A DNA stretch of 64,000 nucleotides. Source: an uncultured Candidatus Saccharimonadales bacterium. Lineage in GTDB: Bacteria; Patescibacteriota; Saccharimonadia; UBA4664. The position numbers and the translations under genes were made by a program. The stretch is taken from NCBI GenBank assembly GCA_964467655.1, contig CAYXSN010000007.1:682-64681 (forward strand), read 5' to 3'. Of this stretch, positions 1-64,000 are shown piece by piece (the first letter of the stretch is position 1; every line of letters begins with the position of its first letter). The notes beneath the pieces were generated by a model, which had not been told where the DNA came from, searched no databases, and was given only the letters and a program-made list of their open reading frames with translations.

Positions 1-39
1 GGAGGGCAGCCACATCCCCACACCAAATGGGGCCTCCTG

Positions 40-2004
40 ATGAGTTTATTAATCGTCGGGATTTTGAGTGTGGGGCAGCCGGTGCGAGCAGGCACACCGG
101 GAGTGCAAGCCCCAATCGGGCCGCAGAGTGGCAGCGTGTTTACCGGAACATTCACGTTTAATACCTATATTTACTGCACCGCCGGCTATGAGTTTCCCAG
201 TTCATACTCAAGCAATCTGAACGGCACCCATGGCTTTGCCTTCTATGGGGCACCCGATGGTTCATTGCTACTGAGCATTGATGGTGGCGGTTTGATCCTG
301 CTTACCTCATGTGGCGACCCTTTCGGCGGCGCTGCCACCCACGTGGTTACCTATACCGTCACAAAAACCAACGGCGCGCCACCCACGCCCACGCCTACCC
401 CGGCACCTACTCCTACGCCCACCCCGACCCACACTCCTACACCCACGCCCCATGGTGGGGGAGGCGGCTCCACGCCGACACCCGCCCCCACGGCGACACC
501 GGCACCCGGCGCCGGACCAACTGCACCACTGCCACCAGGCCAGACGCCGACGCCCGCCCCCACAGCCACTCCAGTACCGGTTGGCGCTGGTACACCGCCG
601 CCAGCGGCGACCACGCTTGATCCGGTGACGGGCAAACAACAGCCCGCTGCTGCTACGACTCCCGCGGCTGCACCCATAACAACGGCGCCAGGGGGCCAGG
701 CAAGCGGATTAGTGAGCGCCCTAAAAGTGGCCGGCGTTTGGATGGTGAGACTGTTCATCTTGGTGCTGGTGCTGTGGCTCCTCGTCAAACTCGCCAGGCG
801 TACCAGTCTTGGCCAAGTAGCCGGCCGGTGGTTGGGTCCCGTGTGGCACAAACTGTGGGCCCCTATCTGGTTGCGCTGGCTCGAACCGCGGCTATTTAGA
901 TGGCGATATACTTGGCATCGACATCGCGAAGCCTTGAGCCGCCGCCTGAGCACCGCGAGCCACCATGTGCCGCGCACGTTTCGCAGCCGACTCAACTTGA
1001 GTCCGCGTCACCATAGTGGCCAAATGCTGCCGCACCACCACACATCATATCCGTCGTTAGCGCTGCTCATCATCGTAACGACAGTGTTGGCGGCCTCAAT
1101 GAGTTGGAGTAGCCGGGCGGCCACCACCACCCTTAATCTGACAGTGTTCGGACCACCACCAAGCAGTGGCTCAACCATTACGAGTCCAGCCGATGGCGCT
1201 GTGACGGCTACTTCGCCAATCAGCGTGTATGGCACGTGCCCCAGTGGGTTGCTCATCGAGATTTGGAGGGACGGCCTGTTCGCCGGGAGTGACTTCTGTG
1301 ATGGTAGCGGCTTGTTCTCGGTGCTTGTGACGCTCAATACTGGCGCCAACCACTTGGTCGCTCGCACGGCTGATGCTCTCGGTCAGTACGGTCCCGATTC
1401 GTCGTCGGTGACCGTCACGTATAGCCCGCCACCACCCACTCCAACACCGACCCCCAGTGCGTCACCGGCACCACTGACGCCAACGCCCCAACCAACCACC
1501 CGGCCGACCAGCTCGCCAGTGTTCCCAGTCCCTAAACCCACTTCAGTACCGGCGCCCGGCCCTTTGGTGCTTGACCCCGGCCGTCATTTTTACCAGACTG
1601 TCGAGCCGGGCACTCCAGTAGACTTTGAGCTGGCCGTATCCGGCGGAACGGCTCCTTACCGTGTAGCCTGGGATTACGGCGATGGTCATACAGAACAGAC
1701 AACTGCTGCTCAAGCCGGGCCGCTCAAGGCCACCCATAGTTACACCGCGGCCGGCGCTTACCAAGTAACGGTCAGGGTGAGGGACGCTACCGGACGGACA
1801 GCTCTCATCCAGCTGGCTGTCATTGTGAGTGGTCCTACAGGAGTGCCTACCAGTACGACACATGATGACGGCCTCCTGGGATTCGTCTGGCCACTACTTG
1901 TCTTAGTGGCGCTCATCGTTTTGAGCTTCTGGCTGGGGGAGCGACATAAACTCGATCAGGCCCGCCAAACGCTACCTCTTGACAGCCAACGTCATACCAC
2001 TTAA
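40..2004 (+). CDS. Secreted/surface protein with Pro/Thr-rich linkers, PKD-like repeat (WDYGDGH) and C-terminal TM anchor; reading frame open to window start so may be 5'-partial
   Basis: 654-aa ORF; signal-like N-terminus; PTPTPTP low-complexity linkers at ~nt 370-560 and 1430-1500; PKD-like motif; hydrophobic C-terminal segment followed by basic residues. Confidence 0.5.
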   Translation: MSLLIVGILSVGQPVRAGTPGVQAPIGPQSGSVFTGTFTFNTYIYCTAGYEFPSSYSSNLNGTHGFAFYGAPDGSLLLSIDGGGLILLTSCGDPFGGAATHVVTYTVTKTNGAPPTPTPTPAPTPTPTPTHTPTPTPHGGGGGSTPTPAPTATPAPGAGPTAPLPPGQTPTPAPTATPVPVGAGTPPPAATTLDPVTGKQQPAAATTPAAAPITTAPGGQASGLVSALKVAGVWMVRLFILVLVLWLLVKLARRTSLGQVAGRWLGPVWHKLWAPIWLRWLEPRLFRWRYTWHRHREALSRRLSTASHHVPRTFRSRLNLSPRHHSGQMLPHHHTSYPSLALLIIVTTVLAASMSWSSRAATTTLNLTVFGPPPSSGSTITSPADGAVTATSPISVYGTCPSGLLIEIWRDGLFAGSDFCDGSGLFSVLVTLNTGANHLVARTADALGQYGPDSSSVTVTYSPPPPTPTPTPSASPAPLTPTPQPTTRPTSSPVFPVPKPTSVPAPGPLVLDPGRHFYQTVEPGTPVDFELAVSGGTAPYRVAWDYGDGHTEQTTAAQAGPLKATHSYTAAGAYQVTVRVRDATGRTALIQLAVIVSGPTGVPTSTTHDDGLLGFVWPLLVLVALIVLSFWLGERHKLDQARQTLPLDSQRHTT

Positions 2005-2076
2005 GCTTGATGCATAAGCCCAAAACAGGCTTACCAAAACACTAAAACCAAACATAAAAAGAAAGCAATACGACTC

Positions 2077-3174
2077 ATGATCCGTACTTCTCGTACTCGC
2101 CGTATCCGCAGTGCCGGGCTCGCTCGCGCTTGGATAGCGGCTGTTTTAGTGGTCGGGGGATTGTTCGTGCCCTGGCTCAACGCGCAGGCGGCTACATTGT
2201 CCGCCGCATCCATCGCCCTATCCGACCCTCGTCCGAACACGCCGTCAGTGAATTACACGTTTACCGCCTCGAGCGTATCCACCGGCGGTCCAGGTTTGAT
2301 TCGTTGCATCAAGATGGTGTATGCCGATGCTCCCAGCGCCGGCTCAGTGCCCGCCGGCATGACAACAACGGGCGCAACCGTTAACACCGCTGGTACCAAC
2401 TATGTGCCGACCCCGGCCAGCTGGACCCTCAATGCGACCACGAACGGCACCCTGCAACTGACACTAGCCGGTGGCGAAACTCCCGCCAGTGGTACCGCCA
2501 GAACCGTGAGTATCAATGGCATCACCAACGGCAGCACCGCCAATACTGCCTACTTCCTGCGCTTCAATACCTATTCAAACACCGACTGCGCCACCGGTCC
2601 AGTTGATTCGACAGTTGTCCAGTTCATCATGACCAATGGCTCAACCTTGTCACTGACCGTCGACAACACCTTGACGTTTACCGTAAATGCTGTGGCCTCA
2701 GGTCAGACCTGTAACGGAGCTACCTCGACTGCGGCGTCAACTTCAACCACCATTCCGTTTGGTACCGTATCGCCGGCCTCAAACGCCATCGTCTGCCAAG
2801 ACCTCACAGCCTCTACCAACGCCACCAACGGCTACACCATCTACGCCCGCTATACAGCCGCCCCCACCAACACGCTGTCGCAGACCATTGACCCCGTCTC
2901 TGGATCAAACGCTACACCAGCCGCTTTCAGTGCTGCCGGAACCGAAGCATATGGGTACACTACCAACGATTTCACGCTGGGTACGGGCACTGCCGGCCGC
3001 TTCAACTCAAATCTCTGGGCTGCTATGACCACCAGCAACGCCGAAGTTGGCTATGAATCGGCTGGTGTGACCTCTACGACCTATCGCATCGGTCACCAGG
3101 TCGGCGTCTCTACTCTGACTCAGCCGGGTACCTACACCACGACAGTTATTTACACCTGTACGCCGGTCTTCTAG
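2077..3174 (+). CDS. Secreted cell-surface protein, WxL-like C-terminal domain (tandem paralog 1)
   Basis: 365 aa, signal peptide, Thr/Ser/Asn-rich; long blocks nearly identical to next ORF (YFLRFNTYSNTDCATGP...LVCQDLTASTNATNGYTIYARYTAAPTN); C-terminus TVIYTCTPVF resembles terminal TWTLxxxP of WxL domains with W to Y. Confidence 0.5.
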   Translation: MIRTSRTRRIRSAGLARAWIAAVLVVGGLFVPWLNAQAATLSAASIALSDPRPNTPSVNYTFTASSVSTGGPGLIRCIKMVYADAPSAGSVPAGMTTTGATVNTAGTNYVPTPASWTLNATTNGTLQLTLAGGETPASGTARTVSINGITNGSTANTAYFLRFNTYSNTDCATGPVDSTVVQFIMTNGSTLSLTVDNTLTFTVNAVASGQTCNGATSTAASTSTTIPFGTVSPASNAIVCQDLTASTNATNGYTIYARYTAAPTNTLSQTIDPVSGSNATPAAFSAAGTEAYGYTTNDFTLGTGTAGRFNSNLWAAMTTSNAEVGYESAGVTSTTYRIGHQVGVSTLTQPGTYTTTVIYTCTPVF

Positions 3175-3320
3175 GCTCAACTCGCAGAACGTTAATTGCC
3201 GGTCCATTTTCCCACAAGCATCTGCTCCCTATCTGAAGCATAAGGGGTTTGACAAGCGCGTGTTGTATTCGTTACACTTCTAGCAAGTACACATTAAAAG
3301 CTTGCTGGAGAAATAAAAAC

Positions 3321-4445
3321 GTGAACCGATTCACGCGTGCGGCCCATGCCTTGGGCGTACCGGTTGTCAAACCAAACCGTTCGTTTGCCGTCAAAACCAT
3401 ATCACTTGCGTACGTACTTGCTGAGATATTCTTGCCTGCCGGCTTGGCTCACGCTGCTACCTTCTCGAATGCCCGAGTGTCCTTGAGTGACCCTCGACCA
3501 AGTGCCACCAGTGTCGACTACACAGTGACGGTATCAAATGTCACCAGCGGTACCATTAAATGCATTAAGGCCGACTTCTCGTCCAGCCCCAGTTCATCGA
3601 GTGCCATCGGCAACGGCTTTACGGCTGCCAGCGCTACTATTACGGCTGCTTCGTCTACGCTCGTCAACAGCACATCGAGCGGCTGGACGGCCACGCCGGC
3701 TACAGATCAGATAACGTACACCAATACTACAGGCATCACTCCCGGTACCACCACTGGCGCCACCTTCGTAATTGCCGGCGTGACCAACTCAAGTGTCAAC
3801 AATACGTCGTATTGGTTAAGGTTTAATACTTATAACAATACCGATTGCGCTACGAGCCCCGTCGACAATACCACCATGGGCTTCATCTTTACGCAAGGCT
3901 CAACACTCTCACTGACAGTCGACCAAACACTTACTTTCACCGTGAACTCAGTTGCCACATCCCAAAGCTGCGGTGGGGGTACATCGACGAGCGGTTCGAC
4001 TGCCACCACCATTCCTTTCGGTACTGTCACAACGGCCGCAAACGGCCTGGTCTGTCAAGACCTCACAGCCTCCACCAATGCCACCAACGGCTACACCATC
4101 TTTGCCCGCTATACAGCCGCGCCCACCAACGGTACCGGCCAGACCATTGACCCAGTCTCGGGATCAAACGCTTCACCAGGCTCCTTCCCGGCTGCCGGCG
4201 CCACAGAGGCCTACGGCTACACCACCAATGACCAGACCCTCGGTACCGGCACCGCCAACCGATTCTACAATGGCAGCACCTATTCCTACGCTGCCATGAC
4301 GACAAGTAACGCCGAAGTGGCCTATGAGTCAGCCGGCGTCAGCTCCACCACGTACCGGATTGCCCACCAGGTCGGCATCACAGCACTGACCGACCCGGGT
4401 ACCTACAGCACGACAGTAATCTACACTTGCACTCCGGTATACTAG
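3321..4445 (+). CDS. Secreted cell-surface protein, WxL-like C-terminal domain (tandem paralog 2); start uncertain (GTG 3321 or TTG 3351; ORF opens at 3249)
   Basis: paralog of 2077..3174 over most of length; ends TVIYTCTPVY; signal-like h-region ending AHA. Confidence 0.5.
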   Translation: MNRFTRAAHALGVPVVKPNRSFAVKTISLAYVLAEIFLPAGLAHAATFSNARVSLSDPRPSATSVDYTVTVSNVTSGTIKCIKADFSSSPSSSSAIGNGFTAASATITAASSTLVNSTSSGWTATPATDQITYTNTTGITPGTTTGATFVIAGVTNSSVNNTSYWLRFNTYNNTDCATSPVDNTTMGFIFTQGSTLSLTVDQTLTFTVNSVATSQSCGGGTSTSGSTATTIPFGTVTTAANGLVCQDLTASTNATNGYTIFARYTAAPTNGTGQTIDPVSGSNASPGSFPAAGATEAYGYTTNDQTLGTGTANRFYNGSTYSYAAMTTSNAEVAYESAGVSSTTYRIAHQVGITALTDPGTYSTTVIYTCTPVY

Positions 4446-4446
4446 A

Positions 4447-5400
4447 TTGAAACGCTCCACCTCGCGTCACTTCTCTCTAGCGGCAGCGGCCTCCTTCACG
4501 GGGGCCCTGCTGTGGTTCGGTGGTACTGCCCAGGCGGCGAATAGCGCTAGTTTCCAAATCTCGCCGCCCACCGCCAATTATGCCGGAGACCCCGGCAGTG
4601 TCTCCAAGGGCACTATGAAAATAACCAACCTGACAGATACGCCTTTAGTTCTCAATGTCTCGAAACAAAATTTTGTGGCCAAAGGCGAAGAAGGTGAGAT
4701 AGAGCTGGTCGATAACGCTAACCCGCTTTATTCACTTGCTCCTTGGTTTAACATTCCTTCAGGTCAGGTTGAAGTGGGAGCCCGAGCTACCAAAGAAGTG
4801 ACATACACGATTTCGATTCCAGCCAATGCCGAGCCCGGCGGCCGTTATGGCTCAATTGTGTTTTCAACGATTCCACCGAAACTGCCTTCAGGTCAGTCGG
4901 GTGCCACCGTCCAACAAAACTTGGCCGGAGTGATCTTCCAGCGCATCAATGGTGATGCCAAGGAAGAACTCAAGCTCGAAAGCTTTACCACCGAGAAGAG
5001 TTTTTACGAGTATGCACCCATTAAATTTTTCACAAGGATTTCCAACCAGGGTAATGTCCACGAGAAGCCAACCGGCACGATTACCATCAAGAACTTTCTC
5101 GGTATGAAAGTGGCTGAGGTGCCATTAGACGAGCACTTCATTATCCCCGGTTCAACCCGACGCCTCACCAATGTTTGGCCTGACGGCGATACAAAGCCTT
5201 GGTTGATCGGCAAGTATACGGCTGAGCTCAAGGCTACCTATACCGGTGACCAGACGATCACTGGCACTACCACCTTTGTGGTGGTACCTTGGAAGCCTTT
5301 GGCGGCTGCCGGCACCGTTCTCATTGTGATATTCCTGGTCTTCTGGAAGGGTCGCAAGCGGCTGTCTCGCGCCGTTCGCATACTCGCCGGCCGCGAATAA
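4447..5400 (+). CDS. DUF916/DUF3324-like (CscA-like, WxL-interacting) cell-surface protein with C-terminal TM anchor
   Basis: 317 aa; TTG start immediately after upstream stop; signal peptide; beta-rich domain pattern FQISPP...KGTMKITNLTDTPLVLNV typical of DUF916; C-terminal TM helix followed by KGRKR. Confidence 0.45.
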   Translation: MKRSTSRHFSLAAAASFTGALLWFGGTAQAANSASFQISPPTANYAGDPGSVSKGTMKITNLTDTPLVLNVSKQNFVAKGEEGEIELVDNANPLYSLAPWFNIPSGQVEVGARATKEVTYTISIPANAEPGGRYGSIVFSTIPPKLPSGQSGATVQQNLAGVIFQRINGDAKEELKLESFTTEKSFYEYAPIKFFTRISNQGNVHEKPTGTITIKNFLGMKVAEVPLDEHFIIPGSTRRLTNVWPDGDTKPWLIGKYTAELKATYTGDQTITGTTTFVVVPWKPLAAAGTVLIVIFLVFWKGRKRLSRAVRILAGRE

Positions 5401-5420
5401 GCTTTGCTATAATACTCACC

Positions 5421-6836
5421 ATGAAGCCGTGGAGAGCTCAAGTAAATACTCAAAGGCTTGTCCGTCGGCCCAACCTATTTAGTTGGCGAGGTGCCTTGGT
5501 ATGTGCCGGCTTGTCGGCTCTGCTGGCTTCGGCGTCACACCAGGCCTCAGCCGATCTGATGCAAAGCTCGAATTTCAGGCTTGACCCCAATGTTGCCTCA
5601 AGCTTTGGTGGCACGGGCAGCTCAACCAATTATCAGATGTCGTCGACCGGTGGCGAACCCATTGTGGGCGCCGGGGCCAGTCAGAGCTTCAAGCTGGGCG
5701 GCGGTTACAATGCGCAGCTGCCACACTCCATCCAGCTGTCGGTTTTACCCAGTGGTACCGTGGCCGACTGGTCGCTCGATACTGGTACCGGTACGGCGGC
5801 CTACGACAATTCACTCACGGGCAATGACGGCATTTTACAAAATGCACCCACTTGGGTGACCGGCATTGTCAACCAAGGTATCCAGCTGAACGGTACCACG
5901 CAATACCTGTCGACAGGATTATCGAGTACCGCCCCCCAGGTGTTTACTATTGAGATCTGGTTTAAAACCACCACATCCAGTGGAGGTCGGCTGATGGGCT
6001 TCGGCAGTTCTTCGACAGGTGCCAGCGGTACCCTCGACAGGCATTTGTACCTCGATAACGCCGGCCACGTCATCTGGGGCGTGACTTCAAGTGGCAACCA
6101 GACGGTGACAACGACAGCCACATATAACGACGGGTCGTGGCATCATGTGGCCGCCAGCCTGGGCAGCGGCGGCCTGCTGCTCAACGTCGACGGTGTCCGT
6201 CAGGGTACCAATCAAAGCATCACGTCGGCTTCAAGCTATAGTGGGTACTGGCGCATCGGTTACGACAATTTGGCGGGCTGGACGAGCGCTCCCAGCTCAA
6301 ATTACCTAGCAGCTTCAGTTGATGAAGCGCGAGTGTATAACCGCCAGCTAACCGACCAGGAGATCACCAACGATTACGTCGCCGGGGCATCCAGCCTGCA
6401 AAACGCTTTCACCTTGCCCGATATTGTGCCCGGTACCTCGCAAACGTACTTGGCCGACGCCATCGTGCGCACCGAGGCAGCTGGTTATGATCTGTACGTC
6501 AACAAAACCGCCCCTGTTACCCACACTGATAACACCACCACCATCCCTGACATTTCTGGTAGCATTGCCAGCCCTTCAGCCTGGACCGAAGGTACCACCA
6601 AAGGCGTCGGCTTCACCCTCACCGCCGGTACCCAACTCGAAGGCTCATGGGGCACCAACCCCAATTACATGTATGCTGCGATTCCGTCATCGAGTACCTT
6701 ATTCCACTCACGGACCGGCGAAAACGCTGGCGTTGCCGAAGCCACCACGGTGCAATACCGGGCCGACACCAATAGCACCCAGAAGCAAGGCTTGTACTCA
6801 ACCACTGTCATTTACTCAGCGACGGCTAAGCCATGA
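5421..6836 (+). CDS. Surface protein with LamG/concanavalin-A-like lectin domain and WxL-like C-terminus
   Basis: ATG at 5421 (M45 of the 5289 ORF) gives a signal peptide; TATAAT at 5408-5413 just upstream; LamG_3-like segment (IEIWFKTT...WHHVAASLG...ARVYNRQLT); C-terminus STTVIYSATAKP similar to neighbours. Confidence 0.5.
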   Translation: MKPWRAQVNTQRLVRRPNLFSWRGALVCAGLSALLASASHQASADLMQSSNFRLDPNVASSFGGTGSSTNYQMSSTGGEPIVGAGASQSFKLGGGYNAQLPHSIQLSVLPSGTVADWSLDTGTGTAAYDNSLTGNDGILQNAPTWVTGIVNQGIQLNGTTQYLSTGLSSTAPQVFTIEIWFKTTTSSGGRLMGFGSSSTGASGTLDRHLYLDNAGHVIWGVTSSGNQTVTTTATYNDGSWHHVAASLGSGGLLLNVDGVRQGTNQSITSASSYSGYWRIGYDNLAGWTSAPSSNYLAASVDEARVYNRQLTDQEITNDYVAGASSLQNAFTLPDIVPGTSQTYLADAIVRTEAAGYDLYVNKTAPVTHTDNTTTIPDISGSIASPSAWTEGTTKGVGFTLTAGTQLEGSWGTNPNYMYAAIPSSSTLFHSRTGENAGVAEATTVQYRADTNSTQKQGLYSTTVIYSATAKP

Positions 6837-7735
6837 AGCACTGGCGTTTAACCATGGCCGGCCTGACCGGCGGCTTGGCCATGCTGTGCCTTTGGCCCGC
6901 GGCCGCCAATGCCGGCAGCACCAGCCTGCAGGTGGCACCGCTCCAGTATGAAGCCAAGCTTGAGTCCGGTAAAGTATCAACCGGCTTCATCGATGTAGCC
7001 AACCCCACAGGTACCACCATTACGATTCAATCGTCAGTCCGCGGTTTCAAGCAGACCGGTACCGATGGCGGCCTGGAATTTTTTGACGATCCTATTCTAG
7101 CCGCTGCCATCAAACCGGGCCTAACTGAATTTGCCTTGGGACCGCGCGAGGCAGTCAGGGTGGTGTTTAGCGTCGACGCGACTAAACTGCCTCAGGGCGG
7201 CGTCTATGCGGCTATCTTTTTCAATACGGCACCGCCCCGGGAATCGGCCAGCCATTCCTACATTGCCGAAATCGCCAATATTGGCACTCTACTACTGCTG
7301 ACCAACGGCGAAGGCAGTACCCACCAGGGTCAAGTCCAAGGCTTGATGCTTAAACACTGGCAATGGGGGAGTAGTCTTGAGGGCGCCTTCTCGTTTACCA
7401 ATACCGACCACACAGCCCAGCCCGTCGGGTTTAAGCCGCAGTTGAATGTGAGGGTCATGCCATGGGGTCACCGCCAGGACACCGAGACCGGCTTTGTGCT
7501 TCCGGGTACAACCAGGCAGTTTAGTTTCACGAGACCCGGCGCGTATTTTGGCCTGCTAACGGTGACCGTAGCCGATGCCGATACTGGCACTCATACGACC
7601 AGCTGGGTACTCGCCTGTACCGGCTGGTGCCGCTGGGCAGTACCTGTCGTCATTGTGGCCCTGGGTTATATGGTATACCACTGGCGGCAACGTCGCCGCT
7701 TGCCAGTGGCCAATGACCAGTCAGCCACTGATTAA
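6833..7735 (+). CDS. DUF916-like cell-surface protein with C-terminal TM anchor
   Basis: 300 aa; ATGA overlap with upstream stop; signal peptide; C-terminal TM plus RQRRR tail; similar architecture to 4447..5400. Confidence 0.4.
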   Translation: MKHWRLTMAGLTGGLAMLCLWPAAANAGSTSLQVAPLQYEAKLESGKVSTGFIDVANPTGTTITIQSSVRGFKQTGTDGGLEFFDDPILAAAIKPGLTEFALGPREAVRVVFSVDATKLPQGGVYAAIFFNTAPPRESASHSYIAEIANIGTLLLLTNGEGSTHQGQVQGLMLKHWQWGSSLEGAFSFTNTDHTAQPVGFKPQLNVRVMPWGHRQDTETGFVLPGTTRQFSFTRPGAYFGLLTVTVADADTGTHTTSWVLACTGWCRWAVPVVIVALGYMVYHWRQRRRLPVANDQSATD

Positions 7736-7792
7736 CATCTTGATCGCACCATAAGCGGGATGGTATAATCAAAGCCATAACCAAGGTTGTGC

Positions 7793-10700
7793 ATGGTGTA
7801 TCGCCGACAGCGAAGTGTCAGGGTATTGCAATACCTGGCTACCGCGGGCAGTATTCTGGCAACCCTTTTTGGCGTGCTTGAGACGAGCCAATCAGCCCAA
7901 GCCGCCCAGACAGTTCCATATCTGATAAACTTCCAGGGCCGCCTTACCAACAACGCAGGCAGCACCGTCGCCGATGGTTCATACAACATCAAGTTCACAC
8001 TGTATGACGCCTCCTCTGGCGGCACCAACCGTTGGCAAGCCAGCCGGGTGAGGGGCGCCTCGGATAACCGGGTGACGGTCACCAACGGTCTATTTAACAT
8101 CCAGTTTGGCGACGCCACCAAGGGCGACCCGGCCCTCAGCCCAAGTCTCTTTAATACCCAGACTTACGCCAATCTGTATCTGGAAGTCGAGCTGCCAATG
8201 CCTGCCACGGCCACGTGCTCAACCAATGGCTGCGCAGTATTCACCGAAGGTCCCATGACGCCTCGGCAGCGGGTCGCTAGCGCACCTTACGCCATGCAGT
8301 CAGATACACTTGACGGATTCGATAGCTCAGACTTTGGTCAGCTGGCCGCCGCCAACACCTTCACTGGCGCCAACTTGTTTGCCCCCACTACCAGCAGTAC
8401 TGTTGCTCTCACGGTGAAGGCCACCACTGCTGGCAGCACCAATAGCCTGGAAATCTTTGACTCCAGCGGCGTCCGCCAAGGTTATTTCAATGCCAGTGGC
8501 GGGCTCAACCTCAGTCAGGCCATCACCGCCCCCACCAGCACTAATACCATCAATAACCTGGTGGTTAACAACGGGGCCTTGTCAAATATTTCTGGCTACG
8601 TTCAAGGTTCGGGCACCTTTAGCCTGACGAGCACCACGGCTACAGGCAATGTGTTTGCCGTAGCCGACGCTTCGTTAACCGGCAACGGCGCCAACTTGAG
8701 CAATTTCAGCTTCACCAACGCCAATACCTCAGCCAGCGCCACCACCGTTAATGGCGTCCGCTCGGTCCCGACGGGTACCACAAACGCCAACGCCAACGCC
8801 AATACGCTCAATGCTTTTGAAGCTGGCAACGCTACGACTGCCAATAACAACACCATCAATGCCCTCAATATTGGTACCGGCTACACCAATTATGTGACTT
8901 CGACGAACTTGACGATCAATAGCTCAGGCGACATTACGACTGCGTTTACTCAGCTTGATGGCTCAACCACCACCAACGGCACTGGCACCAACTCCACCAG
9001 CATGACGCTTACGAGCGCCACTAATTTCAATATTGGCAACTACATCAGGGTAGCCAACTCGGCCGCCTGTACTACCGGTGGCCCCAATACCTGTTATGCC
9101 AAGATCACGGCCATCGCCGGAAATGTACTCACAATTACACCGGCTCTCACCTGGGCTACGGGTAGGGCAGTCGTTGAGTTTCATATCCCGGAAATTGGCG
9201 GACTTGACCTTACCCAAACCCTGACAAACCGCTACGGCCGCGGATACTTCATCGCTGGCGTTGCCACTGGTAACGGCACCACCTATTACAACGAGGACGG
9301 TATCGATACAAGTGCTTCAGATTTCAGTATCGTTCCCACAGTGACCAACCTGACAATTGGCAACTCGGGCACCACTGTGGCGGTTCCTGGTGCCCTGACT
9401 GTGGCTGGCCAATCAATCGTCAATGGTTCGGGCCAGATCAATGGTGCCCAACTCCAAACCGGTACGGTAGCTAACGCCGCACTGGCCAACTCGAGCCTGA
9501 CAGTCACCGCCGGTACCGGATTATCGGGCGGCGGTTCAGTCAGTTTGGGCGGTTCCAGCCCCGCTCTCAACGTGGTTTATGGTAGTACGAGCACCTCGGC
9601 CGTCCGCGGCGACACCGCCCTCACGTGCCCCGGTGGCACTGGTCAATTGTCTGGCGGCGGTACCAGTATTACGCTCGGATCGGGCGGTACCTGCGGCAAC
9701 ATTAGTATCTCGGCCACGCCTACCTTCACGAGTGTCACCGCCGGCACCTTCACTGGGAGCGGAGCCGTTAGTGTTGCTTCAGGCGGCACCAGTGCCCTGA
9801 CTTTGGACTCACTGAGTGGTGCTTTAGTCTTGGGCTCAAACACAGCTTCAGTCCAAAAATCGGGCACCGCTCTCTCAATTGACCTCAACAGCGCCTCAGC
9901 TAGTACGCTGACAGTTACCAACAGCGGTGCCGGTGTGGCCAGTCTCTCGGTGGAAGGTGGCCTCACCATCGGCAGCGGCACCGCCATCACGGTGGGCGCT
10001 AGCGCCGGCCAAAGCTCCACAGTATCGTGTGGCGCCAACCAGGCAGTCACGGCTGCTACTTTCACCGGTGGCGTGCTCACCACCGCGCCGAGTTGTAGTG
10101 CAATCGCCGGCACCGGCGCCACCACCACGCTTAATAACGTCGGTAGCACCGCCATTGGTGCCGACCTGTTGCCCGGCACCAACAACACCCGCTCCATTGG
10201 CTCAGCTAGTCTCGTTTGGGCGAATATGTATGCGGCTAATCTTGACGCTGGCACCACGACCACAGCCCTCACAGTTGGGACCGCTGGCACCACTACCGCC
10301 ATCACTATTGGTCGAAGTGGATTGCAAGTCAGTATTCCAGGGGGAGTATCTTCATCCGGGAACATTACCACCAGTGGCAATATATCCACAACGAGCTCTG
10401 GAACAATTACATCTGCCGGAGCTATCAGCGCTCCTACAGCTACAAACACCATTAATAATCTTGTAATCAATAATGGTGCGTTATCGAATGTGGGAAATAT
10501 TACCGGAGCGGCGGCCGTAACTTTGGCTTCAACCACCAGTGCTTTAACGCTAGATTCTGGGTCGAACGTATTGGTAGTTGCCGCCAATGACACTACCCTA
10601 CAGCGGACCGCCTCTGGATCCTATACCGTTGATTTAGTTGATGCTGGCGCCACTTCGCTGGCTGTGACCAACTCAAATGGCACCGGTGTGGCCAGTCTCT

Positions 10701-13700
10701 CGGTGGAAGGTGGCCTCACCATCGGCAGCGGCACCGCCATCACGGTGGGCGCTAGTGCCGGTCAAAGCTCCACAGTTTCCTGTGGCGCCAACCAGGCAGT
10801 CACGGCTGCCACTTTCACCGGTGGCGTGCTCACTACTGCTCCCAGCTGCGCCACTATCAACGGCACCGGCGCTAACACGACCCTGAGCAACCTCGGCACC
10901 ACAGCCATTACGGCCACGTTGCAGCCGGCCTCAGGTAGTAGTAACGCCATCGATCTGGGTACTGCCTCCACCAACCTCTGGCGAACCGGGTATTTTGGCA
11001 CCAGTGTCCAGAGCCCCAGCTACACTGGCACTGGCGCCGTCAGCGTAACTTCAGGCGGGGCAGCTGGCCTCACGCTACAATCAGCTTCGGGTACCGTCAC
11101 GCTTGGTACCAGCACCAACTTAACTGCCGCCGCCGGCTTAACTATCAACCCTACAGGCGCCAACGGCCTCAACCTGGGTACCGCCAACGCCAACGCTATT
11201 GCCATCGGTAACACCACCTCAAACCCCAGCATTAGCATCGACTCTGGCACCAGCGCCACCAACATCGGCGACACCGCCACCACCAAGGGCATCGACATCG
11301 GTGGCAACGACAACTCGGGTACCGACACCATTAGAATAGCCACCAACGCCACTGCTGCCGACGCTGTCACTATTGGCAGTACCAATGCCACCTCGCTCAC
11401 TATCCTGCAGGGTGGTACTCAAGCCACTGGTGGCATCCAGCTCAACTCAAATGTGGTAGCACTCACCGGTACCAACCCAACCATCACCAACACCGGCACC
11501 AACACGCTCACGATCAACACCAACTCCACCGGCCAGCTCAACCTGGGTACCAATGCCAGCGCCAAAACCATCCAGATCGGCCAGACCACTGCCGCTGTGG
11601 CTGATACCGTCAACATCGCCAACTCAGCGTTCTCAGGTTCTACTGCCACAGTGGCCATCGGCAATCTGTTGGGTGCTAGTGCCACCACCATTCAGGCCGG
11701 TACCGGCAACCTCAATCTCAACGTCGGCCAAGCCGCCTCGGGCGTGATCGTCAAACCGTCAGTTGATAGTGCGATCGCGTTTTCTATCAGGAACGCCGCC
11801 TCCAGCCCCATCTTCAATGTCGATACTACAGATACCAATCCCATTAGTATGAGCGGGTTTGAACAAACAGTGCTCACCAACTGGGCAGCGCTGTCTGGTG
11901 GTAGCGTTGCTCGTGACACCACCCAAAAATACGTTGGCTACTCATCGGGCAAGGTGACAGCCGGCACCACGGCCGGTGGCGGTATCTCTCAGGCCATCAC
12001 GCTCACGGTTTCAACCCAATACACTCTGTCGTTCTATGCCAAACTCGATAGCGCCTCGGCCGCTTTCACGACACTCCAAGCCGGCTACTCCAGCACCGGT
12101 GCCGTCGGCGGGGAAGTCGACTGTACACTTAACTCGAGTACGGTGATTACCACCGGCTGGAACCGTTACTACTGTACCTTCACCACCCCGGGAACCAACT
12201 CGGGCACGCCCTACATTTACATCCAGCACAACGACGCCACCAGCGAGGTCTTCTACGTTGATGCTGTCCAGCTCGACACTGGTAGTGTCTTGTCTCCTTA
12301 CGGATCAGGTCAGATCTCGCTCAATGCCAACATCAACTCGCCAGTCAACTTCCAACAATCCGCCAACTCCACCACGGCCTTCCAGATCACCAATTCAACC
12401 GGCCTCAACATCCTCAATGTCGACACGGTCAACTCGAATATTAATAACCTCATCGTCAGTCCAAGCCTTGAGACTAACACCACAGGGTGGGCCGCCCGCA
12501 CCGGTTGTACGTTTAGCCAAGACAACACGGCTGCCTACAATGGTTATTCTTCGGCCAAATGCGTGAATACCGCCACTGCCAACGCCGGCATGAACATCAC
12601 CAATACCACAGGCATTTTGCCAGCACTGGCCTCAAGCACCACCTACACCATTTCGTTCTATGCCAAGGCATCGCTGTATATGACAACCTTTGAGTTCGGC
12701 CGGGCTGACAACGGTTCAACCGACACCGCCTGCCTCACGGCCCAAACCTTAACTATTGGCGACTGGAAACGCTTCAGCTGTACCTTTACTACAGGTACTC
12801 TATCTGGTACACCATATGTTTACTTCAAACAAACCGACGCGGTCGCTCGCACAATCTGGATTGACGCCGTCACCCTGGAAACGGACGCCAACGCTTCGGC
12901 CAGCTACCGCGACGCCCGCTTGTCGCTGGGCAACGCCACTATCTCCAGTCCAGCGGTCTTTCAGACGAATACCAACTCAAGTACCGCCTTCCAGATTCAA
13001 AACGCCAGCGGAATCCAAGTCTTCAACGTGGATACAGCCTCAGACGCCAACCTGGTTGACAATGCCGGATTTGAGGTTAATTCAACCGGCTGGTCGGCCA
13101 TCAACGGTGCTACGGGCCTCATCCGGGATACGTCTAAAACCTACGTCGGTATTGCTTCGGGTAAGGTTACCACAGCGGTTACTGCCAACTCAGGTATGCG
13201 CTACACCTTTAGTTCGGCGCTACCCGCCGTCGCTGGCGTAGCCTACACAATCTCGGCCTATGTCCAGACCAGCGCTGCCGACGCCACGTTTGGCATGGGC
13301 TACAACAACGGCGCCGACACAGCCTGTACCGTCAGTCCCGCTGCCAGTGCCACAGTGCCATCCACCACCGGCTGGACCAGATTCACCTGCTCGACGCCCG
13401 TCAATACTACAGTTAACTCGGTCTACATTACATCTGGCACCACAGCCGTCACGCTCAACATTGATGCCGTCCGAGTGGAGCTCGGCAGTACTGCTACCGC
13501 CTATGGTGCTGCCAACATTAGTTTTAATGGTGTCTTTACCTCGCCGGTAGCGATCAGGAGTCCCAACGATTCCACGAACACCTTCCAGGTTCAATCTTCA
13601 GCTAACATCAATCTATTGACCATTGATTCCTTAAACAAAACGATCAGTGTTGGCTCGACCGTTACCGATACCAATCAGATTCTACTCCAGCTTGATTCCT

Positions 13701-14659
13701 ACGCCGCCGCCTCCCAAGCCATTACCGATACAGTCACCTGCTCATCGTCGGTTAACCCGGGATCGCTCTACTACAACACCAACACCAATGCCATCCGCAG
13801 TTGCATCAGTGGGGCTTGGGAAGACTTAGTGACTACTGCCGGCATGGGCATCCTCCTTTTTGGTGTGGTTCCTGATTCCGGGTTGGCACCGGGTGACCTG
13901 CCCGCCTTGCGAACCTCAGCCGTCACCGGCCCGTGCAAGGTTTCCTGGGCTACTACGACTACCGTCACAGTTCAACCCTGTGTGGCTTTCTCGGGCGGCC
14001 GCAAGATCATCGTCACGGGCGATACTACGCGCCAAACCATGACCACTCAGACCGTCACCATACCGACCGGTACAGCTAACGGTTATACCCATATTTGCCT
14101 CAACGCCGCCAATACCAGCCAGCCCAGTACGACCACGCTTAGCGCCACCGAAAGCGCCAATCTGCCAACGTTTAGTATTACCAGCCCCATACTATGCTTG
14201 GCCGACGTCAGATTAACTGCTGCCGGTACGGCCATTGCCAACGTGTTTGATACACGCACCTTTACGAATACCACCAAAGAATATGCAACCACGGCGGCAG
14301 CTACTTCAATCGGAGTGGCTGTGGTGCCCAGTACGACTGGTGTCGGCCTGCCGGCCGCCGCCAACGCCACCGCCCGCGGGATCGTGGTAGCCTCAAATGG
14401 TGCTGCCGCTGCGGCCGGTGTGCCCAACGCCATCATCGCCGTGGCTGGCCCGGTAGTGGCCAAAGCCTCGGCTGGTACCAACGCTGCCATCGTGACTATT
14501 GCTGCTACCACCGGGTACGTCTCCACGGGTGGCGCCGTCACGAACACCTATAGTGCGCTCGGTGTGTCGCGCAACACCTATCCGGCGACGGCCTGTACGA
14601 CCACAGCCAACGCCGTCAACTGTAACAACTCGCTGTTCTTTAATCTCAACTTAAGGTAG
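7793..14659 (+). CDS. Giant Ser/Thr/Gly/Asn-rich secreted surface protein (~2288 aa) with three CBM4_9-like carbohydrate-binding modules
   Basis: ATG at 7793 preceded by TGGTATAAT (7761-7769) and AAGG; signal peptide; three modules of form (N/S)xGFE...GW...YxGxxSxK...Y(T/S)(L/I)SFYAK at roughly aa 1330-1470, 1530-1680, 1740-1880; internal direct repeats. Confidence 0.55.
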   Translation: MVYRRQRSVRVLQYLATAGSILATLFGVLETSQSAQAAQTVPYLINFQGRLTNNAGSTVADGSYNIKFTLYDASSGGTNRWQASRVRGASDNRVTVTNGLFNIQFGDATKGDPALSPSLFNTQTYANLYLEVELPMPATATCSTNGCAVFTEGPMTPRQRVASAPYAMQSDTLDGFDSSDFGQLAAANTFTGANLFAPTTSSTVALTVKATTAGSTNSLEIFDSSGVRQGYFNASGGLNLSQAITAPTSTNTINNLVVNNGALSNISGYVQGSGTFSLTSTTATGNVFAVADASLTGNGANLSNFSFTNANTSASATTVNGVRSVPTGTTNANANANTLNAFEAGNATTANNNTINALNIGTGYTNYVTSTNLTINSSGDITTAFTQLDGSTTTNGTGTNSTSMTLTSATNFNIGNYIRVANSAACTTGGPNTCYAKITAIAGNVLTITPALTWATGRAVVEFHIPEIGGLDLTQTLTNRYGRGYFIAGVATGNGTTYYNEDGIDTSASDFSIVPTVTNLTIGNSGTTVAVPGALTVAGQSIVNGSGQINGAQLQTGTVANAALANSSLTVTAGTGLSGGGSVSLGGSSPALNVVYGSTSTSAVRGDTALTCPGGTGQLSGGGTSITLGSGGTCGNISISATPTFTSVTAGTFTGSGAVSVASGGTSALTLDSLSGALVLGSNTASVQKSGTALSIDLNSASASTLTVTNSGAGVASLSVEGGLTIGSGTAITVGASAGQSSTVSCGANQAVTAATFTGGVLTTAPSCSAIAGTGATTTLNNVGSTAIGADLLPGTNNTRSIGSASLVWANMYAANLDAGTTTTALTVGTAGTTTAITIGRSGLQVSIPGGVSSSGNITTSGNISTTSSGTITSAGAISAPTATNTINNLVINNGALSNVGNITGAAAVTLASTTSALTLDSGSNVLVVAANDTTLQRTASGSYTVDLVDAGATSLAVTNSNGTGVASLSVEGGLTIGSGTAITVGASAGQSSTVSCGANQAVTAATFTGGVLTTAPSCATINGTGANTTLSNLGTTAITATLQPASGSSNAIDLGTASTNLWRTGYFGTSVQSPSYTGTGAVSVTSGGAAGLTLQSASGTVTLGTSTNLTAAAGLTINPTGANGLNLGTANANAIAIGNTTSNPSISIDSGTSATNIGDTATTKGIDIGGNDNSGTDTIRIATNATAADAVTIGSTNATSLTILQGGTQATGGIQLNSNVVALTGTNPTITNTGTNTLTINTNSTGQLNLGTNASAKTIQIGQTTAAVADTVNIANSAFSGSTATVAIGNLLGASATTIQAGTGNLNLNVGQAASGVIVKPSVDSAIAFSIRNAASSPIFNVDTTDTNPISMSGFEQTVLTNWAALSGGSVARDTTQKYVGYSSGKVTAGTTAGGGISQAITLTVSTQYTLSFYAKLDSASAAFTTLQAGYSSTGAVGGEVDCTLNSSTVITTGWNRYYCTFTTPGTNSGTPYIYIQHNDATSEVFYVDAVQLDTGSVLSPYGSGQISLNANINSPVNFQQSANSTTAFQITNSTGLNILNVDTVNSNINNLIVSPSLETNTTGWAARTGCTFSQDNTAAYNGYSSAKCVNTATANAGMNITNTTGILPALASSTTYTISFYAKASLYMTTFEFGRADNGSTDTACLTAQTLTIGDWKRFSCTFTTGTLSGTPYVYFKQTDAVARTIWIDAVTLETDANASASYRDARLSLGNATISSPAVFQTNTNSSTAFQIQNASGIQVFNVDTASDANLVDNAGFEVNSTGWSAINGATGLIRDTSKTYVGIASGKVTTAVTANSGMRYTFSSALPAVAGVAYTISAYVQTSAADATFGMGYNNGADTACTVSPAASATVPSTTGWTRFTCSTPVNTTVNSVYITSGTTAVTLNIDAVRVELGSTATAYGAANISFNGVFTSPVAIRSPNDSTNTFQVQSSANINLLTIDSLNKTISVGSTVTDTNQILLQLDSYAAASQAITDTVTCSSSVNPGSLYYNTNTNAIRSCISGAWEDLVTTAGMGILLFGVVPDSGLAPGDLPALRTSAVTGPCKVSWATTTTVTVQPCVAFSGGRKIIVTGDTTRQTMTTQTVTIPTGTANGYTHICLNAANTSQPSTTTLSATESANLPTFSITSPILCLADVRLTAAGTAIANVFDTRTFTNTTKEYATTAAATSIGVAVVPSTTGVGLPAAANATARGIVVASNGAAAAAGVPNAIIAVAGPVVAKASAGTNAAIVTIAATTGYVSTGGAVTNTYSALGVSRNTYPATACTTTANAVNCNNSLFFNLNLR
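9932..10112 (+). repeat. Intragenic direct repeat copy 1 (~180 bp) within giant surface-protein gene
   Basis: near-identical to 10685..10865 (GVASLSVEGGLTIGSGTAITVGASAGQSSTVSCGANQAVTAATFTGGVLTTAPSC in both); offset 753 bp keeps frame. Confidence 0.8.
10685..10865 (+). repeat. Intragenic direct repeat copy 2
   Basis: see copy 1. Confidence 0.8.
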
Positions 14660-14661
14660 CT

Positions 14662-15162
14662 ATGTCGATGCTATCAGGCCGTCGTCGCATCATTGGCTGG
14701 GTGAGCGCCATGTTAGTATTTACCATCTTGACGGCTACAGGTATCGCACTGCTCGTAATGCGGCCGGTCCTGCCCAAGACAATCTCGAAGCAAATCACTT
14801 TCACACTGTTGGTACCGAGCCACGAAATCAGCCAGGTCCGTCAAACCGCCAAGTTTGACGGCTCGTTGGGGCAACTCAGCTACATTGTTAAAATCGGCCA
14901 AAACCAGATAACGGTCAGTGAGCAGGCGACACCCGAGAATTTCACTCTCGTACCACAGGCCTACGACAAAGTAGTTGAAGGCATGAAGCCATATGATTCA
15001 TTTGAGACATCATTAGGTAAGATTAGTATTGCCAAAGTTTCAGGCAAACAAACAGCCGTCACCAACACCAAGGGCACGTTGCTATTTGCCCAGGCTAATC
15101 AAGATATGTCAAGCGATGACTGGCGCAAGTTCTTCGCCCAGTTTGCAGTCGTCACGCAGTAA
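14662..15162 (+). CDS. Hypothetical membrane-anchored protein (single N-terminal TM)
   Basis: 166-aa ORF starting 2 nt after stop of the giant gene; N-terminal hydrophobic helix. Confidence 0.4.
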   Translation: MSMLSGRRRIIGWVSAMLVFTILTATGIALLVMRPVLPKTISKQITFTLLVPSHEISQVRQTAKFDGSLGQLSYIVKIGQNQITVSEQATPENFTLVPQAYDKVVEGMKPYDSFETSLGKISIAKVSGKQTAVTNTKGTLLFAQANQDMSSDDWRKFFAQFAVVTQ

Positions 15163-15190
15163 AACTTTGTGGTAAAACTCAATTCTTGTT

Positions 15191-17422
15191 ATGCTTAAAA
15201 ACATGAAAGGTGACGTGAGCCGGCGACTCTCAATAGCTGTCCTATTGGCGGCTTTAGTTCCGACAGCGCCTACCGCCCAAGCAGCGCTTACCAGTTGTGC
15301 CTTTGGGATGTCACCGGCAACAGCCTCCGTCAATACCCAGACTACCTTTAGTTTTGGTATTTATAATAATGCCGCTCAAGACATTCGGTGGATTCAGATC
15401 AACCAACCCGCCGGCGGTGATTACGCCAACATTCAAGCGGCTTCAGCCGGTGATTGGCAGGTGGCTACCATGACTCAAAGCGCCACATTCACGGGGGCAA
15501 CCTTGGCTCCGTATTACAGCCAGGGCTTTGATGTGACAGCCCAAACTGGCACTACCACCGGTCAAACCGGTTACTGGCAAGTGCTGGCCTCAGACTCCGA
15601 AGACGGTGCCGATGCCATAGCCTGCGACGGGCCGGGGGATATTTGGCTTGAAAGAAATGCCACAGCCATTGTCATGAGTGGTTTGAGCCTCACCAGCGTC
15701 AGCCCGACCAGTGTATCCATCCACTGGGACACCGACGTGCCGGCCACCACTCAGATCCTCTATGGTCTTGATACCAACTATGACCGCTCAACCGATTTTG
15801 AAGGCCGGCTGACCACCAGCCATGATGTTAAAATTACCGGCCTGAGTCCGAGCACCGGCTATGTTTACCAGGCAGTCAGTACCACACCCGATGGCGGCCG
15901 TACCCAATCAGGCGATAGTACGTTTTTGACTGCCGTGATTCCGCCATTACAACCGCCACCGTCTACTCCGCCAACCGTGCCAACCGCCTCCGGGAGTGGC
16001 AATGTTCCCGATGTGAAGGTGAAGGCTAGCCCAACTGAGCATGTTCCGCCAGTGGTAACACTAGCAACCATACCGACAGGTGCTGTGGCTACGGCGCCGC
16101 TCATTACCGGCACTGCTACCGACAACGAAGCGGTGGCGCTAATTGAATACTCAATTGACGGTGGTGCCAACTGGCAGCCCGCTGACCAAGCAGCCACAGC
16201 GGCTGGTCAGGCCGCTGGTCGCAGCGTCGGCTTTAGCTTCCGGCCGACCATCACGCAGGATGGCAATTACCGCTTGGTGGTGCGGGCTACCGATGCGTCG
16301 AGAAACACCGCCACAGCTGAGGCCTTCACGCTCATAATCGACCGACTGCCACCGAGACTGAGTCCGGTAATAGTAACGCTCGGTGGTCAGGTCATCCAGC
16401 CCGACGCCAACGGTACGTATCAGCTGGTGCTTGGTGTCAAATATCACGTAAGCGCTACGAGCGTTGGAGGTGCCACCACCGCGGCCGTCCAGCAGGTGGA
16501 TCTAGCCGGCAACCAGGCTGGGACATTTAGTATGGTTCCGTCAAGTGATGGCCTTTGGCAAGGAGTCACAACAGCTGGTCGTTCAGGCGTATACAACCTG
16601 CTCTGGACAGCCCGGGATGGAGCTGGTCATGAGGTCACTCAACCTTTTGGCAAAGCCCAAGTAGGCGATAACGGTAGTATTACGAATGCGGTGAACCGGC
16701 AGCCTGTAGCCAAAGCCGAAATCACTGTCTACACCTATGTTCCAGCTGATGCCGCTTGGCAGGTCTGGGATGCTGGCAGTTGGGGTCAATCAAATCCACA
16801 ACGAACGGTTAATTCGGGCAAATTTGGTTTTGTGCTGCCGCCAGGTCGGTACTACCTGCAAGTCAAAGCCCCTCATTATCAGACCTATACTACCTCAAGT
16901 TTCAGTATAGACACCCCAACCACGCTGGCACCAGAGGTGACGCTGCGCCAGGCTTGGTGGCCAGATTGGTCGGCACACGCCATCGACGTCCAGACCGATA
17001 CCCGGCAGGTTCGCTCAAGCCGTACAGGGCAGGCCTTCCCGGAGTTTAAGTTGCCGGCCGTCGGTGGCGGCAGCCGCCAGACAATCGATTTCCGGGGTCG
17101 TCCCACCTTGTATACGTTTGTGGCTACGTGGGCTCCTGATGGTCAAGCCCAGATTGCCGAACTGGCCGCCTTAGCTCAGAGTAAAGGCTTCAATATTGTG
17201 CCAGTATTTTGCCAGCAGTCAGCCCTTAAGGCGGCAGCTTATTTAACGGGTGCCGGATATAACTACCAGGGTATCGCCGATGCCGACGGTACGTTGTCGG
17301 CAGCAGTCGGGGTGGCTGGCATTCCGTTCCATTATCTCACAGACAATACAGGGCGCATCACAAAGGTCCTCCCGGGCTTTCAGACCAAGGAGACATTATT
17401 AAAGGAGATAGGCGGAAACTAG
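15191..17422 (+). CDS. Secreted multidomain protein: FN3-like, Ig-like, carboxypeptidase-regulatory-like beta-sandwich and C-terminal thioredoxin/redoxin-like domain
   Basis: 743 aa; signal peptide; FN3-like LSLTSVSPTSVSIHWDTD...GLSPSTGYVYQA; CarboxypepD_reg-like AEITVYTYVP...GKFGFVLPPGRYYLQVKAPHYQ; thioredoxin-like tail FPEFKLPAVGGGSRQTIDFRGRPTLYTFVATW. Confidence 0.5.
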   Translation: MLKNMKGDVSRRLSIAVLLAALVPTAPTAQAALTSCAFGMSPATASVNTQTTFSFGIYNNAAQDIRWIQINQPAGGDYANIQAASAGDWQVATMTQSATFTGATLAPYYSQGFDVTAQTGTTTGQTGYWQVLASDSEDGADAIACDGPGDIWLERNATAIVMSGLSLTSVSPTSVSIHWDTDVPATTQILYGLDTNYDRSTDFEGRLTTSHDVKITGLSPSTGYVYQAVSTTPDGGRTQSGDSTFLTAVIPPLQPPPSTPPTVPTASGSGNVPDVKVKASPTEHVPPVVTLATIPTGAVATAPLITGTATDNEAVALIEYSIDGGANWQPADQAATAAGQAAGRSVGFSFRPTITQDGNYRLVVRATDASRNTATAEAFTLIIDRLPPRLSPVIVTLGGQVIQPDANGTYQLVLGVKYHVSATSVGGATTAAVQQVDLAGNQAGTFSMVPSSDGLWQGVTTAGRSGVYNLLWTARDGAGHEVTQPFGKAQVGDNGSITNAVNRQPVAKAEITVYTYVPADAAWQVWDAGSWGQSNPQRTVNSGKFGFVLPPGRYYLQVKAPHYQTYTTSSFSIDTPTTLAPEVTLRQAWWPDWSAHAIDVQTDTRQVRSSRTGQAFPEFKLPAVGGGSRQTIDFRGRPTLYTFVATWAPDGQAQIAELAALAQSKGFNIVPVFCQQSALKAAAYLTGAGYNYQGIADADGTLSAAVGVAGIPFHYLTDNTGRITKVLPGFQTKETLLKEIGGN

Positions 17423-17423
17423 C

Positions 17424-19073
17424 ATGATTTCGGCGCAGTTTTTAGGTATCAACGCTCATTTTGCAGTCAATGTAATGGCCAGTCTGGTGGCATTTGCCGT
17501 CTGTTGGCTGAGGTTTGATGCCTGGACGGTGCGACGGTCGCGAGCCGAACTCCTCAGCTGGGTTGGCTTTGCCTTGCTGACGACAGGCTTTCTGGTCTCG
17601 GGCTCAGCCTTGGCTGGCGGCAGTGGCGTAGCCGATATATTAATAACCATCAGTGTGTGGGCAAAACTAGCCGGCTTAGCGGCCATCACGACCAGCCAGC
17701 TACTCGAACCATTACAATCGGTGCCGGATATCTCAACTGACACCGACAGAATAAACCTAACGGCGTCAGCTAGCAGCAAAACTAAGCCCAAAAAACCACG
17801 CCACACAACCATGCCAATCTGGTTGCCGCCAACCCTGAGCGGTAGTGGCTTAACCGCCACGAGCCTAGCCATCACCTTATTGACGGCACTCGTGGCTGGA
17901 CTGTATTGGCGCCGGGCCACACAAGGTCTTGAGCGACATCTCAAACCGCTGGCTTATGGGTTCCTGGTATGGGCCGCCGCCGAGGCTGCTCTGGCCGCCA
18001 CCACGTTGCCAGCCGGGAATAACCCATTCGTAGAGAGGACTCTGGCGGTCTATGGGCCGGTCTGGTGGTTGGGCTTGGCCGCCAGCCTCACCGGCTCGCT
18101 CATGATGGGCCGTTGGGTGTGGTCGTATCTTACAAAGCGGTTGGTGAGCCAGCTATACATGGCCTTGATCGCCCAGGTAATTGTCATATTTCTGGTAGTA
18201 ACAGCCAGTTTTACGTATCTCATGTTGCGAGATGTCAAAAATGCCCAGCTCGGTGACCTGCAAACAGCCAGCCGGGTACTCGATTATGCTATTGCGAGTC
18301 GCCAGGCCCAAAACCAGGCCGAAGCCCAAACGGCGGCGGCTTCAAGCAACGTAGCCGCAGCTGTGGCAGCCCGAAACCGGGTTGGTCTGGCCGCCAGCCT
18401 CACTTCGTTCTACAGTGAGCACAAAGTGAGCAGTTTACTTGTGACCGATGCGGCCGGAGTAGTGCTGTGGCGGGCCGAGGACCCCGAACGCTATGGTGAT
18501 TCGGTCTCAAGTGACGCTCTCATCCGGCGGGCGCAGGCGGGCCGGACGGCTTCGAGTGTTACTGTGAGTTCAGGTGTATCGGCGCCGGCAGTGGCGCTCA
18601 CGGCCGTCAGTCCGATCACCGGCAGCGACGGCCTCGTGATCGGTACGGTCACACTTGGCTTCGACGTGAGCGAAGGTTTTGTTGATGGCATCGAGGCTTC
18701 CACCGGCCTATCGAGCACGGTTTACGGCGGTCACACCCGGGCCGCCACCACCATCAAGGACGCTCGGGGCAACCGGACGGCCGGGGTGAGTATGGCCGAT
18801 GCCACCATCAACTCGGAAGTGCTCGAACACAACCATTCCTACACCGGCACCACCCTCATCAATAATCGTCAGTACCTCACGGCCATCACACCACTGGTGA
18901 ACATTGATGGCCAACCCGTTGGCATGCTCCAAGCTGCCCGTCCAGCCACAGATTTATTTATGGCAGCCGGTCACTCACTGCAACTCATGCTTTTGGTAGC
19001 CAGTGTCTTGCTGCTGTGCGCGGCAGTTCCGCTGTTCAAGCTGGCTAAACTGATTGAACGGCAGCTGCGCTAA
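17424..19073 (+). CDS. Polytopic membrane protein with extracytoplasmic double-Cache-like sensor domain, no output domain
   Basis: 549 aa; start 2 nt after upstream stop; ~7 TM helices, then ~270-aa soluble region with Cache-like character, final TM. Confidence 0.4.
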   Translation: MISAQFLGINAHFAVNVMASLVAFAVCWLRFDAWTVRRSRAELLSWVGFALLTTGFLVSGSALAGGSGVADILITISVWAKLAGLAAITTSQLLEPLQSVPDISTDTDRINLTASASSKTKPKKPRHTTMPIWLPPTLSGSGLTATSLAITLLTALVAGLYWRRATQGLERHLKPLAYGFLVWAAAEAALAATTLPAGNNPFVERTLAVYGPVWWLGLAASLTGSLMMGRWVWSYLTKRLVSQLYMALIAQVIVIFLVVTASFTYLMLRDVKNAQLGDLQTASRVLDYAIASRQAQNQAEAQTAAASSNVAAAVAARNRVGLAASLTSFYSEHKVSSLLVTDAAGVVLWRAEDPERYGDSVSSDALIRRAQAGRTASSVTVSSGVSAPAVALTAVSPITGSDGLVIGTVTLGFDVSEGFVDGIEASTGLSSTVYGGHTRAATTIKDARGNRTAGVSMADATINSEVLEHNHSYTGTTLINNRQYLTAITPLVNIDGQPVGMLQAARPATDLFMAAGHSLQLMLLVASVLLLCAAVPLFKLAKLIERQLR

Positions 19074-19097
19074 CAAACTCAATGAAAGGCTCAATCT

Positions 19098-19460
19098 ATG
19101 CCGCTAGTTCTGATAGTCGAAGATGATGAATTGCTACTCAATATGTACCGGGTCGTGTTTGAGCAGCACCATTTCCAAGTGGTCATGGCGTCAGATGGCC
19201 AGTCGGCGCTCGATGCTATCGAGCAGGCAATGCCCGATGTCATGCTCCTCGATATCGTAATGCCCAAGGTCGACGGCCTCGAGGTATTACAACAACTCAA
19301 GGCCAATGCCAAGTGGCAAAAAATTCCAGTAGTCGTCACTACTAGCCTGACAGATACGGCTACGGCTGATGCTGCCCTGGCCGCCGGGGCCACCAAATTC
19401 ATCCAAAAAAGTGAGTATCACCCCGAAGAAGTTGTCAAAATTGTCAAACAAGTGTTATAG
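19098..19460 (+). CDS. Stand-alone response-regulator receiver (CheY-like) protein
   Basis: 120 aa; LVLIVEDDELL...VMLLDIVMPKVDGLEVL (acidic pocket, phospho-Asp, conserved Lys region). Confidence 0.75.
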   Translation: MPLVLIVEDDELLLNMYRVVFEQHHFQVVMASDGQSALDAIEQAMPDVMLLDIVMPKVDGLEVLQQLKANAKWQKIPVVVTTSLTDTATADAALAAGATKFIQKSEYHPEEVVKIVKQVL

Positions 19461-19533
19461 CTAGTTTTTTGTAGAACCACAGTATAAAATTTCTGGAGTG
19501 GTTACCCGAGATCATTGACAAAAGGAGTTACCA

Positions 19534-20280
19534 ATGTCGCTCTGGTCAAGACTAATCTGGCGGGTATATGCCAAGTCATACGACGGAATCCGCCAACTCC
19601 TACCATACCAACAGCTCTACCAAGGGGTCTTGTCGGCTGCCGATATCAAGCCCTTTGATCGCGTCATTGATATTGGTGCTGGCACCGGCAATAGCCGCGC
19701 TTATGCCGGCGCCGGCGCTAGCTGGCTATTGGTCGATCAGATACCCGCTATGCTCAGGCGGGCTCGCCGGAAGTTTGTTGACGATCCGCGAGTCCAGACG
19801 CAAAGGCTCGATTTCACTGACCCTCGCGAACGCGACAACATCGTGCCGGGGTACTCGGTTTGTCTGTCGGTCAATGCCCTGTACTGCGATCCAGATCCAG
19901 TTGGACACCTAACTTGGCTCCATCGAATCGCCGCACCCGCCGCCCGGCTGGTACTAGCAGGTCCTTGGCAAAACGGTGACATGAAGGCCATCATCGCCGA
20001 GCATAGGCGCCAACGAATTGTCCAACAGCACAAGCCACGAATCTGGTGGTTGCTCATCAAAAATCTGCCGGTCTATCTGATTAACCGATGGTATTTGCAA
20101 CCACGCATGACCACGGTGCATTCCTGTCCGGCGTCAGCCAAACAGCTTGCATCCTGGCTCAACCAGGCTGGTTGGCAGATTATGAGTCTCCAATCAGCCT
20201 ATGCCGGTACCGCCTATCTGGTACTCGCACACAAACAACCAGAGGAGCTAACGTGGGCCACTATCAACGACGATGCGTGA
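19534..20280 (+). CDS. Class I SAM-dependent methyltransferase
   Basis: 248 aa; motif I VIDIGAGTGNS. Confidence 0.6.
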   Translation: MSLWSRLIWRVYAKSYDGIRQLLPYQQLYQGVLSAADIKPFDRVIDIGAGTGNSRAYAGAGASWLLVDQIPAMLRRARRKFVDDPRVQTQRLDFTDPRERDNIVPGYSVCLSVNALYCDPDPVGHLTWLHRIAAPAARLVLAGPWQNGDMKAIIAEHRRQRIVQQHKPRIWWLLIKNLPVYLINRWYLQPRMTTVHSCPASAKQLASWLNQAGWQIMSLQSAYAGTAYLVLAHKQPEELTWATINDDA

Positions 20281-20372
20281 ACGGTGATGCTGCCGGTCTG
20301 CGCCAATCTTTTGCCTTGCGCTGCCTCGTATACTGCGGAGGCGCTGACGACGCAGCTGTTGGCAGGAGCCTC

Positions 20373-21056
20373 ATGCAGCATCCGCCAGGTCTAGCCTCGG
20401 TAGATCCACACGACGCATCTGATGTCGACCCAGCTACCCGACACTATGTCGTGTATGTACGTTCAGATTTCGACAGCTATGATCAGGACTGGGTGCCAGC
20501 TGCCACCATGAGAGTCATCGGCGATGCTCACCAAGCCCGTGAATTTTGGCCAGCCATCCCTGAATACCCCGAAGCCTCCCGAGTAGCGCTGCATCCATCG
20601 CATTCCAGTGACAGGGTGCTGCTCTACACATTATTCGGCATGGCGGCCCAGGATGCACTTGACCAGGGAATCCGTTACTGGGTGGCAACAATGCGCTACT
20701 CGATGGTAATGGGGCTGTTGCGGCGCGGAATCCCCGTTTATCTGCTCAACGACGGCCAGCCGATCATCTACGAGTCGGCTCCACATCGGCCGTCATCAGG
20801 TGAACCCCTGTATGTTTGTCAGGTGCCGCTCCATCTGGTTCCGATCGCGGTCTGGGGGGACGCACCGGGCGACTTGATCGAGGGAACACGGCTATCGCGT
20901 TTCCAGGCGATGTTTCCTGAAATGGCGGCACAAGGGTATCGCTTGGCTCCTGGCGAATGGCCACTGCAAGTGCTGATTCGCGACCAGATGAAAGAGACGT
21001 TGCTGCAACTCGTGCAGGCCAGAATTGCGGCCAACGCCCAACGGTTGCGAACGTAA
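20373..21056 (+). CDS. Hypothetical protein (ORF opens at 20088 overlapping the methyltransferase; internal ATG 20373 chosen)
   Basis: 322-aa ORF overlaps previous gene by ~190 nt in another frame; first non-overlapping Met is MQHPPGL. Confidence 0.3.
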   Translation: MQHPPGLASVDPHDASDVDPATRHYVVYVRSDFDSYDQDWVPAATMRVIGDAHQAREFWPAIPEYPEASRVALHPSHSSDRVLLYTLFGMAAQDALDQGIRYWVATMRYSMVMGLLRRGIPVYLLNDGQPIIYESAPHRPSSGEPLYVCQVPLHLVPIAVWGDAPGDLIEGTRLSRFQAMFPEMAAQGYRLAPGEWPLQVLIRDQMKETLLQLVQARIAANAQRLRT

Positions 21057-21070
21057 GCAGCCCTCCATAC

Positions 21071-21104
21071 GAGGATTAGCGGCAGAATCATGCCGCTAAT
21101 CCTC
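21071..21104 (+). terminator. Perfect 14-bp-stem hairpin (GAGGATTAGCGGCA-gaatca-TGCCGCTAATCCTC) after the 20373..21056 gene
   Basis: seen directly; no strong T-tract afterwards so intrinsic-terminator function is uncertain. Confidence 0.45.
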
Positions 21105-21150
21105 GTAACAATGCTACAATTAAGCATAAGAACTAAATGGCGGTACCCAT

Positions 21151-23301
21151 ATGCAACAGCTCGTAATCATCGCAGTGCTCGTGATGGTGTCTGCGGCTGA
21201 AATCATGTTAGCACTGGTCGCACTGGTCAGGTCGCCGCGGGATAGGGTCAATCAAATGTACGGCCTCATGACCGCCGGCATGGTGGTATGGGGTGCCGTC
21301 AGCTATTACGATCAAACGGCTGCGGCCAATGATCCACTGCTGCCAATTCTCGGTCTGGTTCCTTTTGCAGCCGCGGCTGGCATCGCCTACTTTTTCATTA
21401 GCTTTGCCTTTTATTTTCCCGAAACCATACCAGTAAATACTACGTTGCGCAGGATAGCGTTAATAACGTTGGCCGTAGCGGGGATCGCTGTGAGCTTGCT
21501 GGCGCTCACGACGAACACTATTGTCGGCGAGATCACCAGCGGACCACACGGCAATCACGTTGAGCCCGGTCGACTCTATATAATGTTCATAGCCTATTTT
21601 CTTACCTGCGTCATCTGGGGATTGGTCCACTTGTACCAGAAGTATCGCCATACGTCGAATCCGATCATTAAGGATCAACTCAGCTATGTGTTTGGTGGAC
21701 TACTCATCACACTCGTCATTGGTTTTTCCTCAAACGTTCTATTACCGCTCATATCGCATAATTCGCTATCGGCGCGCTTTGGCTTTATGACAACACTGGG
21801 TATGGTGTTGTTTATCGGGTATGCAATTGTGGCTCACCAGCTGTTTGATTTCAAATTAGTCGTAGCGCGATCAGTTGCATTTATCATGATCCTGACGGCG
21901 CTCGCAGCTATCTACATTGGGGGATTGCTCTTGATGATCTCGGTCATCTTTCCCGATCTTGATTTCTCGCCAGCCGAGATCGCCATTACGGTCACTATGG
22001 CCTTGGCGGTAGCCATTTCGCTACCCGCCCTGCGACACTTCTTCGAGCGGGCCACCGACCGAATATTCTTTCGCGACCACTACGATGTGCAGGCTTTACT
22101 CGATAGGGTATCAAGTATATTTGCTACTGAGCTTGAACTCAAACCGCTCATGCAAAAATTCCTAAAGGAGCTAACCGGCACCATGCGCCTGGTCAACGCC
22201 CAACTGGTGGTAATGGACGGCAAGAGTGTCTACGGTCAGGCCAGCCAAGGCAAGCTCAATGTCGAACCGCTCGGGCCAGATAGCTTACCAGTCTTCAACC
22301 ATTCTCTGATGATTGCCGACCTCATGCCGGCGAGCCATCCCAAACATGTCATGTCTGCGCAAGGTATCCAGGTAGTCACACAGCTAAGAGCCCATGGCGA
22401 ACTCGTCGGTTACTTAGCTCTAGGTGACAAGCAGGCTGGTACGGTATATTCCAATCAAGATCTGGCGGTTATCGAAATCATGCGCAAAGAACTGGCAGTT
22501 GCGGTGGCCAATGCCAAGGCGTATGACGAAATCTCTCAGTTTAACGTCACATTGCAGCAGCGCATTCGGGATGCCACCAAACGGCTCAAGGTTGCCAACA
22601 GCAACTTGCGGGCGCTCGACAAAACCAAAGACGAGTTTATTTCGATGGCCAGCCACCAGCTAGGTACGCCGCTTACAGCTATTACCGGCTACCTCTCTAT
22701 GGCACTCGATAACGACAAACACAACATGACCCAAGATCAAAAAGAGTTTGTCAGTTATGCCCTGGAGGCCGCCGAAAAGATGGTCTATATGTCGGGCGAC
22801 ATGCTCAATGTATCGCGCCTGAATTCAGGTCGCTTTATGATCCAGCGCCAACCAGCCGAACTGGTCAGTATGGTGCAACAAGAAATGCACCAGCTCGAAC
22901 CGGCCGCCGCTCGCAAGGGACTATCCCTCACAGCCGATTTACCAGATGTACCGGTCACCATTGAACTCGATGAATCGAAAACCCGCCAGGTGATCATGAA
23001 CTTTATTGATAATGCCCTGTATTACACCGAGTCTGGTGGGGTTCATGTCAAACTGGAGCAAACCTCGAACCAAGTCAAGCTAACTGTCACCGATACTGGT
23101 ATTGGGGTCCCGGCAGCCCAGCAGCCGAAGTTGTTTGTAAAGTTCTACCGGGCCGACAACGCCAAGCAAGTACGGCCGGATGGCACCGGCTTAGGGCTGT
23201 ATCTAGCCAAACGGGTGATTGAAGATCAGGGTGGGCAGCTCATATTCACGTCGGTCGAAGGAAAGGGGAGTACCTTTGGGTTCACGCTTCCCCGGTCATA
23301 A
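21151..23301 (+). CDS. Sensor histidine kinase (multi-TM N-terminal sensor, HisKA, HATPase_c)
   Basis: 716 aa; ~8 TM helices; H-box FISMASHQLGTPLTAITGY; G-boxes DTGIGV, GTGLGLYLAKRV. Confidence 0.8.
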   Translation: MQQLVIIAVLVMVSAAEIMLALVALVRSPRDRVNQMYGLMTAGMVVWGAVSYYDQTAAANDPLLPILGLVPFAAAAGIAYFFISFAFYFPETIPVNTTLRRIALITLAVAGIAVSLLALTTNTIVGEITSGPHGNHVEPGRLYIMFIAYFLTCVIWGLVHLYQKYRHTSNPIIKDQLSYVFGGLLITLVIGFSSNVLLPLISHNSLSARFGFMTTLGMVLFIGYAIVAHQLFDFKLVVARSVAFIMILTALAAIYIGGLLLMISVIFPDLDFSPAEIAITVTMALAVAISLPALRHFFERATDRIFFRDHYDVQALLDRVSSIFATELELKPLMQKFLKELTGTMRLVNAQLVVMDGKSVYGQASQGKLNVEPLGPDSLPVFNHSLMIADLMPASHPKHVMSAQGIQVVTQLRAHGELVGYLALGDKQAGTVYSNQDLAVIEIMRKELAVAVANAKAYDEISQFNVTLQQRIRDATKRLKVANSNLRALDKTKDEFISMASHQLGTPLTAITGYLSMALDNDKHNMTQDQKEFVSYALEAAEKMVYMSGDMLNVSRLNSGRFMIQRQPAELVSMVQQEMHQLEPAAARKGLSLTADLPDVPVTIELDESKTRQVIMNFIDNALYYTESGGVHVKLEQTSNQVKLTVTDTGIGVPAAQQPKLFVKFYRADNAKQVRPDGTGLGLYLAKRVIEDQGGQLIFTSVEGKGSTFGFTLPRS

Positions 23302-25660
23302 GGCAGCCTCACCGAACAACTGGTTTGACGTCGGCATACTAGCCTTTGGCGCGGTATTTGTGGTCGTACTGACAGTAACGGTCGCCCATACAGTGCCCAT
23401 CAGTTTTGCCTGGACACCAAACGCCTTTGCCTGGCTACCGGCAGTTAGTAGCGTGGCCAATCTGGCTTTAGTTGCTGTTTTGGCCCGGCGTCGGAACGAG
23501 GGCCAGGCTATGTTATGGTTTGCTCTCTATATTTTGTTTAATGGCTTGTGGGCTATTTTTGAAACCCTTGAACGCCTGACAAATTCACCGGCTGGTGACG
23601 CGTTTTGGAGCCAAATCATTTTCACGGTTCTTGCCTTCCTGCCGACGTTCTATTACCTGTTCATTCGCAGCTATACCGACAGGACGCGGCTGAGCGGCAG
23701 CTGGCGGATCCCGGCGGTACTGCTAACCGGCACCATGTACATTGCCTCTATGCTGGGTGGATCAGGTATGTTTCCGGTCCCAGATATATCGGAACGGCTG
23801 CGTTGGGGCTATGAGGCGCCCCAGACCATGACGTCATATCTACTGATAACTTGGGCCGTTGTTCTGGTGGGCGCTGCTGTTGCCCGGCTGGCCGGCCGCT
23901 ATCGCCACAGCCACAGTGCGACCGAGAGGTACCAAATCTGGTTTATGTCAACCGGCATTGTCTTATTGGTAGCCGTTGAATCGCTGACGGCAGTCATCCT
24001 GCCAGGACTGGGAGCCGGCGGACTGGTACCCTCGATGGGCGTCGCTGTAAATACGATTGTGGCCATCATGATCATCTATAGTGTTCAAAAATACGGCTCG
24101 CTATCATTTAATGTTAGTGACATCGCCGACTCGGTACTGGCTACCATGGCTGAAGCCGTCTTCGTAACCGATGACCAGCACCGGGTAGTGTTCGCCAACG
24201 TGGCGGCCGATAAATTGTTGGCCAGTGACCATCGAGGCATCGTCGGGCGGCCGCTCGCGGAACTGGTGGGAGGGCGACTGGTGGCCCCTCCCCATGTCTG
24301 GTCTCAGGAGGTTCAGCGTCATCACCCTACTGACATCGCTGAGCTCACACTGCCATCGACTACGGGCAAGCGAGTGGTTAATGTATACATCAGCCAATCA
24401 GTCCGGTCTGATGGTGGACATGTGTTCGTCTTGAGTGATGTAACACTCCTGAGCCAAGCCAATGCGAAGCTTCAACAATCGCACAATGAATTGGCGAAGT
24501 CGCTCGAAAAAGCCAAAGCTCTCGAAAGCCAATTGCGTGAGGAAAAGGCTAGTGTTGAGCGGCGAGTTCTGGAGGCCACTGCCGGTGTCCAGCAAGAGCA
24601 TGCCCGACTCCTGGCTTCGATCAACAGTCTTCACATGGGCTATGTGATGACGGATGCCCGCGGAACTATCATTTTGGCCAATACCGCCGCCCAAAGTCTG
24701 GTATCGCTGGGGCTCGGGTTTAAGGGCGGCCGTCTCGAAGTCGATCCTCGGGCATTGTCGGGTTTGCTTGAGCGCCATTTTGGCTTGGTGGCAAAAGTTT
24801 CCCGCTGTCTCAAGTCGGCCAGCCCGCAAACCTACCGCGGTCTGAGGTATCAGGATAAGATCATGAATGTGGGCTTACAGCCGGTCATAGCACCCACCGG
24901 CGAGACCCTCGGTGCCGTCGTCTTGCTCGATGATGTCACCGATCTGGCAAACCTCGAGCGGGCCAGGGATGAGTTCTTCTCGATCGCCAGCCATGAGTTG
25001 CGAACTCCGCTGACAGCCATTCGGGGCAATACCACCATGATCCAGGAATATTATGGCCAAAAGATCAAAGACAAAGATGTCACGTCGATGCTCAGTGACA
25101 TTCATGATTCAAGTGTCAGACTGATTGCGATAGTCAATGACTTTCTCGATATGTCACGGCTCGAGCAGGGTCGCATCAGGTTTAAATTTGAAAAAATCAA
25201 CGCCGTTGATATCTGCCGTAAAGCCGCATCCGAAATTCAGAGTACCCCGGCAATACCAGTGGTACCCATCAAGATCAGCCAGCCCAAGCCGGCGTTGCCA
25301 TTGGTGATGGCCGATCCCGATAGGTTGCTGCAGGTAGTTACCAATCTTATTGGCAATAGCCTCAAATTTACAGAGCGCGGCAGCATCACTATCAGATTTA
25401 GTCAAACCGACCAAAACGTTATCATTACAGTCACCGATACCGGTCGCGGCATCGCTCCAGAAGCCAAGCATCTACTGTTCAGGAAGTTCCAGCAAGCCAG
25501 CGACGACATTCTCACACGCGACTCCACCCGCTCGACGGGCTTGGGCCTCTACATCTCGAGAAACCTCATGCGCTCGATGTCCGGTGACCTCGAGCTCGTT
25601 GACTCGAAGCTTGATGAAGGTTCAACCTTTGCCGTGACTGTGCCAATTGCCAAAAAATAA
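23219..25660 (+). CDS. Sensor histidine kinase (multi-TM, PAS, coiled coil, PAS, HisKA, HATPase_c); true start may be downstream (GTG 23360 or ATG 23510)
   Basis: 813-aa ORF; overlaps upstream kinase by 80 nt as drawn; H-box FFSIASHELRTPLTAIRGN; G-box GRGIAP, GLGLYISRNLM. Confidence 0.8.
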   Translation: MKIRVGSSYSRRSKERGVPLGSRFPGHKAASPNNWFDVGILAFGAVFVVVLTVTVAHTVPISFAWTPNAFAWLPAVSSVANLALVAVLARRRNEGQAMLWFALYILFNGLWAIFETLERLTNSPAGDAFWSQIIFTVLAFLPTFYYLFIRSYTDRTRLSGSWRIPAVLLTGTMYIASMLGGSGMFPVPDISERLRWGYEAPQTMTSYLLITWAVVLVGAAVARLAGRYRHSHSATERYQIWFMSTGIVLLVAVESLTAVILPGLGAGGLVPSMGVAVNTIVAIMIIYSVQKYGSLSFNVSDIADSVLATMAEAVFVTDDQHRVVFANVAADKLLASDHRGIVGRPLAELVGGRLVAPPHVWSQEVQRHHPTDIAELTLPSTTGKRVVNVYISQSVRSDGGHVFVLSDVTLLSQANAKLQQSHNELAKSLEKAKALESQLREEKASVERRVLEATAGVQQEHARLLASINSLHMGYVMTDARGTIILANTAAQSLVSLGLGFKGGRLEVDPRALSGLLERHFGLVAKVSRCLKSASPQTYRGLRYQDKIMNVGLQPVIAPTGETLGAVVLLDDVTDLANLERARDEFFSIASHELRTPLTAIRGNTTMIQEYYGQKIKDKDVTSMLSDIHDSSVRLIAIVNDFLDMSRLEQGRIRFKFEKINAVDICRKAASEIQSTPAIPVVPIKISQPKPALPLVMADPDRLLQVVTNLIGNSLKFTERGSITIRFSQTDQNVIITVTDTGRGIAPEAKHLLFRKFQQASDDILTRDSTRSTGLGLYISRNLMRSMSGDLELVDSKLDEGSTFAVTVPIAKK

Positions 25661-25690
25661 CGTACAATCTAATCAATAAGGAAGGATACC

Positions 25691-26086
25691 ATGGCTAAAG
25701 TTCTGATCATCGAAGACGACCCGTTGATGTCCCGGATGTACCAAAAAATCTTTACATTCGAAAAGTATGATGTGGTCATGGCCAAAGACGGACAGGAAGG
25801 TCTCGACCTCGCCCGTTCAGATAAACCAACTGTTATATTGCTCGATGTCATGATGCCCAAGATGAACGGCTTTCAGGTACTTGAGAAACTCAAAAGCGAT
25901 CCCGAGACCAAATCAACGCCGGTCATCATGCTTACAAACCTAGCCGGCGAGCAAGACGCCGAAACGGCCTTAGCCAAGGGAGCCGTCAAATACATTGTCA
26001 AGAGCGAGTACGAACCCAAGCAAGTTGCCGATATGGTCAAAGAGATCATTGCTGGTTACACGCGCGGAGAAGTTCCCGGGGCATAA
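25691..26086 (+). CDS. Stand-alone response-regulator receiver protein
   Basis: 131 aa; KVLIIEDDPLM...VILLDVMMPKMNGFQVL; SD AAGGAAGGA upstream. Confidence 0.75.
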   Translation: MAKVLIIEDDPLMSRMYQKIFTFEKYDVVMAKDGQEGLDLARSDKPTVILLDVMMPKMNGFQVLEKLKSDPETKSTPVIMLTNLAGEQDAETALAKGAVKYIVKSEYEPKQVADMVKEIIAGYTRGEVPGA

Positions 26087-26119
26087 CTCGGGCATAACAA
26101 GTAAGGCAGGGAGGCGGAT

Positions 26120-26521
26120 GTGCCCAAAGTACTTTTGATCGAAGATACACCCGAAATGCAAAGGATGTACTCGTATGGTTTGACAAAGGCTGGCTACGAT
26201 GTTGAAGTAGTTGGGAGCGCCGGGGAAGGCTTGGCGCACGTCCAGTCAGGGATCGATTTCGACGTTATTCTGGTTGACCTTATGCTGGCGGGCATGAGCG
26301 GCCTCGATTTTCTCAAGAGCGCCAATCTCAAAGCCCTCATGCCCAATGCAAAAATTGCGGTACTCACCAATGTCGACAATCCCGAGATAGTCGCCAAGGT
26401 GAAGGCGGCCGAGCAGATCGATGGTTATCTGATCAAATCGCAGACTGAGCCCGCCATGCTCAATGATTACCTCAACAAATTATTGGCGGCTCCACCCTCA
26501 GATCCGTTGCCAAATGCCTGA
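26120..26521 (+). CDS. Stand-alone response-regulator receiver protein (GTG start)
   Basis: 133 aa; KVLLIEDTPEM...VILVDLMLAGMSGLDFL; SD GGGAGG upstream. Confidence 0.7.
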   Translation: MPKVLLIEDTPEMQRMYSYGLTKAGYDVEVVGSAGEGLAHVQSGIDFDVILVDLMLAGMSGLDFLKSANLKALMPNAKIAVLTNVDNPEIVAKVKAAEQIDGYLIKSQTEPAMLNDYLNKLLAAPPSDPLPNA

Positions 26522-26567
26522 TTTTGCTGTACGATACTGCAGTACCTTTTCGGCAGATGAACTCGGT

Positions 26568-26643
26568 CCGGCGAGATAGCTCAGTTGGTAGAGCAGTGGC
26601 CTGAAGAGCCTCGTGTCCTCGGTTCGAGTCCGAGTCTCGCCAC
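26568..26643 (+). tRNA. tRNA-Phe (anticodon GAA)
   Basis: cloverleaf folded by hand: acceptor GGCGAGA/TCTCGCC, D-arm GCTC-AGTTGGTA-GAGC, anticodon loop CTGAAGA, T-arm CTCGG-TTCGAGT-CCGAG, encoded CCA. Confidence 0.85.
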
Positions 26644-26644
26644 C

Positions 26645-26722
26645 ATGCGGGTGTAGCTCAGTTGTTAGAGCGCTTCCTTGCCAAGGAAGAGGCCCAGGGT
26701 TAGAGTCCCTGTACCCGCACCA
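26645..26722 (+). tRNA. tRNA-Gly (anticodon GCC)
   Basis: acceptor GCGGGTG/TACCCGC, anticodon stem CTTCC/GGAAG with loop TTGCCAA, T-arm CAGGG-TTAGAGT-CCCTG, encoded CCA; 1 nt after tRNA-Phe. Confidence 0.85.
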
Positions 26723-28421
26723 TAAAGGATACATCAGGATTTGGTGTATCTTTTTTGATTTTAAAGAGCTCGTTTATACCTGTTAAGTCCCATACATTTG
26801 TGCCAGAATCGCTGGTTACAGAAGCCAATTCTGCATAGGTTGGAGTTTCGTTAAAAATGACGCTGAAAAAGTCGGCTTTTTTGAGCGGATCAGTCTGTTG
26901 GAGCAGCAAATAATCCATGTGTTGGAGAAAATATTTGGCGTACTGCAAAACGACGTCAAAATTGACCGGTTGCTCTTTCTGTTTTTGCTCCTTTTCTTCA
27001 TTCAGCTTGTTGATTTCTTGTTCGACTTGCATAAGCTCGTCCTCCATGAATTTAATGGCTGTAGGACTGCTCAGAAGCTTGATTTTATCGACTGTGGCAA
27101 ACGCCTGAGCTTGCAGCTCGCCAATGCGCTTGTCGATTAGAGCTTCGTCCTGGCCGAATTCTTCGCGGCGCTGCTGCCAGACCGTCTCTAGCGCCGCCAT
27201 GAGCGTGTCGATGTACTCCTGGGTGAAGGTTATTTTGCGCACGAACGCCTCTACCGTGGCCTCTAGCTTCTCTTTAGGCACGCGGAAATGATGCCCACGC
27301 TTGTTGCAGTGATAGCCTGGGTAGTACTTGTAGCGACCCTTGGCGGCACTGCCAAAGAACGGCCGCCTGCACTCGGAGCAGGTCACAACCTTTCGGTATG
27401 GGTACTCGGCATTGTGTATGCCTTTTCTGAGCTGGTGATCGGGCACCTGCTGCTTGCTGATAGATACGACCCCGTTTTGCATGCTCAAAATTAGCTTGCC
27501 ACGGTTGGCCTTATTGAACGTCTCAAAATCTATCAAGCCGTCAAAGCGGGCTTTCACTGGTTGGTCTTCCGTCCACTTCTCGCGGATGACTCCGGCGTAA
27601 ATCGGGTTCGCAATATAGAGCCAGAAGCGCTTGAGCGTCAGCTTATGGCCGCCGGAGCGCCCTGTGATTTGGGTCTTGTCAGTTTTGGCCCGCCGGTTTT
27701 GATAGCGCGAAGCATAGCCGAGGTTGTTGATCTCCTCGACGATCTTTGTGTCGCTCAAATGGCCCTGGCATCGCAGCTCAAACATCTTCCTGATAAATGG
27801 CGCTTCTTTCTCATTTGGTACCAGGATATAGCGCTTACCATTGCCAGTCTCTACTCGCTGGCTCGTAAGGCCATAGGGAGCTGAGCGCATCCAATAGCCC
27901 ATGCGCGTATAGCGAACCTGCGCACCGATCATACGACTTAAAATATCGCGCACTTCGTCCTTGGCACGTTCTGCTTCCAGCAATTCAGTTTTGCGGGAAG
28001 GGGAGTACTCGCTCCAGCGGTACTTTAGGCCCAGGTGTTCAAGCGTGTTCACCTTCACATTGCTAATAACACCGTAAACGTCTTCAAGTGCTACGCCGTG
28101 CGGCTCAAGTTGGCTTTTCAGCAAGTCATAGGCTGTCGAGCCTGCCCGAGTAAAGCGGTCAATTGACTTCACGATTACGACATCAATCTTGTTCTTCGGG
28201 TCTATGGCGTAATTCACCACGTCCTGCATCGGCTGGTACGACTCCTTTGATGCCGATTCCAGGTAAGTCAAAATTTTGATGATCTTGATATTGCGGCTGG
28301 GCGCGTAGCGCTGGCCCTGCTCAATTTGTGCTTCTGGCGAGTCGCCATCTATGCCCTGACCGATAGTTGAAACGCGAACGGCTAGCAGGCCGTTACGCGG
28401 ACGCTGGTAACTGGGATTCAC
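26700..28421 (-). CDS. Large serine recombinase (resolvase/invertase catalytic domain plus recombinase and zinc-ribbon domains); integrase candidate
   Basis: N-terminal LLAVRVSTIGQ (catalytic Ser); C-terminal CSECRRP...HCNKRGHH zinc ribbon and coiled coil; GTG at 28421 behind GGAGG preferred over TTG 28433; 3' end overlaps tRNA-Gly 3' end by 23 nt on opposite strand. Confidence 0.75.
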   Translation of the reverse strand: MNPSYQRPRNGLLAVRVSTIGQGIDGDSPEAQIEQGQRYAPSRNIKIIKILTYLESASKESYQPMQDVVNYAIDPKNKIDVVIVKSIDRFTRAGSTAYDLLKSQLEPHGVALEDVYGVISNVKVNTLEHLGLKYRWSEYSPSRKTELLEAERAKDEVRDILSRMIGAQVRYTRMGYWMRSAPYGLTSQRVETGNGKRYILVPNEKEAPFIRKMFELRCQGHLSDTKIVEEINNLGYASRYQNRRAKTDKTQITGRSGGHKLTLKRFWLYIANPIYAGVIREKWTEDQPVKARFDGLIDFETFNKANRGKLILSMQNGVVSISKQQVPDHQLRKGIHNAEYPYRKVVTCSECRRPFFGSAAKGRYKYYPGYHCNKRGHHFRVPKEKLEATVEAFVRKITFTQEYIDTLMAALETVWQQRREEFGQDEALIDKRIGELQAQAFATVDKIKLLSSPTAIKFMEDELMQVEQEINKLNEEKEQKQKEQPVNFDVVLQYAKYFLQHMDYLLLQQTDPLKKADFFSVIFNETPTYAELASVTSDSGTNVWDLTGINELFKIKKDTPNPDVSFMVRVQGL

Positions 28422-28679
28422 GCCCACCTCCAATCTGCCGCAAGAGTTTTTGTCCGTTTGTCTGATCCTCGACGATACGGTCGATAATCAGATTTGCGAT
28501 CACAAAGACCCTCTCCTCGGTCGGCATCGTGCAGTACACGGGCACTTCACCTGTATTTTTGTTTTTAGAACCTTTGAGTCTCCCCATTACGTTTGCCCTC
28601 GTTTAGCTTGGATTTTCGCCAAAGCAAAATAAGCTTCGGCTCACAAATGGCGAAACGTTAACAATCGACTAAGCTATGA

Positions 28680-28904
28680 CTAATCTTCGGATTTGGCAGG
28701 CTGCGCGCCGGTTTTCTTGCGGGTTGAAAGCTCACCGTCAACGAGCTTCTTTAACTCGTCGTCGCCACCTTCTTTGGCGATAGCCTGCAATACAAACTCG
28801 GTCAGCGTCTGTCCGCGGCCGTAGGCAACAGCTTTTGCTCTGTTGAGAATCGCTGCACTTGCCGCTACCTGGAATCGAACTCGTGATTCTGACATATACC
28901 TCAT
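28680..28904 (-). CDS. Ribbon-helix-helix (CopG/Arc/MetJ-like) DNA-binding protein
   Basis: 74 aa; beta-strand RVRFQV followed by two helices; acidic/basic tail. Confidence 0.4.
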   Translation of the reverse strand: MRYMSESRVRFQVAASAAILNRAKAVAYGRGQTLTEFVLQAIAKEGGDDELKKLVDGELSTRKKTGAQPAKSED

Positions 28905-28950
28905 TGTACTACAAGTAGCACATGTCCGTATCCTCCATTAGGAGGAGCAG

Positions 28951-29286
28951 TTAATACACCACCCCTCCTTGACCGAAGGCTGCCAGCTCAGATACAGGCG
29001 TTGGCCGGAAGAATATATCCCGCTCAATCGAGATTCCTGCCGGATATTGCACCTTACTCAATTCCGATAGGGAGAAGTACCCGAACTCAGCCTCGTGGCC
29101 GCTCACCAACCCCCAGCACGTATCCTTGCCGTCAAACTCGATTGCGTACCATGTCCAGTTTGACCACGGGTGAAAGAACTTGGCGATAGCGATTTTATCC
29201 TCTGTCGGTACGTCTTCCGTTGCATAGAGCTTTGGCAGCTTTTGTGCTAATGTTTTAGTTAGTAGCTTCATGGATTTACCCTCCAA
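28951..29286 (-). CDS. DUF2958-family protein (conjugative-element associated)
   Basis: MKLLTKTLAQKLPKLY...FFHPWSNWTWYAIEFDG...LVSGHEAEFGYFSLSEL...ISIERDIFFRP matches remembered DUF2958 consensus. Confidence 0.6.
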   Translation of the reverse strand: MEGKSMKLLTKTLAQKLPKLYATEDVPTEDKIAIAKFFHPWSNWTWYAIEFDGKDTCWGLVSGHEAEFGYFSLSELSKVQYPAGISIERDIFFRPTPVSELAAFGQGGVVY

Positions 29287-29289
29287 TTA

Positions 29290-29500
29290 GTTGCTTAGCC
29301 GAGTTGTTAAAGTACCAATTGCTTATGTACTCATTGTAGTAGTATGAGTACATTAAAGCAAGTAAAATAGCCCACTTTCTCGTTGTTATATCTACAAGTT
29401 AGGTGCAATATCCGAATTGCACCTATATTTATACTTACTATCTTATTTTTACTCTTTACTTTCTCTCTTCCTTATATATAAATATATAGAAGAAAGTGAG
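29290..29500. promoter_or_regulatory. AT-rich region with two perfect inverted repeats and an AT palindrome upstream of Replic_Relax gene: candidate oriT/ori and promoter region
   Basis: IR GTACTCAT-n9-ATGAGTAC (29327-29351); IR AGGTGCAAT-atccga-ATTGCACCT (29401-29424); TTCCTTATATATAAATATATAGAAG (29468-29492). Confidence 0.3.
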
Positions 29501-29503
29501 CAT

Positions 29504-30274
29504 ATGGTGACAGTAAAGACAGAACCGAAATATAGGCGGCCATTAAATACAGAGCAGGTACAAATACTAGAACTGCTGTATAAGTTTCGGTTTGCGACAA
29601 TGGCAGTTGTTAAGGATTATTTTGTTGAAACTAATCCTGGCATGAATGTTTTTAGAAGGTTGGAGACGTTAGCGGACCAGGGCTTTATAGCTAAGCGCTA
29701 CTTTGACAACTACAGATTGCTGCATAAGCCGGTCGTGTACTATTTACTACCAGCCGGAGCGCGCAAGCTGAAAGAGTATCGAGACGAGGACGACACTGAC
29801 GAGATCAATATCAAGGGCATTTATCGTGATGGCGATGTCAGTGAGCAATTCGTCATGCATAGTGTGGCGGCCTTGAATCTTTACAATCGCCTCGTAGCTG
29901 AGTATGGAGATGACTTAGACTTCTTCTCTAAGGCCGATCAGGCCAGCTTTGATAACTTTCCGAAGCCCCTTCCAGATGCCTACTTAACGCTACAGGCGGA
30001 CGGCGGCGCGCAGCACTACTTTGTAGAGATATTAGATGATGACGCTCACTTGCTCGTGGATGTCTCGAAAAAGATTAAGCGTTTCATTGACTACAAAAAG
30101 AGCGGCAGTTGGGCATTGGTGGCAAGAGCACCATTTCCAAAGATTATCTTTGTTTGTGCGTCAGAAACGTTCTGTAAACGTGCACAAAAACGCTGCGAGG
30201 CCGCCCTGGATAAGGCTTGGGTTATGGACATAACGGTCGAGGCTGTAACAAGCGACCATATTACGCTGAGCTAA
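29504..30274 (+). CDS. Replication-relaxation (Replic_Relax) family protein
   Basis: N-terminal wHTH LNTEQVQILELLYKFRFATMAVVKDYF...VFRRLETLADQGFIAKRY...KPVVYYLLPAGARKL typical of the family; ATG 29504 preferred over upstream ATG 29417, which lies in the AT-rich repeat. Confidence 0.6.
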   Translation: MVTVKTEPKYRRPLNTEQVQILELLYKFRFATMAVVKDYFVETNPGMNVFRRLETLADQGFIAKRYFDNYRLLHKPVVYYLLPAGARKLKEYRDEDDTDEINIKGIYRDGDVSEQFVMHSVAALNLYNRLVAEYGDDLDFFSKADQASFDNFPKPLPDAYLTLQADGGAQHYFVEILDDDAHLLVDVSKKIKRFIDYKKSGSWALVARAPFPKIIFVCASETFCKRAQKRCEAALDKAWVMDITVEAVTSDHITLS

Positions 30275-30369
30275 CTATTCGAACTCGCTTTTGCCAATGG
30301 CAAATGCGAGTTGTCACTTTTCTGCCAGGAAAAGTGAGTTGCAGCTACCCGATAAGGTATAATCGACAC

Positions 30370-31032
30370 ATGAATATACAAGCATCGCAAAGCGAAGACA
30401 ACGGCATAGCTCTCTTGACTGACAATGACCTTGAAATTTACAGTGTAGGCATATCAACCGGCGGAGTAGCCGAAATTCGGATGGCCGAGGCGAGCCCCTC
30501 GCGGCACATTGTGGCGACAACTGTTGACGAAGAAGGTGTTGCTTTCGCCCAGAAGTTCATAACCGAGAAACACCTAGAGCAACAGATCGAAGCCAAGATT
30601 GAGGACGTAGCTCAGCCGCTGCCGTATGAAGATGATCACTTTGACTATGTATACGCTCGCCTGGTGCTACATTATTTACCAAAAGCTGCACTCGATCAGG
30701 CGCTAGCCGAATTGCACCGCGTACTCAAGCCAGGCGGTAAGCTGTTTGTAGTAGTACGCTCGGTGAATTGCCCGGATGCCAAAGACCCCAGCGCTACCTA
30801 TGATCCAGAAACAGGCCTCACGACTTGCGTGCACACCGATCAGCAAACTGGCAAGACGCACAACTCCGTCCGCTACTTTCACTCAGAAGAGTCTATCAGG
30901 GAGCATGTTACAAAGGCTGGCTTTACCGTTCAGTACACAAAATCATACGATGAGCGGCTATTTACTGATTTCATGCGTACCAAGCTCGCTCCACATGACG
31001 ATAACGTCGTAGAACTGCTGGCTACCAAATGA
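30370..31032 (+). CDS. Class I SAM-dependent methyltransferase (Methyltransf_11-like)
   Basis: GGTATAATC 7 nt upstream of ATG; YVYARLVLHYLP...LKPGGKLFVVV. Confidence 0.55.
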   Translation: MNIQASQSEDNGIALLTDNDLEIYSVGISTGGVAEIRMAEASPSRHIVATTVDEEGVAFAQKFITEKHLEQQIEAKIEDVAQPLPYEDDHFDYVYARLVLHYLPKAALDQALAELHRVLKPGGKLFVVVRSVNCPDAKDPSATYDPETGLTTCVHTDQQTGKTHNSVRYFHSEESIREHVTKAGFTVQYTKSYDERLFTDFMRTKLAPHDDNVVELLATK

Positions 31033-31472
31033 GCAGCGAAGACGTATTCCACCTCGGCATAAAAGCACTCATTCGCAATCAACAAGGTAAAGTGCTGCTG
31101 ATGCAGGTCAACCCAGCTAAGCTGCATGGTGAGCGTCGGGAATATTGGGATTTACCGGGTGGTCGTATCCAAAAAGGCGATTCCGTTGAAGATACGCTCA
31201 GGCGTGAAGTGGTGGAAGAAACAGGGCTAGCAGAAATCGCCAACATTCAACCCGTGAGCATGGTATTGTCCAATATCCGTATCCCAATGGGCAACAACGA
31301 GTCGGTGGGGCTTATTCTGAGTGTGTACGCCTGTACCATACCGGATGATGCGACAATAACGCTCTCCGATGAGCATATTGCCTATGACTGGTTTACGCCA
31401 GATAAAGCTGCTGAGTTGCTGCGGGTGAAGTACCCGGATGGATTTTGTAACGCTATCGGAGAACTAGCATGA
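31029..31472 (+). CDS. NUDIX hydrolase
   Basis: Nudix box LPGGRIQKGDSVEDTLRREVVEETGL. Confidence 0.75.
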   Translation: MSSEDVFHLGIKALIRNQQGKVLLMQVNPAKLHGERREYWDLPGGRIQKGDSVEDTLRREVVEETGLAEIANIQPVSMVLSNIRIPMGNNESVGLILSVYACTIPDDATITLSDEHIAYDWFTPDKAAELLRVKYPDGFCNAIGELA

Positions 31473-32065
31473 TCAAATACGTCCTACAATCCGGTGGCAT
31501 CCGCAACCAGCCAACCCTAAAAAAGCAGTTTCACCAAGAGCTAGTGAAGGGCCTGGGCAACAACCCTAAATTCCTACTGTGCAACTTTGCCCAAGGTCGC
31601 GAATACTGGGAGGTAAAGTTTTCTGGTTATTCAAATGCCATAGCCGAAGATATGTCAGAAGGTGTCACGCCTACCTTTGAATTGGCAATGCCTGACACAT
31701 TCGTTGAGCAGTGCAAAGCAGCAGACGTTATTTACTGTCACGGCGGCGATAACGACCTCGTGCAGTATTGGATGCGCAAGTTTGACGTTCCAGTCATATT
31801 TGATGGTAAAGTGCTGGCCACAAACTCAGCCAGTTCCATGATGCTCGCCAGCAGCTACTGGACATGTGACTGGCGGGCTTGCCGTGACGGTTTTGGCATC
31901 CTGCCCATAAAGTTTATCGCCCACTACCAGTCAGCCTATAGCGCCGATGATCCGCGCGGCCCGATTGACTGGCAAAAAGCGTACGACGAGCTGGCGGCAT
32001 ACGGCGATACCAGCCTGTCAATCCATGCGCTCAAAGAGGGCGAGTATATTGTCTTCGAGAAATAG
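31469..32065 (+). CDS. Hypothetical protein, possibly peptidase S51 (dipeptidase E)-like
   Basis: DVIYCHGGDNDLVQYW...GKVLATNSASSMM loosely resembles S51 GGNTF...G(T/S)SAG pattern. Confidence 0.3.
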   Translation: MIKYVLQSGGIRNQPTLKKQFHQELVKGLGNNPKFLLCNFAQGREYWEVKFSGYSNAIAEDMSEGVTPTFELAMPDTFVEQCKAADVIYCHGGDNDLVQYWMRKFDVPVIFDGKVLATNSASSMMLASSYWTCDWRACRDGFGILPIKFIAHYQSAYSADDPRGPIDWQKAYDELAAYGDTSLSIHALKEGEYIVFEK

Positions 32066-32075
32066 AGGAGCCCAT

Positions 32076-32690
32076 ATGAAACAGCCGACTACTTATCAAG
32101 CAGCTCCCAATGACTCTCGCTATATACCGTTCACTCAGCAAGATTGGTGCTGCGTACCAACCAGTATCCAGATGATCATGTACCGTCACGGCATCCCTTT
32201 GGTGCCAGCCGAGGAAATTGGCTATCACCTGGGGCTAACCGTGCCACCAGATCAGGCCGACCTCTTTTATAACGTTCGAACCTCCGAAAAACCACCGACC
32301 ACCGCCGGCTATGGCACGCAAATATCCAACCCTGACTACACTCCAAACAAAATGTTTGAAAAGCTTGGGATTCCGCTGGAGTTCAGTATCAAGCTCGCTA
32401 GTGAGTTCGCTGACAAGGAAGCGCTCTTGACGGAGCTGAAAGCAATTGAAGCGGAAGATAGCGATGCACTCCTGTGCTTTAATCATGGTGTTATCCGGGG
32501 CGAGTACCAGCCAAACTCTGGGCATGTGGTCGTGTTTGACCGAGTTGTTGATGGCAAAGTCCGCATCGTTGACGCTAGCTGGAAACAACCGAAGTGGCGG
32601 TTTGTCGAGCTTGGTTTGCTTTTTGAGGCAATCAAACGGCACGACAATGAAAATTCTGGTGGCGTTTGGCATTTTGAGAAGCGGGGATAG
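32076..32690 (+). CDS. Papain-like cysteine peptidase domain protein (C39-like)
   Basis: ATG 32076 behind AGAGGAG; DWCCVPTSIQMIMYRHGIP resembles C39-like catalytic-Cys motif. Confidence 0.35.
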   Translation: MKQPTTYQAAPNDSRYIPFTQQDWCCVPTSIQMIMYRHGIPLVPAEEIGYHLGLTVPPDQADLFYNVRTSEKPPTTAGYGTQISNPDYTPNKMFEKLGIPLEFSIKLASEFADKEALLTELKAIEAEDSDALLCFNHGVIRGEYQPNSGHVVVFDRVVDGKVRIVDASWKQPKWRFVELGLLFEAIKRHDNENSGGVWHFEKRG

Positions 32691-32696
32691 ATCAGC

Positions 32697-33248
32697 ATGG
32701 CAAAACGAGCTGTCATCATCCACGCGTGGGGCGAGAACCCAACCTCGTGCTGGTACCCCCGGCTCAAACAAGAGCTTGAGCAACGAGGGATAGAGGTGCG
32801 GGTACCCGCCATGCCCGAAACAGACGCACCTAAGATCGAGTCGTGGCTAGCAACGCTCCGGGAGATATTGCCCAACCCCGACCAAGATACGATACTCATC
32901 GGGCACAGCATTGGCTGCCAGACTATCCTGCGCTATCTGGCCGAACTGCCCGCGGGTCAAACTGTTGGCCAAGCGATTTTCGTTGCACCATGGACACATC
33001 TCACCGGCTTGAGCCCGGCCTCGCAAGAAATCGCCAAGCCCTGGTTAGGAACGCCCTTGGACTGGACTGCTGCCCGTGCCCGCTGCCCTAAGTTCACCGC
33101 CCTCTTCTCTGACGATGACGAATGGGTACCCGTCTCAGAGGAACAAATCTTCCAAGAGAGACTGAACGCACAGACAAAGCTGCTCCACAAGATGGGGCAC
33201 TTTGATGCCATTACTGAATTACCCCAGGTACTGGAGCTATTACCTTGA
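32697..33248 (+). CDS. Alpha/beta serine hydrolase of RBBP9/YdeN family
   Basis: 183 aa; AVIIHAWGENP...; nucleophile elbow ILIGHSIGCQ; size and motif spacing as in Ser_hydrolase family. Confidence 0.6.
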   Translation: MAKRAVIIHAWGENPTSCWYPRLKQELEQRGIEVRVPAMPETDAPKIESWLATLREILPNPDQDTILIGHSIGCQTILRYLAELPAGQTVGQAIFVAPWTHLTGLSPASQEIAKPWLGTPLDWTAARARCPKFTALFSDDDEWVPVSEEQIFQERLNAQTKLLHKMGHFDAITELPQVLELLP

Positions 33249-34642
33249 GCCCACACAAAACTGCACGGCAAAAAAGAAACAACATTGTAATAATCGGTGG
33301 CGGCATGGCCGGTACCGCCGCAGCCTACACACTCAAGAATGCAGGCTATAAGGTAACCATCCTGGAGCGGAGTGACCGGCTGGGTGGCCGCATGCATAGC
33401 GAAGTTGTCGACGGCGTGTCGCTGGAAATGGGCTCGGGCTTCATCTCTCGGGTTTACACAAACGTGCTTGATTTTTTGCGCACAAACAAACTTGACGATA
33501 AACTTTTCCAGCAATCCGGCCGTTCTGGCATGATGCGGAGCGGTTCAATACATATGATCGGGCCTAAAGAGCTTGCCGGAACCAAGGTTTTATCCTGGCG
33601 TGCCAAATGGCCGCTCATAGGGCTCCTAGCCGAAACTATACGGCGTAAGGCAAGGCTTGATCTGCACAAACTGTGGTTGGCAGATATCTACGACAAGCGC
33701 TCGGTTGCTAGCAAATACACAACCCCAGGGCGCAAGGAATTTATGGAATATGTATTACAACCGGTTCTCAATGCATACTTCTATTGGATGCCAGAGCACA
33801 CCAGCGAAGCTGTAATGAGTATTCTGGTAAATGCTGCCCTGCAAAAGGGTGGGACATTCAAGTTCAGAGGTGGGCTGACCAGAATCCCAGAATTTGCAGC
33901 CAAAGATTGTGCAGTCCAGCTAAACTGCGAGGTCAAGAGCGTCACTCGGCAAAACAATGGCCAGTTTGAGATCACCGCGCTGCAAAACAAGCGAGAAATC
34001 ACCTTTGCTGCCGATGGGCTTGTTTGCGCCACCACTGCCACTGTAGTCCCCAAGATTATTACCCATTTGAGCAAGCAACAAAGGGAGTTCTTCGCGGCAA
34101 TCGATTATTCGGCAACAGTAGTCATGGCTCAGTCATACAAAACGAAAGATACACATGAGGCCAAAGCCGTCGCCTTCCCACGCCTGGAAGACAATGATCT
34201 GGCAGCTATCACTCTGTCGCCAGAGCAAGACATTGCCAGTAAGGAGTTCAAGGTCAGTGGCCTCAAGATGTATGCCTCAGGCGCAATTGGTAAACATCTC
34301 GCGCAAAAGTCAGATGAGCAGATCATCCACTTTTTCGAGCGAAAACTTGCGCCTGCGCGCGATCAGTTTCTGCGCGAGGGTGCAACACCGCTGTCAACTC
34401 GTATTCAGCGCTGGCCAGAGGTGATCCCGCACTTCGACGTTGGGCATCTTGCGCGCCTGCGCGCCTTTCACGATGGCGCCATAGAGAACAACACGGTTCC
34501 CCTGGTATTTGCTGGGGATTACATCGGTGCGCCATACATCGAGGGCGCGTTTACGAGTGGGGTTGCAGCCGCTAACCGGCTTGTTGACCGTTTGGCGATT
34601 CAAAGAAGCGGGCCGGACAATAGAGCCACACTAAAGAACTAG
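33245..34642 (+). CDS. FAD-dependent amine-oxidase/protoporphyrinogen-oxidase-like flavoprotein
   Basis: Rossmann IVIIGGGMAGTAAAY...ILERSDRLGGR. Confidence 0.65.
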   Translation: MSPHKTARQKRNNIVIIGGGMAGTAAAYTLKNAGYKVTILERSDRLGGRMHSEVVDGVSLEMGSGFISRVYTNVLDFLRTNKLDDKLFQQSGRSGMMRSGSIHMIGPKELAGTKVLSWRAKWPLIGLLAETIRRKARLDLHKLWLADIYDKRSVASKYTTPGRKEFMEYVLQPVLNAYFYWMPEHTSEAVMSILVNAALQKGGTFKFRGGLTRIPEFAAKDCAVQLNCEVKSVTRQNNGQFEITALQNKREITFAADGLVCATTATVVPKIITHLSKQQREFFAAIDYSATVVMAQSYKTKDTHEAKAVAFPRLEDNDLAAITLSPEQDIASKEFKVSGLKMYASGAIGKHLAQKSDEQIIHFFERKLAPARDQFLREGATPLSTRIQRWPEVIPHFDVGHLARLRAFHDGAIENNTVPLVFAGDYIGAPYIEGAFTSGVAAANRLVDRLAIQRSGPDNRATLKN

Positions 34643-34651
34643 ATTTGAAGA

Positions 34652-35035
34652 GTGATGAAAACGATAGTACTTACCACTAACTCAGAACTATGGGCCCAAG
34701 CTCAAAAATCAGGACAATACACCCAGTCTACAATTGATTCTACACTGGCGGATGTCGGCTTCATTCATGCCACTTTCCCCGATCAGACTATAGCAATGGT
34801 TAACCGCAAGTACGCTGATCAAGATGGGCTCATTTTACTACTGGTTGATCGAGACAAACTGACCTCGCCGGTCAAGGAAGAAGGTTCACTCAGCGGCAAA
34901 GGTGGCCTGTATCCTCATATTTATGGCCCGGTCAATCTTGATGCGGTATACAAAGTGCTGCCGCTCGACAAAGGAGTAGATAGTCACTACATAGAGCCAG
35001 ATGGATTACGGGGTCTATCGAAGGAGCAACCATGA
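34652..35035 (+). CDS. DUF952-family protein
   Basis: GFIHATFPDQ...LLLVDRDKL...YPHIYGPVNLDAV pattern. Confidence 0.5.
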   Translation: MMKTIVLTTNSELWAQAQKSGQYTQSTIDSTLADVGFIHATFPDQTIAMVNRKYADQDGLILLLVDRDKLTSPVKEEGSLSGKGGLYPHIYGPVNLDAVYKVLPLDKGVDSHYIEPDGLRGLSKEQP

Positions 35036-35643
35036 CCCCATACGTCGAAGACACCTACGCTAAGATTGCTCAAGCCTACACCGATGAATTCTTTGACGAC
35101 AAAGCTGACCTGCCATTTGTAGATAAGCTCGTGAGTGTTCTGTCGCAGGGTGCGAGAATACTCGATATTGGCAGCGGCCCCGGTCAGTTCTCAAAATACC
35201 TCACAGAAAAAGGTTTTAAGGTCGAGGGCATTGACGTCTCTGACGAAATGTTAGTTATCGCCCGGTCGAAAGTTCCCGAGGTAGGGTTTGCGAAGATGGA
35301 TATGCGAAAGCTAGAATTTGCAGATCACGCATTCGATGGCATTTTGGCCGCGTATTCCATTATCCATATACCGACGCCAGAGTTGCCGGGTGTACTGGCC
35401 GAGATGAAGCGTGTGCTCAAGCCCGGAGGCTATGCGCTGTTCATCGTGCAGGAAGGCGAAGCCGATCAGGTTGTTGATGAACCACTGGCCGAGGGTGAGA
35501 AAGTATTTATGAACTTTTTTAGCACGGGGCGCTTGAATGACTTGTTGACATCTGCTGGCTTGAAGATCATCGAGCAGCGCATAGGCGAGCAAACCAGCGA
35601 AGAAGTACTGAGCAGCAAGGTCATATTCACCCTAGCCAGCTAG
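35032..35643 (+). CDS. Class I SAM-dependent methyltransferase
   Basis: motif I ILDIGSGPGQFS, motif post-I VEGIDVSDEML, LKPGGYALF. Confidence 0.65.
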   Translation: MTPYVEDTYAKIAQAYTDEFFDDKADLPFVDKLVSVLSQGARILDIGSGPGQFSKYLTEKGFKVEGIDVSDEMLVIARSKVPEVGFAKMDMRKLEFADHAFDGILAAYSIIHIPTPELPGVLAEMKRVLKPGGYALFIVQEGEADQVVDEPLAEGEKVFMNFFSTGRLNDLLTSAGLKIIEQRIGEQTSEEVLSSKVIFTLAS

Positions 35644-38555
35644 ACATCAACCTTATGCCAGGCCATATTCTCCTCATCCCACCCCACTGTCCCACGATGC
35701 AGTTTCTTGAAGGCGTCACGAACCTTCTTGCTGATTGAGGGGTTGCCAAATTCAGTCTGCTCGATGCAACCGCCGCCAAAGTTGTCGTTGAGGTGGTGGG
35801 CTGCCGCTTCTTGCTTGAGCGAACCGGCCTGATTAATCTCGTCCATCATCCACTGAGCGGCCTTTTGGTGGATGGTTCTCGTTCGTTTACGTTTCATTCT
35901 ATCCTGCTTGGGTGGTCTGTCGGCTGTGCTTGCAGGGCTGGCCTTGGCGGCGGGTTTTTGTTGTGGCTGAGGCTTTTCCTGCTCAGGTTTCGGCTCCGGT
36001 GCAACATACTTAGTTGTGTACTTTTCCCTCGAAGACTGAATAACCCTTTCGGCTATTTCATCGCTGCCAGAATTATCAAGCAGCAACGTCTCGCCTGATA
36101 GCGGTTCCTGCGATCTAATGGCCGAGGCTCGCATGTAGAAGTTGTAGGGCGACAGGTTAGCAATATGGCCCTCCTGGAGATATGGGCTGAATAGGGGCAG
36201 CAAAAGTTGCTCATCGGCCGGGTTGCCGGTGCGGAAGCAAATGACAGTGCCAACGTTTGCCAAGATGATATTGACCATCTTTTGGTCGTCTTGCTGTGAC
36301 GTTGACTGTTCGGCCATTGTTAGGAATAGTTTGTACTTGCGGGATTCGGATAGCATCTGCACAAATGACTGCGTGGCGAAGTTTTGGAACTCGTCCACGT
36401 ACAGGTAAAACGGTTTGCGTTCAGCTTCTTTGATCCGGGCACGGCGTAGAGCGGCCATCTGGATTCTAGCTAACACGGCGATGCCGAATAACTCTGATGT
36501 ATCCTCACCGAGCAAGCCTTTCGAGAAGTTGCAAATTAGGATTCTTCCGTCCAGGATGTCGTCGAAGTTGATGGTTGAGTGTGGCTGCTCCAAGACCCGC
36601 TTAGCAGATGCCGAGAACAGGAACCGTCCAATCTTAGCGGTTATACCGGCGACCATTTTGACTTGTTGGAACCCACCGGCCTTGCCAAGCTCGTTCTTCC
36701 AGAAATTTTGCAGGTCTTCGTTTTCGAGTGTAGCTACGACGGTTTTGCAGTAATCGGGGTCGTTGAGGAGATTATAAACGGTGAACAGTGTTGCGTCTTT
36801 GACGGTAAGCGCCGTCTGGATCGCATTACGCAGCACATACTCAATACGGTGGCCGCCCGTGTCATCCTCGGAAAATATCTTGCGGAACATCGAGACGACG
36901 GACTCGGTAACGATATCCTTCTCGCGGATAAGTTCGTCCCCCTCAAGCCCTGGCGTCAGCTCCAGCACGTTTAGGCCGACATTGTAAGCTAGGTCGTCAG
37001 GATTAAAGTAAATAACATCATCTATGCGATTCTCCGGGATACGCATTAACAACTCCTGGGCCAAATCGCCGTGCGGGTCAATGACGCCAAAGCCTTTGCC
37101 GCTCTGTATATCTTGCACGGCGGCGTATTTAATCAAGGTGGTTTTGCCTGCGCCGGTTCCGCCAACGATGAACGCATGCCGTTCGCGCTCAGCCTCAATC
37201 AGACCGATAGGCATGGTGCTACCCTGGTGGTTGTTCTTGCCGAGAATGACATCAAAATCATGAGCATCGGCGTGGTTCTTTATGGCTAACGGTGCGGCTA
37301 GGGTTCGGCTGAGTGACTTAACCACATCGGCATTGTAGTTGGTCTCGCTATTGGGGAAGTGATAAATACTCGCAACCTCGGCGGCAGACAGTAGGCTGGC
37401 GTATTTGTTGAAAACGCCCGGTAGCCGGTGCTCAAACATAAACAAGCGATACTTGTGACGGACGCCATAGGGGAAGTTCAGCCTGCTTACGATGGCCTGG
37501 TATTTTGTCTTGTAGACATTAAACGACTTTCGTATGTCATTTGCCCTGGCGAGGCTGACACGGTCGTTATCGGCCACCACTAGCGCACGAATATTGGTGC
37601 GGTACAGATTGCTATTGAGCTTTTCGCTAACCTGCATCGCCAGCGTATTTTCCAGCGATCCCATCATGCGGGCGGGCTTAATCCCTTGTGCTACCTGGTG
37701 ATGGTGCTGCATCGTGGTGTGATGGGTCTGCTTGCTGTAGTTTGATGGCCCGTGGTGAATCTCGCCCACGGTGTCAATCATCGAGAACATAGCCGAGTTG
37801 ATACCCTGGACAAGCAAGCCACCCAGTGATCGGCGCTGTTTTTTGCCAAGCGCATCCAGGTGTTCCTTATTGTGCAACAGCCGGTTGCTGATCTTATCGG
37901 CACTACGTACTTTAGTTGGCGACAAGATAAGCTGAAGCACCATAACTTCGCCGGGCTTAAGGTTAGCCATCGTACCCAGTAGATAGTCGACGGGGTCGCT
38001 CTGGTCATATGCTTGCTGGTCTTTTAGCGGGTAGTAACGCTCCTTCAGATGCAGCTCTAGTAACTGGGCACGCAACCGCTGCGTTTTGGTAAGGTAATCA
38101 TCAACCTCTTTGACCCGAATATTGCTGTCGAATGACGCAATATCATGCACAAAGCTTTCGCGGCGCTCCTTGGGGACGCAGAAAATAAACCGTATTCCCT
38201 GTTCGCGTATACCAACTATTTCAGCCGCAAAGGCCGACTTGTGCTGCAAGACTTTATCGCTGATGGTGCGTATCGTCTCAAAGCCGTGCAAATCGGAAAA
38301 GAATAGCTGAGTTGCTTGCGGTGACTTGTCGGCAAAGGCGGGCGGCGTTAATTCTAGAAAGACCGTATCTCTGCCAAGCAGACGGCGGAGATCAAATAAC
38401 CGTAGGGCTACGATAACAATTAACTTAACCAGGAAAAATGCCGCAACCGCCAGAACTATGCCGAGCCCGATCTTTGGTAGCGAATCGACGAGCGTGTTCA
38501 AGAAATGCATGAAGCTGTTGAATTGTTCCTGAGTAGGAAAGTCTGTTTCCATCAC
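35640..38555 (-). CDS. virD4: Type IV coupling protein (VirD4/TraG/TrwB family) with long Lys/Pro-rich C-terminal tail
   Basis: 971 aa; N-terminal TM; Walker A FIVGGTGAGKTT; Walker B LYVDEFQNF; TraG-D_C-like region; convergent 3-nt overlap (CTAG) with methyltransferase gene. Confidence 0.8.
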   Translation of the reverse strand: MMETDFPTQEQFNSFMHFLNTLVDSLPKIGLGIVLAVAAFFLVKLIVIVALRLFDLRRLLGRDTVFLELTPPAFADKSPQATQLFFSDLHGFETIRTISDKVLQHKSAFAAEIVGIREQGIRFIFCVPKERRESFVHDIASFDSNIRVKEVDDYLTKTQRLRAQLLELHLKERYYPLKDQQAYDQSDPVDYLLGTMANLKPGEVMVLQLILSPTKVRSADKISNRLLHNKEHLDALGKKQRRSLGGLLVQGINSAMFSMIDTVGEIHHGPSNYSKQTHHTTMQHHHQVAQGIKPARMMGSLENTLAMQVSEKLNSNLYRTNIRALVVADNDRVSLARANDIRKSFNVYKTKYQAIVSRLNFPYGVRHKYRLFMFEHRLPGVFNKYASLLSAAEVASIYHFPNSETNYNADVVKSLSRTLAAPLAIKNHADAHDFDVILGKNNHQGSTMPIGLIEAERERHAFIVGGTGAGKTTLIKYAAVQDIQSGKGFGVIDPHGDLAQELLMRIPENRIDDVIYFNPDDLAYNVGLNVLELTPGLEGDELIREKDIVTESVVSMFRKIFSEDDTGGHRIEYVLRNAIQTALTVKDATLFTVYNLLNDPDYCKTVVATLENEDLQNFWKNELGKAGGFQQVKMVAGITAKIGRFLFSASAKRVLEQPHSTINFDDILDGRILICNFSKGLLGEDTSELFGIAVLARIQMAALRRARIKEAERKPFYLYVDEFQNFATQSFVQMLSESRKYKLFLTMAEQSTSQQDDQKMVNIILANVGTVICFRTGNPADEQLLLPLFSPYLQEGHIANLSPYNFYMRASAIRSQEPLSGETLLLDNSGSDEIAERVIQSSREKYTTKYVAPEPKPEQEKPQPQQKPAAKASPASTADRPPKQDRMKRKRTRTIHQKAAQWMMDEINQAGSLKQEAAAHHLNDNFGGGCIEQTEFGNPSISKKVRDAFKKLHRGTVGWDEENMAWHKVDV

Positions 38556-39097
38556 GGCTCCTTGTCATGGATAAAGTTATAGTCAAGCGCGTCAGCGGCG
38601 GTGAATGATCGAGTACTTACTACATCAAGCCCTTTGACGTTCATCTCCGAGATTGTCCAGGCTTTGGTAGCTGGATCAACGGCCGTCACGTAAGCTACAT
38701 GTCCTAATCCATGAGCTGAGTTAGCGGTCTGCATGATCGCGCCAACCGCCGGTATCTGGTCAACTGCATAGCCTTGCAACTTGGCATAGTAAGCCCAGGT
38801 GGCTGCATCGCCCCACGTATTAGGAATAGGGTCGCCCGCATTTTGCCGCTGAATAAACACCCAATATGTACAGTTGCCCCAGGCGTAGGTGTTGTCTGCG
38901 GATGAGGAGCCCGTATATAGCACGTCATCACCGGAATCTCCGGCGGTTACGCCACTTTTGAACAAATCGTCCATGTTCGTGATTGAGGCCACGGCCGCAG
39001 CAGGCAGTATCATAGCAACAATAAGCGTGCCAAGAATAACACCAGCCTCTATCTTGAACGAAACGAGCCTTTTACCGCGGCGCAGCAACGATATCAT
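38552..39097 (-). CDS. CHAP-domain peptidoglycan hydrolase (T4SS-associated cell-wall lytic enzyme)
   Basis: 181 aa; N-terminal TM; Cys (YAWGNCTYWV) and His (GLGHVAYV) of CHAP domain; ATGA overlap with coupling-protein gene. Confidence 0.7.
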   Translation of the reverse strand: MISLLRRGKRLVSFKIEAGVILGTLIVAMILPAAAVASITNMDDLFKSGVTAGDSGDDVLYTGSSSADNTYAWGNCTYWVFIQRQNAGDPIPNTWGDAATWAYYAKLQGYAVDQIPAVGAIMQTANSAHGLGHVAYVTAVDPATKAWTISEMNVKGLDVVSTRSFTAADALDYNFIHDKEP

Positions 39098-40830
39098 GGC
39101 GCATATAGCTCGGCCGGATTGGTAGTGATAAGCGGGTGTTCCTTGGGCGACGCAATGACCCTGACAGCAACATGATTCTGGTCGGCAATAATCAGGGCAT
39201 CACCGCGTCCGCAAGTCAGTAAGAAACTCTCCTCATATTCGCTGAGATTGAATTCGGACGCGACACCTTTGATGGTTGTAGTGTCTTGTTTCATCAAGAT
39301 GCGCAGGCTACTTTGCGAGGCGATGGCACGGCCGTATTCACTATGCAGGAAGTCGTTCGCCTGCTGCGAAATGATGGATACGCCCAAGTAGTATTTGCGA
39401 GCACGTCGAACCAAACCAGATACAAAGCGGGCGCTTTCTTCATGCTCCAGCAGCATCCAGCCCTCGTCAATTACGAGCAACCGTTTTTCGGGCTTGGCCT
39501 TCACCTGATTCTGTACGAAGTTGGCGATAATCATCATCATGATCTGGCGCAGTGATTCGGGCAGGTCTTTGATGTCGAAGATAACCAGCCGGTTGTCTAG
39601 CTCGATATTCGTCTGGGCATTAAAGACGTGCGCCAATGTGCCGCTGATATATTTCTCTAGCCGTTCCCGTAGTTGGAGCTGGCCCAAATCCTTCAGCTCG
39701 GCATACAAGTCTTCAAGTAGTGGCGGTTCCTTTTTGGCTTTGGCGTAAATTTTTAAGATGGCTTTGTCTACGGCCGCCTTTTCGCGCGAGCTCAAGCCCT
39801 CGGCCATGAGCGAAATTACTTCGGTCAAATCCTGCGCATGCTCGGAAAGATCGCTTGCCGAGTGCGAGGTTGTGGCTAGATCGAACGGGTTGATCTTTTC
39901 GGCCGATTTTGCCGACAGTTTCACGTAGGTGCCGTTAACTGATTCTGCCAGGTTTTTGTACTCCCGCTCCGGGTCGATAACGATGACTTTGGTGCCTTGC
40001 ATGAGCTGACGCAAGATCTCAACCTTGGTGGCGTAGCTTTTGCCACTGCCGGATTGCGCAAATACGATGCTGTTGGCGTTATGTAGACTGAACCGATCAA
40101 GAATGACCAGCGAGTTGTTGGACTTATTGACACCGTATAAGATGCCTTTTTCCTGCACCAGCTCGGACGACATAAAGGGGAAGGCTAGTGCAGCCGATGA
40201 GCTGTCCAAGTTGCGCTTTTGGTTCAGGTCATCTTCGCCACGCGGCAAAACAGATTGCAGGCCCTCAAGCTGCTGGTAGCGTGCGGTCTTGATACTGAAT
40301 AGCCGCGCCGCTAGAGCGTTTTCGAGCATCTTGGTAACTTTGTTGAGCTCATCAAGCGAATCGGCCCGCAGGTTTACATAAATCGCCATCTGAAAGAGCT
40401 TTTCCTGGCCGCGCTGAATCTTGTCGCGCAACTCCATAGCCGATTCCAGCGGGTCAGTGATCTCGGAGCCGACAATCGCACCTTTGCGCATCATTGAGCG
40501 GCGGGTAGACTCTAGCTCGGTGATCTTGCGGTGCAGCTTTGGCAAAGCTAGCTGCGCATCAACTTCATGGATGTGGTAGGCGATGTCGGCGCTGTGGTTA
40601 AAGTGAATGAGGCTGTCGAGCCAGCCGGACGACGCCACAAACGGGTAGCCGGAAATAAACAGTGTACGGAGATACTGGCCGTCAAGCACTAAATGGTCGG
40701 CTTGTTCCTCCAGGCCCTCATACGAAAGGGCATCAACCTGGTCTTGCTCACCAAAGCTAAAAGCTAGCTCGCGCGGGCGTTCGTCTCGCCGCTTCTTCCA
40801 CTCGGCAATTTTTACCATAGGCTCGATCAT
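39094..40830 (-). CDS. virB4: VirB4-family T4SS ATPase, C-terminal (ATPase) part
   Basis: 578 aa; Walker A FAQSGSGKSY; Walker B LLVIDEGW; conserved VirB4 C-terminal motifs. Confidence 0.8.
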   Translation of the reverse strand: MIEPMVKIAEWKKRRDERPRELAFSFGEQDQVDALSYEGLEEQADHLVLDGQYLRTLFISGYPFVASSGWLDSLIHFNHSADIAYHIHEVDAQLALPKLHRKITELESTRRSMMRKGAIVGSEITDPLESAMELRDKIQRGQEKLFQMAIYVNLRADSLDELNKVTKMLENALAARLFSIKTARYQQLEGLQSVLPRGEDDLNQKRNLDSSSAALAFPFMSSELVQEKGILYGVNKSNNSLVILDRFSLHNANSIVFAQSGSGKSYATKVEILRQLMQGTKVIVIDPEREYKNLAESVNGTYVKLSAKSAEKINPFDLATTSHSASDLSEHAQDLTEVISLMAEGLSSREKAAVDKAILKIYAKAKKEPPLLEDLYAELKDLGQLQLRERLEKYISGTLAHVFNAQTNIELDNRLVIFDIKDLPESLRQIMMMIIANFVQNQVKAKPEKRLLVIDEGWMLLEHEESARFVSGLVRRARKYYLGVSIISQQANDFLHSEYGRAIASQSSLRILMKQDTTTIKGVASEFNLSEYEESFLLTCGRGDALIIADQNHVAVRVIASPKEHPLITTNPAELYAP

Positions 40831-41372
40831 GACTGCCCCTTTCGTATGTATGAGTTGTTAAGCAGCTCGGCAACCTGGTCGCTAATAGGCTGGCGCTTTG
40901 CCTGGGCAGGGTTGTAAAAGGTATGGAATAGATCAAGCAGCTCAAGATTGGCGAGCTGCCTTGTCCGGATTCCCAAGCGCATGAGCCCTTTGCTGACCAT
41001 ATCGGCATTAAGCGCTAATTGTTCTTTGGCGGTGTCGAAGTCACGGGCGGTATAAGGCAGGACGACATAGAAATGGCGCGACAGGATTCGGTTGTCTGCA
41101 ACCAGGCTTTGAACGAATTCCGTGTAGTTTTCGATTTGGTTGCGGTAAATTTCTTCCTTCTCGTCGTGCAGCAGCTCTTGGGTGTCGGCTAGGTACTTAT
41201 CCATATCCAGCTCGCGGATGCGAACGACGATCTCTAGCGGGCACGGCAACGAATCAAGAAAACTTTCGTACGTGTCAATGAGGGTATCCTGCTCCTCTTC
41301 GCTCTTGAGCTCGAAGTTAACCGGTGATACTTCAAGCACGACGCGGTATTGGTCACGGTGCAGCAAGAGCAT
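40827..41372 (-). CDS. VirB4-family N-terminal domain encoded as a separate ORF (ORF opens with TTG at 41501; ATG 41372 avoids overlap with upstream gene)
   Basis: MLLLHRDQYRVVLEVSPVNFELKSEEEQDTLIDTYESFLDSLP = CagE/TrbE/VirB4 N-terminal signature; stop TGA overlaps ATG of the ATPase ORF (ATGA). Confidence 0.55.
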   Translation of the reverse strand: MLLLHRDQYRVVLEVSPVNFELKSEEEQDTLIDTYESFLDSLPCPLEIVVRIRELDMDKYLADTQELLHDEKEEIYRNQIENYTEFVQSLVADNRILSRHFYVVLPYTARDFDTAKEQLALNADMVSKGLMRLGIRTRQLANLELLDLFHTFYNPAQAKRQPISDQVAELLNNSYIRKGQS

Positions 41373-41394
41373 ATTGCTCTTAACGCCTTTGATA

Positions 41395-41931
41395 TTAATT
41401 TGTTGCCGTGCCGAGGCTTTCGTCTGGGACTTCCGTAAGATGGACACGCAGCTCTCCTTTCTTGTTTGTGGTGAAGTGAATATTTGCAGTGGGGTTGGCA
41501 AGCAGGTCTTCTATTCGCACACGCTCGGCGGTGGTCAAATTGGCTTTTCTTGTCAGTGCCATAATTGGGGCGGCTACTTCCTCGGCTGCATCTTCATCTG
41601 GTATCATCTGCGACAGGGCTTCTCGGGTGTTGGGATCGTTTTTGTTGAACAGATAGTATTTTGGTCGCGCATTGTAGCGGATCAGCGTGATAGCCCAAAA
41701 CAGCAGAATCTTGCCTTTGATCCGGATTGCTAATAGTGCACTGAGCGACGCGACACAGATAATCAGCACGAGCTTGTAGATCGCGTAGTTAAAGAAGGGC
41801 GGCAAGATCACAAATATGGCGCTCCCGCCAAATATGGGTGATACCAGTAGCAAGAGCTGCGACAACCCAAGTCTGCCTGCAATCCTATCTTCGACAGTGG
41901 TGATCTGAGATGGAACAATGGTGGTTCTCAT
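41395..41931 (-). CDS. Small two-TM membrane protein, VirB3/PrgI-like candidate
   Basis: 178 aa; two adjacent TM helices; position immediately upstream of VirB4 as in Gram-positive T4SS operons. Confidence 0.4.
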   Translation of the reverse strand: MRTTIVPSQITTVEDRIAGRLGLSQLLLLVSPIFGGSAIFVILPPFFNYAIYKLVLIICVASLSALLAIRIKGKILLFWAITLIRYNARPKYYLFNKNDPNTREALSQMIPDEDAAEEVAAPIMALTRKANLTTAERVRIEDLLANPTANIHFTTNKKGELRVHLTEVPDESLGTATN

Positions 41932-43430
41932 TGCCGCTTCCTTCCTTTTGTTGACGGTTTATCTCCAGCATGGCTCGGGCCATCGGCGGCGGGCGTCTTG
42001 CCCGGACGGCTCGTTACCTGCGAGGTTTCGCCGGTGCTAAGCCCGGTTGATTTTGCGCGCGACCTGGTCGAATTGCGGTCGGCTGAAGAGTTGTTACCAG
42101 AGCGGTTCGTGTCGTCATTGCCATAGACTGGCTTCTTCGAACGCTTCTTCTGTGTGGTTTCCTCGCTGCTATTTTCGTCTTCTTCACTTCCGCCACTGCG
42201 TCGCTTTCGCCGACGCGGCCTGCGGAGATGCTCAAGGTAGCTCACGCCTCGTATGAACGACCCGGCCATCTCTCGCGCGGCATGGGGAGTGCTGGCGGCG
42301 TGCGACAACTCTTGCATGACTCCTTGCGTTTTGAGCAAGGCCAGCACGGTAGCTAGGCCTACGATGAGTGCCATAAGGGTATTTGGCTGACCGGCAGTAC
42401 TGTTTTGTAACATACCGCTAAAGATCGATGAAGCCAGCTGCATAATCACTACCTGGACAAACAGTACGAAAATAGTCATCAGGTAGGTTTTGAGTGCGCT
42501 GATTGCAAAATCCTTAAAAGCTGGCAGCAAGTACAGCAGCGCGACGATGGGTGATAATATCGCGCCAATGTAGAGCGTAATCAGACGCATAACGTAGTAA
42601 ACGAGCAACATGACCGTCAGGACTAAAAAGGCGAGCATGACCAGCAGCCCACCCAAGCCAAGGTCAGTTGATTTCTTGGTTATATCCGAGAGTAAATCCC
42701 AGATTGAGGTACTCGGAAAACCGGCTTGCAGCGCATGCACCATGCCATTAGATAGCCCAATGACCGCATCGATGGCAAACAGTGATGTATTCATGAGCAG
42801 GAACACAAACACTAGCTGTGGCAGAATTTGCTTGATGTCGAGTTCTTCAAAGCCAAAGGTGCTGAAGCTCATAACGTGGAAGCCGAGCAGGGCAACCACT
42901 AGGACAAACAACGCATCAGCAATGCCCACGACGGCTAGCCATAGGTTGAATACGTTCGAGTTTTCTCCCATAAGCGGCGTGCTGTTTGTAAAGTAGCCAA
43001 GCGCTTGCACAAAAGGCTCGCCGATTGACTTTATGATGTTCTGAATGACATGGATGATCGCCTTGGTAACAACATCGAAGAGGCTGGTTGAGGTGTCTTG
43101 CTGGATCGGTGCGAGCGTTGGTAGCCTATCGGTGACTGTACCGACCGATGAGCTATAAGCGTGGCTCAAAATTGCTGTGAGCGTCGCGGCTGCAATTACC
43201 AGCACCAGCCCAATGAGAGCATTCTTGATGATGCGCTTGGCGTGTTCCAGGTTCTCGGGCTTGCCTTTACTGGCCATGTATTCGATACCGCCAGTAACCA
43301 GGAAAAACGTCGAAACGAGCGTGGCAATAATGCAGAGGGTTGCAATCGCCGGGTTTAAAAACGACCGCATAGCATTAGATGCGGCTGTTGCGTCTGCGAA
43401 CAGTGCTATAGGCAGGCCAGCATGGAACAT
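41928..43430 (-). CDS. virB6: VirB6/TrbL-like polytopic membrane protein with N-terminal VirB2/TrbC-pilin-like domain and Arg/Lys/Ser-rich disordered C-terminal tail
   Basis: 500 aa; 6-7 TM helices; N-terminal ~100 aa paralogous to the pilin at 43434..43775 (GGIEYMASKGKPENLEHAKR...VLVIAAATL vs GGLGYITSSGNPEHLERSKH...AIVIAAFVI). Confidence 0.6.
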   Translation of the reverse strand: MFHAGLPIALFADATAASNAMRSFLNPAIATLCIIATLVSTFFLVTGGIEYMASKGKPENLEHAKRIIKNALIGLVLVIAAATLTAILSHAYSSSVGTVTDRLPTLAPIQQDTSTSLFDVVTKAIIHVIQNIIKSIGEPFVQALGYFTNSTPLMGENSNVFNLWLAVVGIADALFVLVVALLGFHVMSFSTFGFEELDIKQILPQLVFVFLLMNTSLFAIDAVIGLSNGMVHALQAGFPSTSIWDLLSDITKKSTDLGLGGLLVMLAFLVLTVMLLVYYVMRLITLYIGAILSPIVALLYLLPAFKDFAISALKTYLMTIFVLFVQVVIMQLASSIFSGMLQNSTAGQPNTLMALIVGLATVLALLKTQGVMQELSHAASTPHAAREMAGSFIRGVSYLEHLRRPRRRKRRSGGSEEDENSSEETTQKKRSKKPVYGNDDTNRSGNNSSADRNSTRSRAKSTGLSTGETSQVTSRPGKTPAADGPSHAGDKPSTKGRKRQ

Positions 43431-43433
43431 AGC

Positions 43434-43775
43434 CTATTTCCCGAACGCGCTTGTCGCCAAATCTGTCACGATGTTGCTGATTACGAAGGCGGCAATAACT
43501 ATCGCTAGGCCGATGCCGGAGTAGAGCAGGGTGTGCTTTGACCGCTCCAAGTGCTCGGGGTTGCCCGAACTGGTGATATAACCCAGACCACCGACAACAA
43601 AAAAGCCGGTCGCTACCAGACCGGCGAGGCCCGAAATGACCTTAATCACACTTTTGATAAATGTTTCAACCTGAGCGACGCCAGCGTCGGCGGCAAAAGC
43701 TGGGTGCGCCAGAACGAGCGGTGCGCCCAATGCCACGACAAGTATCACGATTTTTATATCTTTGAGTCGGCTCAC
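43434..43775 (-). CDS. virB2: VirB2/TrbC-family T4SS pilin
   Basis: 113 aa; signal peptide ending AFA; hydrophobic-Gly-rich core and second TM typical of TrbC/VirB2. Confidence 0.6.
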   Translation of the reverse strand: MSRLKDIKIVILVVALGAPLVLAHPAFAADAGVAQVETFIKSVIKVISGLAGLVATGFFVVGGLGYITSSGNPEHLERSKHTLLYSGIGLAIVIAAFVISNIVTDLATSAFGK

Positions 43776-43893
43776 GACAAACCCCCGCTCCGTTCTTTTA
43801 AGTCACTATCTCACTACATATACAACAGACAGTTTACACATGGTAAATATTATTTCAAAGCATAAGCAAAATTCTTAATGTATAATCTGTAAC

Positions 43894-44325
43894 ATGTACA
43901 AGCGATTTCTGGAGAAGCTTCGGAGAACTGACCGCAAGAAGCGGGGCGTAGTTCTTGGCGCAGCAGGCCTGGCGGTGATTATAATTGTCCTGTTGCTAGC
44001 ACAGCTTGCCCGGCCTGAACGCTCAGTAGCCGCGTACTGCAAGGTCTACAAGCAGGAAAAGACCCGACTCAGCGCTATGTCCAGTAACTCCAACCCCTAC
44101 CCATCGGGTGTATTCGACGTAAGTGTCACTGACGCAGCACAGATCGCTACCTCGTTCGGCAAGCTCGACCCGGTCGCACCCAAAGAAGTTGAGCCAGAGG
44201 TAAACAGCCTTCAAAAGCTCTACCAGGACATGCACGATAACCCCTCGCACGCAATTAACAATGCCCTCAACGGCGCGTCACTGGATGATAACTTAAAGAC
44301 TTGGACTGAGGCACGATGCAAATGA
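43894..44325 (+). CDS. Hypothetical membrane-anchored protein (divergent from T4SS operon)
   Basis: 143 aa; basic N-terminus and one TM; TGTATAATC 7 nt upstream of ATG. Confidence 0.4.
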   Translation: MYKRFLEKLRRTDRKKRGVVLGAAGLAVIIIVLLLAQLARPERSVAAYCKVYKQEKTRLSAMSSNSNPYPSGVFDVSVTDAAQIATSFGKLDPVAPKEVEPEVNSLQKLYQDMHDNPSHAINNALNGASLDDNLKTWTEARCK

Positions 44326-45167
44326 ATGACGGTGGCCTAGACAGGGGTGGCATTAATGGCGATATTACTCCGCCTGAACCGGGGAAATTGGCAAAGGGAG
44401 GCCAATATGGGCTTGAGATTGCCGGTGGCCTAGTGCCTTTCGTCGGTGGGGTTCTCTCGGCAACTGCATCGGCTTGGTCGGGTAAAGACCAAGAGCACAT
44501 CAATGATTTTTTCACTCATTGGATACAAATGCTCCGTGACGAAATCCTAGAGAAAGAGCGAACGATTATCGAGATCGCACAACGACTGGACTTACAGGAT
44601 CAAAAAATCGTCGAGCGCATGGAGAGCAAAGCCTACCAATCTATTCTCAAGAAAGCGTTTCGAGAGTGGTCTGCTGCCGAAAGTGATAATAAACGGGAAT
44701 ATGTCCGGAACATATTAGCAAATGCAGCGGCAACGGCTATGGTTAGCGACGATGTTATTAAATTGTTCCTCGACTGGCTGAAGGTTTACTCAGAGTTCCA
44801 TTTTCAGGTTATCAGTGCCGTTTATAACGAAAATGGAATTACGCGCGGAGGTATATGGAAAAAGCTAGGTAGGGAATCTGTGAGGGAGGACTCTGCGGAC
44901 GCAGATCTGTACAAATTGCTAATTCGCGACCTGAGCACTGGGGGCATTATCAGGCAGCACGTTGAACGGGACTACTACGGTAATCCGATTCGGCGTGCTG
45001 CGGTCAGGAGACCTAAGGGTTCTGGGCCACAACCGCCTGTGTCGGCCTTTGACGATAAAGAGCCTTACGAGCTGACGGAGTTGGGCCAGCAATTTGTACA
45101 CTATGCTATGACCGATTTGCCCCTGCGCATAGAAGCGCCCAGTGAGCCCATGTCGGCAGAAGCCTAG
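44316..45167 (+). CDS. Hypothetical protein
   Basis: 283-aa ORF, no recognisable motif. Confidence 0.35.
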   Translation: MQMNDGGLDRGGINGDITPPEPGKLAKGGQYGLEIAGGLVPFVGGVLSATASAWSGKDQEHINDFFTHWIQMLRDEILEKERTIIEIAQRLDLQDQKIVERMESKAYQSILKKAFREWSAAESDNKREYVRNILANAAATAMVSDDVIKLFLDWLKVYSEFHFQVISAVYNENGITRGGIWKKLGRESVREDSADADLYKLLIRDLSTGGIIRQHVERDYYGNPIRRAAVRRPKGSGPQPPVSAFDDKEPYELTELGQQFVHYAMTDLPLRIEAPSEPMSAEA

Positions 45168-45170
45168 CCT

Positions 45171-46142
45171 ATGATTTTTCCGACATTGTTTAGCCCCCTA
45201 AAAACCATAACCTTACCCGATGGGCTGTGTGTCCGTCCGTTAAGCCGCGGCACCCTAAAAGAGAAACATAGCTCGTTGTATTTAGATGCGATTATGTTGG
45301 AGGGGTATGAGAAGACCGATGGTTCTATTAAGAGTTGGGTTATATTCCACACGTTTATCTTAAATAGCAAGCATACGGCAGAACAATATGAGTGGTCATA
45401 TGGCGGCGGCAGGGATTTCGATTTAACCGACGACAAGCTTGCGAATCAGGTGGATTACGATCATATTTTGCCGTGGGTGTACTTTCACGGCAACGAGGCC
45501 GTAATAGGCGAAAAGGACGACAGCTATGCTGAACTTTATCAGAAGTATAAGGTGTTGCCAGCCGAGAAAATAGGCGTCATTCGCAACTATCTAAACGACT
45601 TTGGCAAGGCGTCCAGGGCGCGTACTATCAATCGTTCAATCAGCGATCCGTCCTATTGGCAGATGATGGTTTACTACTCGATTATTGAGAACATACTGGG
45701 CAGACAGACATTTTGTGGCGAGCAACATCAATGCGAAAAATGCGGTACTGCCAATATCTGCCACTATCCTACGTCCCCATTCGAGTGGACGAAAAACAGG
45801 CTCATAGAAATTACTGGCAGCGACGAAATCGCTGAAGCATATAGAGCTGTCATATGGGCTTTTCGGCAGAAGATTCGTCATGATACGGTTCATAGCGCAT
45901 TGACTCCAAGTGCAAGGGAGGGCTTGCCGCAAGATGAAGACAGGGTGCTATTTGACTTGGAACGTTCAATAGGCAATTACAAAACAGACCATCATGCTGT
46001 AGAGTCGCTTACTTGTATGCTTGCCGATATTGCACGGTTTTTATTGCTAGATGATATATATCAACTAGGAATATTCCCGGAACCGCGGCCGCTGGGAGTC
46101 GTGACGTTAAGGCAACCAGGCGTGGCGGTACGTGGCATCTGA
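45171..46142 (+). CDS. Hypothetical protein with CxxC...CxxC zinc-ribbon-like motif
   Basis: 323 aa; CGEQHQCEKCGTANICHY. Confidence 0.35.
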   Translation: MIFPTLFSPLKTITLPDGLCVRPLSRGTLKEKHSSLYLDAIMLEGYEKTDGSIKSWVIFHTFILNSKHTAEQYEWSYGGGRDFDLTDDKLANQVDYDHILPWVYFHGNEAVIGEKDDSYAELYQKYKVLPAEKIGVIRNYLNDFGKASRARTINRSISDPSYWQMMVYYSIIENILGRQTFCGEQHQCEKCGTANICHYPTSPFEWTKNRLIEITGSDEIAEAYRAVIWAFRQKIRHDTVHSALTPSAREGLPQDEDRVLFDLERSIGNYKTDHHAVESLTCMLADIARFLLLDDIYQLGIFPEPRPLGVVTLRQPGVAVRGI

Positions 46143-46195
46143 TACGGCGAACCCCATAATGGTGTGCATTCATGTCGCAATGTCCTTGTCGAACG

Positions 46196-46744
46196 TCACG
46201 ACCCCTTATTGGCTAAAAAGCCTTCGAGTTTCTTCAGGCCAATTCTTCGAAGCGAATAGGTAATCTGCTCTTCTTCGTTCATCTCGCCCCAGGTCTTATC
46301 TTGTCCATCGGGAACAAAGATGCCATCCGTGCCATAGCCGTTATCGCCGCGCAGCTCATGGGCAATGGTACCCTTCATGATTCCATCAAAGATCTCCACG
46401 CCATTTTCGTCGCAATAACCAAAACACGTTTGCGCATAAGCCACGCGGGACGAGTAATGATTGAGCAACCGACATAGTCCTTGTACTTGCAGTTCCTGCA
46501 GAAACCACTTAATGAGCGGGCCGGGTAACCTCCCAAGCGCTTCAAAGCGAAGAGAAAAATCTTCAACTAGGACGGGTCTTTGTAGTATCCGATAGGCTTC
46601 TTCTGCCTTAATCTTAACGACATCATGCGGGTTAAGTGATTGGATTTCAGGTAAATCAAGTTTATGGTGCCTTACCGGATAACCGAGATGCCATGATATC
46701 TCCTCGGCCTTTTTGGCATGACTAGTAATAAATGTGATGTCCAT
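46196..46744 (-). CDS. rdgB: Non-canonical purine NTP pyrophosphatase (Ham1/RdgB/ITPase family)
   Basis: ITFITSHAKKAEE...GTDGIFVPDG...TWGEMNEEEQITYSLRRIGLKKL matches Ham1 family pattern. Confidence 0.65.
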   Translation of the reverse strand: MDITFITSHAKKAEEISWHLGYPVRHHKLDLPEIQSLNPHDVVKIKAEEAYRILQRPVLVEDFSLRFEALGRLPGPLIKWFLQELQVQGLCRLLNHYSSRVAYAQTCFGYCDENGVEIFDGIMKGTIAHELRGDNGYGTDGIFVPDGQDKTWGEMNEEEQITYSLRRIGLKKLEGFLANKGS

Positions 46745-46747
46745 GGA

Positions 46748-47464
46748 TTATACCTCCGGCTGGAATTTATTCCGGCTCCAGTTCCACAATGCCGGATGGA
46801 CTCGGGAAGGGTTAATACCACTACCGCGCAGAAGTTCTTTCCATGCGGACTCAACCTCAAGTGGGGTTGCGCCTACTGGTGTAATACCGAGATATGCACT
46901 GCACTGCAACACATGAGTGTCGGGGATAATAGAAATTTCCTGAGCATTTTTGAACATTACGTCAGTATAGAGCGACAAAATAAAAGGCCAGTAGTTGGAG
47001 AGCTTCGGGCCCGAAAGATAAGGAAACCGCTTTCGATGAGTCTTTTGTAAAAGCGTAATAAGTTGACCTGCGTCACTCTCGGCCTCTTTGATGATATTTC
47101 GTGGGTCATCCTCGTAATACTCATGGAGCGTTTGCGCAATGGTTGTCCATATCAAGGTGTGCTTATTTGGCTGTAGTGCAAGTTTGTGCGCAGTAAGATC
47201 ACGGCGAGCTTGCTCTGGTGACGTTTCGGCTAGACGTTCTGGGGAAAAGACGTACCGCGTTGCTTCGTCATTCCAGGTTGCCAGCGCGGCAGCCCACATA
47301 GCTGGTGAACTACGCTGAAAGTTAATGCAAACGGGGAGGGTGAAGTATAAGTAATTTTCGCGGCTGCCTTTTGGTAACCCTGGGTTAACTTCGTGTTGCG
47401 CGAGCGTAGGTATTAAGCCTTGTTCGTATAAGGCCAGTAGGCGCTTTACTTTGTCTAGTTGCAT
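46748..47464 (-). CDS. HhH-GPD superfamily DNA glycosylase-like protein
   Basis: YLSGPKLSNYWPF (HhH, LxGxGxKxAN-like) followed by IIPDTHVLQCSAYLG (cf. EndoIII VDTHVFRV catalytic Asp). Confidence 0.45.
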   Translation of the reverse strand: MQLDKVKRLLALYEQGLIPTLAQHEVNPGLPKGSRENYLYFTLPVCINFQRSSPAMWAAALATWNDEATRYVFSPERLAETSPEQARRDLTAHKLALQPNKHTLIWTTIAQTLHEYYEDDPRNIIKEAESDAGQLITLLQKTHRKRFPYLSGPKLSNYWPFILSLYTDVMFKNAQEISIIPDTHVLQCSAYLGITPVGATPLEVESAWKELLRGSGINPSRVHPALWNWSRNKFQPEV

Positions 47465-47599
47465 AGCTTTATTGTACCTTTCTTGGTGACTTCTGGTACA
47501 GTCAGGCGTCTTCTGGAAGATAGTGCCAAGGCGCCCTGACGATCACTGGCGAATGCGGTGTCGGGTGTGCTCGAAACGCGGCAACATTAAGCTTGTCGT

Positions 47600-48052
47600 C
47601 TATTGCAGCAAGAAATGGCTCTTGAAACTAAAATGTTCGTTGGTAGTAATGATTAGATGGTCTCGTAAGGTGACGCCCAAGATCTGGCCTGCCGCTGCGA
47701 GCTGCTGCGTTACGTCAATATCTGCTTTGCTTGGCTGAGGTGAGCCTGAGGGGTGGTTATGCGCAACTATGACCGCTGCCGCTCGGTCTGTTAGCGGCCC
47801 AGCAAACACTTCTCTCGGATGAATTAATGCGCTTTCGAGTGTGCCGATAGTCACTACTCGTCGCGCGATGAGCCTGTGACCACTGTCTAACGAAAGAGAA
47901 ATCACGTGCTCCTGCTTTTTGTCGCGGAAATGCTCAAGGTATTTCAGAATATCAGGAGTGGTGCGCACGGGCTTGCTAACTGGTGGTACATAGGGGTTCT
48001 GGCATACGGGGCACACCTGGTCATCCCTGCAAACCTTTAGGTTGTCAGCCAT
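47600..48052 (-). CDS. radC: RadC-like JAB/MPN-domain protein
   Basis: VIVAHNHPSGSPQPSKADIDVTQQL (JAMM H-x-H-x7-S-x2-D motif); N-terminal CxxC. Confidence 0.75.
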   Translation of the reverse strand: MADNLKVCRDDQVCPVCQNPYVPPVSKPVRTTPDILKYLEHFRDKKQEHVISLSLDSGHRLIARRVVTIGTLESALIHPREVFAGPLTDRAAAVIVAHNHPSGSPQPSKADIDVTQQLAAAGQILGVTLRDHLIITTNEHFSFKSHFLLQ

Positions 48053-48479
48053 AGATTACGATTAACCCATCGCTGGGCATCCAACTAGTTAAAAGATGTA
48101 GTTTTATGCGACTAAACTCGTAGGTGATATAAGCGGTCTGGCATATTGAGGATGTCGCCACGAAGTCGTCAGCTGTAGCAAACGTTATATCTGCCGAGAG
48201 CATATCTTCAGGCGGCTTTGCTGAAAACCGCACGCTCTGCATGTGCGATAGCTGGTCATGCATTTTATCCGTGTATTCGCGGTTTAGAGTTCTGGTGCAC
48301 TCAGTTTGGTACTGGTGCTCTAGCTTGAGCCACTGTTTTTTAACGGCGGCCATCATGCCGGGTGGGTTATCTGTTACGACAATGGCACCACCGCGCCGAT
48401 TGGCAAAGTGACGAGCAACATCCTTGGAAAGAGATTGGCCCGGAGCCACATGTCTCTGTTCAACCCTAAGCCCGTGCAT
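48045..48479 (-). CDS. Hypothetical protein (upstream of, and overlapping, radC-like gene)
   Basis: 144-aa ORF, 8-nt overlap with radC-like start. Confidence 0.35.
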   Translation of the reverse strand: MHGLRVEQRHVAPGQSLSKDVARHFANRRGGAIVVTDNPPGMMAAVKKQWLKLEHQYQTECTRTLNREYTDKMHDQLSHMQSVRFSAKPPEDMLSADITFATADDFVATSSICQTAYITYEFSRIKLHLLTSWMPSDGLIVIYG

Positions 48480-48852
48480 CGCCTACCTCAGTGGCTATGC
48501 TTTGGTTCCAAAAAATGAGCAAAATAAATACAGCCCGCACGGCTGCATATTGCCGGTTTGTCATAATTTCCTAGCTTGGATTTATACTTGTATCTGGACA
48601 CACAGAACCCGCCGCCAGCGGGTTTGCACCCCATGACCCTTTCGAGCCATGACCAAGCTAAGATGCTGAACGACGGGATCAGTACCTAGCTTGGCTTTTA
48701 GACCATGCCATTGCAAGCAATGGTTTAGGTCTTTGAATTGTCCGCCCTTTTGAATTGTGGGCTTATACCTAATATATGATACCGGCTTGATAATGACAAG
48801 CCCTAACATTTGTTAGTGGTTGCTAACTTATGTTAGTCCTACGCTTAATATA

Positions 48853-49077
48853 ATGACAAAACGAATCGACACGATTTACAAGGAAATCGGCAAGCGCATA
48901 TCAAGCGCTCGTGCTAAGCGTGGTTGGACGCAGGAAAAGTTGGCAGCCGAAAGTGAAGTCGCCAGTGCGCACATTGGCTTCATCGAACAGGGGCGCAGGC
49001 GGCCAACGGTCACGACCTTGCACAAATTAGCAACGGCACTCAATACAACTCTCGAAGAACTGTTTAAGGGGTTGTAG
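48853..49077 (+). CDS. XRE-family helix-turn-helix transcriptional regulator (apparently leaderless: TAATAT abuts ATG)
   Basis: RGWTQEKLAAESEVASAHIGFIEQGRRRPTVTTLHKLATAL; ATG 48853 inside 48820 ORF. Confidence 0.65.
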   Translation: MTKRIDTIYKEIGKRISSARAKRGWTQEKLAAESEVASAHIGFIEQGRRRPTVTTLHKLATALNTTLEELFKGL

Positions 49078-49079
49078 CC

Positions 49080-49730
49080 GTGACGCAAATATTTATCTTT
49101 GGCGCGAGTACGGCTTATGGTTCAGGTGCAGAACTAGCGGGGTGGGGTGATTTGCTGAAGCAGTCAATGCTCACAAAAATGTATGGCAAGGACGGCCCCG
49201 GCGAGAAATGCGAGGTCTACAACTTTGCCCAACACGGAGCAACCATTGAGTTTGTGCTTGTAGCCGCTCCCGAGCAGCTCAAATATTATCGGAAGTCCGG
49301 AAAAGTTGTCGCAGTAGTTCAGGTCGGTGGGAACAATATTAAAGCCAAGGGTACGCCTGACGGCTTTGTTGTCTCGCTTGAGGAATATGAGAACCTGATG
49401 TCGCAGCTCATTGAGCGGCTGCGTGTAGGTGTGGATGAACTTGTTATGCTTGATGCCCTAATGCCCGTTGACGAGAGCAAGACCAACCCAGAAATTGATA
49501 AGACCACCGGCCGTAAGTCGTATTTCACGAACGATAGGATATTTCTGTTCAATCACGCACTCGGTAAACTTTGTCGAAAGTATAAGGTACATCATATTGA
49601 CCTCACGACTGACCCAAAGGAATGGGTAAAAGACCGTGTTTCTGCGGATGGCCTGCATCCTAATCAAGCTGGCCATCGCTACATCTTCGATAAAGTGTCT
49701 CCCCAGATCGAAAAGTTACTAGAAAGCTAG
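49080..49730 (+). CDS. SGNH/GDSL hydrolase (esterase/lipase family)
   Basis: block I IFIFGASTAYGSG; block V DGLHPNQAGH. Confidence 0.65.
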   Translation: MTQIFIFGASTAYGSGAELAGWGDLLKQSMLTKMYGKDGPGEKCEVYNFAQHGATIEFVLVAAPEQLKYYRKSGKVVAVVQVGGNNIKAKGTPDGFVVSLEEYENLMSQLIERLRVGVDELVMLDALMPVDESKTNPEIDKTTGRKSYFTNDRIFLFNHALGKLCRKYKVHHIDLTTDPKEWVKDRVSADGLHPNQAGHRYIFDKVSPQIEKLLES

Positions 49731-49927
49731 TGCTTATTCTCGCTAAGCTCTTGCTGTAATTGCTCAAGAAGCTCGGGGTTGTTATGCGCCATACTGTGCA
49801 CGCCTGCGCGTAAATCTTCCAGCATAGCGATGGCGTTCTCTCGGGTTGCTTTTTCTGGTTCGTGAGTCTTTAGATAATGCATAACGCTTTCAATATCCTG
49901 CTCGCTGATTTCGTACGTGTCGCTCAT
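49727..49927 (-). CDS. Small acidic hypothetical protein
   Basis: 66-aa ORF downstream of PLD nuclease gene. Confidence 0.3.
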   Translation of the reverse strand: MSDTYEISEQDIESVMHYLKTHEPEKATRENAIAMLEDLRAGVHSMAHNNPELLEQLQQELSENKH

Positions 49928-49936
49928 GACCTCTCC

Positions 49937-50422
49937 TTATACTATGTGCTTGTAAAGTTTCGTAAATTGGATCATCTGTTGTGCGAGTGCCTTCGATTCG
50001 ACCCGGCGCATGATCTCGCAGCTATCGTTTTGCGAAAGGATATTGAGGCTCCCTTCAAACAAAATCTTCCTATCCAGTATAGCCAGCTTGCGATGATGTC
50101 CGCCAGTATAAAGAACCGTTGCGCCGAGATCAAACAGATTACCTAGCGTTTCGTACGCTTCGCCGCGCATATACTCATCTTCGTGCTCGTCGGGGTGCTT
50201 GGTGTTGACGACGATTTTGACACCGCGTGCCCGCAATTTACGCAAAGTTGGCATAAGCCTGGCTAGCCGACGTGAAGTGACGAACGGACTTTCGATTATG
50301 ACCTCTTTAGTGCAGCGCTCCAGATCGCGGATAAACCTCGGGTAGAAGGTATCTTGGTCAAGCAGGCTGGATGTAGGCAGCTCGGTAGGGGACGGGGCGG
50401 CAAAGTTAAAAGGCCTAAGCAT
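49937..50422 (-). CDS. Phospholipase-D-superfamily (HKD) nuclease, Nuc-like
   Basis: HKD motif HHRKLAILDRKILFEGSLN; start taken at ATG 50420-50422 (ORF opens at 50440); ATG overlaps stop of small ORF 50415..50555 (ATGCTTAG). Confidence 0.6.
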   Translation of the reverse strand: MLRPFNFAAPSPTELPTSSLLDQDTFYPRFIRDLERCTKEVIIESPFVTSRRLARLMPTLRKLRARGVKIVVNTKHPDEHEDEYMRGEAYETLGNLFDLGATVLYTGGHHRKLAILDRKILFEGSLNILSQNDSCEIMRRVESKALAQQMIQFTKLYKHIV

Positions 50423-50555
50423 CGCTCGCCTCCATGTCATTCAAATAAACAACTTCACCATTGATGAAAGCCAGCCCGAACCGTTCAAGTTTTGAGTGTA
50501 TCAACCGTAACTCAGCCTCAAAGTGGTTCCACCTACAATCCATTAGGCGCACCAT
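50415..50555 (-). CDS. 46-aa small protein, family member 1 (MVRLMDCRWNHFEAELRLIHSKLERFGLAFINGEVVYLNDMEASDA)
   Basis: four intact paralogs of identical 46-aa length in window; translationally coupled to PLD nuclease gene. Confidence 0.5.
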   Translation of the reverse strand: MVRLMDCRWNHFEAELRLIHSKLERFGLAFINGEVVYLNDMEASDA

Positions 50556-50642
50556 TTTAGAGTTACAGATAGAAAAGCGTTCCAGATCGGGCGCTTTTTT
50601 ATATTGAGACCGCATCGTAATCTGTTGCATTGGTTAGAGTCC
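50525..50642. repeat. Composite repeat unit U1: box1 (GGTTCCACCTAcAATCCAtTaGgCGCACCAT = start of small ORF, antisense) + terminator hairpin AAAAGCGTTCCAGATCGGGCGCTTTTTT (50573-50600) + box3 ATATTGAGACCGCATCGTAATCTGTTGCATTGGTTAGAGTCC
   Basis: near-identical to U2 (51482-51600) over ~75 bp; partial copies at 52415, 53476, 54355, 55367, 55539. Confidence 0.8.
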
Positions 50643-50682
50643 TTTATGGCTGAAAATCTCACTGGTTGATATACTTGTATTC

Positions 50683-51375
50683 ATGTTTAGATCTGTCGCC
50701 TTTTTTGATATCGACAACACCATGTATGACGGGTTTTCTTACTTTGCACTTTTAGAAAGGCAGGTTAGTGAGGGCCTAATAAAGCAGGAGACACTTACCG
50801 CTGCACTGGCGAGTATGCAAAAATATAAGGCCAAGACCCAGGATTATGAAACGACAATCGTTGAGATGCTCGATATTTATGCCGCAGGCTTAAAAGGCGC
50901 CGAACATACTACTGTCCTCGAATCAACGAGGCAGTTTTACGAAAAATCGGACAAATTCTTCGCCTATGTTAGCCCAACCATTAAAGAGCTAAAAGGCTCA
51001 CATGATATCGCCCTCGTGACTGGCGAACCCCAGTTTGTCGCCGAGGCGGTGAAGGATCTCTTCGGTGCGAACTCGTATCATTCTACTGAATATGAGGTTA
51101 TTGACGGGGTATTCACGGGCCGTATTAAGTCCTACCTTGCCTCGCGTCACGAAAAGCACGATGCCATCAAGCATCTCATGCAAGGTCATAGCGTCAAAAA
51201 TTCTTTTGCGTTTGGAGATTCTGAGGGAGATATAGAAATGCTGCGAGCAGTGGAATATCCTATATGTCTCAATGCCACTGACGGCTTACGTGCAATTGCC
51301 ACCGAGCAGGGCTGGAATATGCCCGACATTGACGCGGTGACCAAACTTGTCGCAAGTCTTACTAAGGCGGCCTAA
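50683..51375 (+). CDS. HAD-superfamily hydrolase (HAD-IB/SerB-like phosphatase)
   Basis: motif I FFDIDNT; motif IV FGDSEGDIEML. Confidence 0.7.
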   Translation: MFRSVAFFDIDNTMYDGFSYFALLERQVSEGLIKQETLTAALASMQKYKAKTQDYETTIVEMLDIYAAGLKGAEHTTVLESTRQFYEKSDKFFAYVSPTIKELKGSHDIALVTGEPQFVAEAVKDLFGANSYHSTEYEVIDGVFTGRIKSYLASRHEKHDAIKHLMQGHSVKNSFAFGDSEGDIEMLRAVEYPICLNATDGLRAIATEQGWNMPDIDAVTKLVASLTKAA

Positions 51376-51512
51376 AACTCATTGTCGTACTCTTGACCTG
51401 AGTCGAGTACAATCCGACCGCCGATATTTATTAAGCCAAATAGGACCAATTTTTCATACATCAGGATGCTTATCTCGATGTGGTTCCACCTATAATCCAG
51501 TTGCCGCACCAT
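51372..51512 (-). CDS. 46-aa small protein, family member 2 (MVRQLDYRWNHIEISILMYEKLVLFGLINIGGRIVLDSGQEYDNEF)
   Basis: hand translation; below ORF-track length cutoff; shares N-terminal MVRxxDxRWNH with paralogs. Confidence 0.45.
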   Translation of the reverse strand: MVRQLDYRWNHIEISILMYEKLVLFGLINIGGRIVLDSGQEYDNEF

Positions 51513-51600
51513 TTTCAGAATTACAGATAGGAAGGCGTTCCAGGTCGGGCGCTTTTTTATATTGAGACCGCATCGTAATCTGTTGCATCGGTTAGAGTCC
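51482..51600. repeat. Composite repeat unit U2 (box1 + terminator hairpin 51532-51557 + box3)
   Basis: see U1. Confidence 0.8.
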
Positions 51601-51652
51601 TTTCTGTTTGATGGCCAAGCTCGTTGTGTAACTCTTATGATAAAATGTCAGT

Positions 51653-52300
51653 ATGCAGCTCGCGCGACGCTTTAGAAATTTGAGTAATCGCTATCCATTC
51701 GCTGGGCCACTTATGTGGCTGCTGACGTTTCAGTTCTTCATTGCGGAGATTGTGACTGCGAACAGTTGGGCCAAGTTGCCCTACAGTTATCGATTGAACG
51801 CCATTAGCGATCTGGGCGCAGTTGGATGCGGTCTATTCGATGACGACCGTTTCGTGTGCTCGCCACTTCATGGAATTATGAATGGCTCGTTGATCCTACT
51901 GGGCATCACGATGGCCGTAGGATCGGTGCTCCTGTACACACGCTTACAAAAGAGTAAGGTTGGGTTTAGCCTGATGACATTAGCAGGCATTGGCGCATTC
52001 TTGGTTGGAATATTCCCCGAGGACACGGTCTTTTGGGTGCACATCGTAGGTCAAGACCTGGCGTTCGTATTCGGGAACGTTGCTTTGATAGTTTTTGGTT
52101 TTACACTGCCGGCACCGCGCGTATTTCGTTGGTATAGCATTACATCGGGAACAGTAGCACTCGTAGCACTCGTATTATTTTTATCGCATCATCGCCTCTT
52201 CTTGGAACTTGGCGGTATGGAGCGAACCGTAGCCTATCCGCTCCTCCTTTGGCTGATAGTAGCGGGTGGATATTTTGCAACAAGACGAGTTCGTAACTGA
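51653..52300 (+). CDS. Polytopic membrane protein, DUF998-like
   Basis: 215 aa, ~6 TM; N-terminal ...LNAISDLGAV motif. Confidence 0.4.
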   Translation: MQLARRFRNLSNRYPFAGPLMWLLTFQFFIAEIVTANSWAKLPYSYRLNAISDLGAVGCGLFDDDRFVCSPLHGIMNGSLILLGITMAVGSVLLYTRLQKSKVGFSLMTLAGIGAFLVGIFPEDTVFWVHIVGQDLAFVFGNVALIVFGFTLPAPRVFRWYSITSGTVALVALVLFLSHHRLFLELGGMERTVAYPLLLWLIVAGGYFATRRVRN

Positions 52301-52304
52301 ATAC

Positions 52305-52445
52305 CTAAGCATCGCCTTCCTCAACTTCGCAAAGATAAACGACCTCTCCACTCATGAAAACTAGCCCTAATTGTTCAAGCTTTGACTGTATCAACCGCAG
52401 GCCAGACTCTAGGTGGTTCCACCTATAATCCACTTGCTGCACCAT
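52305..52445 (-). CDS. 46-aa small protein, family member 3 (MVQQVDYRWNHLESGLRLIQSKLEQLGLVFMSGEVVYLCEVEEGDA); ORF track extends it to 52487 with an alternative start
   Basis: paralog; same length and same terminal GATGCTTAG as member 1. Confidence 0.5.
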   Translation of the reverse strand: MVQQVDYRWNHLESGLRLIQSKLEQLGLVFMSGEVVYLCEVEEGDA

Positions 52446-52500
52446 AAACGAAATCACCGTTTTTAATGAACCCGTTATAGGGTTCATTTAGTTTATAAGA
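52415..52500. repeat. Partial repeat unit U3: box1 (52415-52445) followed by two hairpins (AAACG-n7-CGTTTTT; AATGAACCC-gttata-GGGTTCATT) instead of box3
   Basis: seen directly. Confidence 0.6.
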
Positions 52501-52579
52501 CACTTTTGAAACAGGTTTCTTCTACTCTCAGCAAGACGGTAGTTACCTGTATAATGAGGGTAACCTATGGGGTACCTTC

Positions 52580-53317
52580 TTGAAAAACAATAGCTACTAC
52601 AAAGTCACGCAACTTGACACCGATTTGTGGGCTTTTGAAGATGTAAAAAGTAGCGAGGACTCAATAAGCTATCTTTTGTGTGGCAAAAACAAAGCATTAG
52701 TGTTTGATACGGGGCTTGGCTTAAGCCCCGTATTGCCGCTAATTAAAGAAATAACTGAATTACCGCTCATAGCTTGTCTGTCACACTGGCACTTTGACCA
52801 TTCAGGAGGGGCACATGAGTTTGATGAGGTGATTGGCTGGCATTCACAACAGATGAAAAATACTAGTGAGAACGGCGTTAGCTTAGATGTCATTAAAGCT
52901 AACGTTAGCACTACCTTTTGGAAAAGTATTGGAAGAGGTAATTATCAAACAAAAGGTTTCCCACTTCAGATGATTAGCCAGGAACAAACACTAGACTTAG
53001 GAGGTTTTGAACTTAAAGTTTTACATACGCCTGGCCATACTTCTGACTCTATTTGTCTATATGAAGGACAGAAGAAGTGGTTATTCGCAGGTGATAGCGC
53101 ATACCCTGGTCCAATATATTTGCATTTTGCTGATTCTGATACTAATACGTACCAGGATTCTTTAACAAAGCTTGCGAAGCTTGATGTCGAAAGTATTTTC
53201 CCAGGCCATAACTCTCTGAAAACATCAAAAGACTTGCTGGTTGAGTTAGATAAAATGCTAACTAACCCCTCCTACAAGTCACAACTTTTCCCTGAACTGA
53301 GTATTCGAAAGTCTTAG
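52580..53317 (+). CDS. MBL-fold metallo-hydrolase
   Basis: HWHFDHSGG (HxHxDH), downstream H and D ligands. Confidence 0.7.
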   Translation: MKNNSYYKVTQLDTDLWAFEDVKSSEDSISYLLCGKNKALVFDTGLGLSPVLPLIKEITELPLIACLSHWHFDHSGGAHEFDEVIGWHSQQMKNTSENGVSLDVIKANVSTTFWKSIGRGNYQTKGFPLQMISQEQTLDLGGFELKVLHTPGHTSDSICLYEGQKKWLFAGDSAYPGPIYLHFADSDTNTYQDSLTKLAKLDVESIFPGHNSLKTSKDLLVELDKMLTNPSYKSQLFPELSIRKS

Positions 53318-53475
53318 ATCACCTGGATGGGGCTTTATTTTTGATCTAGTGTGAGTCCCGTCCCTTACCTACTAAGTAAATAATTCCGATAAGGGACTTT
53401 CAGTATTTTCCTCCAACGGGCTATTTCATCCCTGATGGGGTGTAAACTTTTTTGGAGCTGCTGTACCAGTTTAGT

Positions 53476-53556
53476 TTTACAGATAAGTGGATGTTCCAGA
53501 TGAGGCGTCTATTCACGTTGAGCTCGACATATAATCTGCTACCTTGGTTAGGCCCT
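53476..53556. repeat. Partial diverged repeat unit U3b (hairpin region + box3-like ...ATAATCTGCTACCTTGGTTAGGCCC) lacking box1
   Basis: alignable to U1 50563-50645 at ~65% identity. Confidence 0.5.
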
Positions 53557-53619
53557 TTCTGTGCGCCGAGCTGCGATTTTAGCTTGACATAGTAAGTACA
53601 CGTAAGTACAATTAAAGTT

Positions 53620-53871
53620 ATGGTACGAGCAATAGTCACGAAATCAGGGAATTCATATGCGCTTCGAGTGCCGAAGCGATATATTGACGACAATAAACTA
53701 CGGCTAGGCGATGTGGTAACTCTTGAGGAGCCACTTACGCTGCAGAGGAATGCTCTGGAAGCGCTCGTGAGGCAGGGGAAAACACACGGAGCGATTAGCG
53801 GAATTGCTGACCCGGTGAAATGGCAACGCCAGCAGCGGCAATCAAGCGACCCCTGGGAAGAACTAAAGTGA
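53620..53871 (+). CDS. AbrB/MazE/SpoVT-fold antitoxin
   Basis: MVRAIVTKSGNSYALRVPKRYIDDNKLRLGDVV swapped-hairpin pattern. Confidence 0.6.
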   Translation: MVRAIVTKSGNSYALRVPKRYIDDNKLRLGDVVTLEEPLTLQRNALEALVRQGKTHGAISGIADPVKWQRQQRQSSDPWEELK

Positions 53872-54239
53872 TTTTGCTAGATAGCAATATAGTAATCTAT
53901 CTCCGTGACCCGCAATGGGGGGAGAAGATTTTCAATCAAATTGATGGAGAAAGACTAGCAACCTGTAACGTAATAATTTCAGAAGTCCTGGGCTTTAAGG
54001 GGCTACCAAAAGCTGACGCTGATCATTTCGAGCGCTTTTTTGTAACCATGAAAAACTTTCAGTTTGATGAGGCGGTTACAAAGATGGTGATAGAGCTTAG
54101 GAGAAGGTATGTAATCCAATTGCCCGATGCAATTATTGCAGCTTCAGCTCTAGTAAACGATCTCACACTTTATACTCATAATGCAGAAGATTTCGAAAAG
54201 ATTTCAGATCTGCTACTCTTTGATCCGCTTGCACCATAG
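53868..54239 (+). CDS. vapC: PIN-domain toxin (VapC-like)
   Basis: GTG start overlapping antitoxin stop (GTGA); VILLDSNIVIYL (first acidic residue), further conserved D/E positions. Confidence 0.6.
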   Translation: MILLDSNIVIYLRDPQWGEKIFNQIDGERLATCNVIISEVLGFKGLPKADADHFERFFVTMKNFQFDEAVTKMVIELRRRYVIQLPDAIIAASALVNDLTLYTHNAEDFEKISDLLLFDPLAP

Positions 54240-54244
54240 AGACT

Positions 54245-54385
54245 CTACTTGAGGCAGCCGAACGGGTACTCGACATACACGTGACTACCATTTATACAGG
54301 CGATCCCGAATCGCTCAAGCTTAGAGTGTACTAGCCGTAATCCAACCTCAAGGAGGTTCCACCTATAATCCACTTGCTGCACCAT
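54245..54385 (-). CDS. 46-aa small protein, family member 4 (MVQQVDYRWNLLEVGLRLVHSKLERFGIACINGSHVYVEYPFGCLK)
   Basis: hand translation; below ORF-track cutoff. Confidence 0.45.
   Translation of the reverse strand: MVQQVDYRWNLLEVGLRLVHSKLERFGIACINGSHVYVEYPFGCLK
54355..54385. repeat. Repeat box1 copy U4 (GGTTCCACCTATAATCCACTTGCTGCACCAT)
   Basis: identical to U3 box1 over 31 nt. Confidence 0.7.
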
Positions 54386-54402
54386 TCTGAAATAACAGGT
54401 AT

Positions 54403-54430
54403 GACACATCGAATAATGTGTCTTTTGTTT
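54403..54430 (+). terminator. Intrinsic terminator (GACACAT-cgaata-ATGTGTC followed by TTTTGTTT)
   Basis: seen directly. Confidence 0.55.
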
Positions 54431-54538
54431 CTCGAGACTACTACATCTACCTCTGTACCGCTGAGTGTAAGTCTCATTTGCTTAAAATGCTCTGCGTACG
54501 CTACGATTAAGTTGAATTATTCATAATCGCGCGCGGGG

Positions 54539-55249
54539 ATGCCTATGAGAAAGACCGATCAGGCAGGCTTCAGCATCATTGAAGCATTACTTATCTTAGT
54601 GGTTGTTGGCATCTTAGGTTTCACAGGTTGGTCTGTATACCATTCTCGAACGGTTACTAACAAAGATTACAGTTCATCAGCTTATACGCAGACCACGTCG
54701 CCTGATCTATATAAGGGTTGGAAATCCGCTAGCCTTAAGTATGAAAAAATGAGTTTTAAATACCCAAACACATGGCAAATCAGCGACACCTCTCAAGATG
54801 AGGTAGGGACGGGCGGTACTGCAACGCCAGGCGCTGATGACGTTACGCTGACAAGCCCTACTGGTCTTTACGTGAGCATTATGTCGGGCCAGGCAGGCGT
54901 TGACACCAACGGCTCGCTGATAGGCTTATCAACCTCGCGACCCATCAACACGCTTGGTGGTAGTTATTTCCTCGTTTATTACACACATAAGGCTCAGAGT
55001 ACTACCGAAGCACGGGGGGCTTGCATTAATAAGACTGCAAGCTCTACGGGTGGCCCGTCGATAGCCAGTAAAAATATCCAACTGGCAGGCATAGCAAGCG
55101 GTGCTGCTATATCTGCAGCTAATCTAATTTGTATTGGCTACCCAGCGCCAAACAGCACATCCCCCGTGCCAGTGAAGCCTGTGTCGGCGTTTGAGCAGGA
55201 CGCGTCATACAACGACGCCAAACTCATTCTTGAGTCACTTACGTATTAG
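54539..55249 (+). CDS. Type IV pilin-like protein (prepilin-type N-terminal cleavage/methylation signal)
   Basis: MPMRKTDQAG/FSIIEALLILVVVGILGF: Gly-Phe cleavage site, Glu+5, hydrophobic helix; Thr/Ser-rich globular part. Confidence 0.55.
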   Translation: MPMRKTDQAGFSIIEALLILVVVGILGFTGWSVYHSRTVTNKDYSSSAYTQTTSPDLYKGWKSASLKYEKMSFKYPNTWQISDTSQDEVGTGGTATPGADDVTLTSPTGLYVSIMSGQAGVDTNGSLIGLSTSRPINTLGGSYFLVYYTHKAQSTTEARGACINKTASSTGGPSIASKNIQLAGIASGAAISAANLICIGYPAPNSTSPVPVKPVSAFEQDASYNDAKLILESLTY

Positions 55250-55290
55250 TTTAGATAGTATAAATGTAACTCCCTACACTTACTTAGAAG

Positions 55291-55571
55291 CTAAATGCTC
55301 TCGATAGGGCTCATCCAATATTTCTCTCCATCGAGCCAGTTCAACAGTAATAGAATGTAAACATTTTCCCACTTGCAGCACCAGGAATAATCTACAGATA
55401 AGAAAGCGCACCAGAACGGGCGCTTTTTGGTTCTGTACTGTAATCTGTTGCAGTGGTTAGGGTGCTTACCGGATCTTAAATCGTAAGTAAAGCCTAGTTT
55501 GTCGAGTTTTGCGTACATACGCATCAGACTTGCCACAAACTGATTCCACCTAAGATCCACCTCGCGCACCA
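55291..55571 (-). CDS. Small-protein family member 5, extended (MVREVDLRWNQFVASLMRMYAKLDKLGF...) reading through repeat U5; ORF track opens it at 55707
   Basis: N-terminus matches family; lacks the usual stop after ~46 codons, so possibly a degenerate copy. Confidence 0.3.
55367..55464. repeat. Repeat unit U5 (truncated box1 CCCACTTGCAGCACCA + hairpin 55401-55427 + box3-like GTAATCTGTTGCAGTGGTTAGGGTGC)
   Basis: seen directly. Confidence 0.6.
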
Positions 55572-55614
55572 TTATATTGTTCGTAACCTTCAACCGGTTG
55601 CATTGGTCAGCGCC
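55539..55614. repeat. Repeat unit U6 (box1-like GATTCCACCTAAGATCCACCTCGCGCACCAT + box3-like GGTTGCATTGGTCAGCGCC, no hairpin)
   Basis: seen directly. Confidence 0.5.
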
Positions 55615-55672
55615 CCTTGCGCGCGCAAAACTCACCACACAGAAAGCCAAAGTATCTTGGTAAACTAGTTGT

Positions 55673-56446
55673 ATGAGACAAAACGATAGCAAGCAGCGGG
55701 GCGCCATAACGAGTGTGCTCTACTATTTCTGCACATTACTTGTCATAATGATCCCGTTTTGGGTATTGGGATCAGTTACACGTATTCACGGCCTGCCATT
55801 CAACATGCAATTGAATGTGTTGTTGGTACTCGTTATGCCGGTAGTTGCGCTCTACTTTATTGCCCGTACGTATGGTACATCGTCACTCAGACGGGTTGCC
55901 ATCGATTGTCTGCCGGGCCATCGCGCCAGTAATCTTGCGCTAGCGATTGCGTTTCTGACGGTGCCAGCTGTGGCAATGCTTGTGTTCTCTGCGGCTCATT
56001 TCTTTGTGGCGTTTGACGGCTGGCCGGTCGCATTCGTACTGGTACCGGCATATTTCATCGTTTACTACTTTGCTGCAGCGTTCGAAGAGATAGGTTGGAC
56101 TTGGTACGCTACGCCGATCTTGGGCAGGAAAATGAGCGTTGTTGGTACGGGCGTCACCGTCGGTGTAGTCTGGGCTGCTCTGCATACATTGCCATGGTAT
56201 CAGCAGAACGGCTGGTGGTTTATGACTGGGATGATCATCTTTTCCGTACTAAGCCGCATTATCATGACCTGGGTATATCTGTGTAACGGCAGACTGCTTT
56301 GGTTAAGCATCGCTTATCACGCTATGATCAATACGACATTCACACTGTTTCACCCAGGTAGCCCGTATGCTAATCCGTTCTTGTATGCAATAGCTCTTAC
56401 GCCATTGGTAATTTGGATCTTGTATCGTGCTAATTCCCATGATTAA
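55673..56446 (+). CDS. CPBP-family (CAAX protease/Abi) intramembrane metalloprotease
   Basis: multi-TM; motif 1 AAFEEIGW; motif 2 AALHT; motif 3 AYHAMIN. Confidence 0.6.
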   Translation: MRQNDSKQRGAITSVLYYFCTLLVIMIPFWVLGSVTRIHGLPFNMQLNVLLVLVMPVVALYFIARTYGTSSLRRVAIDCLPGHRASNLALAIAFLTVPAVAMLVFSAAHFFVAFDGWPVAFVLVPAYFIVYYFAAAFEEIGWTWYATPILGRKMSVVGTGVTVGVVWAALHTLPWYQQNGWWFMTGMIIFSVLSRIIMTWVYLCNGRLLWLSIAYHAMINTTFTLFHPGSPYANPFLYAIALTPLVIWILYRANSHD

Positions 56447-56696
56447 GATGGAAAATCTCCACGTTACGAATACCAGCCCAAGCAGATTGCCTCATATGGT
56501 GTCGGTCCGAACTGACGGCACGATCATTACGCTACCAAGTAACAGGATGCAATCACGAATCGATTGAGCTGCACCAAAAGTCCCACCCAGATATCCTGGG
56601 TGGGGCAGTTCATTGGGCGCCACCTCAGGCAAGGATCGGGGTGGCGCAGCTTGAGATCGCGCTTGTGCTTATATAGTCTAGCGCTACAATAACAGT

Positions 56697-58988
56697 ATGA
56701 AGCACAAATTTGTGAGCTGGTTGCTGCCCATAGTCTCAGTCACTTTGGCCGGAGTTGTCGCCTTCGCTGGCGTAAGGACTGAGGCACCAGTACGTCTTGA
56801 GTTTGAGTGGCGCTGGTTTGGCCTGGCTTTGATGATCGCCATTATCATCACAACTACCGTGCTGGCGATGGTGCTGCGGCGGTTCAAAGTGGTCCAGGCG
56901 TCGTTGCGCTGGTTTGCGGTGCTGCTGGTGTGCAATATTGTCTGGCTATTCTTGACCCTGGCCATGTCGTTGAGTGCTAGTGCTGAAGCTGCAGCGTTTT
57001 GGCAAGGCCTGCTACCTATGGCCTGGATACCTATTCCAGCAGTATTGTTATTTTTTGTGCTGACCTATGTCAATGATGGCGATATGCCGCTAGGACTCGC
57101 GTCGTGGACGTTCACGCTTGCGTCAGTATCGAGCCTGCTCTTTCTGGCTGGGTTTACTGGTTTGATCGAACGTCACGAGCCGTTTCATCCGTCACTCCAG
57201 TATTGGGGCTGGCAATCTGAACCGGGGCCCTATGCCAGTCTTACGTATGCTTGGATAGCGATCCTGGCAATAAGTAGCATCGTGGTACTCATACAAGCGT
57301 ATCAGCGCACAGTCAACCCAATTCACAGGCGACAGCTGAAGCTATTTATCATAGCACTGTCGCAGTACATTACCGTTGGACTGCTATTTGATGCGGTTAT
57401 CTACACTATTGATCCCAATTTCTCTCCGCCGATGGCGTTTGCCTATACCACTACACTGAGTCTGATTATCGGGTACGGTATTTTGCGGCATGGTTTATTT
57501 AATGTCAGTCCAGCAGCGCTATCGGAGCCTATCCTGCAAAATCTGGCAGAGGGCATCCTCGGGCTAAACCGAGACTACATCATCGAATTTTCAAACGTTG
57601 CCGCCAGGCAGATCTTCGGACAAGACGAATCAAAGCTCCAAGGCCGCGGGTTGAGAGACCTTTTCAAGGATCAAGACCGCCGGCGCATTGCGGGATCAGA
57701 CAGTTTACAGTCTGAGTCGACAGTCCTCGAGGATATCGTGGCCCTCGGACCAAATTCTCGTAAGATTCCGGTAACTGTCACCATTAGCCATATACGTGAC
57801 GATCGCGGAGCCATTGGCGGCCACATCCTGGTCATCCAGAACATTACCGAACTCAAACAAAAAACGCTCCAGCTGGCCCGCGAAAAGACCAACATTCAGC
57901 AGCGGATACTGCAGCGAACAGCGCAATTGCACGATGAGCGAACCAAGCTCCAGGCTTCTATTGAGAGCCTAACCGTCGGTTTTGTGCTTTTCGATGTGCA
58001 TGATAACGTTGTCACGCAAAACTCCGCCCTCAGGCAGGTTGTGGCCGCCAGTGATGTTATCAAAGACGTCAAAGATCTAAGCTCACATCTTGACGGTGCC
58101 AGATTGCCGGATATCCTCCTTGGTGCTCGCCAGGCCGGCCGAGCAGGCATTACCAAAGAACTGAGCGCCGGCGGCAAGATATTTAGGGTTTTTGCGACAG
58201 CTGTTGCTAGCCAGGAGGCGTCAGCGACGGCCATTGGCACGGTCATGATCATTGAAGATATCACCGAGATCAAGGTTAGGGAGCGGTCTCGGGACGAGTT
58301 CTTTTCTATTGCCTCGCACGAGTTGCGCACGCCCCTCACGGCCATCAGGGGCAATGCTACAATGATCGCCGATTATTATGGCGCCGAGCTCAAGAGCCCA
58401 GACCTGAAGGCGATGATAGACGACATCCACGAATCAAGTGTCAGATTGATTGAAATTGTCAACGACTTCCTGGACCTTTCGGGACTCGAGCAAGGGAAAA
58501 TTGTCTTTGATCTCAAAGCCTGCGCCCTCGAGCCACTCCTGGAATCTGTAGCGTATGAGATGAAATCGGTGCTGCGCTCAAAACAACTCTATCTCAAGCT
58601 CGATCCTCTCACATTAGACGCGCTGCCCAAAGTGTGGGTAGACGAGAATCGGACCAAACAGGTCATTTATAACCTTATAGGCAACGCCGCCAAGTTTACT
58701 GACTCAGGCGGAGTGACCGTGACGGCTTCAACCAGTGGCGGTTTTGTGAAGGTGGTAGTAACCGACACGGGCCAAGGCATCGAGAAGGAATCGCGCAAGT
58801 TATTGTTTAGGAAGTTTCAGCAAGCCGGATCAAGTATTCTCACCCGCGATAGTACCCGCGGTACCGGTCTAGGGTTATACATTTCCAAACTCATCGTGGA
58901 GCGTATGGGCGGCAAAATCGGCCTCAGGAGTACGGCCGCCGGTAAGGGCTCATCATTTTACTTTACGCTACCAATCGCTCCTCGGTAA
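56697..58988 (+). CDS. Sensor histidine kinase (multi-TM, PAS, coiled coil, PAS, HisKA, HATPase_c); paralog of 23219..25660
   Basis: H-box FFSIASHELRTPLTAIRGN identical to HK at 23219; ~80% nt identity over kinase core. Confidence 0.8.
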   Translation: MKHKFVSWLLPIVSVTLAGVVAFAGVRTEAPVRLEFEWRWFGLALMIAIIITTTVLAMVLRRFKVVQASLRWFAVLLVCNIVWLFLTLAMSLSASAEAAAFWQGLLPMAWIPIPAVLLFFVLTYVNDGDMPLGLASWTFTLASVSSLLFLAGFTGLIERHEPFHPSLQYWGWQSEPGPYASLTYAWIAILAISSIVVLIQAYQRTVNPIHRRQLKLFIIALSQYITVGLLFDAVIYTIDPNFSPPMAFAYTTTLSLIIGYGILRHGLFNVSPAALSEPILQNLAEGILGLNRDYIIEFSNVAARQIFGQDESKLQGRGLRDLFKDQDRRRIAGSDSLQSESTVLEDIVALGPNSRKIPVTVTISHIRDDRGAIGGHILVIQNITELKQKTLQLAREKTNIQQRILQRTAQLHDERTKLQASIESLTVGFVLFDVHDNVVTQNSALRQVVAASDVIKDVKDLSSHLDGARLPDILLGARQAGRAGITKELSAGGKIFRVFATAVASQEASATAIGTVMIIEDITEIKVRERSRDEFFSIASHELRTPLTAIRGNATMIADYYGAELKSPDLKAMIDDIHESSVRLIEIVNDFLDLSGLEQGKIVFDLKACALEPLLESVAYEMKSVLRSKQLYLKLDPLTLDALPKVWVDENRTKQVIYNLIGNAAKFTDSGGVTVTASTSGGFVKVVVTDTGQGIEKESRKLLFRKFQQAGSSILTRDSTRGTGLGLYISKLIVERMGGKIGLRSTAAGKGSSFYFTLPIAPR

Positions 58989-59011
58989 TATGTCATGAAA
59001 GCTGCACCAAC

Positions 59012-59455
59012 ATGCTTACCACACCCCACGCTGTAGTCGGAGCCGCCATCGGAGCACTCATACCCAGCCCCTGGCTAGCGGTGCCGGTAGCAGTGGGCAG
59101 CCATTTTGTACTCGATAGTATTCCGCATTGGCAAGAAACCCTCGCGCCATACAACCCTACTCGCAGGACGTATGTCCGCATCATCTTCGACTTAATGCTC
59201 GCCGGACTCTTAGTAGGCTTGATGGCCAGCTGGCAACCTGATCGTATCGCCGCAGTGTGGCTGGGGGCTGCCGCCGCCAACGCTCCAGACCTAGATACGC
59301 TCACGGTACTGCTACCTAGTCTCAGGCGCGGGCCAGTTCAGCGGTTCTGGGATTGGCATTGCCGCATTCAACGCGAAACCAGCCAGCTCGCGGGCGTCTA
59401 CACCCAGCTGGCCACCATTGCGCTCTGCTTGGGCCTGGCCTATTTCATCCAGTAG
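59012..59455 (+). CDS. Hydrophobic membrane protein, possibly YdjM/DUF457-like metal-dependent hydrolase
   Basis: 147 aa; MLTTPHAVVGAAIG... His-containing N-terminus. Confidence 0.3.
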   Translation: MLTTPHAVVGAAIGALIPSPWLAVPVAVGSHFVLDSIPHWQETLAPYNPTRRTYVRIIFDLMLAGLLVGLMASWQPDRIAAVWLGAAAANAPDLDTLTVLLPSLRRGPVQRFWDWHCRIQRETSQLAGVYTQLATIALCLGLAYFIQ

Positions 59456-59494
59456 CGGTGTATACTGCAACTATACAAATAAAGGAATATCGGA

Positions 59495-60247
59495 ATGGAA
59501 TTTCTGTTTAGCGGCACGGGACTTATGGCCGTAGTGGCGCTGTTTTTGTTGTCGGGTATTCGAATCGTCAACCAATACGAGCGGGGAGTGGTGTTGACGC
59601 TCGGTAAATTCTCGGGCATCAAGGAACCGGGCTTGCGCCTAGTCGTACCGGTTTTTCAGACCATGCAAAAGATCGACATGCGCTCTACGCCGGTCGATGT
59701 GCCGAAGCAAGAAGTGATCACCAAAGATAACGTCACCATTGGCGTTGATGCCGTGGTGTATTTCCGCGTCGTCGATTCTGGCAAGGCCGTGCTCGAAACC
59801 AACGATTATCGCTACGCCACAGCCCAGTTTGCCCAGGCCGCTCTGCGCGACGTCATTGGCAGTGTCGAGCTTGATAGTCTCTTGGGCAACCGCGAAGAAA
59901 TCAGCCAGCAGATTAAGACGATAGTTGACTCAGAGACCGAGCGCTGGGGGATCGACGTTGAAAACGTGAAGGTCCAAAACATCGAACTACCTCAAGACAT
60001 GAAGCGCGCCATGGCCAAACAGGCCGAGGCTGAGCGTGAGCGCCGGGCTGTTATCATTAGCGCCGAGGGTGAAAAAGCCGCCGCCACCCAGGTAGCCGAA
60101 GCGGCCCAGATTCTGAGCAGTATGCCGGGTGGTATAAGCATCAGAACATTGCAAACACTAGAGAAGATCGCCGTCGAGCCTTCACAAAAAACCTTAGTGG
60201 TTCTGCCAGCCGAATTGACTGACGTATTCAAAGCCATTCAGAAGTAG
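59495..60247 (+). CDS. SPFH/Band-7 (stomatin/prohibitin-like) protein
   Basis: N-terminal TM; RIVNQYERGVVLTLGKF...IDMRSTPVDVPKQEVITKDNVTIGVDAVVYFRV; coiled-coil C-terminus. Confidence 0.75.
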   Translation: MEFLFSGTGLMAVVALFLLSGIRIVNQYERGVVLTLGKFSGIKEPGLRLVVPVFQTMQKIDMRSTPVDVPKQEVITKDNVTIGVDAVVYFRVVDSGKAVLETNDYRYATAQFAQAALRDVIGSVELDSLLGNREEISQQIKTIVDSETERWGIDVENVKVQNIELPQDMKRAMAKQAEAERERRAVIISAEGEKAAATQVAEAAQILSSMPGGISIRTLQTLEKIAVEPSQKTLVVLPAELTDVFKAIQK

Positions 60248-60431
60248 GCAATACGTTTCCGCATGCCTAACACGACAACCACTTGCACAGTTTGCAGAAT
60301 TGAAAGAGACAGAAGAATTGACTCAAAGCAATAATCTGGTAGAATAATAAAGTCCATAATCCTATGGGCAACTTTGGATACGGGTTGCTATCCCATAGAG
60401 GAGCTTAACCCACGTCGAAGGGACTGCCATC

Positions 60432-61541
60432 ATGGCGGCAAACCAGGGGAGAACAGCTCTCTCCCAAATCACCATCACCAACGGTGTCCTTGAGATCATC
60501 ATCGACGATGATGGTGCCGAGATCATGGTGTTGCGAGGCAACGTCGACCCCGACTGCCTGCACATGCTGCTCATTGACACCACATATCAGCGTGAAGAGC
60601 TGACTCCAAGAAAGATTGATGCTTTGGCCGACGCTTTCCGTGTCGGTGAGATCTTGCCCGATATCGACCTTGGGATGCGCGGTGATGACTGCATTGAAGT
60701 TGAGGGCGAACCAGGAACGTGGCGATTGTCCGGGCGCACTTACATCATTGACGGCCAGCAACGTCGAGCCGGTGCACTCAAGGCTTTAGAAGAAGGGCAT
60801 CGGCCACGTCTAGGTGCCGTTGTACATTTCAACACAACGCGCGCTTGGGAGCGCCACCGTTTCGACAGGCTTAACCTCTGTCAGACGAAGTTGGGTGCCA
60901 ACGTGGCACTCAGGAATCTTGCTGCCGACGAAGGCAATACGGCAGCACGGGCCATTCTTCAGCTGAGTAGGCATGATGACTTCCTGCTGCAGGGCCGCGT
61001 CCAGTGGAGCCAGAATATGGCACCCAGGGACATGATCACCGCTCGCAACCTCTTGTTGGTCGTCGCGCGGCTTCATGCCCATATGGGCCCGGGCCGCAGT
61101 AATGGTTCAGTTGAGATTGTTGAAGGGCTGCAGAAAATTGCCGAGAACTGCGGCATCCCCAATATGAGAGCTAACATCATCCGGTTCTTCGAACTCATTG
61201 ATGAAGTTTGGGGGATCCCCAACGCTGATGAAGGCTTCAATCGGGCCGATATCGTCTGGATGAAGCAAGGCTTCATCTATGTCCTGGCAGCCTTCCTGTC
61301 TGACCACTACAACTTCTGGGAGGACGGCAAGCTTGTCATAGATAAGCCCACCATCGATAGGCTGAGGCGGATCGACCCGGTCAGCCGAATCATTGCCGGT
61401 TGGATCAAGGGCGGCAATGAAGGCGCAAACAGTCTACTGATGCACCTTGTTGCGGTTGTTGGCAAGAACCGCCGCAAGCGTCTTGAACCCCGGCATAGTT
61501 TCATGGCCGAAGTAAGCGATGACGAAGCAGGAGATGAGTGA
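60432..61541 (+). CDS. ParB/Srx-fold DGQQR-motif protein (DndB-like / DUF262-like)
   Basis: 369 aa; TYIIDGQQRRAG at ~aa 100. Confidence 0.45.
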   Translation: MAANQGRTALSQITITNGVLEIIIDDDGAEIMVLRGNVDPDCLHMLLIDTTYQREELTPRKIDALADAFRVGEILPDIDLGMRGDDCIEVEGEPGTWRLSGRTYIIDGQQRRAGALKALEEGHRPRLGAVVHFNTTRAWERHRFDRLNLCQTKLGANVALRNLAADEGNTAARAILQLSRHDDFLLQGRVQWSQNMAPRDMITARNLLLVVARLHAHMGPGRSNGSVEIVEGLQKIAENCGIPNMRANIIRFFELIDEVWGIPNADEGFNRADIVWMKQGFIYVLAAFLSDHYNFWEDGKLVIDKPTIDRLRRIDPVSRIIAGWIKGGNEGANSLLMHLVAVVGKNRRKRLEPRHSFMAEVSDDEAGDE

Positions 61542-62269
61542 TCATGGCTTACTCTGGCACAGTCCAAGCGTGTATCCAGCATATGGTGCAGGCTGTAGGT
61601 GAAGACCAGGCAGCTCGGGTCCTCGCACTCTTTACGAAGGCCAATGCACGGTCGACGGCAGCAAGATGGGTGCGGGGGCGCAATATGCCTCAGGGCAACT
61701 TCCTGGCACGGCTGATGTATGGCCTCGAGCTTTTGGGTTATGAGATCCACGAGTACAGGCGGCTTCCCAAGTGCAGCAAGACACTAATCCGTCTCGTGGC
61801 ATTAGAAATCGTCACGCCTGAGTATCTACAGGGTCAGCTCAATTACAGAGACTCAAAGTCTTTGTGGAGAGTTGCATTGATGGGGAAGAAGCCGACAATA
61901 GAGCGGCAGTATCGGATTGAGCTGCTTGAGAAGTTCTACGAAGCAGACATCAAGGCCGCCATCGATCGCTGGTCGACTGAGCTTGAAGACACAAGGCTAA
62001 GTTGCCAACAGCGGCTAGTCGATGATAAAGGCAAAGTCTCGTCTGATGAAGGAGGTACGGCAGTAACCGTGGCACCGACTGGTGCCACGATAGGCAATAG
62101 GGCGTCTGCACGGATGCTTGCCAATCTGGTCCAATGCCTCGGACTGGTGCTTGAAGAACTTGGCGAAGTCAATGCTGCGAGTCCAGAAGTCATCTCGGCA
62201 TTTACTTCGGTATCTCCCAAGCATGTCACGAGAGTCGCCGAGTTCTTGATGTGTCGATTGCCATCATAG
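61538..62269 (+). CDS. Hypothetical protein, translationally coupled partner of DGQQR protein
   Basis: 243 aa; ATGA overlap with upstream stop; no motif recognised. Confidence 0.35.
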   Translation: MIMAYSGTVQACIQHMVQAVGEDQAARVLALFTKANARSTAARWVRGRNMPQGNFLARLMYGLELLGYEIHEYRRLPKCSKTLIRLVALEIVTPEYLQGQLNYRDSKSLWRVALMGKKPTIERQYRIELLEKFYEADIKAAIDRWSTELEDTRLSCQQRLVDDKGKVSSDEGGTAVTVAPTGATIGNRASARMLANLVQCLGLVLEELGEVNAASPEVISAFTSVSPKHVTRVAEFLMCRLPS

Positions 62270-62286
62270 ATCATCGGCACATTTGC

Positions 62287-62316
62287 CCCCCAGAGGACAC
62301 ATGTCCTCTGGGGGGC
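62287..62316 (+). terminator. GC-rich perfect hairpin CCCCCCAGAGGA-cacatg-TCCTCTGGGGGG
   Basis: 18 nt after stop of 61538..62269. Confidence 0.55.
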
Positions 62317-62394
62317 AATCCATTTATAACCCCCTTAAACATAATCGGCCCAAATCGGTTGGACTCGCAAAACTGCGGTAGTAAAGTATAAGCC

Positions 62395-62431
62395 CGGCGC
62401 CTCCAGAATGAATCATTCGGGAGGCGCCGGT
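62395..62431 (-). terminator. Long GC-rich hairpin CCGGCGCCTCCAGAATGA-a-TCATTCGGGAGGCGCCGG (one mismatch) 3' of minus-strand gene
   Basis: 20 nt past stop of 62451..63176. Confidence 0.5.
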
Positions 62432-62450
62432 GTCGTGCCTGAAGGCAAAC

Positions 62451-63176
62451 TCAGGCCGGCTGTGCGGCCACACTGGCCGCCGGCACCCCGGCTGCCGGGA
62501 TCAAAATGTGGCCCGGTGGCCGCGCGTGAGTCTGCAGATATCCAGCGGCAGTCAGATCCGAGACAGCCACTGCCAGAGTGAGGTCGGCTAGCGCCCCATC
62601 GACCTCCTTCTCGGCACCGCTCCAGGCGGCGATCAGGTTGAGCGGTGGCAGCTCATCGCGGTAGATCACGAGGCGTTCGGCACCCTGGGAGTTGGGCATG
62701 CCCGGCAGCAGTCCGTTGCCGGTATACGCCTGGCGCAAGCCCATTCCCAGCACATGCACTGCGTGAGCCTTGCAATAAGCGATCTCGCGAGTTGACAAGC
62801 CACCTGTGACCGCCAACGGTTCGTCGCAGTTGGCGCCCAAATAGCTGCCAACCACCCAAGGATCCATCACTGCGATGGCATGCTCGACAGCGGCTTCTGG
62901 AGCCGTCGGGCACGAGCCGTTATCGCAGACCACGTTGGCGCCGCGCGGAGGCTCCACAAACAGTAGTCCGGTCATGGCTGCCGCCGGTGCGATAGCCTTG
63001 GCATTTCGCAAACCGTGCCTGGCGCGCATAAGAGTCGCGTCCAACAGTTGCGCGATCGTCGATGCGCGATCCGCCAGCGCCTGTAGGAGCGCCTCGGCGT
63101 AGGCTTGCTGCACAGCTGACGACAGGCCATGCCACTCAGGATGATCAGCGATCAACTTGTCAATCGAGGGGAGCAT
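62451..63176 (-). CDS. Hypothetical protein (GC-rich)
   Basis: 241-aa ORF; markedly higher GC than neighbours. Confidence 0.4.
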   Translation of the reverse strand: MLPSIDKLIADHPEWHGLSSAVQQAYAEALLQALADRASTIAQLLDATLMRARHGLRNAKAIAPAAAMTGLLFVEPPRGANVVCDNGSCPTAPEAAVEHAIAVMDPWVVGSYLGANCDEPLAVTGGLSTREIAYCKAHAVHVLGMGLRQAYTGNGLLPGMPNSQGAERLVIYRDELPPLNLIAAWSGAEKEVDGALADLTLAVAVSDLTAAGYLQTHARPPGHILIPAAGVPAASVAAQPA

Positions 63177-63343
63177 AATGATGTCAACCTACTCTCGTTT
63201 TAGGGAAAGCGGACCATATATCTATACTGCAATTTGATCACAAATGCAAATTGCCAAAGCTCATCTGCTGGCTAGGCCTCCCGCTCAAACACGGGCTCTG
63301 GTATAATCAAGCACGTTGGCCCTGGTGGTAGGGTCACAGGTTT

Positions 63344-63417
63344 GGCACCTTGGCGGAGTGGCTACGCAGCGGTCTGCAAAACCGTTTACACCGGTTCAAG
63401 TCCGGTAGGTGCCTCCA
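63344..63417 (+). tRNA. tRNA-Cys (anticodon GCA)
   Basis: acceptor GGCACCT/AGGTGCC, anticodon loop CTGCAAA, T-arm ACCGG-TTCAAGT-CCGGT, encoded CCA; TGGTATAATCAA promoter-like motif at 63300-63311. Confidence 0.8.
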
Positions 63418-63482
63418 GCAATTCTTTAGGTTATTAAGCATAAGCGGCTAGGCAGACAGCCCGGCATCTGGCATAATCAGCT

Positions 63483-64000
63483 TCAAGAGTTATGCAGCCC
63501 CAAGGGAAACGCCAAGTCATCATTAGCTTCCGCCCGGAGCACCTCCTTGGTTGGGGGGTGACGATAGCGGCTTGTGTCATCCCTGTGGTGTTATGGTTGA
63601 GAATCCACCCGCTGGCCACCATCCAGGGCTACACAGGTATCATGCTCAGCTTGGGGCGAGTGACGGGCTTGGTCGGTTTCGTGATGTACTCGCTCAATCT
63701 GGTGTACTCCACCCGCTGGCGCTTTCTTGAGCGCTTTTTCGGGGGCCTCAACCGGGTGTACATTGCCCACCACTTGCTCGGTGGATTAGCCCTTATTCTG
63801 CTCTCATTTCATCCAGTATTCCTGGCCCTGCGCTACATTTTTACTTCATTCAAACAAGCCGCCCTGTTGATGTTGCCCAATGGCTTAACGCCGCTGAGTG
63901 CTTTGTTTGATCCGTCGGCCGAGAGTCACGCTCTGGTGCTCGAACAATGGGCCATATTCTTTGGCTTAATAGCGTTCTGGGCCATGGTCGTATTGTTGCT
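63483..64000 (+). CDS. Ferric-reductase-like transmembrane domain protein (3'-partial, runs off window)
   Basis: hand translation MQPQGKRQ...RVYIAHHLLGGLALILLSFHPVF (heme-ligand His pair on TM helix); not in ORF track because no stop in window. Confidence 0.5.

What the first reader, a model, noticed from the sequence alone, without database searches (positions are those of the whole stretch)
50415..55707. Cassette-like array: same-strand cargo genes separated by a composite repeat with a conserved antisense 46-aa ORF
Six plus-strand genes of unrelated function are each bracketed by copies of one repeat family. The genes are a HAD phosphatase, a DUF998-like membrane protein, an MBL hydrolase, MazE/PIN, a type IV pilin-like protein and a CPBP protease. 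A full repeat unit has three parts, read on the plus strand:
- box1, GGTTCCACCTATAATCCAnTTGCnGCACCAT;
- a hairpin flanked by an A-run and a T-run;
- box3, ATATTGAGACCGCATCGTAATCTGTTGCATTGGTTAGAGTCC.
Read on the minus strand, box1 is the first 10 codons (MV(R/Q)x(V/M/L)D(Y/C)RWN(H/L)) of a small ORF. The ORF is exactly 46 codons in four copies (50415-50555, 51372-51512, 52305-52445, 54245-54385). A fifth, extended copy lies at 55291-55571. Two copies share the same terminal GATGCTTAG, and copy 1 is translationally coupled to a PLD nuclease. U1 and U2 are near-identical over 75 bp. Other units are partial or rearranged.
I do not recognise this repeat plus small-protein family. The layout resembles integron cassette arrays or tandem att-bounded islets, but it has neither attC core sites nor a nearby tyrosine integrase.
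Basis: seen in the sequence. Interest (0 to 1): 0.85.

Follow-up and report, generated by a model that had tools for sequence, protein, structure and literature searches.

The report
Stacked integrase sites bracketing gene cassettes
The repeats are stacked copies of the right-end attachment site of a conjugative element that inserts into a glycine tRNA gene with a serine integrase, they bracket single-gene cassettes that recur reshuffled across Saccharibacteria, and the 46-codon 'small gene' is the tail of the integrase gene, cut off each time the element integrates.

Summary
Five box1/small-ORF copies lie at 50.4-55.6 kb, where 0.03 are expected by chance, and two more eroded copies sit beside them.

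A large serine integrase (26700-28433, minus strand) abuts tRNA-Gly(GCC) 24 kb upstream. Its ORF reads antisense through the tRNA 3' end (...MVR-VQGL*).

Box1 ends in the same CGCACCA|T as the tRNA. Rejoining the two ends fuses the integrase in frame to the 46-aa ORF. Such uninterrupted fusions exist in other contigs. The small ORF is therefore the integrase's detached C-terminal tail, and box1 is the element-side arm of the attachment site.

The hairpin+box3 module is what directly follows tRNA-Gly in relatives that lack the element. Copy 1 is thus the attR of a 23.8-kb conjugative element (26723-50554).

The same tRNA|B-cargo-A|B-cargo-A layout recurs across about 95 further Saccharibacteria contigs that carry box1; 28 sources hold two or more copies. 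I delimited 57 cassettes with a median length of 836 nt. Their 81 ORFs fall into 55 clusters, and some cassettes occupy different positions in different genomes.

This is a new variant of a known kind. The nearest precedents are the Dehalococcoides ssrA islands, SCC composites and ICE/CIME accretion. How the arrays grow is inferred, not shown.

The parts
26647..26722 (+). tRNA-Gly(GCC), the integration target (B arm of attL). Its 3' end is ...CCCGCACCA, with the core CGCACCA at 26716-26722.
   Evidence: ARAGORN and Rfam; sequence. Similarity to a second host breaks exactly after CCA.
26700..28433 (-). Large serine recombinase (integrase), 577 aa. The ORF runs through the tRNA terminator and antisense into the tRNA 3' end, ending ...NPDVSF-MVR-VQGL*.
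   Evidence: Pfam Resolvase+Recombinase+Zn_ribbon_recom; PHROG integrase; translation; 283 homologues.
26723..50554 (.). Integrated conjugative element, about 23.8 kb. It holds the integrase, Replic_Relax (29417-30274), T4CP (35640-38555), a VirB4/TraC-like gene (39094-40830), a TrbL/VirB6-like gene (41928-43430), RadC, LOOT RNA (48620-48731), a 66-aa ORF, PLD and the tail ORF.
   Evidence: Pfam. Both ends are defined against a second host genome (L102/L031) and against relatives with tRNA-Gly|B directly joined. GC is lower than in the flanks.
49937..50422 (-). PLD-family (PLDc_2) protein. Its ATG overlaps the stop of the tail ORF. It follows every full-length tail copy in other genomes.
50415..50555 (-). 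Tail ORF copy 1 (46 aa), the detached 3' end of the integrase ORF. Its 5' 30 nt are box1, the P arm of attR (profile A1, 50457-50554).
   Evidence: The reconstructed attP gives an in-frame fusion. Natural fusions P0247/L099 and P0230/L100.
50558..50659 (+). Module B1: conserved TTACAGATA, a plus-strand intrinsic terminator hairpin (about 50569-50602), a T-run and box3. This is the sequence that follows tRNA-Gly in element-free relatives (B' arm of attR).
   Evidence: Near-identical to the sequence after tRNA-Gly in L021. Hairpin covariation and U.G pairs on the + strand.
50683..51375 (+). Cassette 1 cargo: HAD hydrolase.
51372..51512 (-). Tail remnant copy 2 (A2, 51422-51511), followed by module B2 (51516-51620).
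51653..52300 (+). Cassette 2 cargo: DUF998 membrane protein. The same gene, 99% identical, lies next to A and B modules in L056.
52305..52445 (-). Tail remnant copy 3 (A3, 52349-52444). It keeps the PLD start junction GATGCTTAG. A different terminator hairpin (52465-52488) follows, with no B module.
52580..53317 (+). Cassette 3 cargo: metallo-beta-lactamase-fold hydrolase. An eroded repeat end (53457-53468) follows it.
53472..53565 (+). Module B3, then the MazE (53620-53871) / PIN (53820-54239) cassette. The same B-MazE-PIN-A cassette occurs in another genome (L030, 98%/87% aa identity).
54245..54385 (-). Tail remnant copy 4 (A4, 54289-54384), followed by a non-B terminator hairpin (54403-54422).
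54539..55249 (+). Cassette cargo: pilin-like protein. An eroded repeat end (55368-55383) and module B4 (55393-55467) follow it.
55481..55572 (-). Tail remnant copy 5 (A5). With B4 only 14 nt upstream it forms an empty cassette. A partial B (55572-55622) and the CPBP gene (55673-56446) follow.

Best explanation
The window holds an integrative conjugative element (26723-50554). It is inserted by a large serine recombinase into the 3' end of tRNA-Gly(GCC), with the crossover at or next to the shared core CGCACCA|N.

The integrase ORF spans attP. In the joined (excised) form it continues for another 43-46 codons (the 'small ORF') and then overlaps the start of a PLD gene. Integration separates this tail and PLD from the integrase body and moves them to the far end of the element.

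Box1 plus the tail is therefore the element-derived P arm. The hairpin+box3 module (B) is the terminator region that normally follows the tRNA, i.e. the B' arm. Copy 1 is the current attR.

The further copies are older attR-type junctions (A|B or A|x), stacked head to tail downstream. Each closes a one- or two-gene cassette.

The following is inferred, not shown. Arrays change because any A|B junction can serve as attR. Excision with a distal copy would carry cassettes away with the element. Excision with the proximal copy after integration in a new host would leave them behind next to the tRNA. This would explain why B follows tRNA-Leu in some genomes and why the same cassette sits at different ranks.

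The tail is a real coding segment, modelled as a helix plus a beta hairpin. Its role (regulating integrase stability or directionality, or coupling PLD expression to the excised state) is not known.
For: (1) An integrase with Resolvase, Recombinase and Zn_ribbon domains abuts the tRNA and ends MVR-VQGL* inside it.

(2) The tRNA 3' end and box1 share CGCACCA|T. The reconstructed attP reads ...NPDVSF-MVR-LMDCRWNHF...SDA* in one frame. The same holds for a second element, L059.

(3) Natural uninterrupted junctions exist. L099 carries a P' arm matching the window's P' arm over the ~33 nt next to the core, followed by a divergent box1 and tail. L100 carries an integrase 3' remnant, the tail and PLD. 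Other recombinase C-termini are also fused to the tail: P0134, P0261, P0133, P0171, and more divergently P0070 and P0097.

(4) Integrase homologues end in antisense-tRNA translations such as MVRVQGL and MVRERGLEPP.

(5) In relatives, module B follows tRNA-Gly directly. It does so in 13 of the 21 tRNA-Gly junctions scored, and L021 is nearly identical to the sequence after window copy 1.

(6) Comparison with a second host shows 83-94% identity inside the left end and 65-76% inside the right end. Outside both CGCACCA| junctions, identity is at background, 54-59%.

(7) Every full-length 46-48 aa tail is followed by PLD. Copies without PLD have variable, often truncated ends of 22-47 aa.

(8) The layout tRNA|B-cargo-A|B-cargo-A|x recurs. 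Targets include tRNA-Leu and tRNA-Arg, which also end in CGCACCA.

(9) Cassettes are modular. A dCMP-deaminase cassette is first after the tRNA in L050, L084, L087 and L095 but lies behind another repeat in L058 and L088. An isochorismatase cassette is first in L002 and second in L097. The MazE-PIN cassette is shared with L030.

(10) The coding signal in codons 12-28 shows entropy pos2 < pos1 < pos3 and pN/pS of 0.53-0.55, against 0.94-1.5 in shifted frames. An HMM search found 273 clusters.

(11) The ICE attP arms show dyad motifs 14-26 bp from the junction: 8 of 13 positions in L059, and CACC/AATCC blocks in the window.
Against: - No excised circle or empty site was seen for this particular genome. 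The flanking genes had no syntenic match among the fetched loci.
- Canonical serine integrases do not recombine attP with attL or attR. Array growth therefore needs the alternative-attR route or homologous recombination, and neither was observed.
- The origin of a new cassette (B on the left, A on the right of one gene) is unexplained.
- 20 of 57 cassettes start with a terminator other than B.
- The A|B consensus shows no dyad symmetry, as expected for an attR. Whether the orphan sites are still active is unknown.
- The L099 joint has cargo genes but no detectable B next to the tail, so it does not directly support pick-up.
- Most loci were retrieved with a box1 pattern, which biases box1 conservation figures upward. 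Copies found without the pattern still show 73% identity in box1 against 52% in the rest.
Confidence: 0.8

Rival explanations
1. The copies are inert scars. Whole elements integrated one after another at the tRNA and each decayed in place by deletion. What remains each time is its right end (the tail remnant) and one accessory gene. The cassettes do not move as units.
For: Copy 3 keeps the first 9 nt of PLD. Two copies are heavily eroded. Orphan tails are truncated. 20 of 57 cassettes begin with a non-B terminator, which could be a remnant of an element's left end. Serine integrases are not expected to use attR-like sites as targets; this rests on established knowledge (Rutherford and Van Duyne model, listed).
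Against: This model needs many independent deletions that each leave one gene plus a repeat, with a median cassette of 836 nt. Serial integration also needs a free attB each time. The same cassette occurs at different ranks and with different neighbours. Module B follows tRNA-Leu as well as tRNA-Gly. Box1 stays better conserved than the rest of the remnant.
Confidence: 0.25
2. The 46-aa ORF is an independent small-protein gene, for example a partner or regulator of the PLD nuclease. It was duplicated together with its upstream regulatory region.
For: The sequence shows coding-type conservation. The length of 46-48 aa is conserved and the ORF is translationally coupled to PLD in about 25 loci. 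The fold model is confident (pLDDT 81). In the integrated state it may well be made as a separate peptide.
Against: The first base of its start codon lies across the crossover and takes all four values, ATG, GTG, TTG and CTG. The ORF is in frame with, and in nature contiguous with, integrase C-termini of several lineages. Copies without PLD are truncated or variable. All copies sit at CGCACCA| junctions downstream of tRNAs, in the tRNA's orientation.
Confidence: 0.08
3. The repeat is a non-coding RNA or regulatory module (terminator, 3' UTR, sRNA, or a MITE/REP-like element) that spreads on its own. The antisense ORF would then be incidental.
For: The B hairpin is a structure-conserved plus-strand terminator with compensatory changes. 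Box1 third-codon positions are unusually conserved.
Against: No Rfam family matches it. Codon-periodic variation is present in the ORF frame and absent in shifted frames. Copies occur only at tRNA-linked junctions and never dispersed; the rest of the 64 kb has none. A and B are separable, since B alone follows tRNAs.
Confidence: 0.04
4. It is a true integron-like system, with a dedicated cassette recombinase acting on folded attC-like sites.
For: The cassettes are small, mostly single-gene, with diverse cargo. New or extra cassettes seem to lie proximal to the tRNA.
Against: No tyrosine recombinase was found among the ORFs scanned at 26-58 kb. The junctions have no attC-like dyad. Cargo lies on either strand (52 plus, 29 minus). 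The repeat is explained by the serine integrase att site.
Confidence: 0.03

Closest known systems
Dehalococcoides ssrA-specific genomic islands (DsiB serine recombinase), McMurdie et al. 2011, PMC3146451
   Same: Both are tandem islands downstream of a small-RNA gene's 3' end. Both are bounded by direct repeats in one orientation. The serine recombinase gene sits on the reverse strand next to attL. Some islands lack an integration module and are interpreted as cis-mobilisable elements moved by accretion.
   Different: There the target is tmRNA, the crossover lies in the T-loop and the repeat is a 20-bp copy of the target. Here the target shares only about 7 nt (CGCACCA). The roughly 100-140 nt repeat comes from the element and is the severed end of the integrase ORF. 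The units here are far smaller (median 836 nt, mostly one gene), and the driver carries type IV secretion genes.
SCCmec / SCC composite islands (CcrAB/CcrC large serine recombinases); from my own knowledge and as summarised in PMC3146451
   Same: A serine-recombinase element inserts at the 3' end of a conserved gene. Tandem arrays contain recombinase-less pseudo-elements separated by repeated integration-site sequences.
   Different: SCC targets rlmH (orfX), a protein-coding gene. Its units are 3-60 kb. The ccr genes do not span the attachment site.
ICESt1/ICESt3 with CIMEs: tandem accretion and cis-mobilisation (Pavlovic et al. 2004, cited in PMC3146451; reviewed in PMC5704250)
   Same: Decayed elements that keep their att sites sit next to a functional ICE and can be co-excised. 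This matches the proposed pick-up and drop-off route.
   Different: Those elements use a tyrosine integrase with identical core repeats. Co-excision is experimentally shown there and only inferred here.
Integrons
   Same: Both are arrays of small, mostly single-gene cassettes of unrelated function, in one main orientation, next to a fixed anchor.
   Different: Here there is no IntI tyrosine recombinase, no attC hairpin sites and no common Pc promoter. Several cassettes carry their own promoter-like sites and terminators.
Integration-dependent gene truncation in mycobacteriophage BPs and relatives (PMC4557955); lambda sib retroregulation and Tn916 joint-dependent transcription (my own knowledge)
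   Same: attP lies inside an ORF or transcript, so integration removes its 3' end and gives different products in the free and integrated states.
   Different: In BPs the split gene is the repressor and the integrase is a tyrosine recombinase. Here the split gene is the serine integrase itself, and a downstream PLD gene is uncoupled at the same time. No functional data exist for this case.

Membership tests
Integrative (conjugative) element with a large serine recombinase | A large serine recombinase gene (Resolvase + Recombinase + zinc ribbon) at one end of the insert. | tested here: met
   26700-28433(-), Pfam and PHROG integrase.
Integrative (conjugative) element with a large serine recombinase | An insert bounded by attL and attR that share a short core with the target, with the target gene kept intact. 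| tested here: met
   CGCACCA|T lies at 26716-26723 and 50548-50555. ARAGORN/Rfam call an intact tRNA. Similarity to a second host breaks at both junctions.
Integrative (conjugative) element with a large serine recombinase | An unoccupied target (attB) exists in relatives. | tested here: met
   tRNA-Gly is followed directly by module B in L002, L011, L017, L021, L028 and others. No empty site was found for this same species.
Integrative (conjugative) element with a large serine recombinase | A joined attP form (circular intermediate). | tested here: inconclusive
   Contiguous P|P' joints occur in L099 and L100. These short contigs cannot show circularity, and they are not from this genome.
Integrative (conjugative) element with a large serine recombinase | attP with imperfect dyad symmetry around the crossover. 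| tested here: inconclusive
   L059 matches at 8 of 13 symmetric positions. The window has CACC/AATCC blocks with a 1-nt offset. Only two elements were examined.
Integrative (conjugative) element with a large serine recombinase | Conjugation genes: coupling protein, VirB4-type ATPase and a relaxase. | tested here: met
   T4CP, TraG/TraC-like P-loop, TrbL and Replic_Relax hits. The relaxase assignment rests on a modest Pfam hit only (PF13814, 36 bits).
Tandem accretion array / cis-mobilisable elements | Recombinase-less segments bounded by att-type repeats in direct orientation, adjacent to a functional element at the same target. | tested here: met
   Five clear and two eroded A copies, all on the + strand downstream of attR. 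The same layout occurs in 28 sources with two or more copies.
Tandem accretion array / cis-mobilisable elements | Co-excision or transfer with the neighbouring element. | not testable with these tools
   This needs reads or experiments. The only indirect support is cassette reshuffling between genomes.
Integron | An IntI-type tyrosine recombinase next to the array. | tested here: not met
   No Phage_integrase-type hit among the ORFs scanned between 26 and 58 kb. ORFs at 1-26 kb were not scanned.
Integron | attC sites: imperfect palindromes that fold as single strands. | tested here: not met
   No dyad above the shuffled-column null in A|B or A|x junction profiles. The only hairpin is a terminator in B.
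Type I toxin-antitoxin or other free-standing small-protein gene | An autonomous small ORF with its own start signals. For type I toxins, the ORF is hydrophobic. | tested here: not met
   The first base of the start codon is supplied by the flank and is variable. The protein is modelled as a soluble helix plus hairpin with an acidic end. It is contiguous with the integrase in joined forms.
Integration-dependent split gene (BPs-like) | attP lies inside an ORF, so free and integrated forms encode different C-termini. | tested here: met
   The integrated integrase is 577 aa and ends VQGL. The joined form carries the 43-46 aa tail.
Integration-dependent split gene (BPs-like) | The two protein forms differ in activity or stability. 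| not testable with these tools
   No functional data. The tail has no Pfam, PHROG or PDB match.

The most novel reading that the evidence does not exclude
Saccharibacteria may carry a serine-integrase-driven, integron-like gene-capture platform at CGCACCA-ending tRNA genes. In this reading every stacked A|B junction is a live attR. The conjugative element would then load and unload single-gene cassettes, many of them nucleotide-salvage enzymes and toxin-antitoxin pairs, as it moves between hosts. In addition, splitting the integrase ORF at attP would act as a built-in switch. The tailed integrase plus PLD would be made only from the excised circle, and a tail-less integrase from the integrated copy. 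That would set recombination directionality or stability without a classical directionality factor, or together with one.
Probability: 0.3. Interest if true: 0.85.

Novelty: new variant of a known kind. Interest (0 to 1): 0.6.

Why it matters
- It identifies the mobile element and the recombinase behind a recurrent hypervariable locus in Saccharibacteria, a lineage of reduced-genome episymbionts whose routes of gene gain are poorly known.
- It places a type IV secretion cluster inside an att-bounded, integrase-carrying insert. A recent survey treated Patescibacteria T4SS as largely chromosomal and co-opted, because relaxases were seldom found (PMC12102498).
- It gives exact, testable att sites for a family of tRNA-targeting large serine integrases. 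Such enzymes are of practical interest for genome engineering.
- It shows an unusual anatomy: the integrase ORF spans attP, so each integration leaves a recognisable 46-codon remnant. These remnants can be used to find the arrays.
- It warns annotators that the 273 'small protein' clusters, and the tRNA-antisense C-termini of integrase homologues, are by-products of this anatomy.

Tried and rejected
1. Box1 as a tRNA T-arm or 3' fragment. Only the last 7 nt (CGCACCA) match the tRNA and the remainder does not fold as a T arm, so I rejected this.

2. Box3 as part of the att core. It lies 75-100 nt from the junction. Its 11-nt identity to the tRNA-Gly T arm (GGTTAGAGTCC) remains unexplained.

3. 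Dyad symmetry in the A|B and tRNA|B junction profiles. None rose above shuffled-column controls.

4. Pfam, PHROG and PDB searches with the tail, and PHROG and PDB searches with PLD and/or the 66-aa ORF, gave no informative match beyond PLDc_2.

5. The word-indexed protein search with the tail profile found only 4 proteins. The exhaustive HMM search was needed to find 273 clusters.

6. Synteny of the window's flanking genes in the fetched loci. None was found, so no same-species empty site could be shown.

7. Rfam on the window and 16 loci gave no family for A, B or the ~110-nt element that follows some A copies.

8. L099 as direct evidence for cassette pick-up. It has no B module next to the tail, so it is neutral.

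9. The plus-strand reading frames of box1 differ between copies, so coding on that strand is rejected.

10. Literature searches found no description of this locus in Saccharibacteria.

Full report
**1. Checking the observation**

Box1 occurs five times between 50525 and 55559, always on the plus strand. Chance expectation is 0.03, and there is no copy elsewhere in the 64 kb. The four 46-codon minus-strand ORFs and the cargo genes are as described.

Three details need correction.
- The fifth ORF starts at 55572, not 55571.
- Its 93-aa 'extension' is read-through into the reverse complement of a hairpin+box3 module.
- Two further eroded repeat ends (53457-53468 and 55368-55383) directly abut hairpin+box3 modules. 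With these, every cassette ends in a repeat.

From here on, A means the roughly 100 nt made of box1 plus the 5' part of the small ORF. B means the roughly 100 nt made of TTACAGATA, the hairpin, the T-run and box3.

**2. The missing recombinase**

The tail profile has no Pfam match. The first database search returned only four small proteins. One of them lies in a syntenic locus (L001) with the order small ORF, PLD, 66-aa ORF, GDSL, LOOT RNA, RadC and T4SS genes, but with entirely different genes on the other side.

Scanning 185,579 species genomes with a degenerate box1 pattern gave 29 stretches, most from records titled Saccharibacteria or Saccharimonadia MAGs. In these genomes:
- the codon taken as the start is NTG with all four bases;
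- ORF lengths range from 22 to 48 codons;
- every full-length 46-48 aa copy is followed by PLD;
- tRNA-Gly(GCC) lies upstream in the same orientation in nine loci.

In the window, tRNA-Gly(GCC) is at 26647-26722. A 577-aa large serine recombinase (Resolvase, Recombinase and Zn_ribbon domains) lies immediately beside it on the minus strand. Its ORF runs through the tRNA terminator and antisense into the tRNA, ending ...NPDVSF-MVR-VQGL*.

**3. The small ORF is the integrase tail**

The tRNA ends CGCACCA|T, and so does box1. On the minus strand both read ATG GTG CG., giving M-V-R in the same frame. Joining the right end of the insert (up to 50554) to the left end (from 26723) gives one ORF...GINELFKIKKDTPNPDVSF-MVR-LMDCRWNHFEAELRLIHSKLERFGLAFINGEVVYLNDMEASDA*. 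Its stop overlaps the PLD start. A second element, L059, gives an equivalent in-frame fusion.

Such joints also exist uninterrupted in nature.
- L099 carries a P' arm that matches the window's over the ~33 nt next to the core, followed by ATGGTGCG and a divergent box1 and tail (P0247).
- L100 carries an integrase 3' remnant, the tail and PLD (P0230).
- Recombinase C-termini of other lineages are fused to the same tail: P0134, P0261, P0133, P0171, and more divergently P0070 and P0097.

Most of the 283 integrase homologues instead end in antisense-tRNA translations such as MVRVQGL, MVRVKRL or MVRERGLEPP. These are the integrated form.

An exhaustive HMM search found 273 clusters of tail-like sequences. 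Most are 40-115 aa gene calls with artificial N-terminal extensions.

The tail shows coding-type variation in codons 12-28. Entropy runs pos2 < pos1 < pos3, and pN/pS is 0.53-0.55, against 0.94-1.5 in shifted frames. It is modelled as a 24-residue helix plus a beta hairpin, with pLDDT 81. It has no PHROG or PDB match.

**4. Hairpin+box3 is the tRNA's own downstream region**

In relatives without an insert, the sequence immediately after tRNA-Gly is module B. In L021 it is nearly identical to the sequence after window copy 1. B follows the tRNA in 13 of the 21 tRNA-Gly junctions scored.

The hairpin is a 13-bp stem kept by compensatory changes. It holds many U.G pairs that form only on the plus strand. 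That makes it an intrinsic terminator in the tRNA's direction.

Copy 1 is therefore attR: a P arm (box1 and the tail) joined to a B' arm (module B). The tRNA|integrase joint is attL.

A second host genome carries a related element with a 91% identical integrase. Compared with it, the window is 83-94% identical inside the left end and 65-76% inside the right end. Outside both CGCACCA| junctions, identity is at background (54-59%).

The insert (26723-50554) encodes Replic_Relax, a coupling protein, a VirB4/TraC-like ATPase, TrbL, RadC and the LOOT RNA. GC content is 0.47-0.52 in the insert and 0.43-0.475 in the array. The flanks are at 0.53-0.57, apart from the first 2 kb after the array and the first 2 kb of the window.

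The two arms of the reconstructed attP carry inverted motifs 14-26 bp from the junction. L059 matches at 8 of 13 positions, and the window has CACC/AATCC blocks. This fits serine-integrase sites but rests on only two elements.

**5. The array is a recurrent, modular feature**

After adding 65 metagenome contigs, I scanned 99 sources with nhmmer profiles of A and B. This gave 133 A hits and 73 B hits. The layout tRNA-Gly|B-cargo-A|B-cargo-A|x recurs. It also occurs after tRNA-Leu(CAG/GAG) and tRNA-Arg(CCG), which likewise end in CGCACCA.
- 28 sources hold two or more A copies. The window has the most, with five.
- I delimited 57 cassettes, with a median length of 836 nt. Forty have a single ORF and 37 start with B.
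- Their 81 ORFs fall into 55 clusters.
- Cargo includes dCMP/cytidine deaminases, NUDIX, HD and YfbR-like phosphohydrolases, CYTH, GNAT, isochorismatase, ROK, peptide deformylase, UDG, PemK/MazF pairs and an IS200 transposase.

The same cassette appears at different ranks and with different neighbours.
- The deaminase cassette is first after the tRNA in four contigs but lies behind another repeat in L058 and L088. Different cassettes follow it in different contigs.
- The isochorismatase cassette is first in L002 and second in L097.
- The window's B-MazE-PIN-A cassette recurs in L030 (98%/87% aa identity).
- Its DUF998 gene recurs in L056 (99% identity).

Box1 is better conserved than the rest of the remnant, even in copies found without the search pattern (73% against 52%). 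This fits continued constraint on the site, but it does not prove it.

**6. How it most likely works**

Shown:
- The window holds an att-bounded insert with a serine integrase at a tRNA 3' end.
- The integrase ORF spans attP.
- The repeats are attR-type junctions.
- Cassettes are shared and reordered between genomes.

Inferred:
- Each A|B junction is a P arm joined to the canonical B' arm. Any of them could therefore pair with attL at excision.
- Use of a distal copy would take cassettes along with the element.
- Integration at a tRNA in a new host, followed by excision with the proximal copy, would deposit them next to that tRNA.
- This needs only the canonical attP x attB and attL x attR reactions. 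It explains B after tRNA-Leu, tRNA-proximal additions, and the non-B flank after the last repeat in arrays.
- It does not explain how a gene first acquires a B on its left and an A on its right.
- In-place decay of whole elements (the rival model) must also contribute. Copy 3 keeps 9 nt of PLD, two copies are eroded, and B4-A5 is an empty cassette.

Speculative:
- Integration strips the tail from the integrase and uncouples PLD. It probably also uncouples the long minus-strand gene set that runs down to the T4SS genes from the integrase transcript.
- This could be a state-dependent switch, as in mycobacteriophage BPs (PMC4557955). Lambda sib and Tn916 are further analogies from my own knowledge.

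**7. Comparison with what is known**

The closest published system is the Dehalococcoides ssrA genomic islands. These are tandem islands at the tmRNA 3' end, with the serine recombinase on the reverse strand next to attL. They include integrase-less islands interpreted as cis-mobilisable elements moved by accretion (PMC3146451). SCC composite islands and ICESt/CIME accretion are of the same kind.

This case differs in four respects:
- the tiny, mostly single-gene units;
- a repeat that derives from the element rather than the target, and is the severed end of the integrase ORF;
- the tRNA class used as target;
- the host lineage.

It fails the integron membership tests. I found no IntI among the ORFs scanned, no attC dyad, and cargo on both strands.

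I found no paper describing this locus in Saccharibacteria. A 2025 survey of Patescibacteria T4SS does not mention integrases or tRNA-linked insertion.

**8. Verdict**

The feature is real and non-random. The cassette-array reading is right in outline. The 'unknown small-protein repeat' is explained. It is a new variant of a known kind, not a new category. I put confidence in the core identification at about 0.8, and confidence that the orphan junctions are still active at about 0.5.

Noticed in passing
window 48620-48731 (-); L001 5918-6032; L031 6599-6713: LOOT RNA (Rfam RF03000, 77-85 bits) lies inside the conjugative element, between the HTH/GDSL genes and the 144-aa/RadC genes. It holds the same relative position in two other copies of the element, so this orphan RNA motif appears to be linked to the element.
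   Followed up: partly
window 26647-26722; tRNA-Gly in L002, L011, L017, L021, L028; L018/L039: tRNA-Gly(GCC) in these genomes has a non-canonical T-loop, TTAGAGT (A at position 56), together with a D-loop GTTGTTAGAG (T at 19). L018 and L039 have TTTGAGT with GTTGATAGAG (A19/T56). This looks like covariation of the 19:56 tertiary pair.
   Followed up: no
L059 5143-8191 (locus coordinates): A 9-kb sister element (tRNA-Gly|integrase ... PLD-tail) carries a diversity-generating retroelement. It has a reverse transcriptase, bAvd and a pilin-like protein with N_methyl and InlB B-repeat domains as the likely target, plus Replic_Relax.
   Followed up: partly
L001 (minus strand, about 3960-4090), L018, L019, L027, L059, just after the A|terminator: A conserved ~110-nt element with two stems ends in a tRNA-Gly 3' fragment (..GGTTAGAGTCCCGTAACCCGCACCA) and contains an inverted tRNA-like piece. 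It has no Rfam match. It may be the footprint of another tRNA-Gly-targeting element.
   Followed up: no
window 50619-50650, 51577-51608, 53535-53565, 55442-55467; B modules in other loci: Box3 shares an exact GGTTAGAGTCC with the tRNA-Gly T arm and is conserved across genomes, 75-100 nt beyond the junction. Its role is unresolved: a fossil att site, a promoter or a leader.
   Followed up: partly
proteins P0024, P0033-P0040, P0059-P0068 and others: Many database integrase homologues carry C-terminal extensions such as MVRERGLEPP... or MAGDEGFEPP.... These are antisense translations of the target tRNA gene. They are a systematic annotation by-product, and they also reveal each element's target tRNA.
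   Followed up: partly
L101 (IMG/VR UViG_3300050015_001016) 1708-14015: A contig filed as viral carries a coupling protein, Replic_Relax, a C5 methylase, an amidoligase, two tandem large serine recombinase genes and an A copy near its end. It is more likely a conjugative or mobilisable element than a virus.
   Followed up: partly
window 1-64000 (composition): GC falls from 0.53-0.57 in the flanks to 0.47-0.52 in the element and 0.43-0.475 in the cassette array. This fits foreign origin.
   Followed up: yes
cassettes across L002-L098: Cargo is rich in small nucleotide-metabolism and housekeeping-type enzymes: dCMP deaminase, NUDIX, HD/YfbR 5'-deoxynucleotidase, UDG, CYTH and peptide deformylase. 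Toxin-antitoxin pairs are also common. This may matter for salvage-dependent episymbionts.
   Followed up: partly

What the first reader, a model, noticed from the sequence alone, without database searches (positions are those of the whole stretch)
52415..55464. Repeat units appear split around inserted genes (box1 on one side, hairpin+box3 on the other)
Unit U3 keeps only box1 (52415-52445). The matching hairpin/box3 half, diverged, reappears at 53476-53556. The MBL hydrolase gene (52580-53317) lies between them. Likewise box1 U4 (54355-54385) and the box1-truncated U5 (55367-55464) flank the pilin-like gene (54539-55249). This is the pattern expected if genes insert by site-specific recombination within the unit, between the start-codon box and the upstream box. 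Alternatively, tandem units may have recombined with each other.
Basis: inference. Interest (0 to 1): 0.6.

Follow-up and report, generated by a model that had tools for sequence, protein, structure and literature searches.

The report
Gene cassette array at tRNA-Gly
The "split repeat units" are junctions left by site-specific recombination at a 6-base core copied from the 3' end of a glycine tRNA gene, which has stacked single-gene cassettes next to a large mobile element in a probable Saccharibacteria genome.

Summary
The insertion reading is supported and can now be stated more precisely.

- **What the unit is.** Each "unit" is a composite junction. Box1 is the conserved end of a mobile segment and also the start of a 46-aa minus-strand ORF. 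It ends in GCACCA, which matches the last six bases of tRNA-Gly. The hairpin plus box3 is the native trailer (terminator) of tRNA-Gly(GCC).
- **The recombinase.** The window holds that tRNA at 26647-26722. A large serine recombinase gene abuts it, at the left end of a ~23.8 kb element carrying type IV secretion genes. That element ends at unit A.
- **The split units.** The MBL and pilin-like genes sit in ~1 kb segments with their own arms. All arm types meet at GCACCA.
- **Strain comparison.** Strains 99.1-99.5% identical lose homology to the window exactly at core C, where tRNA-Gly(TCC) replaces the DUF998 cassette. Three such contigs carry an intact box1-plus-trailer unit at core D, without the pilin-like cassette.
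- **Wider sample.** Sixty metagenome loci show 67 box1 arms that diverge right after GCACCA.

The closest analogues are SCC tandem cassettes and tRNA-anchored islands. I rate it a new variant of a known kind.

The parts
26647..26722 (+). tRNA-Gly(GCC). Its last bases CGCACCA (26716-26722) are the recombination core. This is the left junction (tRNA arm | element arm) of the large element.
   Evidence: ARAGORN and Rfam; sequence; core alignment
26700..28433 (-). Large serine recombinase, 577 aa. Its stop codon lies inside the 3' end of the tRNA.
   Evidence: Pfam Resolvase + Recombinase + Zn_ribbon_recom; PHROG 95 integrase, E=2.8e-40; translation
26723..50554 (.). Integrated element of ~23.8 kb. 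It holds the recombinase, Replic_Relax (29417-30274), T4 coupling protein (35640-38555), CHAP hydrolase, VirB4 (39094-40830), TrbL, TrbC, RadC, LOOT RNA, PLD/HKD protein and sORF1-A.
   Evidence: Pfam; gene table of L007, which is the window sequence; junction types at both ends
49937..50422 (-). PLD/HKD-family protein. Its start overlaps the stop of sORF1-A. It forms the conserved right-end module of recombinase-bearing relatives.
   Evidence: Pfam PLDc_2; tblastn map of relatives
50415..50555 (-). sORF1-A, 46 aa. Box1 (50522-50554) is its first 11 codons and is the element arm 'P'. Core at 50548-50554.
   Evidence: codon-position entropy 1.29/0.85/1.65 over codons 12-27 of 59 copies
50555..50645 (+). 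Copy of the tRNA-Gly trailer (arm B'): TTACAGATA, terminator hairpin 50572-50599, box3 50618-50645.
   Evidence: The same sequence directly follows tRNA-Gly(GCC) in 9 loci (7 distinct sequences). Hairpin has 14 pairs, 7 with compensatory changes.
50683..51375 (+). HAD hydrolase cargo gene.
   Evidence: Pfam HAD
51372..51603 (.). Junction B: sORF1-B (51372-51512, minus strand), core 51505-51511, trailer copy from 51512.
51653..52300 (+). DUF998 membrane protein cargo gene.
   Evidence: Pfam DUF998
Core TGCACCA at 52438-52444.
   Evidence: Homology with strains L083-L090 starts at 52439.
52445..53468 (.). MBL cassette (~1.0 kb). Own right arm with terminator hairpin (52465-52488), MBL gene 52580-53317 (+), sORF2-C2 53365-53469 (-), core TGTACCA at 53462-53468.
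   Evidence: The same cassette has three different left neighbours.
53469..53567 (+). Diverged tRNA-Gly trailer copy (hairpin and box3).
   Evidence: 61% identity to unit A; aligned
53620..54239 (+). AbrB/MazE-like antitoxin (53620-53871) and PIN toxin (about 53868-54239) cargo. A promoter-like TTGACA-17-TACAAT lies at 53584-53612.
   Evidence: Pfam; promoter scan, 11 of 12 matches
Core TGCACCA at 54378-54384.
   Evidence: In L085/L086/L088 this arm is followed by a trailer start instead.
54385..55383 (.). Pilin-like cassette (~1.0 kb). Own right arm with terminator hairpin (54403-54422), ORF 54539-55249 (+), sORF2-D2 55280-55384 (-), core AGCACCA at 55377-55383.
55384..55464 (+). tRNA-Gly trailer copy (hairpin 55401-55428, box3 55441-55464).
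55465..55620 (.). Junction E: sORF1-E start (minus strand, ATG at 55570-55572), core 55565-55571, then a degenerate trailer without a hairpin (box3-like 55592-55620).
55673..56446 (+). CPBP/Rce1-like protease, the first gene beyond the array.
   Evidence: Pfam

Best explanation
The region 50.4-55.6 kb is an array of small mobile gene cassettes, built by site-specific recombination at a 6-bp core, GCACCA. That core is the 3' end of tRNA-Gly genes (acceptor end plus encoded CCA).

**Shown**
- The hairpin plus box3 is the native trailer and terminator of tRNA-Gly(GCC), called B' here.
- Box1 is the conserved end (arm P) of mobile segments, and also the start of a 46-aa ORF (sORF1).
- A second arm type, X, starts a 34-aa ORF (sORF2).
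- Junctions of every combination exist. The combinations are tRNA|B' (empty site, in relatives), tRNA|element arm (window 26722), P|B' (units A and B), P|element arm (U3 and U4) and X|B' (53468 and 55383).
- Closely related strains differ by whole cassettes, with breakpoints exactly at the core.

**Inferred**
- The enzyme is the large serine recombinase at 26700-28433. It integrated a ~23.8 kb conjugative-type element into tRNA-Gly(GCC) and pushed an older cassette array rightwards.
- Recombinase-less cassettes are moved in trans or carried along with the large element.
- Cassettes of the type B'-gene-P restore a tRNA|B' site when they insert at the tRNA, so insertions can repeat.
- The MBL and pilin-like cassettes have the form element arm-gene-X. 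They give the 'split unit' appearance either by inserting into a P|B' junction, or because a later P-type cassette landed next to them at the tRNA.
For: **Core alignment.** Eight window junctions and seven from relatives align on the core. The arms swap on either side of it.

**Trailer identity.** tRNA-Gly(GCC) is followed directly by TTACAGATA-hairpin-ATCTGTTGCA..GGTTAGAGTCC in L006, L022 (a diverged copy), L029, L031, L063, L066, L071, L072 and L074.

**Unbiased test.** Thirty-two trailer copies were found with a pattern that did not include the core. All are preceded by GCACCA, attached to at least four unrelated left arms: tRNA, P, X and a 'GTGTTCGAAAC' type.

**Wider sample.** Sixty-seven P arms in 60 metagenome loci diverge immediately after GCACCA.

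**Sharp breakpoints in near-identical pairs**
- L046/L048: 100% identical over 4.8 kb up to core +1.
- L023/L055: 96% identical.
- L028/L065: 93% identical.
- L051/L070: 95% identical.
- L039/L063: an identical trailer sits behind a tRNA in one and behind a P-like arm in the other.

**The cassettes in question**
- L083-L090 are 99.1-99.5% identical to window 52439-54514.
- They carry tRNA-Gly(TCC) ending at the core in place of sORF1-C and DUF998.
- L085, L086 and L088 have a trailer start after core D.
- L082 has the MBL cassette at 96% identity behind an X arm.

**Recombinase next to the site**
- Window.
- L040 has the same layout: tRNA-Gly, a recombinase at 68% identity, then PLD, sORF1 and P, over 9.1 kb.
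- L046, L048 and L069 have a recombinase beside the P end.
- No other recombinase appeared among the ORFs scanned.

**Terminators.** Every right arm starts with a hairpin and T-run. The hairpins are more stable on the + strand RNA. The trailer hairpin covaries.
Against: - No recombination assay and no read-level evidence of circles or empty sites is available. The link between enzyme and site rests on adjacency only.
- A test for the imperfect dyad symmetry expected of serine-integrase attP sites was inconclusive.
- Classical serine integrases do not recombine hybrid (attL/attR-type) sites without a directionality factor. Several of the inferred steps would need this.
- Many relatives have cassettes at tRNA-Gly with no recombinase on the contig.
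- The trailer after core D in L085 is not identical to the trailer at 55384. The strains therefore differ by more than a simple presence or absence of the pilin cassette.
- The window may come from a metagenome assembly. Short-read contigs break at these repeats.
Confidence: 0.8

Rival explanations
1. Homologous (RecA-type) unequal crossing-over or gene conversion among diverged tandem repeats shuffled the units. No dedicated site or enzyme is involved.
For: The repeats are long enough. sORF1 plus box1 is 142 nt at 65-75% identity, and the trailers of A and B are 91% identical. Such recombination probably does delete or duplicate cassettes once an array exists.
Against: The partners at the breakpoints share only 6-10 nt. 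A tRNA arm, a P arm and an X arm each join the same right arm. Breakpoints in more than six independent pairs fall in the same 6 bp. New arms (X arms and element right arms) cannot arise from unit-by-unit exchange.
Confidence: 0.07
2. The half-units are full units that decayed independently. Nothing was inserted.
For: Junction E does look like a trailer that lost its hairpin by deletion. The trailer at 53469-53567 is strongly diverged at 61% identity.
Against: - To the right of U3 and U4 there are well-formed, different terminator hairpins and no residual similarity.
- To the left of C2 and D2 there is a different ORF. Its two copies differ mostly at synonymous sites and share the stop position. 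It recurs in L021, L026, L059 and L082.
- The strain variants contradict decay.
Confidence: 0.02
3. An integron-like system: a tyrosine integrase elsewhere in the genome recombines folded single-stranded attC-like sites, and the hairpin is the attC stem.
For: The array consists of short, mostly one-gene cassettes separated by a ~100-nt repeat that contains a hairpin. Cargo is diverse.
Against: - The crossover lies outside the hairpin, about 17 nt to its left.
- The hairpin is followed by a T-run, covaries like a terminator, and is the trailer of a tRNA gene.
- The core equals a tRNA 3' end.
- Cassette genes lie in both orientations in relatives.
- At least one cassette has a strong promoter-like site of its own.
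- No tyrosine recombinase was found among the scanned ORFs, whereas a serine recombinase sits on the site.
Confidence: 0.03
4. Site-specific recombination at GCACCA is real, but another enzyme carries it out, not the serine recombinase at 26700-28433. The candidates are a different recombinase encoded elsewhere, or the PLD/HKD protein together with sORF1.
For: - Many arrays in relatives have no recombinase on the contig.
- The sORF1-PLD pair is the constant right-end module.
- The hybrid-site reactions required are atypical for serine integrases.
Against: The recombinase gene physically overlaps the site in the window and in L040. It is beside the P end in L046, L048 and L069. This is the usual arrangement for an integrase and its attP.
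Confidence: 0.12

Closest known systems
Staphylococcal cassette chromosome (SCC/SCCmec) composite islands with tandem cassettes moved by CcrAB/CcrC
   Same: - Large serine recombinases do the work.
- The attachment site is at the 3' end of a conserved housekeeping gene.
- Several elements stack in tandem, separated by short repeated att cores.
- Neighbours without a recombinase are excised singly or in groups by the recombinase of one member (PMC11470126).
   Different: - The target here is a tRNA gene end (GCACCA), not rlmH.
- Cassettes are ~0.7-1 kb and mostly hold one gene, against 17-26 kb for the tandem cassettes in that study.
- Cassettes have stereotyped arms that encode small ORFs.
- Many cassettes carry a copy of the target's downstream trailer.
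- The recombinase is only distantly related. The NCBIfam CcrB model scores 27 bits against a cutoff of 900.
- The host is a probable Saccharibacteria.
tRNA-anchored genomic islands built by repeated integration (tycheposons of Prochlorococcus)
   Same: - Site-specific integrases, tyrosine or large serine, target tRNA genes.
- New arrivals push older ones further into the island.
- Partial tRNA copies mark old junctions (10.1101/2020.12.28.424599).
   Different: - The repeated core here is only the last 6-10 nt of the tRNA.
- Junctions are marked by conserved element arms and by copies of the tRNA trailer, not by long partial tRNAs.
- The units are single-gene cassettes without replication or integrase modules.
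Accretion and cis-mobilisation of integrative elements (ICE with CIME/IME, e.g. ICESt1/ICESt3 of Streptococcus thermophilus)
   Same: A conjugative element sits next to recombinase-less elements bounded by the same att sites. Alternative att pairs could excise composites. This comparison is from general knowledge; the reviews PMC5704250 and PMC5812530 were listed but not read.
   Different: Those systems use tyrosine integrases and elements of several kb. Here there is a serine recombinase and ~1 kb cassettes.
Integron gene-cassette arrays
   Same: The outcome is functionally similar: a chromosomal array of small, mostly one-gene cassettes with diverse cargo, separated by a repeated recombination site.
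   Different: There is no IntI tyrosine recombinase and no attC palindrome spanning the crossover. At least some cassettes appear to bring their own promoter-like sites, and each brings a terminator hairpin. The anchor is a tRNA gene.

Membership tests
Large serine recombinase integrative element | Recombinase with an N-terminal resolvase catalytic domain plus Recombinase and zinc-ribbon domains | tested here: met
   PF00239, PF07508 and PF13408 all score above their cutoffs. PHROG 95 'integrase', E=2.8e-40. An AVRVSTIGQ motif is visible in the translation.
Large serine recombinase integrative element | The element is bounded by two hybrid junctions that share a short core, and an empty target site exists in relatives | tested here: met
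   tRNA|element arm at 26722 and P|trailer at 50554 share CGCACCA. The empty site, tRNA-Gly followed by the trailer, occurs in 9 loci (7 distinct sequences). L040 has the same layout.
Large serine recombinase integrative element | attP and attB of about 40-50 bp with imperfect dyad symmetry around a 2-bp crossover | tested here: inconclusive
   The crossover is confined to the 6-bp GCACCA. The symmetry test gave only 15 of ~39 matches. The apparent motif is part of a terminator hairpin.
Large serine recombinase integrative element | The recombinase catalyses integration and excision at these sites | not testable with these tools
   This needs an assay or read-level junction data.
Integrative and conjugative element (ICE) | Mating-pair formation genes and a coupling protein lie inside the element | tested here: met
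   VirB4 (DUF87/AAA_10), TraC-like, TrbL, TrbC and T4SS pilin. TraG-D_C/T4SS-DNA_transf coupling protein and a CHAP hydrolase.
Integrative and conjugative element (ICE) | A relaxase and an origin of transfer | tested here: inconclusive
   Only a Replic_Relax (PF13814) protein, E=9e-9, plus a weak PHROG 'replication initiation by nicking' hit. No oriT was sought.
Integron | An IntI-type tyrosine recombinase with an adjacent attI and Pc promoter | tested here: not met
   No tyrosine recombinase domain was found in about 48 window ORFs scanned with Pfam. Not every ORF was scanned.
Integron | attC sites: an imperfect palindrome whose two ends carry the crossover | tested here: not met
   The crossover (GCACCA) lies outside and to the left of the hairpin. 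The hairpin is a tRNA terminator.
SCC-type cassette chromosome | Ccr-family recombinase and an rlmH 3'-end attachment site | tested here: not met
   The CcrB model scores 27 bits against a cutoff of 900. The target is tRNA-Gly. The window works like an SCC island but is not a member of the family.
tRNA-targeting island (tycheposon-like) | Integration into a tRNA gene with repeated tRNA-derived sequence at each junction | tested here: met
   The core is the tRNA-Gly 3' end at all junctions. Longer tRNA 3' fragments occur in L005 and L012.
tRNA-targeting island (tycheposon-like) | Hallmark replication modules and homology to tycheposon integrases | not tested
   No comparison with tycheposon proteins was made.

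The most novel reading that the evidence does not exclude
Saccharibacteria may carry an integron-like gene-capture platform driven by a large serine recombinase and anchored on tRNA-Gly genes (GCC and TCC isoacceptors).

- One-gene cassettes carry a copy of the tRNA trailer, so each insertion rebuilds the target site and allows unlimited stacking.
- The recombinase gene itself spans attP. In the excised circle its reading frame runs on into sORF1 (...DVSF|MVRLMDCRWN...). Integration therefore removes a 46-aa C-terminal tail and re-expresses it separately, coupled to the PLD protein.
- That would be a built-in switch of recombination direction.
- The type IV secretion cluster, regarded as a chromosomal feature of Patescibacteria, would here be part of this mobile element.
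Probability: 0.25. Interest if true: 0.85.

Novelty: new variant of a known kind. Interest (0 to 1): 0.62.

Why it matters
Saccharibacteria and other ultra-small episymbiotic bacteria have tiny genomes, and how they gain accessory genes is poorly understood.

- **A concrete mechanism.** The finding points to a testable route: a defined 6-bp crossover at the end of tRNA-Gly genes, a candidate recombinase, and a population of ~1 kb cassettes.
- **The cargo.** Cassettes carry hydrolases, deaminases, NUDIX/HD enzymes, toxin-antitoxin pairs and surface proteins.
- **It is active.** Cassette content differs between strains that are 99% identical.
- **It is widespread.** The conserved arm was found in 60 loci from JGI metagenomes.
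- **The secretion cluster.** At least one Patescibacteria type IV secretion cluster lies inside a recombinase-bounded element. A recent survey treated these clusters as chromosomal and mostly relaxase-less (PMC12102498).
- **Possible tools.** A serine integrase with a short natural target and compact cassettes could interest genome engineers.

Tried and rejected
- **First context look-ups.** Look-ups for the DUF998 and CPBP proteins returned only fragments 100% identical to the window, which end at the repeats.
- **Species-representative genome scan.** A hairpin-plus-box3 pattern gave only two hits, both in Bacteroidetes genomes.
- **Database matches for the units.** Rfam has no family for the units. 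Pfam and PHROGs have nothing for sORF1 or sORF2.
- **My first idea.** I initially read the hairpin and box3 as a 5' leader or attenuator of sORF1. I dropped this once the sequence proved to be the trailer of tRNA-Gly and folded better on the + strand.
- **Dyad symmetry.** An apparent symmetry motif in the reconstructed attP turned out to be part of a terminator hairpin.
- **tRNA-Phe arrays.** A search for analogous repeats of the tRNA-Phe 3' end in relatives with a gap between tRNA-Phe and tRNA-Gly found none.
- **Full-length fusions.** A profile search over 1.84 billion representatives found no full-length recombinase-sORF1 fusion protein among the 150 hits listed. It found only C-terminal fragments.
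- **Viral contigs.** The viral contig scan gave one hit, which I did not analyse further.
- **Unoccupied C junction.** No strain was found with DUF998-P|trailer-AbrB.

Full report
**1. The observation**

Box1 occurs 5 times against 0.66 expected, and box3 occurs 4 times against 0.01 expected. Gapless repeat finding gives five families:
- two full units: A (50414-50653) and B (about 51372-51611);
- two box1-only pieces: C (52304-52445) and D (54244-54385);
- two hairpin-plus-box3 pieces: C2 (53469-53567) and D2 (55393-55464);
- a seventh copy, E (55532-55620), with box1 and box3 but no hairpin.

The MBL gene (52580-53317) lies between C and C2. The pilin-like ORF (54539-55249) lies between D and D2.

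**2. What box1 is**

On the minus strand, box1 reads ATGGTGC... and opens a 46-aa ORF, sORF1, with consensus MVRxVDYRWNH...KL..FG. It is present in five copies.

In copy A its stop overlaps the start of a PLD/HKD-family gene at 49937-50422.

To the left of C2 and D2 there is a different 34-aa ORF, sORF2. Its two copies differ mostly at synonymous sites and stop at the same position. Relatives occur in L021, L026, L059 and L082.

Over 59 distinct sORF1 copies from metagenomes, codons 12-27 lie outside the search pattern. They show entropy 1.29/0.85/1.65 at codon positions 1/2/3, which is a coding signature. A profile search finds 216 cluster representatives, nearly all 34-115 aa. No Pfam or PHROG family matches either ORF.

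**3. What the hairpin and box3 are**

A distant sORF1 homologue led to contig L006. There a genuine tRNA-Gly(GCC) ends ...GACCCGCACCA. It is followed at once by TTACAGATA, the hairpin, and ATCTGTTGCA..GGTTAGG.

The same arrangement holds in L022 (a diverged copy), L029, L031, L063, L066, L071, L072 and L074. The hairpin plus box3 is therefore the native trailer of tRNA-Gly(GCC) in this lineage, called B' below.

The hairpin has 14 pairs, 7 of them with compensatory double changes across 24 copies. It is followed by a T-run. It folds better as + strand RNA than as minus strand RNA: -18.2 against -10.1 kcal/mol in unit A. It behaves as the tRNA's terminator.

**4. The core**

All junctions were aligned on the bases before the point of divergence. 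This gives CGCACCA (tRNA-Gly at 26716-26722, and A, B, E), TGCACCA (C, D), TGTACCA (C2) and AGCACCA (D2).

- Left arms are of three kinds in the window: the tRNA 3' end, arm P (box1/sORF1) and arm X (sORF2).
- Right arms are either B' or element-specific arms, each starting with its own terminator hairpin.
- All combinations occur in the window or in relatives (the empty tRNA|B' site only in relatives).

A pattern for B' that did not include the core found 32 copies. All have GCACCA 8-9 nt upstream, attached to at least four unrelated left arms. That test is free of selection bias.

**5. The recombinase and the large element**

In the window, tRNA-Gly(GCC) (26647-26722) is followed by an element arm, not by B'. 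A 577-aa large serine recombinase gene (26700-28433, minus strand) ends inside the tRNA.

Between this junction and unit A lie the following:
- a Replic_Relax protein;
- a type IV coupling protein, a CHAP hydrolase, VirB4, TraC-like, TrbL and TrbC;
- RadC and a LOOT RNA;
- the PLD gene and sORF1-A.

I read 26723-50554 as one integrated, conjugative-type element of ~23.8 kb. Unit A is its right junction (P|B').

L040 repeats the layout on a 9.1 kb scale, with a recombinase at 68% identity. L046, L048 and L069 have a 44%-identical recombinase beside the PLD-sORF1-P end. No other recombinase appeared among about 48 window ORFs scanned.

**6. Evidence that the core is a live crossover**

A scan of JGI metagenomes with the box1 pattern gave 60 loci and 67 P arms. 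Sequence to the right of GCACCA differs between unrelated loci from the first base.

All-against-all comparison found near-identical pairs whose homology stops at the core:
- L046/L048: 100% identical over 4,834 nt, ending at core +1;
- L023/L055: 96% identical;
- L028/L065: 93% identical;
- L051/L070: 95% identical;
- L039/L063: a 98%-identical cassette sits behind tRNA-Gly in one and behind a P-like arm in the other.

**7. The two cassettes in the finding**

The 90% cluster of the MBL protein has members on other contigs.

*Core C.* Contigs L083-L090 are 99.1-99.5% identical to the window from 52439 onward. Position 52439 lies inside core C. To its left they carry a tRNA-Gly(TCC) gene that ends exactly at the core. 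They lack sORF1-C and the DUF998 cassette.

*Core D.* L085, L086 and L088 continue with TTTTAGAATTACAGATAAAAAGAC, which is the start of a B' trailer. That is an intact box1-plus-trailer unit with no pilin-like cassette. L090 continues as the window does.

*A third neighbour.* L082 holds the MBL cassette at 96% identity behind an X arm, with an IS3-family transposase after the MBL stop.

The MBL cassette thus has three different left neighbours, always joined at GCACCA.

One caution applies. The B' after core D in L085 differs from the B' at 55384. These strains therefore differ by more than one simple insertion.

**8. How the array probably formed**

Two routes give the same structure.
- (a) A circle carrying X|element arm inserts into an existing P|B' junction.
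- (b) Every insertion happens at the tRNA, and older material is pushed away from it.

Under route (b), a cassette of the form B'-gene-P rebuilds a tRNA|B' site, so insertions can repeat. A cassette of the form element arm-gene-X leaves tRNA|element arm, and the next P-type arrival then creates P|element arm.

Reading the window from right to left under route (b) gives seven events, the last being the large element. The strain data fit route (b) in one respect: the MBL block lies directly at a tRNA-Gly in L083-L090. They also show that blocks move between the GCC and TCC tRNA-Gly loci, which share ...ACCCGCACCA.

The steps that need hybrid sites to recombine are atypical for serine integrases and remain inferred.

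**9. Comparison with known systems**

The closest mechanistic analogue is the SCC island of staphylococci. There, Ccr serine recombinases act at the 3' end of rlmH and excise tandem, recombinase-less neighbours singly or together (PMC11470126).

tRNA-anchored islands built by repeated integration, with new arrivals pushing older ones along, are described for Prochlorococcus tycheposons (10.1101/2020.12.28.424599).

The array differs from integrons in three respects. The crossover lies outside the hairpin, the hairpin is a terminator, and no IntI was found.

What is new here:
- the host group;
- the ~1 kb one-gene scale;
- stereotyped arms that encode small ORFs;
- cassettes that carry a copy of the target's trailer.

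Searches of the paper library for Saccharibacteria or Patescibacteria combined with serine recombinase, ICE, gene cassettes or tRNA found no description of this. A survey of Patescibacteria type IV secretion systems does not mention integrases or tRNA sites.

**10. Limits**

Everything is comparative sequence evidence.
- The enzyme assignment rests on adjacency.
- The window may be a metagenome contig. Junction C is independently assembled. L003 spans from core D to beyond E. L085 spans from C to D.
- The functions of sORF1, sORF2 and the PLD protein are unknown.
- The Saccharibacteria assignment is itself inferred. It rests on one named PLD homologue, and on the type IV secretion gene layout and the LOOT RNA, which I read as typical of the group from general knowledge.

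Noticed in passing
window 26700-28433 and 50415-50555: If the large element is circularised at the core, the recombinase reading frame runs straight into sORF1 (...KKDTPNPDVSF|MVRLMDCRWNHF...). Integration would then replace a 46-aa C-terminal tail by VQGL-stop. P0166 (locus L081) and P0260 are recombinase C-terminal fragments fused in frame to sORF1. The element arm at U3 also encodes ...VISF before the core.
   Followed up: partly
window 26723-50554: The type IV secretion gene cluster (VirB4, TrbL, TrbC, coupling protein) lies inside a segment bounded by a serine-recombinase junction at tRNA-Gly and a matching right junction, and includes a Replic_Relax protein. A recent survey describes Patescibacteria T4SS as chromosomal and mostly without relaxase (PMC12102498).
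   Followed up: partly
window 48620-48731 (-): A LOOT RNA (Rfam RF03000, 76.6 bits against a gathering score of 46.4) sits inside the large element, between the gene upstream of RadC and the GDSL lipase gene.
   Followed up: no
L077 7852-16738 (also L078, L079): A 58%-identical MBL homologue is the first gene of a run of ~13 + strand genes that begins right after a tRNA-Lys(CTT) gene. Copies or near-copies of that tRNA's 3' end (GGCCCTCCA, then GCCCCTCCA), each followed by a terminator hairpin, recur in two of the first three intergenic spacers downstream. This looks like the same architecture on a different tRNA, without sORF1.
   Followed up: partly
window 50632-50642 and 51590-51600; tRNA at 26698-26708: Box3 contains the 11-mer GGTTAGAGTCC, identical to the T-arm of tRNA-Gly(GCC). 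It is part of the native trailer in relatives. Whether it is a relic of an older partial-tRNA junction or a functional site is unexplained.
   Followed up: no
L072 1307-1370, L063 4386-4450: The trailer of tRNA-Phe in relatives begins GAAATTATTACAGATA followed by a hairpin, like the tRNA-Gly trailer. This start may therefore be a general tRNA-trailer motif in the lineage. No tRNA-Phe end repeats were found downstream.
   Followed up: yes
L082 1075-2400: An IS3-family transposase (rve, HTH_Tnp_1) follows immediately after the MBL stop codon and interrupts that cassette's sORF2 arm.
   Followed up: no
L072 7475-8039, L063 10832-11502, L006 3369-4144, L074 1886-2703: In many relatives the cargo gene (dCMP/cytidine deaminase, isochorismatase) lies downstream of sORF1 on the same strand, and in at least two the two ORFs overlap, as PLD does in the large element. 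In the window's cassettes the cargo is convergent with sORF1.
   Followed up: partly
L076 1-14111: A contig from the viral collection has a P arm 126 nt from its end, followed by 14 kb that has only a weak coupling-protein match. It may be another large element joined at the same core.
   Followed up: no
L005 10140-10290 and L012 12790-12820 (flipped coordinates): Relatives carry longer tRNA-Gly 3' fragments (GGTTAGAGTCCCGTAACCCGCACCA and GTGGAGAGTCCCGCCACCCGCACCA) at junctions downstream of the sORF1 arm. In L012 an EF-G-like GTPase gene lies between the two cores.
   Followed up: no
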